DNA of 49,967 bases, the filler included, from Jimgerdemannia flammicorona (Eukaryota), in NCBI GenBank assembly GCA_003990765.1. It is 2 parts of 2 records of this genome, joined end to end, with 100 filler letters (N's around TTAATTAATTAA, not from the genome) between each part and the next. Parts side by side here need not be neighbours in the genome. Positions count along the whole stretch, not along the records: positions 1 to 24,938 come from RBNJ01000904.1; 1 more part is not named here. One strand, 5' to 3'. Every line of letters begins with the position of its first letter. Position 1 is the first letter of the stretch. A program made the translations under genes and the position numbers. Below, piece by piece: positions 1 to 49,967 of the stretch. The notes below the pieces were generated by a model. The model searched no databases, had not been told where the DNA came from, and worked only from the letters and a program-made list of their open reading frames with translations.

Positions 1-2188
1 AAAAAAAAAAAAAAAAAAAAAATTATTATATATACAGAGACTTTTATACTATTTAACATCCTATTAATTATTAAAGATTACTGTATTTTAAAACTATTAT
101 TAGCTTATTATTATCTAAATTATATACTGTTGTACTCTTTGAATATATATATATCTTTTTATTACTACAAGATATTACATATCTTATCTATCAAAAAGAG
201 GTTTTTGTTAATTTCTGGAATATATAGTATATCTAAAAAAGTACTGGCAGATTCTATGATATTGCTATAGATATGTATTTTTATATTTTCCTTTTCTTGA
301 GTATAGATGATATTGTTATCTTCTAGTTTAATAAGTATAGAGTACTCAAAAGACTCATATAGAGAACTATTCTCTATATAGTATTATATATTATATTGCT
401 CTGAAATATATATATAAGCTAAATATTATTATTATTGATAATATTAGCATTTTTTCTACTAGTATTGCTGATATTATTATCACTTTTTATTAGATAAAAA
501 ATATTTTGCTATTAATTGAAATTCATAGATAATGAATTAGTAGATTTAGTAGTAGTAAGACTACTTATAAATATAGATCTTATACTGATAGAACTAGTGA
601 TAGAAATATAGTCATCTATATATATTACTTATATAAAGAATATATCACCATTATTAGTTTCAATAGTATTTATATTATTATGCTTCTCTTTATCTTTATA
701 GTTTTTTCTACTATCTCTATATTGCCAATACTAACTTCTATATTATTTATTTTCACTACTCTTCTTGTCATTTTCTCAGTAATAATAATAATACTTTCTA
801 TATCTATACTTGCTACAGTATTTATAGTAACTATTATATTTGGTTGATTGACTATTATTATACTGATTTTGAGTTTAGATTTACTGATCTTATTACTTAT
901 ACTTTTGATCTTATTGGGCACCACTATATCTGCAGAATTTGTAGAAGATATTTCATCATCATTACTATTATTTCCTTAGCACATTTTCTTATTTATAAGA
1001 CTTATTATCATATAAGTATAGTCTGTGAGTCTGCTGCTCTTATATATAGCTATAACAATAATATTATATATATCTGAAAGTCTTCTTATAAGTACTATTA
1101 CATTATTTTCATTGCTAATATAATCTATAGATACATATACTGAGAGAATTTACTTAATTTATCAGATTATCAATATAACTAATATATTTATAAATATTTT
1201 TCTTAGACTTTATTTATAGATTGAATAGCTGAGATTTCAGATAGAATTGATTTGATATAGATACTTACAGATGATGATTATATAGAGTCTCTTATATCTC
1301 ATAAACTATCATAGCATATATTATGAGCTTTATTTATAAATTTGATAATATAAATATAATCTTATATAATACTCAGTAATTGTTTATGATATTATAATCT
1401 TGAATCAGCACTTATGGCTTTATCTACTCTGCTAAGCTATATTCATTAAAGAGATTCATTATATGGAATACCCAGATTATATAATCTTTCTTATTAAAGA
1501 TCAAGATAGATTTCTTAGCTATATTTATACTTATAATTAAGACTATATTTCTTATATCTATTATAGTTATACTTATGGAGATACTTGTAATTGATATATC
1601 TATATTACTAAGCTAATTATTTGATATTTCTAGTATAGTATATATTAAAGAAATGTATTTTTCTTTTACTATAGCTGCTTAGTACTAGTAGAACTCATAA
1701 TCTTTATTATAAAAAAGATCAATTTTAATAAAGTTATATAGGTCATATATTTTATATATTACTGATAAATAACATAAAACTGATAGAATAACATATGGTA
1801 TAATATTATATATCTATATGTCAAGTTGCTATCCTAATAAAAGAGATTGTTATCTAGTTTAAAAGTTTGCTACTACTTCTATAAATATATAAGTAAGACT
1901 AAGTATAAGACCAAGCTAAATAATACTATTAAAAACTATAAATAGACTAATATTATTATCTTCAAAAAGATTAAAAAATCAGATAAAGAATAAAAATAGA
2001 AAGTTTATTCTACTTAGATATCTAGAAAGAATATTTATAAGAAGTTTTATAAGAGATTACTAGAAAGGTCTAAGAAAAACTTAGTTAAAAGACCTATAGA
2101 AGAATAACTAGAGATAGTTAATATGATCAAATATCTATCTCCTAATTCTTATTTCTAATTTAGAACAATTATTATATTATTTAATTCT

Positions 2189-2239
<51 letters not shown>

Positions 2240-2550
2240 TATTATTTATCTTATTTTAAAAATTATAATTGATATTTCTATTAAATAAATATTTATCTTT
2301 AATATTATTTTTAACTTTATTTATAATCTTATTTTTAATTTTATTTTTAACTTTATTTTTTAATATTTATATTTTAAAAAAAATCAATAATTTTTATAAA
2401 ATCTTTAACTACTTCTTTATTTTGTTTTTTTATATCTTTGTAAAGTATATTCAGAATTATCTATATATATTATAATTGATAAATTTTTAATTTTTAATTG
2501 AAATATTCTTTTTTTTTTAGTAATATTTTTTAAAAAATAAAATAAGAATA
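1..2550. repeat. Extremely AT-rich, heavily decayed repeat DNA of unidentified family, with poly(A)/poly(T) runs
   Basis: Almost no CpG, strong TpA excess, A-run at 1-21 and T-run at about 2190-2237. No recognisable protein motif by eye. Same texture as the provably decayed TEs elsewhere in the window. Confidence 0.5.
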
Positions 2551-2602
2551 ATTAAGAATTGAGATAATTGAGATAGAATAATAATTAAGATAGAATAATA
2601 AT

Positions 2603-3795
2603 ACTTTTTTCTCTGCTATTATACTAGTTATAAGATTTTGGTAGATAATTTTTCTAAGTCTTCTTTTTATAGCTTATACTTCCTCTACTATGAGTTGATT
2701 TGTTATACCTATAAAGATATAGTAGAAGAGAGATAATAGTAATAAGTTATCTCTTTATCAGTATTAGATTAGTACTTTCTTTACTTTTTTATAATTTCTA
2801 GTATCTCTGATTATATCTGAGATATATCTATTTTGATATAGTATTTTCTTCTCTTATTATTATCAATAAGGTATTATCTTAGTATATTATAGATTATATA
2901 GAGAGTTAGCTAACCTTAGATATCAAGTATTAGTATAAATTATCTACAGATTATTGGTATCTATAGTAGAGCCCTCTGAGTCTTGGTAAGCTTCTCAGTA
3001 AGTATAGTTCTAGTATAGATAACTGTTTTTCAGATAGAGTTGAGATAAGAGAAGAGATATCTATTATATATAGATAAGAGAAAGAGTAATTATAGTGAAT
3101 TAGTAGAGTGCTAGACTAGAGGTAGTTATTGAAGTTGAGATGAGTATTATCTTAATAAGGCCTTTTAATTAGCTAGCAGAGGATGGAGTAGTGTAATGGC
3201 TAGTATTTTAACTATATTTAACTAGAACTAAGAGCTAATATAGTAATATAATTAAGGCCTACAGACTTGAGAAGTAAGATCTTCCTCATTTAATAGTATT
3301 TAACTGAAACTAAGAGCTAATAGTAATATAATCAAGGTCTGTAGACTTAGAGAGTAGAATTGAAATCTTTTTAGACCTTAGTCTATATATTAGTTCTTTT
3401 GAGAAAGTCTTATATATAAGTCTTTTACTCATCTATTATAAATCTGTTCTATTTCTTATTAGTTAATTAAAGAGATTTTCTTTACCTCTGATCTTTATTT
3501 AGGATCAGAGAGATTATATTATTCAGTTTCAGCATTACTGAATTTGATATATAAATATGCTCTTATAGTATTGGTCTAATGATTCAGTTCTGATAAATAA
3601 ATAAGTTTAGTCTATATAATAAGAGTTAGTATATTGATATATATAGCTAAGATGGTGGGACTGTAGATTCTTTCAATAGTTTAAGAATAATAAGGAGATA
3701 TGTAGTATTCAAGAGAAGATAGAGAAGAATTTTAGTAGATTTTCTTCTAATAAAAATCTACAGAGACTTGATCTTATATAAAAAATAAAAAAAAA
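2603..3795 (+). mobile_element. ~1.2-kb poly(A)-tailed non-autonomous retroposon, copy 1 (most decayed)
   Basis: Alignable by eye to 42539-43712 at the 5' end (ctctgct...tttggtag), in the middle (gagccctctg...ttggtaagctt) and at the 3' end (ttctaataaaaatc + A tail). Flanked by agatagaataataat at 2588-2602 and 3797-3811, inside a 17-bp ttgagatagaataataa minisatellite. Confidence 0.8.
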
Positions 3796-4350
3796 GAGAT
3801 AGAATAATAATTGAGATAAAATAATAATTGAGATAGAATAATAATTGAGATAGATAAATAATTAAAATAGAACAATAATTGAGATAAAATAATTAAGACA
3901 GATGAATGATTGAGACAAATTATTAAAATGAGAGAGTTTTAAAAAATAAAATAATAAAAAAATGAAAAATAAGTTAGTTTTCTTATTAGAATTTTTAACT
4001 TAGTTATAATAACTAAAAACTATAAACTTTAGCTTCAAAATATAAGCTCTGATATAATAAATCTTTCTTCTAAGAAATATAAAGACTGTATAAATCTAAA
4101 ATCTAGTTAAAGAATATTAAAAAAAAAAAAAACGTAAAAAAATAAAAAATAAATAAAAAAAAAATAAAAAAAAAAAAAAAAAATAGTAATAAATAGTTAT
4201 TTATTATTAATAATACTCAAAGAGATTAACTTTATATTAAAGTTCAAGCTATATATATATATATCTAGTCAACTTTTAGTATTGCAACAGATAATAAGGA
4301 CAGCTAGTTATATGCTTGAGGAGAAGCAAAAGACTTAAGATTCACAATGA

Positions 4351-4422
4351 TCACGTGACTAGTCACATGATGTGTGATCACGTGTTTGCCGAGGTGGCGG
4401 CAGCACACTATTTAGTCACGTG
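4351..4422. promoter_or_regulatory. Cluster of TCACGTG E-boxes (possible Cbf1-type sites) about 0.9 kb upstream of the sulfite reductase gene
   Basis: TCACGTG at 4351, 4378 and 4416, plus GTCACATGA at 4362. In yeast, Cbf1 binds TCACGTG at MET promoters. Confidence 0.4.
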
Positions 4423-4433
4423 GTGTGGTTTAT

Positions 4434-4600
4434 CGTGGTGATTTCGCGACTGTGAGGCTATTTCTAATCTTGGACGTAGTGATTTTGTGTTGCAAGTGGG
4501 GATTTCGTGTGAGCAGGACGTGGTAATTTCGCGCCGAGCAGAACGTGGTGATTTCGTGTTGAGCAGGACGTGTTGTGAGACGTGGTGATTTCGTGATGCG
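4434..4600 (+). repeat. Short imperfect tandem repeat (core gtggtgatttcg, about 6 copies)
   Basis: Recurrent (ggac)gtggtgatttcg(t/c)g(tt)gagcag units with CpGs retained. Confidence 0.7.
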
Positions 4601-5298
4601 AGATTGTGAGCATCTTAGTATAATGTATCACAGATCACAAAATGTTGTACAAAACGTTACTTTTTATTCAAGAGTATTCTATTATTGATGGATTTCATCT
4701 AAAAGAGGAAAGGGACTTCAGTTTTGGAACCCCATAGTACCTTGATTCAAGATCGCATGGCAACAAACATTTATCTATTCTGTATTTGTCTTGACCCCAA
4801 TAACTGGCGTAGATGCATCATCGCTTAGTGTGCTTAGTGTGTCGAAATGTCGCTTAGTGTATAGAAATTTATATTTCATAAAAAAACCCCAGATGCGAGG
4901 ATTAGATCCTCTATCAAGGCAGCGTCCCCACAGGCTGCCGATGGTGCAATTCGACCTGATGCCCAAATGCGGTTTTGGTGGCCTGAATTGTGTCCAATCG
5001 TTCTGACGTGCTCGAGGAAAAAGGAAAGATCAGCCACAGGAAATCAAGGCAACGTGCGGGGGCAAAAAAAGTGATTATAAATAGTGTATTCCAAACCGTC
5101 CGCAATTATATATAGTGCATTCAATAGAGCTTCGTCCGTTGAACCCGAACGTGTATCTGGTTACTGCATTTTGGTTTCCTTTCTGGCTTCTTGACGTGCC
5201 ATAGATAAAGAGCCTTCTTAGACATTTCGTGCACCGAGGCTTTGCAATATACAAAAAAAAAACTTACCACTATTCTAGCACAGCAATCTAACACCAAA

Positions 5299-8200
5299 AT
5301 GTTGGCAGCATCAGTATTGCTCATCTCCTCCTTGTTCCAAAGGCAAGACCCCTCTGCCCACCGATCCTCACACCCTCTCTCCAATGACACCGAAGCTACT
5401 CTTTCTTCTGACACCGCCTCCACCACATCGACCGCCATCGACACCGACGCCGACCCAGTTTATACTCTGAAATCCAAGCTTCAGGCCGTGGCTCTCTTGG
5501 ATAACCTCCTCTCGGCCTCAACCGCCTCCACCTACCACCGCCTCCTCGACGGAAACACCGCGGTGGCATACGTCTCCTATGCTCTCTCCGACCTCGCTTT
5601 CGTCTACCCAGGCCTCCCCACCAACTACCCAGGTCAGCCCGCCGAGGACTGGTCCGCCCGCGGGTTCCGCAACGCCGCCGGCCAGGCTCTCAAGGTCGCC
5701 CACATGGACACGCGCGCAGGCGCCCTCAACGCCCTGCAAGGCGCGCTGCGCGGGTCCGATTCCAAGGCGACGGCGGCCGTCTATGCCTCGTCCCAGGCTC
5801 TGCTCAGCATGATTCCCAACATGCACCTGCTGGCCCAGCAGCGAGGCAGATCTAACCCCGTTGTCCTGCATGTCGCCGCCCAGTCGTTTGACGACCAGCT
5901 CCGCTCTGTGCCCGAGGTCGACTCCGTCCTCGTTGCCCGCAACACGGGATTTGTCTTCCTCGGCTCCAACTCGGTCCAGGAGGCCCACGACATGGCCCTC
6001 GTCGCCCACCTCCTCGCCGCGAGGTCCGGCGTCCCTGTGCTACACTACTTCGATGGTGTCCGCACCGCTAACGAGGTCGCCACCGCCAAGGTGTTGTCGT
6101 ACCCCGAGATCGCTCGTCTTGCCGCTGAGCAGACCGCTGTCGGTGCCACCGAGTCCGCCGTGCCTTTCCAGCGCTCGTACGACCTCGTCGAAGACTTGCT
6201 GCAGCAGGTCTCCAAATCCCTCGGCCGCGACTATCACATCTTCGAGTACTCCGGCTCCGATTCCGCAGAAACCGTCGTTGTCACCCTCGGAGCCGGGTCG
6301 CAATCCGTCCGCGACGCCGTCGCAAGCCTCTCCACCTCCGGCGCGCAGGTCGGCGTGCTCAACGTCCGCCTCTATCGCCCCTGGTCCGAGAAGAACTTCC
6401 TCGCGGCCATTCCCAAGACCGCCAAAACTGTCGTCGTCCTCGAGCAAGGTGACGGCCTCTTCGCGTTCAATGGTCCCCTGTTCCTCGATGTCGCCGCGTC
6501 GTTCCGCTTCGGCGCAGGATGGGAGGGCGCCGGACCCCGTCTCGTGACCGCGCAGTCCAACTCATTCGCGCATCTCCGCCCGCAGCACTTCAAGACGCTG
6601 TTCGCGAACGCGCTCGAATCCACCTTCATCGACCTCAATGCCGACGAATACACTACTGTCGAACAGGAGGAGGAGAAGGCGCCCGCCGCTGCTTCGACGC
6701 AGGCCATCTTCTGGGACCTCGAGACGGCCGGGTCCGCGCAGGCGGCCAAACATGCAGCCTCGATCCTTGCAAAATCTGGCGCCAACGTCGATGCCTACAC
6801 CACGCAGGACGGCTACCGACCTGGAGGCCCCGTGGCGAGCACGCAGCTTAACTTCGGGACGCGACCGCAGGGCGGGTCGGCGACGCGCGCGGCGGACTAC
6901 GTGGCTGTGCACGATCCAGCCCTCCTCAAGGAGTTTGACATTCTCGCGACAGCCAAGCCGCGGTCTACCATCCTGCTCGCCGGACCGTGGAAAAACGCCG
7001 ATGAGATCGAGGGAAAGCTCTCCAATGACTTCAAGTTGCGCGCTACCCAGTTGGAGGTGCGCCTGTTCGCGCTCGACGCCGCAAAGATCGCAGCTGATTT
7101 GCAACTGAGGGAGACTGGCGTGGTCTTCGAGGCTGCATTCTTCCATCTCGTCCCCGGCGTGGCACATCTGGCCGGCGCACGCGATCCCGCCGCCGTCGCC
7201 GACGCCATCGCCTCACAGTACGAGGATTCGCTCAGTCCTGATCGCAAGGTTGGCGTGCTGGTGCGCGAGGTTGTCGGCCGGGTGGCGGCGGACCTGTCGC
7301 CGATCGATCTGCTCCCGACCTGGACGATCCTGGAGCGCGAATACAAGAACTTGCCAACGCACGTCGCGCCGCGCTTGGCCGCCAACACTGACACTGACCA
7401 CTCGGCGGCAGATCTGGACGCGGCGACGTTGCCGCACACGAAGAAGACGCACGAGACCGCCTGGCACGTCATGTTCGGTGACGCATACCAGTCCGTCCAC
7501 TCCCTGCGTCCCGACCTACACGAGAAGACCTTCCTAGTCAAGACCTCGCTGCGTAGGCGCCTCACCCCGCTCAACTACGACCGCAACGTCTTCCACATCG
7601 AGTTCGACATCAAGGGCACTGGCCTTAAGTACGAGCTCGGCGACGCCCTCGGCGTTCACGGTCATAACAACCCCGCTGCCGTGGCAGAGTTCCTGGCTTG
7701 GTACGGCCTCGACCCTCAATCGAGCCTGCTTCTCCCGGCCACCTCGCCCGCCGCCCCTGCCGAAACGCGCACGATTTTCCAGCTCTTCTCGCAGACCCTC
7801 GACATCTTCGGAAGGCCCACAAAAAGATTCTACGAGTCTCTCGCTGACCACGCCGCGGACCCCAAGGAGCGCCAGCATCTGTTGCACCTCATCTCACCTG
7901 AAGGCGCTGCCGAGCTCAAGCGTCGTGTGGATGACACCACCACCTACGCCGACCTACTGCGCGAGTTCACATCGGCTCACCCCTCGGTCGCGCATCTGGC
8001 CCGCATGGTCGCCCCCATCAAGCCGCGCCACTACTCCATCGCGTCTTCGCAGCGCATGTTCCCGGATTCGGTTCATTTACTTGTTGTTACCGTTGACTGG
8101 CAAACATCGAAGGGTGAGCGCAGGACCGGTCAGTGCACGAGGTATCTCGACGCGCTCAGGCCCGGAGAGGCTGTCACCGTGTCCATTAAGCCCAGTGTTA

Positions 8201-8771
8201 TGAAACTGCCGCCGCTCGATGAGCAGCCTGTCGTCATGGCTGGGCTGGGTACGGGGATGGCGCCGTTTAGGGCATTCATCCAGGAGAGGGCATTGGCCAG
8301 GGCTGAGAATAAGAAGGGTATGTCTTTGTTTTTATTTGTTTTCATGTTCATTCTCAATGGCAATCGCGCAATGCATCTTCTCACTAATCCTTCTCACCTT
8401 CTTAACTAGTTGGCGACATCGTCCTCTACTTCGGCTCCCGTCACCGTTCAATGGAGTACTTGTACGGCGAGGAACTTGAAGCGTACCTCGCCTCGGGCGA
8501 CCTGACGCACGCTGGTCTCGCCTTCTCGCGCGACCAGCCCGACAAGATCTACATCCAGCACCGAATGAAGGAGGACGTGGCGCGGCTGCGGAAGTGGCTC
8601 GTCGAGGAGAACGGTCATTTCTATCTGTGTGGGCCCACATGGCCTGTGCCGGACGTCAAGGACGCCGTTGTCGAGGCCCTTACCTCCACGGGCGAGCTGA
8701 GTGTCAAGGAAGCAGGAGAGGTCATCGAGTCATGGAAGGAGAAGGAGAAGTACGTGCTCGAGGTGTACTGA
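5299..8771 (+). CDS. MET10: Assimilatory sulfite reductase [NADPH] flavoprotein (alpha) subunit; exons 5299-8317 and 8410-8771, about 1126 aa
   Basis: N-terminal PFOR-like region (DGNTAVAYVSY, SVQEAHDMAL, LHYFDG). FAD/NADPH motifs RHYSIASS, GQCTRYL, GLGTGMAPFRAF. Splicing the gtatgt...ctag intron (8318-8409) restores VLYFGSRHRSMEYLYGEE, FYLCGPTWPVPD and terminal YVLEVY. First in-frame ATG is at 5299. Confidence 0.95.
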
Positions 8772-9109
8772 GCGGGCGGAGCGGAATGGAGAGAGAGAGA
8801 GGGTAATTGGGGGGAAGGAGTTGGAAAAACATAATCTTGCATTTGTATATTCACGACCATCTAATATAACGTTCGCTACACGCTGGCGAAAATTTTTTGC
8901 ACGAAGCACACAATCCAAACCATTTTTATCGGTTTGAGTCACAGTTTGATAACCGGTATTACACAAGAGTACGACTCGAGTCACAGAGTACGATTCGAGA
9001 CGAGGATTAACTTATTTTACGAACCGTGTATACACACGCGAGACTGTCATTATGCGTAGCTCCATAAGTGGGCATCACCCCCAGCCCCTCCCCCAAGCCA
9101 CTCTTCTTC

Positions 9110-10534
9110 ATGGATACCCTCTACTCTTTCGTGATTCCAGAAACCATCGTCATAGACATCCTAGACTTGGTTTCTGCAGACATTCGCACATTACACTCGT
9201 GCCTCCTTTCCAATCGCTGCCTCTTCCGCGCCACCGCTCCATACCTCTATGCCGATCCATTCCGCTGGCCAGAAGGAACCCAGCCCAAAACCCAGTCCCT
9301 GCTTGGAGTCTTGACGGCCTGCGCCGCCGAGGACTCCGCCTTCCGACCCATCATCAACTATGCCTCGCTCGTCAAAACCATCGACATGCTTGTCGCCTGC
9401 TCCCACGCTGTCTCCCAAAACATGACGATGGCCGAAATCCAGGCGGGCTTCGCGTTTGCCGAAACACTCGTCGCGGCGCTGGTGCGTTGCTCGACGGGCA
9501 ACTTGGAGCGGCTCCGCTGGTCGTCGTACCCGTTCATTGAGTGTGGCGTCTCCAGGATGCTCCCCAATCAACCGGAGCTGGTCGCCGCGTGTCTGAGGCA
9601 GAACCGGCGGCTGCGTGTCCTGGAGTTCACGGGCGATCCGCCGCTTGACATCCTTGCGCTGTTTCCCAGCGAGCAGTCGCTAGGAACCCGCGTGCCGTCG
9701 TTGTTTCCTCCCCCATGCCAAAACCTGACCACGCTGCGGCTCGTGCGGCTCTCGACCGTGTTGGACCCGTGCGTGATCTTTATCTTGCGACACGCGCAGA
9801 AGTTGGAGGTGTTTGAAATGGCGGCGACGTCCATGGGCGTGGGAGACGAGCTGCTGGACGCGCTGGTACCACACCCTTTACAAGAGCTATATCTTCGCGG
9901 GTTGATAATGGACGACTGTTCCGTCGACAAGCTAACAGAATTCTCAGCCACTCTGCGCAAACTCAAACTCGAAAGATGCAAAGGCCTACGCGACGACCAC
10001 CTCGTCCCCGTCCTCGCCCAATGCCACCGCCTCCAGCTCCTCGATCTCTCCTATACCACCATCACCGCCGCCGCCATTCTTCCCCTTGCGCATCCACTCT
10101 CCCCACCGCATGACCCCGCAATCTCCCCTCTCACCCACCTCCACCTCACCGGTATCCCTGTCCCAACGCCGACCCTCGTGCAGCTCTTCCGCGCGCACAT
10201 GAACCTCTCCGTGCTCAAGCTAGACCCGGTTCTCCCGCCCGAACAGGGACAAACGGCCTTCTTTGAGTCACTGGCTCGTTCACTGCCCTTTCTCGTCGAA
10301 CTCGAGCTGCCGCGCTGGGGCGCAAACACAGAGGATCTCCTCGCCGTCATCTTGCGGTGTCCGTATCTCCGCGTGCTTAGGTTCTCGTCCACCGTTGCCG
10401 GGCCAATGGGTCTGTTCCACCTGAAGGCGAACATCGTGAGGCGCGAGATGGAAGCCACACAGCTATGTTGGCCGGGTGGGAGGATCAAGAAGTTGAAGTG
10501 GTCGGCGTGGGGGAGCGTGGTGACGCTTGTGTGA
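9110..10534 (+). CDS. F-box/leucine-rich-repeat protein, intronless, about 474 aa
   Basis: N-terminal F-box-like motif IPETIVIDILDLV..DIRTLHSCLLSNR...APYLYADPF, followed by LxxLxL repeats (LRKLKLERC, LQLLDLSYT, LTHLHLTG). First ATG at 9110. Confidence 0.8.
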   Translation: MDTLYSFVIPETIVIDILDLVSADIRTLHSCLLSNRCLFRATAPYLYADPFRWPEGTQPKTQSLLGVLTACAAEDSAFRPIINYASLVKTIDMLVACSHAVSQNMTMAEIQAGFAFAETLVAALVRCSTGNLERLRWSSYPFIECGVSRMLPNQPELVAACLRQNRRLRVLEFTGDPPLDILALFPSEQSLGTRVPSLFPPPCQNLTTLRLVRLSTVLDPCVIFILRHAQKLEVFEMAATSMGVGDELLDALVPHPLQELYLRGLIMDDCSVDKLTEFSATLRKLKLERCKGLRDDHLVPVLAQCHRLQLLDLSYTTITAAAILPLAHPLSPPHDPAISPLTHLHLTGIPVPTPTLVQLFRAHMNLSVLKLDPVLPPEQGQTAFFESLARSLPFLVELELPRWGANTEDLLAVILRCPYLRVLRFSSTVAGPMGLFHLKANIVRREMEATQLCWPGGRIKKLKWSAWGSVVTLV

Positions 10535-10868
10535 GCTTCGTCGGGGATCGGGATGGGATCTTTTTTCTTTGTACATTCCTCAAACATATTCTACATCATT
10601 CCGTGAGGTGGATAGGACCAAGAGAATTTTTTTGTATCTTATCTCCACGCCATGACGATAACATTCTGTTTATATTACTTTTAGTTTTTTTTTTTAATTT
10701 TTAATTTTTTGGGGGGGCACTATATCGAGTTGGCGAACGAAATCTCAATGACCAGGAACGCTTCAGTTGATGGATGTCTTTTGTATCAAATGGGAGCACG
10801 CAAAGAGCCGATTAAAGTCTGAAATATTTGCTAAAAACTAACTCTATCTATTCTCTTCGCAACCAACC

Positions 10869-12747
10869 CTACTCCCCACGTTCTTCCGATAATATATGCC
10901 ACAGCATCCTCCCCTGTATCCTTATAATCCCGCACAACAGCGAAACCCCCAGCGTTACGCACCCAATCATCAGAAACGCGCCCTCCATATCCGTCCCATA
11001 TGCTTTAAACACATAATTCAACACCAACCCCCCAGCGTTCCCCCCCGCCCCAACCAACCCCGACACGACCCCGGCCGTCCTAGGCATCACGAACGGCACG
11101 AGCGCATACGTGGTTCCACACGCGGCTTGCGTGAAAAAACTAAACACTACCAACATAGCCATTGTCCCATGCAATGTCCCCGTCACGCGACTGAACGTCA
11201 CCAGCGACAAGCCTTCAAACGTCAAGATCCCCAGCTGGGCCAGGATGCGGCCCTGGGCGGGACGGGACGCGCGTCGAGCCAGCGCGTCGGAGATCAGGCC
11301 GCCCGAGACCCGAGAGAAGATATTCATGAGCCCAAAGACCGAGCCCAGCAGCGCCGCCGTCGTCTGATCAAGCCCGAACCGCGACCTGAAGAAAGCCGCT
11401 ATGACGTTGTCCACCGCAAGTTCTAGCCCGAAGCTCAGCGCATACTGCAACATCAGAACCCACACGTTCACGTCAGACAGCGCGGCCAGCACCGCAGCCG
11501 TCGAGGCTCTCACACCCTCAAACGGCTCTTCTACAAGCGTCTCGTCCTCCTCGTCCGGTGTCGGCGTCGTCAGCGTCGGTTTTGCTGGCGTCGTGGGGGT
11601 TAAGTGGTCGGTCGTCTTCACATCGGCACCGCGCTGCTCCGTCAGACGAAGGGTGGCGCGATGTTTTCTCCTCACTAGCCAGTCGCCCTCGGGGCAGTCG
11701 TCAGCGGCGTAGAGGTCGAGAATGCCAATGACAATGCAGATGAGCGCGGGGATGACGTAGGCGACGCGCCAGGCGTCGTGCGCGGGGAGTTGGAGGGAGA
11801 GAGCGTTGAAGATGAGAGGCATGATGAGGTAGCTGTGGATGTGGTCGAGAGAGGGCGTGGGGTGGAATGTGGGTCAGATAGATTGTGTGTTGCGTGCGTG
11901 AGAGGAGGATTCATTGAAGGTGGATACGTACGTAAGTCCGCCGCCCATATTGCCCCAGCCTAGTCGCGTTTTGAAGGGGCACGATTAGTGACGGAAACCG
12001 ACGCAATTACACAATCACGAACCGTAAATTCGAGGTTGCTTTACTCAAAGTCCATCCTAATCGACTTACCTGCGGCGATGGCGTTGGCGGCGCCGATTAC
12101 GTTCGGAGAGAACATTTGTGTGGTCCAGAACTGGCAGGGGACAAATGTCGCGCCAAGGATGCCAATGAAGAATCTTTGAAGCGAACGCGCACAGATCGTA
12201 GACGCGCGCGTCAGTCTAAGCCTCCATCTCACACTTAAACGAAGAACCACTGCCTCAATCCTTACCCACACACGCAACTCACCTCAACGCGACCAACCCA
12301 GTTCCATTCGTAACTAGCCCTGCTAGCCCCGTTGGCACGGCACCGATAATTAATATCGCGGCCATGACGCGTCGCGGACCCCACCGGTCGCACAAGGGCC
12401 CGACGACGATGCGGGCGAGGATGGTGGCGGCGACGGAGGTGATGTTTGCTTTGGCGACGTCGTCGTCCGTGAGTGCCAGGTCCTGCTGTAATGTCGGTAT
12501 CAGCGGGCTGATTGCGAACCAGCCCGTGAAGGCTGCGAGGAAGGAGAACCAAGACTGATAGGGCGGTGAAGGAGGGAAGGGGGGGGGAGGTGTTAGAGGA
12601 TAAGGGTTGGGAGAGAATAGGGAAGCGGTGGATACCTACGAAGTGCAGCGCGCGCATGTGCGGCCGTCCGAATGAGAGGATATGGATCTGGGTCGCGCGG
12701 CCCTCGTCGTCGACCTCGACACGGTGCGAAGCGGTGTGTGCCTCCAT
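10869..12747 (-). CDS. NRT2: High-affinity nitrate/nitrite transporter (MFS, NNP/NRT2 family); exons 12747-12640, 12554-12283, 12173-12070, 11959-11932, 11832-10869; 491 aa
   Basis: Four GT-AG introns give a 1476-nt frame. Motifs [30 protein letters not shown], nitrate signature [38 protein letters not shown]. Confidence 0.93.
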
Positions 12748-13129
12748 CGAATTGATTGTGCTGTGCCGGCTCGCAAAAAGATCACACTACGGGTACGTTT
12801 GGTGTTGGAGGGCTTTCCTCGGAGAGAGGCAATCATGAGTCAGACAGGACGATCAAGGTCTCAGGCACAACCTACACAACCTACCCAGTCACAACTCAAC
12901 TCGAAATGACTAGGGCCACTTAGGCCAATCGACAACGGATTAGTAGGATCTTTGGTAAGCGAATTTCGTAAGCGGGGCTTTTTCCTGTTTGGGATCCCTC
13001 GTGTCAACGAAATCAATACGACGATAGGCATTGTCATCTGTCTTTCCTGCGAATGATCCTTCTCGTGTGCCCGCGCCATACCTTATCAAAGCGAGGTTTT
13101 GGATTGATACGCTTGTACGTGGGGGAGCG

Positions 13130-13678
13130 GGATAGTCGGTGGCTGCTGTTATTCTATCTTGCGATGTTTGGTCATGGGAGGAGAGGAGAGAGCCTTGTGA
13201 ATCGTCTTGTACATCCTCCTCTAACATATCTCGGACTTCCCACATCACCTCTAACTCTTCTCTTTCATCTGTATCAGCATCCCAACTTTTACCATCATCT
13301 AAATCACGTAAAGCAACAAAGTCGATTTCGAAGTTTGTTGTGAATAAATCCAATTTCGCTCTGATGCAGCTGAGGTTGCTGGAATTGAAAGAAGTTTCAT
13401 AGCCACCAAAGCCAATTGAGGTGCACAATCTCGTTTTGAGCTCTGCGTTGACATCTTCATTAAATAGCCAGATGTGTGGTGATCCAAATACACCTTCTTT
13501 ATATATACTTGAAGTCAGAAAGCTGCATGATAATTGCATTTTGAATATCAGCAGTATTACCAGCCAGATGTGCTAGTCCTATTTCAACAATATCATCCCA
13601 TTTGCCTTGTTGAAGTTTTGCACCTCTATAAAAAGAATGGACAATATATGTCATTATCACAGCAGGATTATAAAAAAT
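13130..13678 (-). pseudogene. Fragment of a hAT transposase C-terminus (dimerization domain), truncated by the Copia LTR
   Basis: APQLALVAMKLLSIPATSAASERNW is a hAT dimerization motif; upstream FYNPAVI..VHSFYRG; frameshifted. Confidence 0.7.
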
Positions 13679-13831
13679 TGTTGTGGAATGTGGACTTTGG
13701 AGAGAGAAGCAAACTGTTTATTGCTAATTCTTATGCACTTTTACGCATCGCAATTAGTGACGTTTACATGATGATGTAGTCAAGGAAGGCTGCGCCACCA
13801 TATATCGAGTTGTAACCTACATATTTCAATA
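13679..13831 (-). repeat. 3' LTR of Copia copy 1 (about 153 bp)
   Basis: Follows purine tract gagcaggag; starts tattgaaata (TG decayed to TA), ends ccacaaca. Homologous to 32512-32658. Confidence 0.75.
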
Positions 13832-16800
13832 CTCCTGCTCAACGAGATATGCAAATTCCCAAACTGCAATACTAAGCTATAACCACTGCAAATCTCGCTG
13901 CAATGTTCAGACCGCTATCTAGAAACCAAAAAACACCTGAATTGCCTGCTTAAAGCTCGAAAAATAGGTTGAAAAGTAGAGATGTGAATATTTGTAGATG
14001 AGCAATGTTGGTAGAAATCTGCAATGTAGTGATAGGGAAAAGAAATGCATTGAATATGAAATAGATTTCGAAATTGATCTGCTGAAATACTTCCATATAG
14101 CTTACTATTGTTGCTGTTTTTATTGCTGGCATATAGTTTTTGCTGCCGTAACTCTCATTCCCTTTACGCATAGATCAAATCTTGTCTTTGGGAGGGCTTT
14201 TGTTAATGAATCTGCTATCATACACTCTGTTGGAGTGTATTCCAGGTGTATAGTGTCATTTTCCATGCATTCCCATATGAAATGATACTATATATCGATG
14301 TGTTTCATTCTAGTGTGGTGTATAGGATTCTTTGCCAAAGCAATCATTGATTGGTTATCTTGCTGGAGTAGTGTAGAGTGCCGTTGCTTATATCCCAGCT
14401 CCTTTAACAGTTCTCGAAACCAGATAGCCTCCTTTGTTGCCATTGACAATGCTTGATATTCTACTTGCATAGAGGATGTTGCCACTGAAGATTGCTTACG
14501 TGTTTACTACGAAATGGCTCAGTTGTTTACTTTAAAGATATATCCAGTCATAGACCTTCTGTCATCTAAGTTACTGGCCCAATCAGCATCACAAGAACTG
14601 AATAGGCATATAGTACTCCTGCTTTGCCCATTATCACCACTCAAACTGAGTGTATAGTCTGCAGTTCCTTTGATGTACCTAAAAATTTGCTTGATTGCCA
14701 TCCAATGGCTATTGTCATAGCATGAGGAATACTGCGCCACTTTGTTTACTACAAAAGAGATATCAGGTCTCATCCCTTGCATAAGATACATGAGGGATCC
14801 CATGGCTTGTTGATAGGGGATATTGTTTCCCTCAAGTGTAGTATCAGACTTCTTTAGTTTCATGAATGTTTCCATAGGTGTCCCGACTGGTTTGCATTTA
14901 CTCATCTCGAATTGCTCGAGAATATTTTGAATGTATGTGGCTTACATTAGGTGTATAGCATGCTCGCGCCTGTTACATATAATCGATATTCCAAGGAGAT
15001 AGGACACTTCACCTAAGTCCGTCATTTTGAATTCTTGGCATAGTGTAGCCTTTACGTCATTGATTTCACTTGCCGTTCTGACTAAAATAATATTGTCAAC
15101 CCAAATTCCCAGGTATATCATTCCTGAGAATGTATGTCGGGTATATATGTATAGATCAGCTTCACAATGCTTAAATCTGTTGTCTAGGAGATATCCATCG
15201 ATCTTTCGATTCCACAACCTTGCCGCTTACTTGATTCCATAGAGCCCTTTGCATAATTTACATATGAGCTTGTTTCCATCATTGTCATATAGTTCATATC
15301 CTTGTGATTATCATATATATAACTCCATGTCTACGTCACCATTCAAGAATGCTGTCTTTACGTCCATTTGGTATATTTCGTAGTTGTACTTGGCTCCAAT
15401 CGCAAGAAGTATTCTAAGTGAAGTCAACTTAAATACTGGGGAAAATGTCTTATCATAGTCTATGCTGTAGTCTTGCGAGTACCCCTTTACTACAAATCGA
15501 GCCTTATACCATTCTATGTTGCCATTAGCCTTATGCTTGATCTTGTAGACCCACTTTGATCCTATAGCTTGTCGCTCTGCCAGAAGACTTACTAGATCCC
15601 AAGTGTTGTTTTCGATGAGCGAACTGTACTCCTCATCCATAGCCCTTCTCTACTCCTTCTTATTATTTGAGTGAATGGCTTCATTGTAGTTCTCCGGTTC
15701 ACTGGTTGTTGCAATATATGCACATTTGTAAGAATCAGCGTAGTTCATGTGATGTCCACTATTGTTGCTATGACGGAATATCTTAGGCAGGTCCCAATAA
15801 CCTCCTAAATCTGTATCTAGAACTCTGGATTTGCGCTTTTGTTTGCCCTTCGGAGAGGTATCCTCTTTGTCATCCTTGTCCATAATTTCCATTATCCTTG
15901 GTTCTTACAACTTCATTGCCATTTGAATGGGTTGCACATTCGCTGGCGTAGGTCCCAAGGATGTCTTTGGCGTAGTCTTCAGTGTTGTTCCGGGTGTAGA
16001 TGTTGTTCCGCTAGCCTTTGCAGTTGGCATAGATGTTGCTGGCTATACTGTCGAATTCACTGTCAGATTCACTGTTGGATTCGAGATAGGAATTTCCATG
16101 TAAATTTCCTGCTTAGTCTCCTTGAACTGTATGTCGCATGAAATGATCATACATTATTTCTGCAGGTTCCAAAGTCTGTATCCCACTCTATCGTATCCAA
16201 GGAATATATGCTTATCTGCCTTAGGTTTGAACTTGCCTCAGTTGTCACCTTTGTCCAGAACGTATGCCTTACTTCCAAATATGCATAAGTGTGAAATATC
16301 AGACTTGGATCTATTCCATAATTCCTCAGGAGTAAGATTGCTGTCATTCCTGGATTGCTTGCTGGGATCCTTGCTTAGAGCTCAAGAGAAACAATAATTT
16401 CGAATATATGCTACTATATTCACTACTTCCACCCAAAAGGACTTTGGTAAGCCGGCCATATTCATTATCATTCTAGCCATTTCCACTACCATTCAATTGA
16501 ATCATTCTGCCACACCATTTTGCTGAGGTGTATAAGGGGCTGTTGTAGAGTACTATATATTGTTCTTCTTCAAGAAGTGTCTGAAACCTTTATTGACGTA
16601 TTCTTTGCCATTATCTGAGCGTAGGGTTCATATTCTACATTCCATCTTGTTCTCCATGGCTGCCTTGAATTCTTGGAATTTGTCGAATGCCTTGTTTTTC
16701 CCCATAATGAGATATATGTAGACTTTGTATGTATAATCATCAATGAATGTAATAAAATACTTCTTCTCGGAGTGTGATGCTATTCACATAGGGCCACAAA

Positions 16801-17762
16801 TATCTGTATGAATCAAATCAAGAATGCCAGCCACTCGCTTCATTCATTCCTGAAAAGGTTACCAGGAAGCCTTGTTTGCTGCACATCCATTACAAAAGAA
16901 ATCTGGTAGCATATAGTCTGGTAAACCATACATGGACTTGCTCCTTACCATCTGTTTGAGACTCGTTTTACCAATATGTCCTAAGTGTTTATGCATTATA
17001 TGCCAGAAATCCTCTCCTATCATAGTTGCAGAATATGCGGATGTAGCGCCACTTGGTGTGCCATTGATTGCATATAGATCCCCCTTTTTCGATACATACA
17101 TTAACTCCTTATTGTTCTTCAGATTGATTACCATTACACCATTCGGGTGTATATTTACTCCTCTGTCCCCACGAGCCATTATCTGGCCTATTGAGAAGAG
17201 GTTCTTGCCTATATCTGGAGCATATAATATGTCCACGAAGGTACCCAAAGGTTCATCAATGTTTCCATGTAGATGTATGCCTATGTTGCCTTTCCCTTGA
17301 GTATAAATGACATTGTTGTCACCTAGCTTGATAGGTATGGGATGCTCGAACTTCTCGTATGTAGAGAACCACTCCCGGTGAGCCATTATATGCTGTGTTG
17401 CACCCGAATCCATGAGCCAGACCTCTTTGCTGCATGCATAAGCACTGTTCGGCATATAGCTTATATTTGCGCTGGTGCCAATGTTGACATCACTATTTTT
17501 CACTATCTGAAAAGTGTTTCCTTTATCAGGATTTGTAGATGTCAAATTGCTGCCGCATTTGCAACTGGCATTGTTTTTCGAATTATCTCCCACTTCTACA
17601 TATGGGTAGGTTGCTACTTCTGCAAAGAATAGATCTCCCCCATTGCTGCCACTGTCATTATTAGCATCCACTGTATTTGCCTACTGTTGTCCACCTTTCT
17701 CCTTTTTCTTGCAGTTGCAGTCCTTTTCACGATGTCTGAGCTTGTCACAATAGAAGCATTTC
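13679..17762 (-). mobile_element. Ty1/Copia retrotransposon, copy 1 (decayed; its 5' part is cut off by the Gypsy inserted at 17763)
   Basis: Order on the minus strand: CCHC CFYCDKLRHREKDC, protease WLMDSGATQH, HKHLGH..CNGC, integrase IHTDICGP/FITFIDD, RT WVYKIK, QMDVKTAFLNG, WVDN, RNase H CDADWA, QDNQS, KHIDI. Many stops and frameshifts. Confidence 0.93.
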
Positions 17763-19799
17763 TGTAAGCACACAACCTCCAAGCCACCAAAAGTATGCGT
17801 GACCTCTGAACAAATCTGGAAATCACCTGCTTGATCATGAAGCTGAGTCAAACCAAAGTCACAGCTCACAAAGCTGAGTCAATATGAAGTTACGGAACAC
17901 AAGATCTATACAAATGGAATCTTACCAATCAGGACCAAATGCATATATACCGAGCACTGAGATGCATCGAATCAGAGAACCAAAAAACAAACAACAACCA
18001 TAACTTCCAAATACACAAACATGACCACCGAGATCTACAACTGTATCTGCACTGACATTTGGAATGCCATTGTCAACCGGGCCACACCCCCTCTGCCCCT
18101 CATGAATATCCATAGCCTAGCACCTCTCTACTTCATGGAAGCCTGATGGAATGCCCTGAATATGCTTAACAAGGCCCACCGAATTGGACAAATCTCAAGC
18201 TACTACCAGATTGGCCACCTCCTGGAAGACATGGTCAAACACCACCATGATACAGACATTACCCAGATGTCTCAACACCAGAAGCTCATCACCCACAAAC
18301 ATCGAGAACTCTTCTATGAGTACAATACCTTTATTCCCCACCTCCGAGTCACTACCAGCGAAATGGTTGCTACCCTGTCCTATGGCCAAATCGATGACAT
18401 GATACAAGAACTCAACCACAAGTACCTCGAGTATGTCGAAACCACAGACAGAATCTTCCCGCACCCTGACGACCACATCCTGCAAATGCCTCAAGTTGGA
18501 TACGCCATGAAGAATGTCTATGATATAATCCACTTCGACGAAGATGAAGCAGAAGACAACAATCCCTCTGATGCAGACATGACCTCAAGCCAAGGATCTC
18601 TGCCAACCCTGATCACACCACCAACCTTGCCGATGAACTTACAATAGTTTATAATTACATATGAGACTTATTGGGACAATGACCATTGGCATGAATACCA
18701 ACCCACATTCACCCCCAACTACTTCAACTATAATGAAGAGACCAGAGAACACAACCTGTACCTCCAGACAACCCTTGAAATTGAACCAACCACTCTACCA
18801 CCCGAGTACGAGTGACATGAACCACAGCCGCCAGCTTACTACAACCCTGCGACTCATAGTGCTGTAACCTATAGAAGGTACACAGACAGCAAATCCGATG
18901 AAAGCGAAGACAATACACCCATCCTTCACCCATCAACACCCTATTCAGCCTATGAGACAGACGATGCTATCCTGTGGGATGGAGACGAAGTCCCAATATA
19001 TTACTACCTCAGCCAACAAGGAGAAGTAATCCGCGAACCACTCTTCCTAGACGACTACTTCATCAGAGATGATGCAATCGATGGTGATGTCATTGAAGAC
19101 TGCCCAGACAGCGCCTAAACCCATAAATAACCTAGCAGTAATAATATAGTTAGATTAGCCTTGTACGACATGACTGTGAACTGACTCAGTAGTCAGACGA
19201 TCCCTTGACATGTCAGATCACACTTGTACTATGTGACTGCATTCCGACTCAGCAAAGCACTTAGTGCTACATCCATATCTAGCATAGTCCAGATAACCCC
19301 TCACTAGTATAAATACCCCCTCCACCAGACCTCAGAATCTCAGACTTGAACAATCCGAACACAACTTCTGAGCACTTCCCCACAATACCCCTTCACACAA
19401 ATACTCCTAGTATAGCAATATCATGAATAGCAAATACATAAACCTATTCTATAATCCACAAACCACTCTTAAGTAAATCCGCTCCCTGTTAGGTCCTACT
19501 CCTAACCCTGTCACGAAATTTCCTAATTGGGTATTGTCTGCAGCGATACGCCAATTCAACTAAGCTGGTCTTAGTTTCTCAAACTTCCTGAAATACGGAA
19601 AATCCTGAACATCCAGAACTAGTCCAAAAAGGACTTTAGTTGAGACGTCAACCCGATCTTGAAATCAATAAGTGTAGAGGACGTACTCCATACGAAATTG
19701 ATCTTGACCATAAGAAAACAGTCTTTCAGAACATCCAGAATATCCAGAAAACCTTTCCAGAACTACGTAAAGGTTACCCTAAAAAGTAACCCTCTTACA
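17763..19799 (+). repeat. 5' LTR of Gypsy copy 1 (2037 bp)
   Basis: Inverted termini TGTAAG...CTTACA. The left end falls exactly where Copia gag is cut. TATAAATA at 19308. Followed by act and a PBS-like tggtagtagcgg (19803-19814). Confidence 0.8.
18021..19118 (+). pseudogene. Decayed 365-aa ORF of unknown function inside the LTR (U3)
   Basis: One frame from ATG 18021 to TAA 19116-19118 with only three in-frame stops (TGA 18144, TAG 18645, TGA 18813), each explicable by a single transition. Confidence 0.7.
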
Positions 19800-21825
19800 A
19801 CTTGGTAGTAGCGGTTTACAATCCAATTCTGCTTCAAGACGCTTCCTCACCCTGCTATAAACCCTTCTGCGAATTCCTACAAGTTGGTATAAAGCCCAAC
19901 CTCTGAACTGAAATTTATCTGAACCATCTGACAATCTGGAGAGAATTGAACCTGACGTACAAGGACAATTTGACCTCCACACCTGCAACAAGTGGGATAA
20001 ACTTCATTCAAAGAAAGAAGTACTTCAGTTAAACTAGCAAATAGGCGAAACCCTATTCACCGAACTCCTTGCACTACACCCAGCAAGTCAAGACAAAGAA
20101 GGTCTTATTGAAGCCTTCTTTACTCTTCTCAATAAGAGTTTTGTCAGCTCCACAAATCCAAGTGACCTAGGACAACCAGCAGCAGTCTTTCTAGACTTAG
20201 TTCCTCATGAAGCCCAAGCCTCTGTAGCCAAGTGGCTCAACTCTACCAACTTTCACTGCACCAGGACCAAGACTGCATTATACTACCGATTCCAGAACAG
20301 CAAGGCCCGCCATATCCTTAAAGAAGAAGCAAGAGAAATCCTTCATCAACTACCTGACCCCGAACCTAAAGCAGGCCCTGCTACAGCCCTACCCGAATCT
20401 GAAACTAATACCGAACCTGAACTTGACTTTGAATTAAGTCCATCTGAAATCAGATATATAACTGATTCTGTCTACTTTGATGCTGAGCAAACCCAATTAC
20501 ATGGGGACCAAACCGAAGAAGAGGAGGAGTATCTCACCGAATTCAATCCCGGATACACCACCGAAGGAGACACACATCCATCAGGACAGAATACACCTAC
20601 ACAGCAACAAACAGCTATCTATCAAGCCCTCACTCCAGATCCACAACTACTACTCCAGCAACTTACACAGACCCAAAGAACCCTATCACACTCTGTACCA
20701 GTACCTCAAGTAGTACCAGTAACACCACTACCAGCAGTCCAACCGCCTCCAGCAATCAATATGGCAAACCAACAGATTCTAGACCTCACAGCCCAAGTAG
20801 CTATAATGGCAGCAACTATTACTGCCTTAGCTGAACAGACCCGACCTACAAAAAATCTGAGCCTACCTACCTTCAATGGTACTGCACAAGAAGTCCAAAG
20901 CTTCATTAGTGTAGTTGACACCAACTTCGAAGCCAATCAATAGACTAATGAGCGAGTTGCCGACTGTGTTCTGACAAACAATCAAGACCACACCCTGGAA
21001 CAACTCTTTGCTACCACTACAGCCTATGTCCGCTGAGTTGTTACATTCTTCCGAGGACCTGCCAAAGAATGGTGGCGAACCCTTCCTGAAAAACCCCTCA
21101 CATGGGATACCTGACCTACAGTAGTTGCTCAGAATACAGCAAACAATGCCCCAGGATATGGAGCCCATTCTGCAGCCCCTGGACTCAAACAACTCATGAT
21201 TGCTCAATATTGTAGTGAAACCATGATTGCCAAATCTCAAGTAAAACTCTGCAACCTCAAATTTGATGTACATGGCAAAGAAGAATTCGAAACCTTCTGT
21301 ACAAAACTCAAGTCACTCCTGAACACTGTTGGCCTAGAATACATTGCCAATGACGAAGCACGAAATGGTACAAGAGCAGACCATTTATTTGATGCCCTGC
21401 CTGAATGGCTTACTAGAAAAATCCAAGAACAAGGCCGCCCAGTTGGTTGTGATCACCAACAATGGTGCCTGGCAAGAATCAAGACTATGGTCAAGCGAAT
21501 CCTAACAGCTGGACCAATTCTGCCCCGAAGACAATTCAACAACAAGGAAAAGACTTGGACCAAGAAAGAAGAACCTAAGCATGAAGCATCCCGAGCTCTC
21601 TCCACATTCACCTCTTGGACACCCAGAAATCATGAACCCACCCAGCCAAGTACCTTCAAGAAACTTACTGAAGGTGAAAGAAATGAACTTCGAAGAAGCA
21701 GAGCATGCTTCTATTGCCAAAAGACAGGACACATGGCCAGTGCCTGCCCCAACTGAAAACCCTGAACAGCAACACGAGCAACTGTTACCACTCTGCACCA
21801 CCTCAACAACCTGACCACCAGAACA

Positions 21826-22233
21826 CTAGATTTTGTCAAGTTAAGACAAACTGCTAAAGCCCCAACCAAAGGAAGTCAAAAAGCAGCCGGATATGACCTG
21901 TATGCAGCCGAAGAAGCTACAATTTCCAACCGAGAAGTCAAACAAGTCTATATAGGAATCAGTATCCAAATCCCTGAAGGACATGTTGGAAGAATATGCT
22001 GTCGCAGCAGCCTAGCACTGAAAGGACTCTCAGTAGAAGGAGGAGTTATTGATGAAGATTATACAGGCGAAATCATTGTCCTCATCCGAAACCACAGTTG
22101 GACACCCTTCAAGATCCCTATTGACTTCTGCATTGCCCAGATCTTGTTCAAAAAAATCGAGTCAACCCTGACAGTCAAGGAAGTCTCTGAACTACTACCC
22201 ACCATCCGAGGATCCAAAGGATTTGGCTCATCA
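21826..22233 (+). other. dUTPase domain within the Gypsy gag-pol polyprotein
   Basis: All five trimeric dUTPase motifs in order: AGYDL, RSSLA, GVIDEDYTGEI, IAQIL, RGSKGFGSS. Confidence 0.93.
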
Positions 22234-24938
22234 AACAAGGCCCCAGCCCAACCTACCATGAGCAAAGAAGAACAATTCTATAAGAAGATTGAAGATGGAT
22301 ATGTACCAAGTGGCCGATGCCCTCATGGTATTGGAATGTACTCTTCCCGAATGATTGATGATTGCTTCTCTTGTGTCAATGAACTGGCTCAAAGAAGAAC
22401 CAATAGAAGGAAAGCTCCTACAACTGAAATCACCAGCATTGAATCAGACAAACTGCTCACCCTTAAGGCTTTTGTCAATGGAGCACCTGTCAAGATTATA
22501 ATAGACAGTAGTGCCTCAGGCAACTTCATCAATGAGGAAACAGCCAATAGACTCAAGGTCTTCACCTCCCCAGTACAGCAAACTCAAGCAGTTGCTACAG
22601 CTGATGGAACCTCACATGTTATTAGCAAAGAAGTCCACAATCTACCCTTCCAAATTGGCGACTACCGAGTACATGTTACCCTCCAAATCGTACCACTTTC
22701 TGACAATGAAATCATCCTTGGGACTCCATGGTTAAAACAAGAGAACCCCATGATTGATTGGGTAAACCATTCTCTGACCATCAAGAAAGGACGCCACAAC
22801 TTCAAACTACAAGGCGAAAAGGACTCACTCAACTCTAGTGACCCTGGACCAAAGATCATCCACATCAACAAGCTACAACTTAAGAAATTGGCCAAAAAAT
22901 GCCCTCTCTTCACCATCTCCATCCGACCATCCAAAGGAGAACCTGAGAACTCTGAAGAAGATTTTTCTAAAGTTGACAGCCATGTCAGACCACTACTCCA
23001 GAAATTCCGAGACATATTCCCAAAGAAGCTCCCAAAAGGCCTACCTCCCAAACGAGCAGTAGACCATGCAATTAAGACTATCCCAGATGCCAAACCAGCC
23101 TTCAAGTCAATCTACCACATGTCTCCAAGAGAAATTGATGCACTCAAGAAGGAAATCGACGAACTCCTAGAATAAGGATTCATCAGACCCAGTGTATCAC
23201 CCTATGGTGTACCAGTCCTCTTTGTTGTCAAGAAGGGAGGAGACCTGCGAATGTGCATTGACTACCGTGATCTCAATGAGCAGACCATCAAGAACTATTG
23301 CCCACTACCGAGGATTGATGAAATATTCGATAGGCTCACCAACCCACAATTCATGAGCTCTTTTGACCTGCGAAATGGTTACTGGCAAATTACCATGAAA
23401 GAAGAAGACATCTACAAGACAGCCTTCCGAACTCGCTATGGACACTTTGAGTTCCTGGTTATGCCCTTTGGCTTAACTAATGCCCCAGCAACCTTCCAGA
23501 CACTGATGAATACCATTCTACATCCATACCTGGACAAATTCGTTGTTGTCTACATTGATGACATCCTAGTCTTCAGTAAAACCCTGGAGGAACATCTTGA
23601 ACACCTTGAACTAGTACTACTGAAACTCCGAGAAAACCGACTCTTTGCAAAACTCAGTAAGTGTGAATTTCTTCTGAAAGAAATCCAATTCCTTGGACAT
23701 ATTGTCACTCTGAATGGAATCAAAGTGGACCCCAGCAAAATCTCTGCAATCAAAGATTGGCCCAGACTGAAGAAGCTGAAAGACCTCCAGTCATTCCTGG
23801 GATTAGCAAACTATTACAGACGATTTGTTGCCAACTTTGCTAAAATCGCTACTGCCCTCACCCAAATGACCAAGCACAACAAGAAACAAGAACAACCTTG
23901 GACCATGAAACAAGAGAAAGACTTCAACAATCTTGTAACTTGGGGACCCGAACAAGATACCGCCTTTCAAGTACTGAAAGATGCCCTGATAACCACTCCA
24001 GTACTTCAAGCAGCAAATCCTGCCCTACCATATGAAGTCACCACTGATGCCTCTGACCTAGCTCTTGGAGCAGTGCTCATGCAAGAAGGACACCCTGTGG
24101 CCTATCACTCCTGCAAGTTCAATGATGCCGAAATCAACTACGCAACTCACGAGAAGGAAATGCTAGCCATCATAGACACTCTGATCAAATGGCGACCATA
24201 CCTAGAAGGAGTACACTTCACTATATTAACTGACCACAAGTCACTAGTCAACATCAAGACCCAGGCTACCCTTTCCCGAAAGCAAGCCAGATGGATGAAA
24301 GTTCTCACCAATTTCAACTACGAAATTCAGTACTGCCCTGGCAAAGAAAACATTGTTGCCAATGCAATCTCCAGACCACCCATTGAAGAAGTCATCCAAA
24401 CTCTCACTTTGATTACAAACTCCATCATGGAACAAATCATTGCAGCATGTGTTGATGATAAAGAAGCTCAAGCACTCCGAGAAATCCTGAACAATGATGA
24501 TGCTGACAAACATACCCAGTATAATCAATACCAACTCAAGGACAATGTGATCTACTACAAGGACAGACTATATGTCCCAAACAACCGAGACCTCCGAAGG
24601 ACTATCCTATTCGAATGTCATGATGCCCCTACAGCTGGACATTTAGGATTTGATAAATGTTATGAAGTTATCTCCCGAAACTTCTATTGGCTCCGCATGG
24701 CAGATCAACTCAAGACCTATATCACTTCCTGTGATGCCTGCCAACGAAACAAGTTCTCAACACTAGCAAAACCCGGCTTACTTCACCCTATCCCAGTACC
24801 ATCTGCAAATTGGGAATAAATCTCTATGGACTTTATTGTACAACTACCCCAAACCAAGAACGGAAAAGATGCAATTGTTGTCTTTGTGGACTATCTCAGC
24901 AAACAAGCCCACTTTGTACCTACTACCACTACTGCAAC

Positions 24939-25038
24939 NNNNNNNNNNNNNNNNNNNNNNNNNNNNNNNNNNNNNNNNNNNNTTAATTAATTAANNNNNN
25001 NNNNNNNNNNNNNNNNNNNNNNNNNNNNNNNNNNNNNN
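24939..25038. other. Artificial contig-joining spacer (44 N + TTAATTAATTAA + 44 N)
   Basis: Exactly 100 bp, symmetric, with a palindrome giving stops in all six frames at 24983-24994. Confidence 0.95.
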
Positions 25039-25133
25039 GATTCTTCGTTTGTCGTACAGTCGATGTCCTTGTCTCTTACGAAAGCCGAATTGTATGCTCG
25101 GTTCTTTGCGCATAATTAAACGGTTTATTTCTC

Positions 25134-25164
<31 letters not shown>
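25039..25164 (+). repeat. Probable 3' end of a young poly(A)-tailed (non-LTR) retroelement
   Basis: About 100 bp with CpGs intact, ending in a 29-nt A run (25136-25164), at a contig edge. Confidence 0.4.
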
Positions 25165-25166
<2 letters not shown>

Positions 25167-25949
25167 TAAGCCTGAAATCCTTTTTACCATAAAGCCAGTC
25201 TTCTAATGCAACTTCACAATAAAGCCAGCCTCTTTTGACATAACTTTGTACAAACAAAGTCAGTCTTAATACAACTTTGCTCAAGAAATCTACTATTTTC
25301 AAAGAGCTTACCTTAAGAAACCTTACTACAAGCCAGTCTATCTAATGTAACTTGCCAAGAAACTGCTGTCTGAGCTATCTAAATTATCCACACTATCTGA
25401 GTTATTTCTCAGAAGTCTGCTGATTTAGGAAAAATCTATATCATCTACTATTTTCAAGTTTTTTGCAAACCAGTTTTCCAAGTTATTAAGTTATCTGATA
25501 TTTCCAGAGAACTACTAATTTAGAAGAATTCATACCAAACTGAGTTATCTGCCAAAACCAAGTTATCTAAGTTATTTACCAAATTAAGTTCCCTGACAAA
25601 TATGGAATACCATCAAGATCATCATATGGAAATTACATACTTTTAAAGATTATAGTACTATATAAGAGATTGTCATATAGAAATTACATACTTTTGGAAG
25701 ATCACTATCACTCAAGAAGAAATCTGCAAAATTAGCAGATTGCTATCATATAAAATTACTACTATATCTAGAGAACTATCTCAATAAGAAAATTGTCAGA
25801 ACTGCTTACAGATATTCAGCTTTGACTATTATACTACTAATATTAATAAGAAATCTTAGAACATTTTATTGCTTTTTGACAAAGTAACTGGGGGCTCAAG
25901 CCAAACTATACCAATCTTCAATCTTGTAATTTATCTCTATTGAGCTGGG

Positions 25950-28900
25950 CACATTATAATAGATATAGAGCTACATATATATTCATCAACTATAGAGATA
26001 TGAACTATATGATAATAAGCAAAAAGAGCTTATATATATATAAGTTATATAAAAGTCTCTATAGAATCAAACAAAGGGTAAGGTTGTAGAACTGAAAAAT
26101 TAACAAATATCTCTTAGATAATAGATTTAAGCATTGTAAGGCTGATCTATATATATATATCTGTCATATATCTTCAGAAATGGTATAATGAGATTAATAA
26201 TATAAAGGTGACTCTATACCAGAAATTTAAGATGATAGATATGAGTAATATATTATATATTCTTGAAATATCAATTATATATAATAGATATAAGTACACA
26301 ATATACATATCTATTACAAGCTATATATATATATTCAGACTATACTCAAATGATTTAATATAAGTAAATATAAATCTATCAGAACATCTATAGAGATATC
26401 TGTAAGATTAAAGAAGTCTAGCAATAATATGTTCAAGGAATTCAAAGACATCTCCTATTGGTAAGCTGTGAGATCCCTCATATATCTTATACTTGAGATG
26501 AGGTCTGATATATTATATACAATTAACAAAGTTGTACAATATTCATCCTACTATGACAATTTGTATTAGATGACAATCAAGTATATTTTCAGATATATTA
26601 AAGATATAGTACATTATATACTCAACTTAGGAGATAGTGATAATAAGAGATAAAGTAAAAGTACTATAAGGTTATCTGATATATATATAATACTGATTAG
26701 GCTGGTAACCTAGATGAGAGATGGTCTATGATCAGATATCTCTTTAAAATTAGTAAAAATAGAATTATTTCATAGCAAACATATAAGCAATCTTTGGTAG
26801 CAATATTATTTATGCAAGTGAAGTATTAAGTATTATATAGTAACAAAGAAAGCTATATAGCTTTGAAAACTAATATAGTTATGAATGCAATTCAAACTTC
26901 AGCAAAGTGGCCAAGAGCTGCTTAACATTATGTGGAACAATCATGCAATTTCCCCTGGCGGACTTAGTTTAGCTCATTTCATGCAGTTTCTTGTCCCTTT
27001 CTATGCCAAAGATAACTTAGCTAGTGGTATTTTAAAAATATGCCAACCATTAATACGAGTTAGTAACAATGTAATCAGTCCAGCGACTGAGTATTCGTCA
27101 CATCTCAGCTAGTCAGGTGTATACTACACCAAATTGCAATTAGTCGCTAGTATTTACAATTAGTTTGCATAACACATTCACAATGCCCCCAATTTGCACT
27201 CGGTCTCATGGTCCTTTGGAATCAGCTATAGCCCCAAGACCAGTTGCTCCCCTAGCCCCCTTACATGAACCTCACCCCTCCCCCATTCCCAATCTATCTG
27301 GCCTACACACTTGTCACAAAGAACAGCTAGTCGCACTGTATTGCAAACATCATCTACCAGTCGAAGGTCAAAAAGCCACACTAGTTATGCATCTCAACTT
27401 GCACCATCCAAGTCCTGACCCTCCACCTCAGCCGATTATTAGAGAGCAAGCTGAAGATGCCCTTATTGAATACTTAATCCCCACTTTAGTTGGGTACCTT
27501 GCAATACATCCATCTATCATACCGACGGGCCCCAACTTAATTACTCTGCCAATATCAGAGCTACTGGTGGGCTTGTTACAGGCAATTTCTCTACCGGCCA
27601 CTACTCCTCCCTCAGCTATGGCCCCCTTCATGCTGCCACCTCTCATAATAAGGTTGATGTCACAATCGCTGCCAAATCTGCAAAGTGGTGAGTCTTTCTC
27701 GTCTCTCATTTCGGATGCCATGCTTCAACGGAATTGGGTACCACCCAACTTGTTGGCATCACTAGATGCAGGCAACTATCAGATTCTATCTGAATGGACC
27801 AGCAGTGCTCTTATTTCGTGATCAAGCAGCTGCAAAAAAGCAGATATACATACACCCAACCATGACCTAGATCTACCACTGTGGCTCGAAGCTATCTTTA
27901 ACATCTGAGGTGCTCTACTGGATCTGGGTACCACCTGATCAACCTCGCATACATCCCATACTCCTCAACTTCTTGCCCATACAATCTTTATCATTAAAGT
28001 AATAAATGATCATTATGACTGGGTGGCACTTCAATACTTTGACTATCAAGTTCGTATACTCAAGGCCTCCTTCCCTGACTTGGACATCGGCAATCCAGAC
28101 ATGGTTTGCTGTACATTCAAGACAATCCTTGGCCAACCTTTCTCAGCATCCTTAGCATACCAACGTCACTCTACATTCTCCTATGCTGGATCTCATGTGG
28201 CAGGAAGTTCATCAACTGCCTACTTGGCTGGTGGCCCAAAACTGGTCTCATCTACCAACCTCTTGTGCTTTCGATGTAGGGTGCAGGGACATGCCATCAG
28301 CTCCTGTACCCAAACCCCACTCCAGCATCCTACTTTCCCATCCAAGCCAGATGATCCTATCTACCCAGATGGTGTAGCAAGCTTGGTCTGTCATAACTTT
28401 AACAGCTCTGGTTGCTCCTATCGAAACTCTGGTCAAGCACATGTATGCCTCTTCTGCTATGGACCTCACACAGCCCCAGCTTGCTCTGCTCGCCATGGCT
28501 AATCTCTCGATTTTCTCCACTTCTAGTCACCCAACCACCCTGTACCATATTAAGGAGTGGAAAAGGATACTGCATTCGCATCCAAACCCATCACTTGTTC
28601 AGTACCACCTAACAGGTCTCTACCATGATTATCAGCACAGAAATCACTCTCACCCTGAGCTTCACATCGACCTCATATCCGACAACCTTACCTCTGCTTA
28701 CCAGCACCAAGAAGTTCTCTCCACCAACATTCTCACTGAGCTAGCTGCGAGTTGCTATCTTGGCCCATTTTCGTCTCTCTCCTCCATACCACCAGAATTC
28801 CACCCCTTTCGCAATGCACCCCTTGGTGTCATTCCTAAGAAGCACTCGTCCAAATTTCGTACTATACAACATCTATCCTTTCTCTATGGGAGTTCAGTCA

Positions 28901-31900
28901 ATGACAGAATCGATCCTGAGGAGTTCTCAATCCAGTATCAGTCCATTTAAGCCATCATTCTCCTTCTCCTCTCAGTCAGCTCTACTGCACTCTTCTGGAA
29001 GGCCAATGTGGCTGACGCCTTCCGCACCATCCCAGTATACTGCTCCGATTGGGCTATGCAGGGTATCTGCTGGCTTGGTCTTTTCTTCCTCAATATATTC
29101 CTCCCCTTTGGTCTTCACTCCACTCCCTTTATCTTCACATCTCTCATAGACCTCTTTACCTAGATCTGTATTCAACTGTACAATCTTCCTAACTTGGGCC
29201 ATTTCATTGATGACTTTATCTATGTCGCACCTCTGTCCAGCACATTCTCCTCCTATAATCAATTTTATGCTACTGTATCTCGATTCGGCCTCCCACTCAA
29301 ACCCTCCAAAGATATTCCTCCTACTCCAACTATAGAGTATGTTGGCTTCATTCTTGATGCTCCAACAATGACAATTAGTCTCCTAATGGAGAAACACACA
29401 TGCATTCTTATCTTACTAGCATCATGGCTTACACTGGCTCAGCAGACTCGATCATACTATCTATGTCTGCATTCACACCATGAAGCTCAATCACTCTCGG
29501 GCCATCTTATGCACATTGTTCAAATACTTCCAGATGGGAAGGTGTTTTGCAATAGCATCATTCACTTCACTTCCTCTTGGAAACTGCCCTATGCGGGGCG
29601 GCATTTTCCACCTCCTCAACTAGCCACCAACTTATATGGTGGTATGATATTCTACACTCATGGCCAGGTCATCGCCTGCTCTGCCATTCTGAGTGGCTTG
29701 ATTGTGGTCTGTTTACAGATACATCTGGGACACTTGGTACTGGTGGCCTGCTGGGCCAATGCTGGTGGAGTACTCATTGGGCTCCCTTCTTCTTAGATCT
29801 GAATGGCTATGATATATTCTGGAAAGAAATGTTTGCCATTTGGGTCTCATTGGTGCTCTGGGGCCCCTTGTTTCATTCTCAACGTATTATTCTCTGATGT
29901 GATAGCCAGCCCTATGTCGAATCATTGACCAGTGGTCAGGCATGCCATCATCCTCTTGTCAATGACTTACTTCATCGTATCATTCTCTTACATCTCGAAA
30001 TCGGATTCGAAATTCAAGCTTGTTACATCCCTTCAGCATCTAACCCTGCAGACCCCTTATCTCACCATATACTTCCTCCACATTCCCAGGACCTGTTGCC
30101 TACATTAATCACATCCCTCTTTGGCTTTGCCATCAATTCGACACCTGCCTCTACCAACGTACCCACACTCGAACAGGTAACTTCTGGTCAGGCACCAATT
30201 CTCTACACCAATTTCTCAACTCCTGCAATATCGTAGAGGCCGCTGCTTTCTCTCTTCAAGATGAATTACTCAGTTATTGGGCTCTTTGGCTTGTCCAAGA
30301 TGGCAAGCCCTACTCCACCATCAAGAACTACTTCTATGATCTTGCAGGCTATCAGGTTGCTCACTGGTGTGGTCCTCCACTCCAGCACCTTTCTCTACCC
30401 CTCTTCAACACCATTATGAAGTCTATTCAGACTCACCCACCACCTTCCAGTTCACTCGACCGGCTTCCTATTATGCGCCAACACCTCTGGTCTATCCGTC
30501 TCTCTCTCCACATAGACACTCCTTTTGGTGCTACTATTTGGGCAGTGGCATGCTCTGCTTTTTATGGCTTAATGCATGTTGGTGAATTTACTACTCGAGA
30601 TGGCTCCATATTCAATCCGAATTGGTAAATTTATCATCACCATCTTCATCGCCGACAGGATGATACCCTTTCTCGACCATTCTGGGCTCTACATCTTCCC
30701 TGAACAAAAACAGGCGGAGCAGATGATGTCTTCCTTGGCTTCTCTGGCGCCTTCAATTGCCTGTGCACTGCAATTGACAATATGGTCCATATTCTCCCAG
30801 TGCAACCTCATGACCCCGCCTTCTGCCTTGGCCTGGGCCAACCACTTTCTCGATCTACATTCATTGAAGCAATTTGATCTCTGCTCATGGGCACCTCCCT
30901 AGCTGTCAGTATTTATGGTCACTCCTTTCAAATTGATGGTGCCACGCTTCTGGCAGCCAGGGGCTATCCTGATCATGTCATTCAACTTGCTGGTCAATGG
31001 AAATCTACTGTATTTCTCTGCTACATTCGACACCTCGACCACATTCTCCCCAAAACCATGGCAACACTAGCAGGACTCCCTCTACCCGATCTTCAGCGGG
31101 CCATGGGTTTGGCCAGTAATGGCCGAATTTTGCCCATAAGTGGGTTATGGCATCATTAGGAGCCTAAAACCACTTCCCAGGCCCGCAGTTTTGGTCCCCT
31201 TCGCTAATGCGAATGGCGGGCCTTAGAGGCATATGCTTCTATATAGCCAAACCTACCCCACTTCATCCTCTATATATATTCTACATTTTATGCTTCATAA
31301 TCCCCCCTTTTCTACTTCGTTGAATTGGTCACTCGATAGACACTTTGATATAGTTATGAATACAATTCAAACTTCAGCAAAGTGGCTAAGAGCCGCTTAA
31401 CATTATATGAAACAATCATACAATTTCCCCTTGATAGACTTAGTTTAGCTCATTTCATGCAGTTTCTTGTTCCTTTCTACACCAAAGATAACTTAGCTAG
31501 TGGTGTTTTAAAAATATGCCAACCATTAATGTGAGTTAGTAATAATGTAATCGGTCCAGCGACTGAGTATTCATCACATCTCAGCTAGTCAGGCATATAC
31601 TATGCCAAGTTGTAATTAGTTGCTAGTATTTACAATCAGTTTGTATAACCCTCCCACCCATCCCCTTTTAGTAGTATATAATAAAAGAAGGCCCTCTTCG
31701 CTAATGCGAATGGCAGGCCTTGGAGGTATATGCTTCCATATAGCCAAACCTACCCCGCTTCATCTCCTATATACATTCTACATTTTATGCTTCATAATCC
31801 CCCCTTTTCTACTTTGTTGAATTGGTCACTTGATAGACACTTTGCTAAAAAAGTTGAAATTTTCTCAAGAACAGTACTCTATACTACTCTAATAAGATAA

Positions 31901-32658
31901 TCAATCTATAATTGCTATGGTAAAGAACTTTATACATTATACTAGAACAAAGCATATTAACATATAGTATTATTTTATTTGGGAATATAGGAAAAATAAT
32001 ACTATATATCTAAAATACACTTATATGGAGTATATGATGATAGATTTATTTATTAAAGCTCTTTCAAAGGCAAAGTTTAATTTATGTATATAAGAAATGA
32101 GACTTATAGATAACTCTATACTAACAGACAATTCTACACCAGTAAGTAGTAATTATATACCAGTAAACAGAAACTATATATCAGTAATAGCAATAATGAT
32201 AATATAGTAATAATAGAAAGTTTTTTAGAATACTAAAAAGTATTTCACTATATCTTATATATATCTATCAATATTGTTTATATTTTTTCATTTGTAAATA
32301 GATCTGGATTTATATTGTAGGTGATCTTTCATCAATATTGCTCAGAATTACTAATCTTTTACTACATTCTTTATCTATTTATATACTTATAAGTAGGGAA
32401 TTTTGAGCTTTTTTAGTCTTCTAGATAGCACTTAGTTGATTATACATATCTTAGTTTAACTATATTTTAGTTTTATTTGTATATTCTGAGATATATCTTG
32501 TTAAGTGGAAGTGTTGAAATATTTTAGTTATAGTAACTTAATATATAGTAGTATAGCCTAACTATATTATTATTATAAATATCATCAATATGTATAAAAG
32601 CATATAAGCTATCAATAAACAGCTACTATCTCTTCTTTTTTTCAAGTATTTCACAATA
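25950..32658 (+). mobile_element. Ty1/Copia copy 2 (RT-RNase H-3'LTR portion, heavily decayed), split by the Ngaro element; 3' LTR at 32512-32658
   Basis: 25950-26872 and 31845-32150 are collinear with Copia copy 1 (e.g. gatatgaactatatga, gctggtaacctagatga, aagataatcaatc). Purine tract aagtggaag is followed by tgttgaaata...cacaata. Confidence 0.85.
26873..31844 (+). mobile_element. Complete Ngaro-type (DIRS order) tyrosine-recombinase retrotransposon with split direct repeats A1...B1-A2-B2
   Basis: A1 26873-27173, A2 31348-31649, B1 31193-31347, B2 31690-31844. Gag-like ORF 27183-28502 (CCHC; C-terminal CHNFN..C..H.C..C...H....C). RT/RNase H from about 28495 (PLGVIPKK, ADAFR, LPFGL, FIDD, FTDTSG, NPADPLS). 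Recombinase motifs FYGLMHVGE and HSFQIDGAT..GQWKS..YIR. No TSD. Confidence 0.93.
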
Positions 32659-35600
32659 GTAACTTTAATGGATATATGAGGCCTTTGTTTGTCAGATCTG
32701 TTAGCTATTCTTTGAGAGTTTCTATCTCAGGCTAAGCTAGTCAGTAGATTTTACAGTAGAGAGGGTCTGCTTCTGAGATAGTCTTGATGCTATACTCTAC
32801 TACTTGGGTGGATGGTAGTTTTTGCAGTTCTTGAAAATAATCTTTATATTTCTTAAGTAGCTCTTAAAGGCTTTCTTTTTCTTTATCTTTATTTTTCAAT
32901 AGTTCAAAAATATCTTCTTCTTCTTCTTTTCTAATAGTTTGATAGTTATATATAGATATATTGCTCTGGTTTCTAGATTAGCTTCTTTATTAAAATAGTA
33001 GAGATGATATCATACTTAAGTTTTGCTTTCTTCTTAGCCTCTTCTGGCTATAGCTTGATATATCTTAGGGAGATTATATTGGTTCACCAGTCAATATGAG
33101 AATTTTCTTATATGAGCCAGGATTTTTCAAGAATGACGTTATATCCTAAAAGGTATATAATGTGAAAGATCTGCTTTATAGTATAGTCTTCTAGTTATAT
33201 GAGTACATTCTTACAGATTTTAGAGAGTTTCTGAGTTATTCTATAACTAAATATAGCAATATTACCTTCTTAGTTTCTTTGTATTTTGAGGTTGAATTTG
33301 TCAGCTATTTTCTTATCAAGATAATACTTGCTTGCTCTATTGTCAATAAGGATCTTGACTGGATTTTCTTTAATTTTTCTAATAAGTAGATATATTCAGT
33401 ATTGTTTTCTTATTAGATAGTATTTATTTCTGGGATAACTTCTTATTCCCAATCTTGTACTTCTCTATTTTCATCATCAATATTCTTAATTTCTTCATGC
33501 TATTATTAAGAAATAGTTCTTAGATTTGAGGACATATGTAATATACTCACCTATATACTCAAAATAGTATATATTGATTCTATAAGGCTGAATATATCTA
33601 TTAGTAATACACTAGTACTATTTCTAATCTCAGTCTTGAGGTTTTTTATATAAACAATCTTCTATATCATAGTTTTCACTTTGGTCTTAACAGGGTGTTT
33701 TTCTGTTAATTCAAAAACTTTTTCTCCTCTATTAGAGTATAATAGCTCATTTGTTAATTCTACTTTGAGATCATTATATATTATCTCAATAATAGCTTGG
33801 GTGATTTGTTTTTTATTATAATTTTAACTTGCTTCTATCTAATATAGTATAGTAGAATCTTGATTTCACCTTTGAATTCTTGGTCTATAACTTCTTTAGT
33901 TATATAGAGTCTCTCTTTCTTAGCCAGGCTACTTCTTTCTATAAATAGATATAGATTCCTTTAGAGACTTCTATTCTGACACCTTTGCTAATAGTTACTT
34001 ACTTACTTAGTTTGATGGTTATTTCTACACTTGAGTAGAAATTATAGCCAGTATTAGATTTATGTACTTTATTTAGAATTTTCACAGTAATGTAAAATCT
34101 CTTAATCTTGATCTTCTCAGAAGTTCTTTTGGAGTTATTTTCTATTATAATAATAGTATCTATGAAGGATGATTCCTTATTTATATTGATCTTCTTATCA
34201 GTATTTATAGAATATATATTCAGTTTTCTTATAGTAGAAATATATTTCTTTCTTCTTGAGTTTTTTTTGAATTCTTTGTTAGACAATCTCTTATATCTAT
34301 CTTGCAATTTCTAAGGATTATTTCAAGATTCATACTTCTTCTGAAATTGACATCACTTGTCTCTCTTATTGTTATTTTTATTATCTCTTAGTCTTTAGAC
34401 TACTAGGATAATTCTAAGTACTATTACTCATATAGATAGTTATAGGGTTATCTTTGTTTACAGATTGTTTTTAATAACTATTCAAAGATAGTATCAAAGA
34501 AGTATACTGCTCTGCTTCTATTCATGATTTATTCTTATTAGCTATATTCTACTTCTATAGTATTTAGAAGAATTTCTAATCTTATTACAAATGTCTCTAA
34601 ATCTTCTTTTCTATCATTGTAGAATTAGAAGTTCTTGAGCTTAGTTCTGACTACAGCAATATGAGCAGAGCTGCAGAACTGCTGAATGATCAGCTATTTT
34701 AGGCCTATAGTAGCTGAGTAGACTTTATAGTCAGAGTGCTCATCATCTCTATCACTTGTCTTAATTTCAGTATAAGTTTTCTAAGTGAGAGTATACTGAG
34801 AGGTTATATCACTACTGAGTAGCTATATCTGTAAAATAGATGATAACTTTCTTTACTTATGAGTCTATAGTTATATAGAGATCTTCAATCTTCAATCTTA
34901 TAGAGTTCATTATTAGTAAGAGTGCTGTCTATAGTGCTCCAAATGGATGGAGTTGATCCAGATGAGATTCAATTCAGATTCGTCATGTGATAGATTCAAA
35001 TCAACTTGGATTGGTCTCGTGATCTGATCTGGATTGATCTGGATTGATCCAGATTGATCCATCCAGATTGATCCATCTGGATTGATCCATCCGGATTAAT
35101 CTGGATTGGTCCAACCAGATTAGTCCATCTGGATTGGTCCATCCAGATTGGTCCATCCAGATTGATCCATCTGGATTGAAATCTTTGGTGACATCACCCT
35201 TTCTTTTGTTCATTTTGCTCTTGTTTTTTTTTTCCTACCACACTTTGGTGACATCATCCTTTCCTTTTGCTCCCTCTCTTTTTTTGTTCTTTTCTTTGTT
35301 CTTTTTCTTTGTTCTTTTTCTTTGTTCTTTCCTGCTATATCATGAGCAAACAAAACAGCAGCCCTTAATTCGTACATTGGTCCAGTCTACTCATTTTTCA
35401 CCCTGCAATGATCGTCAAAAGAGGGAGTATTCGAGGTGGAAATGCACTCTCTGCTGACAATATTAGATTCTTTCTCATATAGACAGCATACAAGCTGCTC
35501 ATCAAGAGCCAAAGGAGAGACAGTGGTGGTGGTGACAATGGTGATGGCAATGGCGGAGATGAGGGAGAATTCTAGCAACAACTCACGGCAGCCCTTCGGA

Positions 35601-36079
35601 CCTCGGAATTCACAGACCTCACAGCTATATATACAACAGCCTTTTTGGAGCAGCCAATAGTAGATGTAGGTTGCTCACTCGGCTGCTACTTGTTTATTTG
35701 TATTTATTTAAACTTCCCCAGCATAACCCAATTCACTTTGTGCTTTTCTTAGGGTCCACAGCTCTATGGCAAGATCTGCTGACTTTATTCGCAATATTTG
35801 GTCAAGATGAAGAAAGGCTGGCAGACATTGCAGGGCATGCCTTTGGTGGCTGAGCTGTTGAGTCAATGCATTGTATGGCAGAGGTCTCAAAAGGAACAGA
35901 AGCAAGCCTTCATGAGCAATCTTGTGCAACTTGTGCAACTTGTTGGCATGCAACTTGTCGGTATACAACTCATCAGTATGCAGCTCATTCACTCACTCAC
36001 TCATGCTCTTTTTCTGAAATACCCATCTCCGTGTTTTATTTAATTTCATTTTTACATGGTCTTCCCCCTAAAAAACACC

Positions 36080-36305
36080 CATGCCTGCATGCAATCCACC
36101 CACATGTAACCCGCCTGCATGCAACCCACCTGCATGCAATATGCCTGCATGCAACCCACCTGCATGCAACCCACCTGCATGCAACCTGCCCGCACACAAC
36201 CTGCCTGCACACAACCTACCTGCAACCCGCCCACATGTAACCTGCCTGCATGCAACCTGCCTACATGCAACCCACCCACACACAACCCATCCGCATGCAA
36301 CCTGT
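36080..36305 (+). repeat. 15-bp minisatellite (cctgcatgcaaccca-like) inside the hAT
   Basis: About 15 imperfect tandem units; source of the spurious PPACN/LHAGG ORFs. Confidence 0.9.
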
Positions 36306-36330
36306 CTGTATACTTATCTCGGTCTCTCAG

Positions 36331-37544
36331 ATCAGGGCTCAGTTCCATTGGAAAGGGGAGTTCAAAGTTACCCAAGTTCAACCATGTCTGACATCTGATC
36401 AAATAGAGAAATTTGAGGGCAAGATGTTCAGCATAAGTAGTACCAGCATCATCATCAAGGCTTAGGGGTCTACATTTGAATCAGAGCCAATTGTACTTGA
36501 CCAAGGGGTCCATTGGCCAGCAGGAGTAACCAGCGATGAAGAGAACCATATCTTTATTAACGAATGTGGAGAGGTGGTTGTGATGGTGGTAAGGAACCTC
36601 TACAGCGATGAGCTTCACCACCACATCAACGAGATTTGCGAGGATTGCATCAAATACTGGGTGGCAGGAAAGAGGGGGTGAAAAAAGCAAGGAGGGGGGG
36701 TTTGGACAGGAATTGGGTATACTGCAACACTGGCGAAGGGTGGGTTCCAGAGTTCTGAAATCCCCTGCACTCATCTCTCTTTTTTTTTAACCCCTCCCCA
36801 GATAAATCACACTCTTCGCCGATATACTCTTTTTGATATAATTCTAGGGATGCACAAGATTCTGTACCCCTACTGGAACTTTAGAAGTGCCGTCAAAGAG
36901 CAAACTGTGCACGAGCATGACACGGCCTATGCGGCGATGGTGGCTATGATCTAGGGTTCTTTGAGCAGATTGGTAGAGCATATGGCAGGCCAGCTTGGTG
37001 GTGATCTCAGCGCAGCTGTACATATATTCTTAGCACAATTTAGCATGCCGTATGAGGTGAGGAGCTCTGCTTTTTCGGGATGCTGCAGCCCGGGGGGTTT
37101 CTGCCCCCCCGCATGCAAAAAGGACTGACCAGTTGCCATCCATTTCGGCAGGTTTCCAAGCCGGGGCTCCTGGGGCTGGACCAAGGGCAGGCATCCACCA
37201 GCACAGCCTGGCAGTACGAGGTTCTGGACCAAGGGTTCACCCAACTGTACACTCACATCACATCAGGATATGTCGGGCACAACCTTTCTCTGCCTACACA
37301 CACAGACAACAATGTCACCTTGGTAATGTTTTACATTCTGGAAAGGAAGGGCCCAATCTGGGAGGATAGCGATGGAGTCTGGTATGACCTCACCTATGGT
37401 TTCGGGGTCCTGTTTGCAGCCAACACGGCCATTCTATTCCAACCACATGACCACCATGACACTGTCGCCTTCGAGGAGAGCTCAGACATAACAGTCATCG
37501 CACTCACAATAGATGATAGGCTCATCAAGGCCTGGGACTGGTAA
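36331..37544 (+). pseudogene. hAT cargo: putative 2OG-Fe(II) dioxygenase, TET/JBP-like; exons about 36331-36739, 36848-37056, 37152-37544, with further upstream exons probable
   Basis: GT-AG introns 36740-36847 and 37057-37151 join three segments in frame. HxD (HTD 37299-37307), G..YDLTYGFGV....AILF..H.HH.T (His 37452/37455), and upstream FINECGEVVVMV and RG*KKQGGG..GIG motifs. Three point stops. Confidence 0.6.
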
Positions 37545-37820
37545 GTGGAGCAGTTTTTGTGAGGGTTAGGCAATCTTTTGTGAGGGTTAGGCAGCCATTT
37601 TGTGTGGGTTGAGTAGTCTTATGTGGGCCAGGCGCCTCTTATGTAGCACTAGCTTAGCTATTATGCAGGGCCCTACTGGCCCCTTGGCCCTGCTCTGTAG
37701 TGCTGCTGGTGCGGCACTATGGCACAGGGCTGGAGTATCCATAGGACCCAAACCGGCAACTTTGACTGCTGGAAATACCCTCCAACTGCCAGAAGCACCC
37801 TCTGCCCTAGACTCCTTGGC

Positions 37821-38270
37821 AGCTTGGGGCTGCCCCTGCACTGCTGGCAGAGGGCCCCAAATTTTGTGTACTCCCTCCACCTGCCCTGCCTGTCCTGGAC
37901 ACTTGTGGCTTGGGGCTGCCCCTTGCTGTCAGTGGAGGGCTGCAAATTTTGCATGTCCCTCCACCAACTCTGTACCTGCCAACCTGCCAACTGACCCCAC
38001 CCACTGACCCAGGTGCTGACAGCTTGGGGCTGCCCCTCGCTACTGGCGGAGGGCTGCAAATTTTGTATGCTCCCTCTGCCTACTCCCCTGACCTGGACAC
38101 TTGCAGCTTGGGGCTGCTCCTTACTGCCAGTGGAGGGCCGCAAATTTTGCATGCTCCCTCTGCTGACCCACCAACCCGCCCACTGACCTGGGCACTGGCA
38201 GCTTGAGGCTGCCCCTTCCTGCTGCTGGCTGAGGACTGCAAATATTATGCGCTCCCTCCACTGCCGCCAC
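37821..38270 (+). repeat. Five GC-rich hairpin-forming repeats between the convergent cargo and transposase genes
   Basis: Units start gcttggggctgcccc at about 37822, 37908, 38022, 38106 and 38201. Core ggaggg-gcaaa/tttgc-ctccctcc is an inverted repeat. Confidence 0.85.
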
Positions 38271-38412
38271 CAACCCTGCCCCACTTGGGCTGCAAACTCC
38301 GGGCCGAGTCCTTATGTTTTTTTTTCCTTTTTTATTATTTTGAAAGGTGTTAATTTGATAGGTATTAAATATTCCACAAGGCCAACCAACTTATCCACAC
38401 ACCCACCGAATT

Positions 38413-40990
38413 TTAGCAGCCTGAGCCCCACCAAGACTTCAGACACATACATGCCCAGATTGTCTCAGCATTCAGTGCACACCTCTTTGGGGCAACGAGG
38501 TCCACCCCACCTGAGAACACCCACTTGACAAGAGCGCTGGAGGCAGGAATCGCCAGGTAGTCCCAAGCCATACTATATAGGCTGGGGAAGTCTGTTTGAC
38601 GCAGCTGCATGCCCCAGTGGGTAGAGCGGTGGTTAGGTTGGTGGGTTAAATTGGCCCAATACCCGCCTGACAATGTCTACCTGACAACCCACCTTCTACC
38701 AGTTGAGCACCTCCATGCCCTCCAGCAGGATCACGTGGTTGCTGGCGAGGTAAATGGTGAGTTCATTTATTGATGGCAGCTCTTCCACTGATGGCTCTCT
38801 CTTCCTCTTTCTGTTGAAGTAAATGTGGGACAGGAGGGAACCCTCAGCATATTCATCCAGACTATGGCCAGAACCTTGCGGCAGTGCATAGTTTTTCCAG
38901 TACACTTCAATTATGGCCTACTTGGTTCTCTCAATGAAGTGCTACTCCCAGCCCTGATCTTTATGGTATTGTAGCTTTAAGTGTGGGTCCAGCACTGTTT
39001 GAAGAAAAGGAGAGTGAGTTTTTGTGGGGTTTCCTCTGTTTTGGAAGGGGCAATGACCACATGCTGACATTGACATACCTGTACTGATTGAGTATATAGC
39101 AGTATCTGTTTGGGAGTAGTATTTCCTGAGCTTGCTTAGAGCAACCTCCATGGCATCTCTCTGATCTGGGCTTAACCATAAATCACCACAACCTTCCAGC
39201 CTATCCTCAAGCTTGTCCTCTAGCCAGTCAATCAGAAGGTTGTATGTATACTGGTATCGCAGAGCTTATTGTCAGGGTCATTTGTTTGACTATATCCTTC
39301 ATACAATCGTCGAAACACTGGCAGTTATATGTGGTGAGGTGTTGTATTGTGTAGAGGCAGACAAAATGAGTGTGGAGTCAGAGCAATCACCACTTACTTC
39401 CAAAATTCTGACAACATTCCTAAGTACATCCCACTCACTTTCACCTAGAGCCTCGGCCCATATTTCCTTGTTAGCAGCCATTATTGAATCTATTGGCTTT
39501 TTTTTTTTTTAAAAATAAATCTTCCATCATCTGAAACAGTTGCTTCAGCCGACCAAAGAAAAAAAGGATGTATACCACAGCAAACTCCAGTGCATGCTGG
39601 ATCATTGCAAATGTTGAGTTCCAATGTGTACAGACGTCCAATATAAGCTCTTTTGGGGCTAAACTAATTGCCCTACACTGTGTAGCAAATTTGTCTCATC
39701 ATTGTGGGGATGATCAGACTGATACAACCAGTTTGCACAGCTTGGAAATTATACTCAGGGCCCCTCCTCTCTCAGATGTTTTGTCTATATTCGTAAGATA
39801 GTCCTGAATAGTGAGGTTCAGTACATGGGCCTGGCATCGCACACGGCAGCTTTCTGCACCGAAGGCCACATTTTCCTGTTTGAGGCTGGCCGCTAAAACT
39901 TGGAAAAATGTTGAGTTATTTGTGGCATTATCTGTCGTAATGGACAAAATCTATACTTGAAATATTTGGTTGGCAAATTATGTGAAAATAAATAACCAAC
40001 AAAATCTGTTCTATTTAAGGATCTCCCTCAAAATGCTGACCTGATGGCAAGCCTCCCTTTTTTTACCTTGGTTGTGATCCTAAGCTCCTGGATACAACTA
40101 ATAAAAGTATCTATGATGTTGTCTCCAGAATGAGGGCCAGCAAGTTTGACGAAGTCAAGGGTGAGAGATTTAAGCTACCAATCGAGGTCAATCTAATGAC
40201 TGGTAATGCCCAAAAATGAAATTGCATTGGGAGATGTCTATGTGTCGATCGTAAATGAAATTTTGTCTGCCGAATTCTGCTTATTGAATGTAAGGTTAAA
40301 TTGGTGAGCTCTTTTATATAATTCAGCTTGCAAAGTCATAGTACTGCCCTTATTTTACCTGAAGTATCTGGTGGAGATTGTTATGCTCCTTCCTATAGGC
40401 CTCCAGGACATCTTTATGAATAGTATCGGCACTTGGCAAATATAAATCATGCTTGAGGAGACCAAAGATGCTATGCAATTGATCACTCTCAATGGTTGTG
40501 AATAGCTGGTCTATACATACAATCCAGCAAATGAGCTGATTTCGAAATTCTGCCAAAGAGTATGGCTAAATATTTTTGATTAAATAGTGTTGTTGGTATA
40601 GAAATGGTTGGGCAATTGGATAAACATACCCACCACAGCTTGGATGTCGATTTTATTTGTCTCCATGTTCTTTTTGATTTTTTCAGAGTGCTTGTCTTTT
40701 ATGTGTCAATTCATGTTCGAGGTCATACCACTAAGTATTTTGAACTTCTAGCTAGTGCAGTTTATGGGGGTGGATGAAACAATATCATGTGTGTATCAAA
40801 CAAGTCAATAGGTGTGTCTTAATTTTTTATCTGCAATAATTATAAACAACATCATCTCCTATCTTAGCACAATTTTGCCAGATTTCAGAGCAAGGATTAC
40901 ATGGAAGGTGTGGAACTATCAGGGATGTTTGACTTGAAGCATCATTGATACTGTGAACTGTTGAAGACTGATCTGTCGACATGTATGTTT
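38413..40990 (-). pseudogene. Intron-containing hAT transposase (BED finger, DDE core, dimerization domain), inactivated by stops
   Basis: SEIWQNC, FTIDT*TS, LDFVKLAGPHSG, ITTDNATN, RCQAHVLNL, DVCTHWNST, VLDPHLK, FPSLYSMAWDYLAIPASS..VFSGG..CLKSW. Confidence 0.9.
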
Positions 40991-42538
40991 GTATGTTTGC
41001 ATGTACATATGTGTGCATGTGTGTGTGTTGTGTATGTATGTATGTATAATGTGTTGTAGATACATCTGGCATATGAGTCATATGGAGGATTTGGATTAGA
41101 GGATTCAGATTGAGTGATTCGGATTGAGTAATTCAGATTGAGTGATTTGGATTGGAGTGGTTCAGATGGGTGATTCGGATGGGGCAATTTGGATGGAGCA
41201 ATTCAGATTAATCTGAGTTGATTCAGATGGCTTCGGATTTGAGATTCAGATCGAACTGTCATGTGATGAATCAAATCCAGATTTGATTTGAATTGACTCA
41301 TTCAGAGCACTAGCTGTCTAGGTTCTAATTATCATTTTATCTATTAATATAATAATTAATATCTATTTATTTTATAAATATTGTTACTTGGTCTACTTTG
41401 CCTTTAAATAGTATAAGTCAGAGACCTTTTATATATTTGTTTATCTTAATACTAAAGTGAAGAGCTTGGATAAGTATAACTATCTGATCAGTCAGAGCTG
41501 CTCTCTTTTTATCTACTGATATCATTCTACTATTCTCATTACTTATATAGTAGGATGGTAGTAGTCTTTCTTTAGATACTATTATCTCAAGAGTAGTGTG
41601 ATATATAGTCATTTCTTTTATAATATCACTAAGATGAGTGACTTTGGTCCAGTCCATAGATTAGTAGTTTTAACAGATTTATTATTAAATCTTTTATAGT
41701 AATTCTTAGTAGACTTAATATTCTTAACAGTGGGTTTATAGTAGTACTAAGATCACTAGTATCAGATTCTGATATTTTTTCAACTATTCTTCTAGATTGA
41801 GATAATGTAGTAGAGGTTTTACTAAGTCTGATAGTTTGTAATTCTCACTATTAGATTATCTTTACTTATGTATAAAGAACTCAGTAATAGAGATAAGATT
41901 TCCTTTATTTAGTATAATATTCTTTATAGTTCAGAAAGGTCTTAACTTTATATTAGTAATTATTGAGGAGAAAATTTAGAAAATATTCACTTATAGCTTC
42001 AATAGATACTTTTGTGAATTTTTTATAGATATAGCTACTGATTAACTTTTTGAATTTCTCTCTAATACCTTGAGTATGAGTAGAATCTTTATTAAATATA
42101 ATAAATATGTTAAATACTTCTTATATAGTTTTATTATTGAGATTGTTGAATTTTCTTAGCTAGTATAGATTTCAGTCTATTTGGTAATAATTCTATTAAC
42201 TTCTTCAGTTTAGTTCTAGAGAGTAGCCAGAGTAAAGATATTCTTTGATTATTACTGATAATATTGATGATATTGACTAAGTTCTCTTTAAAATTATCTA
42301 TATTCATAGTGAGTTCCTTAAGAGAAACTTGCTTGTAGATAAGAGTAACTTTCTACTACTACTAAATAGTAATAAAACTATTTATAACAGAATTAATATA
42401 TTGTGAATAATTAAAGATAACTATTAGTCCAAAGTTCTGAGTTCTATAAGTAAGTGCTAAGTTCTAAATATCTATTATAGTAGTATACTCTAAATATTAC
42501 TTTTAGGTTCTTATACTGATAGAGGTACTATACTTATA

Positions 42539-43712
42539 CATCTCTTTCTCTGCTACCTTACTGGTTACAATGGTTTGGTAGGTAATCTTTCAAGTCTACT
42601 TTTCACATTTATTACCCCCTCCACCTTAGGTTGGTTTGCTATATCTATTATAGGGCAGTGGGAGGGAGGCAATGGTGATGAGTTGCTCCTTTATTGGTAT
42701 CTGATTAGTGTCTTCTCTACTTTTTCACAGTTTCTGATATCTTTGGCTGTATCTAGAGTATATCCATTTTGGTGTGGCACTTTCTTTCTTTTGTTATCAC
42801 CAATAAGATACTGTCTCAGTGTGTCACAGATTACATAGGGAGTCAGCCAACCTTGGACATCAAGTGCCTAGTGTAGGTTACCTGCAGATCCTCAGTACCT
42901 GTGGTGGAGCCCTCTGGCTTTGGTAAGCTTTCTAGTGAGCATGGTTCTGGCATAGATGATGGTTTTTTGGGTGTTGTCAGGATGGAAGAGGAGATGGCCA
43001 TCATAGATAGGAGGAAGAATGATTATAGTAAACCAGTAAAGTACTGGGCTGGGGGTGGTCATTAGGGCTAGGGCAGATGCTACTTTGGTGGGGCCTTCTG
43101 ATTAGTATGGAGTGGTTAGGTGATAGGTATCACTCTCAGCTTCTTTTGACAATTCAGTGGATTGGGCCTCAGTTGTTGTAGGGAATTGGGGGGCCTGAGA
43201 CTATCTATTTTAGGTAACTTGGCTACACTCAACTAGAATCAGGAGCTGATATTGAGGCCTGCAGGCTTGAGTAGTGGGGTATTGGGGGTCTCCTCTCACC
43301 TCATGTATAAGTTCTTTATTCACCTTGACAGGGAGAACCAGACCCTATCTACCATGATGTACTTTGATGAGGGTTTTTCTTTATCTATCATTCTCTTTAG
43401 AGTGGCAGGGGCTATTCTATTCAGCTTGAGCATAGTCTTGTACATATGTTGAGGTCTCAGATATATACTTTTGGTCATTGGCATATGGCTGGGTTCTCTC
43501 TGATATTAGGAAGAGCATAGTATGCAGAATGAGATATAGGCCACTATAGGTCTTGCTGTACCTGGTATAATTGAGCTGCTGAACAATAGCTAGTCTAGGT
43601 TAATAAGGGGGCAGTGCTTGGTGAGTAGTGGGGGAGGGTTTTGGCCTATATAGTCTAGATTTCCTTCTAATAAAAATCCATAGGACTTTGAGTCTGTTAA
43701 AAAAAAAAAAAA
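42539..43712 (+). mobile_element. ~1.2-kb poly(A)-tailed retroposon, copy 2
   Basis: TSD gaggtactatacttata at 42522-42538 and 43714-43730; aataaa then A tail at 43699-43712. Confidence 0.88.
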
Positions 43713-44393
43713 GGAGGTACTATACTTATATCTCAAGTTAATTAGGCTCAGAATTATTAACAAGTTGGGTCTGAGAGTTTTGATAAAAATATTACTTTAT
43801 TCTTATATTTAGAGAAAGCAGAGCTGAGAATACAATATACTTAATATAAAGAGTATTAAGACTATAGCTAAATATATGTAGTATACTAGATATATATATA
43901 TATATAGTTATACTATATATAGTAATTGTGACTATTATATTAAATATTCTATTAAAATTCCAGTAGTTTATTATTATATAAAAAACTAAAGAAAGTTATG
44001 ATAGTTAATTTAAATTAGAAATAAGAATTAAATAGTAGATATTTAATTATAATATCAGAATTTAATTTTCAAATTTAAATAGAATATAGTTAATATTTAG
44101 AACATTTATAATAAGATTTCTAATAAAATTTATAATAAAATTTCTTTAATAAGATTATTAATAAGATTTATAATATTAAGTAACTTATAACTTAGCTATT
44201 ATATAGCTAGTAAAAATCTATATAAATAATTTAATATCTTAAAATATAAATCTCAGTTCAAAATAGTTTAAAAGTAAAAAACTAAATATCTTATAAGTAG
44301 ATATATCTTTGAATTTACTCATCTTTGGAAGAATTAAAGAAGATCAAGAATTAAAATAAAAAAAATCTACCATATTTTTCAGATTAAATATCT

Positions 44394-45574
44394 TTTTATT
44401 TTATGGACTCAGAGTTCTGCAGATTTTTATTAGAAGAGAACTTAGACTATATAGGCCAAAACTCTCTCTCACTACCCATTAAGCACTACTCTCTCATTAA
44501 CCTAGGCTAGCTATTGTCCAGCAGCTTAACTATACTAGGCATAGTAGGGCCTATATTGGCCTATATCTCATTCTGTACACTATATTCTCCCTACCACCAG
44601 GGGGAACTCAGCTATATGCTAATGACTGAAAGCATATACCCAAGACCCCAACATATGTATAAGACCATACCTGAGCTGAATAGAATAGCCCCTGCCACCC
44701 TAAAGAGAATGACAGGTAAAGAAAAACTCTTATCAAAGTATATTACAGTGGGTAGAGTCTGGTTCTTCCAGATGAGGTAAGTAGAGGACTTATGTATAAG
44801 GTGAGAGAAGACCCCTAATATCTCACTACTCAAGTCTGCAGGCCTCAATCATATTACTATATCAGCTCCCAGTTCCAGTTGAGTACAGCTAAGATACCTG
44901 AAATAGGTAGTCTCAGGCCCCCTGACTCCCCCTCAACAACCAGGGCCCAATCTGCCAAATCACCAAAAGAAGTTGAGAGTGATACCTACTACCTAACTGC
45001 TCCATACCAATCAAAAGGCCCCACTAAAGTAGTACCCACCTTAGCCCTGACAACTGCCTCCAGTCTGGTACCCTACTGGTTCACTATAATCACCCTTCTA
45101 TCTATCTGTAACAGCCATCTCTCCTCCCATCCTGACAATATCCAAATAACAGTCACCTATGTCAGAACTGTACTCACCAGGAAGCTTACTAAAATCAGAG
45201 AGCTCTACTACAGACACTGAGGACCTACAGATAACCTATACTGAGTACTTGATGCCCAAGGTTAGCCAACTCCCTATATAATCTATAACACACTGAGACA
45301 ATATCTTATTGATAATAGCAAAAGGAAGAAGGCACCACACTAAAATGAGTACATCCCAGATATAGCTAAAGGCACCAGAATATATGAAAAAGTAGAGAAG
45401 ACACCAAACCAACACTGATAAAGAGGCAATATATCACCATTGCCCTCCTTCTACCATGTCCATATAGGTACAGCAAACCAACCTGAGGTAAAGAGAGTAA
45501 TAATAGGAAAAAGAAAACTCAGAAGGTTATCTACCAAACCTTGTGACTGATAAGGTAGTGGAGAAAGAGTTGTC
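44394..45574 (-). mobile_element. ~1.2-kb poly(A)-tailed retroposon, copy 3 (inverted relative to copy 2)
   Basis: Reverse complement is collinear with copy 2. TSD tcagatt(a/t)aatatct at 44379-44393 and 45575-45589. Confidence 0.88.
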
Positions 45575-45724
45575 TCAGATTTAATATCTACTACATTATA
45601 ATATTTAATAATTTATTATTAATGTTGAAATATTTTATTATACTTAATACATTATTTAAATATATCAAATATAATTAATACAAATAAATTTATCCATATA
45701 ATAACCTATCAATCCCAAAAGAGG

Positions 45725-47766
45725 TTATATAACATGATGATTGCCAGCGTCAGCCATCCTCGCCATCTTAAATCTAGATATCTTTTTTGGCAGAGTTTCT
45801 TCCTGTTGTTGGAAATTCGAAATATTGTCCAAGGATAATGGCAGATCTTCCTCGATGGCCTATTCCGCATATGATAGAGAAAGCACGTAAATATCATCCT
45901 ACAATCCACAAGTTATGACACCTTACACAAGAAATTGGTATGACTCTACAAACCTCAAACTCCGGGATTGATTCCTCCGCGAAAGTAAACCCTCCTTGGG
46001 AGGCCACTATATCATGCCGGTGGCGGTAATATTCGGCCGTGATCTAAAGGAGCCCACCCACATCCATTTGTAAAAATAAATAAATAAAACAAACGGAATT
46101 TCTGGGTTACGAACATGCGGCTGTGTCATGACCTTAATTCCATACCTCTCGCTGTAACATATCTGCCTCGATCTCGTCCTCATTCACATTCTCCGGTTCC
46201 CTCTCAATCACCGCGTGTTTCATCGCCACTATTTTCTCCGGAGTTCGCGATGGCAACTCGAAGATATTATTCGTATTCATCATCGTCTGATCCCTCATTG
46301 CTTGTCGTTGGTCGTTTATCGTTTGCTTGAATTTAGACATTTTCTTTGTCCCTTTGTCTGCCACCCGCACTTGCGGAGGTTCATGGCGTGGCACAAGTAT
46401 TTCTTCTCTCGCTACGACGACTGTATGTGCAGTCAGAACGGTTTCATGTTCATAATCAAGGTTCGTCGTTGCCACATCAGAGAATGAACTGATTTGGGGG
46501 TTTCCAGCAACCTGGTCAGCAACCTGGTTAGACGAAATGTCGAGTGAAAGCATTTGTGTATAGATATCCGCAGGAGAACGGATCACAGAACTAAGATCGC
46601 GATGTGATTGCAGAGTTGCGGCAGGGATCAAAGGGTGTGAAGTCTCTGTGCCTGGCATTGTCGTGAGACGCGCCGACCCCACCTCTCCGATTTCCTCCAT
46701 CTCCGCTAGTTCTGCCGATTCTCGTCCTGCATGCTCTATATCGTCCAAATGATCAAAAAAATCTTCACCTAAATCTTCGTCATCTCCTTCCGTCGTCGAT
46801 TCATCTATCTCTTTGTGTTCTCGTTTTTTGTCATTCTTTTGCTCTCCGTCGAACTCCTTGTCTTCTTCCTCTTCCAATTCTCGCAATTTCCGAAGAAGCT
46901 CTGCATCCTCCGCAATTTCCAGTGGGGATTTATGACGAGATGATGACACAAATCGCGATTCTGATAAGAAGTTTTTTCTGTCTGATTCCGCCGCTCGGAA
47001 TTCGTCTGCGGTAATTTCTTCTCTTATATCAACGAAGGGCAAGCCCTCTTCATTGAACTGCAAAATGCAATGAAATGAAGATGTCTACAAATCGCTGATT
47101 TCGAAATGTCTAGTAACAATGAAGTGCTGACAAAATTATTGGTACCTCTTGTCTGTCAACTTTGAATAGACCCAGGGTAATGCCCGCTCTGGCACGAGAA
47201 TCAGCAAGTTGCTCCTCCAGATTCTTGATGTTTTCTTTTACGACTATCGTAGGGGAATACGACAAGATGAGTAAGAATTCAAAGGGTCGATTGTTGAAGC
47301 CAATATAAAGAGTTTATCGGAATAATTGCCAGGCCCAAGTATATGGCATAAGTAAGTCATAGAAGTCTCAAACTCACATTGCTGCCTTCTTCTTACAATG
47401 GCAGAGGCCTGGTTTGACGACTGTTCGGCGAACCAATTATCCCCCAACAGTACGAGAATCTCATTCGTGTGAATCATTTTGCCGGACATGAAGGCAAGCT
47501 TGCCTATTGGCACCTATCAAGCATTTGGGTGGACAAGACGAGAACAATTTAATAAACACTTCTGCACCCAAGTGAAGGTGTGGTTCCGAACATACCATGA
47601 TGTCATAAGTTGTTTCCGTGGGCAAAGTCGACAGAGTGTCGCGAAGAGTATCGTATTCCTTCTCATATGTGCGCCAATTCTCAAGAGCCGACCCAATACT
47701 ACGAAGAGACTTATTGATCTTGTCAGAGTACTTTGCGACCTCGTTTAGATCGAAGTCCATTGCCAT
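45725..47766 (-). CDS. URI1: Unconventional prefoldin RPB5 interactor (URI1/Bud27); exons 47766-47596, 47513-47378, 47243-47146, 47057-46146, 46043-45954, 45859-45725; 513 aa
   Basis: Prefoldin-alpha motif IMVPIGKLAFMSGKMIHTNEILVLLGDNWF, then NEEGLPFVDIREE, an acidic linker, REITAEYYR, and terminal KKISRFKMAR. Five GT-AG introns give a 1542-nt frame. Confidence 0.9.
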
Positions 47767-48377
47767 GACTGACTTAAAAGTTCGTCCCAAACACACAAAA
47801 GTCCAACAGCTTCGAAATTGTGGCTTATCTATTTTTGTTATGCAATCAATTCGAATCGAGGTATGTATATACAAAATCCAATAACTCCAAATTTGCTTGT
47901 TAGATTTACCTTATCTAGGTGAATCAAACACAATAAAAATCATCAAATATAAATGAATTTTTGTTCAGTTATTGCATTTCAAAGTTTGGCTCTCAATTTT
48001 GATCTCATTTAATTTAAATTTAATTTGATTTTAATCTAATTCAGACTGAATAATCCTATTTTAATTTATTTGAGAGTACTATTTTTTTTTTTTCTACAAA
48101 ATTATAATTTTTTTATTTTAATTTAGAATTTTATTTTTTAAAAGTTAATTTTTTTTTTTAAATTTTTTTTTTAAAAGTAGTTAAATATTTTTTATTTACT
48201 ATAATATAGTAAATATATAACTTATATTTTATTAACCAATTTGACCCAAGGTTTATTCAATCTAGATATTAGATTATTTATATAGATTTGCTAACTATAT
48301 GTATAACAGCTAAGTTAGAACTTTTTTTTTTATAAGTTATTTTATAATTATAAGATTATAAGTTTTTTTTTATATAG

Positions 48378-49967
48378 TGTGATGGTACAGCCAGATTTGG
48401 AAGAAGGAAATAGGGAATAGACACTTGATCACACCCATTCCCAAAGTAGTATAGCATTATAGTTAGCAGTCCTCGATTTCAACATTGTCTAATTTTTTAG
48501 ACATTGTCTAAATTTTAGACATTATCCAAATCGAATACTCCAATTTAGTATAGCATTTAGACATTGTCCAAATGTTTCGACAAAGTCCAAATGACTTATT
48601 TATTACTTAGCCATCCTCTCATAGCTAGCAAACTTGTATAAATAACCCAGTATCTTCGAGTGAATAAACTTCAGATCGAAATAGTTCAAAGCAAAGAGAT
48701 AGCAAAGGAACTAGTAAGTCTGCAGGCAGATATACTTCGAACTCACCCACCCTCCCCTGCCACTTCAAGAGACTCTGCGAGAGTCAGAACAGTCAAGTTT
48801 TCAAGATACAGAAATCCGATGTACTTTTAAGAGTAAGCGTCTGCTACATTACAACTTGGTGCCCATTGGCTGGTGATTCAAGACGAATCCTTCACTTTCA
48901 AGCTGAACAATGAACAACCACCACTACCCGAACAATCATACAAACCGAGCCCCAATACCCAGATAAGATGGATATGAGACCACCAGTATTCCATGGATAT
49001 ACCTCAGATAAATCAATTATCACCTTCATTGACGATTTCAAGCAGTATGCTGCCGTAAGGACTCTGACAGCAGCACAGCAAGTAGCTCTCATGCTCTTCA
49101 GCCTATGAGGCCCTGTCAGAGCAGCATTCACAGTCGCAACCCATGCAGGAAATGATGCTGATGCTATACTGATGGCACAGAAGACCTGGCTCAGAAACAC
49201 ATTATATAGATGAGATCAAGCAAGCCCTAAAGGATCAGCTCAACACAATGTGCCAAGGAATGAGTGAGGACCCAAACACATTCTATACCAGAATTTGATA
49301 TCAGATAATCCTTGCGGATTATGCTGCTGCTACCCGAGATCAAGTAGCCAAAGCAACCTTCATGAAAGGAGTCTATCCAGAAATAGCCATGGCCATCCGC
49401 TCATCACCAGTGATTCTGGATCTGCCACAGAGGGTCACCTATGCTCAGCGATACTGGATAGCCAGACACCCACAAGACCATACAATGGAGAGAGTTACAG
49501 GAGTCAGAATCAAGGCACCCAAGGCAACCAGTGTGATCCCCACCACAATGATCAATCGAAACACACCTCAGCCAAAAGCTACAGAGCAGCAAAAGAACAG
49601 TGACCCTATGGAGGAACTCACCAAAAGGTTTGCTGAAATGACTGCCCACCTGGGAGATGTGGTAAAGGAAATCTGAGGAAGAGATTGCCACCCTGTTCAG
49701 AAGTTTGCCACCACCTCAGACAAGAAGAAAGGTACCTGCTACAGCTGTGGAGAAGAAGGCCACTACTCCTATGAATGTATGAGCGAAACCAAGCACAAGG
49801 CTCAATCAAGTAATGCCACATGAAACAAGGAGCAGGCCAATATAATTACCTTCGAGGAGATCGGAGATTCTGATGAAGAAGAATGGGAGGCCTATCCTGC
49901 TCAGACCACCAAGAAGGATGTTCGCAAAGAACCCTACAAGAGACCGCCAGGAAGACCCAAGAAGAAC
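48378..49967 (+). mobile_element. Ty3/Gypsy-like LTR retrotransposon, copy 3: 5' LTR 48378-48853, PBS, decayed gag running off the window
   Basis: Termini TGTGATG...CATTACA, then act + tggtgcccattgg. Gag motifs MRPPVFHG..FIDDF..YA, L*GP..AAF, FMKGVYPEI, and CCHC CYSCGEEGHYSYEC near 49740. Confidence 0.82.

Follow-up and report, generated by a model that had tools for sequence, protein, structure and literature searches.

The window, the whole stretch of 49,967 nt analysed here (Jimgerdemannia flammicorona, assembly GCA_003990765.1), holds contig RBNJ01000904.1 at positions 1–24,938, and two transposable elements were found in this contig. A Ty1/copia element on the minus strand (13000–17762), recognised from translation and from matches to the Pfam families RVT_2, Pol_BBD and gag_pre-integrase, is the insertion target of a Ty3/gypsy element on the plus strand. 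The gag-pol of the gypsy element (20038–24938; Pfam and translation) occupies a single frame with seven stops, and ends in the integrase core at the contig end, which is bordered by N runs at 24939–24982 and 24995–25038. Encoded in this frame, in the Ty3/gypsy order of CCHC Gag, protease, RT, RNase H and integrase, are a zf-CCHC domain (within 21115–21756; Pfam 1.6e-05), a dUTPase and an aspartic protease (21766–23175; RVP_2, 3.1e-11), and RT, RNase H and integrase zinc domains (23176–24819; RVT_1, 4.9e-36; RT_RNaseH, 4.6e-33; Integrase_H2C2, 6.3e-20). The dUTPase (PF00692, 2.3e-33) corresponds to residues 30–156 of the ORF at 21766–23175 and lies immediately upstream of the protease. Up to 24938, where the gypsy element is cut off, neither an env gene nor a membrane protein was seen.

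The putative 5' LTR of the gypsy element (17763–19799, plus strand; 2037 bp) was delimited by its 6-bp inverted termini, by a PBS-like site, by the broken copia gene and by contig cover. The LTR begins with TGTAAG (17763–17768) and ends with CTTACA (19794–19799), and thus has the inverted TG...CA form of LTR termini. On the left, copia gag is cut exactly at 17762, and the CCHC knuckle of copia Gag, CFYCDKLRHREKDC (17717–17758), starts one codon from the junction. The depth of public contigs, which here and below (X1, X2, X4 and X13) is not copy number, rises in the bin that holds position 17763 (17706–17906) from 1.4 to 606 in X1, from 0.2 to 47 in X2 and from 0 to 11 in X4. On the right, a single X13 public contig departs from the window sequence at 19799, and a TGG-led, PBS-like sequence, TGGTAGTAGCGG (19803–19814, plus strand), starts 3 nt past the LTR end; no tRNA gene lies in the window for comparison.

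The contig stops at 24938 inside the integrase, and the window therefore lacks the 3' LTR of the gypsy element. A blastn search of the LTR against the window returned only the self match, and a search of the window for transition-decayed copies using purine/pyrimidine 28-mers gave 2 matches, where ~2.6 were expected. Further DNA copies were also sought in metagenome contigs (with P0001 and with one peptide pattern from the alignment), in viral contigs (with P0002, the RT-IN ORF and the conserved PHPDDHILQMPQV back-translated as a pattern), in genome contigs (with the back-translated PHPDDHILQMPQV pattern) and in phage records, and none was found; these collections contain few or no fungal genomes, and the empty searches thus say little. 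Neither a 3' LTR nor a solo LTR nor a target-site duplication being available for comparison, the evidence for the left LTR end is indirect. A single LTR spanning the entire 2 kb has good support but is not proven.

Within this putative LTR, a 365-codon ORF runs on the plus strand from an ATG at 18021 to a terminal TAA at 19116–19118, and is dead in this copy, being interrupted at TGA 18144–18146, TAG 18645–18647 and TGA 18813–18815. The original prediction had described the two LTR termini, a frame at 18021–19118 with only three stops upstream of a TATA box at 19308, and the places of a PPEY and a PPAY motif, and all of these were confirmed in the sequence. Whereas this frame has three internal stops (four with the terminal one), the remaining frames have 14, 25, 8, 23 and 23, and shuffled sequences had 16 stops on average (sd 3.8), with three or fewer in none of 5000 shuffles. 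The codon-position composition is gene-like, and relative synonymous codon usage (RSCU) correlates with that of gag-pol at 0.75 versus 0.22–0.25 with two host genes.

Protein searches for relatives of the ORF product gave 1 match among 330 candidates, 1 among 25 in another search and 2 among 1.84 billion representative proteins, and a short-protein search restricted to 30–69 residues gave none among 11 candidates. The known family thus comprises three sequences in all, namely the window ORF, P0002 and P0003. P0003 is identical to the ORF product at 113 of 128 positions (88%; residues 1–128), with the start Met common to both. P0002 covers residues 115–364 with 157 of 250 positions identical (63%) and 202 similar (80.8%), is open across 247 residues, and has two gaps of two residues each, which are therefore in frame. 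At the three stop sites of the ORF, these homologues have the sense residues R, Q and Q. Neutral simulations run to 63% identity accumulated 3.7–5.2 stops, with a chance of 0.003–0.014 of having none, a test that is biased because homologues enter the database only if open. The same simulations gave only 72.5–73.7% similar residues (sd 1.8), and the observed 80.8% was reached in none of 1200 runs (three sets of 400). Among the 13 best-supported differences in the ORF between this copy and public contigs, 6 were synonymous.

The small number of relatives, 2 in 1.84 billion representative proteins, together with a distal LTR third that is more abundant than the ORF part in contig depth (see below), could suggest that the ORF region is foreign or host DNA captured in the LTR of one sublineage and without function for the element. 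This is highly improbable, as its replacements are more conservative than expected under neutral change, its indels keep the frame, its codon usage is that of gag-pol and not that of host genes, and the protein searches, including the one of 1.84 billion representatives, found no host-gene homologue. Given two homologues, conservative replacements and the codon usage of the element, the ORF at 18021–19118 is a genuine and formerly intact accessory gene of the gypsy element.

The copy in the window is dead, C-to-T and G-to-A changes, many of them at CpG, having produced the three stops in the ORF and the seven in gag-pol. P0003 and the window copy differ at 15 positions, 12 of which are explained unambiguously by a G>A or C>T change in the latter, and the stop at 18144 fits a C>T change. 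The observed/expected CpG ratio is 0.34–0.53 in the transposons versus 1.14 in genes. Classical RIP of the Neurospora type was rejected as the cause of the stops, since the CpG-poor transposons show an excess of TpG and not of TpA.

Contig depth bears on where the LTR begins. In all three DNA-type runs (X1, X2 and X4), depth over 19113–19715 is 2–3 times that of the ORF part (~2090 versus ~1030 in X1), and the ORF part is only ~1.4–1.5 times as deep as the internal region of the gypsy element. This excess over the last third counts against a 2-kb LTR, because such depths would be given by a short LTR and an internal 3' ORF. The true LTR might then be ~0.5–0.7 kb long and start in 19120–19300, with the ORF as an extra internal 3' ORF in the env position, and 17763 would be the truncation point of the upstream unit in a tandem or rearranged copy. 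Fungal gypsy elements usually have LTRs that measure a few hundred bp. Extra ORFs downstream of pol are documented (excerpted text, PMC6431247). However, the first bases at the junction with the copia element are precisely TGTAAG, which inverts the final six bases ahead of the PBS-like site, an agreement expected once in 4096 at a fixed place. Neither a purine tract nor a matching TGTAAG terminus was found upstream of the TATA box in 19100–19310, so that there is no obvious start for a short LTR there. Moreover, contig depth is not copy number, and the excess could stem from related short-LTR or non-autonomous families with a common R-U5. A short LTR is therefore regarded as unlikely. Of the U3-encoded accessory protein proposed originally, the real gene upstream of the TATA box stands, and its inclusion in U3 is the most likely placement, which holds if the LTR starts at 17763, as the one copy suggests.

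The TATA box, TATAAATA (19308–19315, plus strand), is the box of the main LTR promoter and was taken as the end of U3. A TGACTCA heptamer (19182–19188, plus strand) lies 120 nt upstream of it. Close to the left LTR end, AAGCTGAGTCAA occurs twice with a spacing of 32 nt (17839–17882, plus strand), each copy including one TGAGTCA, a heptamer of the AP-1/Gcn4 type, and a TATA-like ATATATA (17943–17949, plus strand), 72 nt upstream of the ATG of the ORF, may belong to a promoter of the ORF itself; both were picked out post hoc. Three of the nine TGASTCA sites in the window fall inside the LTR, which makes up 4% of the window, a concentration noticed after the fact. In X13, guessed to be RNA, contig depth goes from 15 in the bin 19113–19313 to 3274 in the bin 19314–19514, and this step behind the TATA box is a hint, and only a hint, that the main LTR promoter lies there. 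X13 depth is ~3000 over 19314–19715 and 0–19 over the ORF part, and gag-pol is uncovered; uncovered parts are not usable as evidence. Rfam families were not found in 17600–20100, and folding of the R-U5 did not exceed that of shuffled sequence (z -1.71). Self-priming by pairing of 19439–19451 with the PBS-like site was considered and dropped because the two are only 77% complementary.

The product of the ORF is predicted to be a cytosolic or soluble, very acidic and aromatic-rich protein with no detectable family. Overall it has a pI of 4.42 and a net charge of about -43, and its maximum 19-residue hydropathy of 0.94 indicates that it lacks a membrane segment. The acidic and aromatic character attributed to its C half was borne out (D+E 21.6%, F+W+Y 13%, K+R 3.1%, net charge -36). 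No Pfam family matched, a PDB profile search gave only two matches (E 0.46–0.47), and the ESM Atlas provided no fold leads, all TM values for P0002 being 0.30 or less and the P0003 search giving at most 155 shared features, which is under the useful range. For P0002, the Atlas model has a pLDDT of 0.39.

Two PPxY motifs, PPEY (residues 260–263; 18798–18809, plus strand) and PPAY (residues 270–273; 18828–18839, plus strand), are 10 residues apart, and at least two such motifs arose in 1.0% of whole-protein shuffles and in 1.1% of C-half shuffles. They were previously proposed to recruit a ubiquitin ligase of the Rsp5/Nedd4 type, for particle release or for destroying a host defence factor. PPxY-type motifs work in disordered stretches, and those of the ORF product are in a proline-rich acidic stretch that is probably disordered, judging by the low-confidence model of P0002. 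However, P0002, the only other sequence spanning this part, has LSEY and PLAY in their place, so that the expected conservation of PPxY fails in the one available comparison (0/1) and the Rsp5 and budding reading is weak. A single C-to-T step separates each of the differing P0002 residues (L, S and L) from proline, and P0002 may thus have lost the motifs through the same decay. Budding, as suggested earlier, is left with no obvious role, because the portion of the element up to 24938 shows no env, and a literature search found nothing joining PPxY, Rsp5 and retrotransposons. Recruitment of a ligase is thus quite unlikely.

Another role, considered similarly doubtful, is that of a transcriptional activator, whose folded N part would attach to the LTR or to a host factor and whose acidic aromatic C part would drive LTR promoters, following by analogy the logic of foamy-virus Tas, which is produced from an internal promoter and turns on the LTR. 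Acidic activation domains combine acidic and aromatic residues, as does the C half described above with its 3% K+R, and TGAGTCA-type sites are repeated upstream of both U3 TATA boxes. Foamy viruses offer a precedent in their accessory ORFs, one of which runs into the 3' LTR, and their internal promoter (excerpted text, PMC3185757). On the other hand, neither a DNA-binding domain nor a nuclear localisation signal was found in the ORF product, and composition alone is weak evidence.

Taken together, we put at about 0.6 the probability that 17763–19799 is the 5' LTR of a dUTPase-carrying Ty3/gypsy element inserted in a copia gag, with a complete accessory gene in its U3. As the 3' end of the genomic RNA is the template for U3, the accessory gene would be the last cistron of that RNA. 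It would occur twice per integrated copy and persist in solo LTRs. It may be transcribed from its own promoter at the front of the LTR, to which the two TGAGTCA repeats and the ATATATA would belong; splicing across ~6 kb to reach the gene is disfavoured, as it would be unusual in fungi. The product would act in trans through short linear motifs in its poorly ordered C-terminal two thirds, presumably as an adaptor or regulator for the gypsy element. Its candidate partners include an Rsp5-type ligase, via PPxY, with acidic transcriptional activation of the LTR as another candidate role. A broader form of this proposal, which is tentative and rather unlikely, is that every LTR of the gypsy family, solo LTRs included, is a self-contained coding gene with its own promoter, spreading a trans-acting acidic regulator across the genome in many copies. 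If true, the scattered regulator might activate its own promoter or block host silencing based on methylation.

LTR-internal coding sequence is a hallmark of complex retroviruses, as in the sag gene of MMTV and the bel genes of foamy viruses. A literature phrase search found no description of it in LTR retrotransposons, and gave only the retroviral cases and internal extra ORFs. Under the broader proposal, no earlier case of a protein encoded in U3 would have been described for a fungal Ty3/gypsy element, and the arrangement would be convergent with the complex-retrovirus plan. If confirmed, a fungal gypsy element would have reached a retroviral gene placement independently, beside a betaretrovirus-like arrangement of dUTPase and protease, and solo LTRs, which are generally regarded as dead remnants, could remain protein-coding. 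The ORF product would then be an orphan protein subject to selection, which makes it a candidate for a new means of transposon dealings with the host.

Among gypsy-type elements, extra ORFs include ORF0 of the rice elements Retrosat2, RIRE3 and RIRE8, brtn of Botrytis Boty/BcGypsy1 and CERV of C. elegans Cer1 (excerpts of PMC3485330, 10.1101/2021.04.13.439636 and PMC10309623), and, as these excerpts present them, they resemble the window ORF in being lineage-restricted and of unknown or non-canonical function. The LTRs of Retrosat2 exceed 3.2 kb, and its ORF0 is internal, upstream of gag-pol (PMC3485330, in part). The window element is similar in its probably very long LTR and differs in that its ORF most likely lies inside the LTR. 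The brtn and CERV ORFs are also internal, and brtn is antisense. Gypsy elements with a dUTPase are known from fungi, in the form of PosPlaTy3-3, -4 and -5 in Postia placenta and of elements in Phanerochaete chrysosporium (excerpted text, PMC2864245), and as Tmt1 of Tuber melanosporum, where the dUTPase is between PR and RT (excerpted text, PMC6431247). In PosPlaTy3-3 the dUTPase is at the amino terminus of Pol (PMC2864245, same excerpt), a position shared with the window element. The window element is set apart from PosPlaTy3 and Tmt1 by an ORF probably inside the LTR, none being described for them in the portions of these accounts available.

Foamy viruses have long LTRs with a partly coding U3, the accessory genes tas and bet/bel2, the latter extending into the 3' LTR, and an internal promoter that can drive accessory genes besides the main LTR promoter (PMC3185757, in part). 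The window element is like them in its putative long LTR with a partly coding U3, and in the promoter-like motifs before the ORF, a candidate promoter other than the main one. Unlike in foamy viruses, the ORF would lie wholly inside the LTR, the internal promoter is suggested at the level of motifs, and there is no sequence similarity. MMTV has a dut-pro gene and an LTR-encoded sag ORF (excerpted text, PMC11998498). The MMTV-like layout that had been proposed is a fair analogy, because the dUTPase of the gypsy element lies directly upstream of the protease as in dut-pro. A complete ORF also lies upstream of the promoter box, within what is probably the LTR. If the LTR starts at 17763, the ORF would, like sag, be carried in both LTRs and lie 3'-most in the genomic RNA. 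Unlike Sag, which is a type II membrane glycoprotein, the ORF product has a pI of 4.4, no hydrophobic segment and no sequence similarity to it, and, unlike MMTV, the element is a Ty3/gypsy retrotransposon in a fungus-like genome, with no env seen in the part present. We read the ORF as a lineage-specific U3 accessory gene, of a kind of placement already known from complex retroviruses.

The long terminal repeat (LTR) candidate at 17763–19799 on the plus strand starts with TGTAAG and ends with CTTACA, and 3 nt past its end at 19799 is a site resembling a primer-binding site (PBS), TGGTAGTAGCGG. A gag-pol gene in one frame with 7 stops lies on the same strand (20038–24938), and translation and Pfam analysis identified a Gag zinc knuckle, dUTPase, aspartic protease, reverse transcriptase, RNase H and integrase zinc domain in that order, with the dUTPase immediately ahead of the protease. 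Judged from its sequence, the element is of Ty3/gypsy type. Runs of N at 24939–24982 and 24995–25038 enclose a TTAATTAATTAA linker where separate contigs are joined in the window, so that features on the two sides are not genome neighbours. As the contig ends there, the gypsy element stops in the integrase core, and the window lacks its 3′ LTR. No second LTR copy was found in the window by blastn, by a repeat finder or, to allow for decay through transitions, by matching words in a purine/pyrimidine alphabet. A decayed Ty1/copia element on the minus strand (13000–17762; Pfam RVT_2, Pol_BBD and gag_pre-integrase, and a CCHC knuckle) is interrupted at 17762 by the gypsy element. The copia Gag knuckle, CFYCDKLRHREKDC, begins one codon from 17762 and the remainder of Gag is absent, indicating that the gypsy element inserted into the copia gag and that the inserted DNA begins at 17763.

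The 365-codon open reading frame (ORF) at 18021–19118 begins at the first in-frame ATG after an upstream stop at 17958 and, as first described, has only three internal stops (TGA at 18144, TAG at 18645 and TGA at 18813). The other five frames over this interval contain 14, 25, 8, 23 and 23 stops (terminal stops counted), and shuffled versions contain 16 ± 3.8, with three or fewer in none of 5000 shuffles. Codon positions 1–3 differ in composition in a gene-like manner, and synonymous codon usage correlates at 0.75 with that of the element's gag-pol and at 0.22–0.25 with that of two host genes.

Searches of 5.8 billion clustered proteins and of 1.84 billion representatives found only two relatives of the product, P0002 and P0003. 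P0003 (128 residues, truncated where its contig ends) has the identical start MTTEIYN, is identical at 113 of 128 residues, and has Arg at the position of the first stop. P0002 (247 residues) spans residues 115–364 with 157 of 250 positions identical and 202 similar, two gaps of two residues each and a common C terminus, and has Gln at the positions of both the second and third stops. When neutral change was simulated to 63% identity, 3.7–5.2 stops arose and the frame was still open in 0.3–1.4% of runs, a test that is biased because closed copies never reach protein databases. The conservativeness of replacements is without this bias: the ORF product and P0002 are 80.8% similar, compared with 72.5–73.7% (sd 1.8) under neutral simulation, a value reached in none of 1200 runs. 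Six of the 13 best-supported ORF differences between the window copy and public contigs are synonymous. By these measures the ORF is a real gene, as the original prediction proposed; the two relatives, the conservative replacements, the gag-pol-like codon usage and the synonymous differences together argue for a long-standing gene of the element and not a recent capture.

With 3 stops in 365 codons, the ORF has a stop density similar in magnitude to that of gag-pol, 7 in 1633, and was therefore probably intact when the element inserted. Twelve of the 15 differences from P0003 can be assigned without ambiguity to G-to-A or C-to-T change in the window copy; several of these lie at CpG and turn CGN codons for Arg into codons for Cys or His, and the first stop (18144) is consistent with CGA to TGA. 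The ratio of observed to expected CpG is 0.34–0.53 in the window transposons, with an excess of TpG, and 1.14 in genes, which points to methyl-cytosine deamination of repeats. Classical, Neurospora-type RIP was ruled out as the cause by this CpG-depletion/TpG-excess pattern. Over all transposon parts of the window the ratio is 0.04–0.53, with TpG excess, and over the gene-rich stretch 5200–12800 it is 1.14; the AT-rich blocks 1–4000 and 32000–35000 have almost no CpG.

The whole 2 kb is considered to be one long LTR with a probability of about three in four, and the ORF is likely to be located inside it. The inverted six-base termini lie exactly at the copia junction and ahead of the PBS-like site. 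Logan contigs from four public runs were placed on the window at 80% likeness, and in the bin containing 17763 depth jumped from 1.4 to 606, 0.2 to 47 and 0 to 11 in the DNA-type runs X1, X2 and X4, respectively. One contig of X13, a run guessed to be RNA, diverges past 19799 with 255 unlike letters. Against a long LTR, depth over the last third (19113–19715) in X1, X2 and X4 is 2–3 times that over the ORF part, which itself is only ~1.4–1.5 times as deep as the internal region; this would fit a short LTR and an ORF placed as a 3′ gene of the internal region. The tool itself states that contig depth is not copy number, and the same picture would arise from related families, with short LTRs or non-autonomous, that have R-U5 in common. 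The range 19100–19310, where the start of a short LTR would be expected, contains neither a purine tract nor a TGTAAG-like terminus, and no public-run contig joins across the ORF. One X2 contig has 40 extra letters at 17792–17801 resembling a second copy of the adjoining ~33-nt unit, suggesting a tandem duplication near the 5′ end of other LTR copies. No further DNA copies were found in metagenome, viral and genome contig collections or phage records, in which fungal genomes are few or absent.

Within a long LTR, the ORF would lie in U3, upstream of TATAAATA at 19308, so that the genomic RNA would have it at its 3′ end and each of the two LTRs would receive a copy. In X13, whose RNA origin is a guess, depth is 15 in bin 19113–19313 and climbs to 3274 in bin 19314–19514, a hint that R begins downstream of this TATA box. 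In this run of 35 million letters, the R-U5-like part (19314–19799) has a summed contig depth of ~2600–3300 and other LTR parts 0–19, which could reflect either plentiful transcripts starting in the LTR or a short repeat of its own, present in many copies; no Rfam family was found at 19314–19799. Two AAGCTGAGTCAA repeats (17839–17882) and an ATATATA box (17943–17949), 72 nt ahead of the ATG at 18021, may form a separate promoter for the ORF. A third heptamer, TGACTCA, is 120 nt ahead of the main TATA box, all on the plus strand; three of the nine such heptamers in the window fall in the LTR, which is 4% of its length, a concentration noticed after the fact. If the ORF had its own promoter, each LTR would be a gene. 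Expression could alternatively involve splicing over ~6 kb, which would be unusual for fungi.

The product (365 residues, pI 4.42, net charge about −43) has a maximum 19-residue hydropathy of 0.94, and thus no signal or membrane segment; its C half is 21.6% D+E, 10% Pro and 13% aromatic. No Pfam family and no meaningful PDB match (best E 0.46) were found, the ESM Atlas model of P0002 (pLDDT 0.39, pTM 0.15) gave no usable neighbour, and the N-terminal part (P0003) gave only sub-threshold feature matches there. The favoured reading is a trans-acting adaptor or regulator whose acidic, poorly ordered tail would carry the short motifs through which it acts. PPEY (18798–18809) and PPAY (18828–18839) are present where originally placed, and two PPxY motifs occur in ~1% of shuffles. 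However, P0002 has LSEY and PLAY at these positions, which weakens the proposed recruitment of Rsp5 for budding or degradation of a host defence factor. A single C/T step separates proline from each of the residues that differ and, with only two sequences compared, the change may have run in either direction. Two candidate mechanisms, each of low probability, are binding of Rsp5 through PPxY and an acidic type of transcriptional activation comparable to that by foamy-virus Tas.

Elsewhere in the window, an element at 26873–31847 has split direct repeats in the order A1-internal-B1-A2-B2 (A1 26873–27173 and A2 31348–31649, 91% alike; B1 31193–31350 and B2 31690–31847, 92% alike), which is the layout of Ngaro/DIRS-type tyrosine-recombinase retroelements. 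Its plus-strand ORFs (27144–31159) had no Pfam match at E ≤0.01, and 29898–30236 gave a faint viral RNase H-type match (E 0.15). Host genes at 5209–8409 and 10869–11873, one sulfite-reductase-alpha-like (POR_N, PFOR_II, POR and FAD_binding_1, an architecture known from fungal MET10) and the other an MFS transporter, are consistent with a fungal genome. AT-rich DNA holds a 1.2-kb inverted repeat, 77% alike (42511–43707 and 44393–45601, arms ~700 bp apart), and in a GC-richer stretch there are two groups of tandem repeats, one with 15-nt units and the other with units of ~100–200 nt (36039–36330 and 37799–38281).

The extra ORFs brtn and Cer1 CERV are internal. Exact-word searching of non-subscription literature found no description of an ORF inside a retrotransposon LTR and none linking PPxY, Rsp5 and retrotransposons. 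Published accounts report dUTPase in the fungal gypsy elements PosPlaTy3-3, also at the Pol amino terminus (PMC2864245), and Tmt1 (PMC6431247, PMC12581995). Extra ORFs of LTR retrotransposons are also described, namely brtn (10.1101/2021.04.13.439636), Cer1 CERV (PMC10309623) and that of Retrosat2, whose ORF0 is in the internal region (PMC3485330), unlike the ORF at 18021–19118 in the putative gypsy LTR. Coding within the LTR, or extending into it, is known from retroviruses: MMTV, to which the original prediction likened the layout, has the sag ORF in its LTR together with dut-pro (PMC11998498), and foamy virus has accessory genes, one of them extending into the 3′ LTR, and an internal promoter (PMC3185757).
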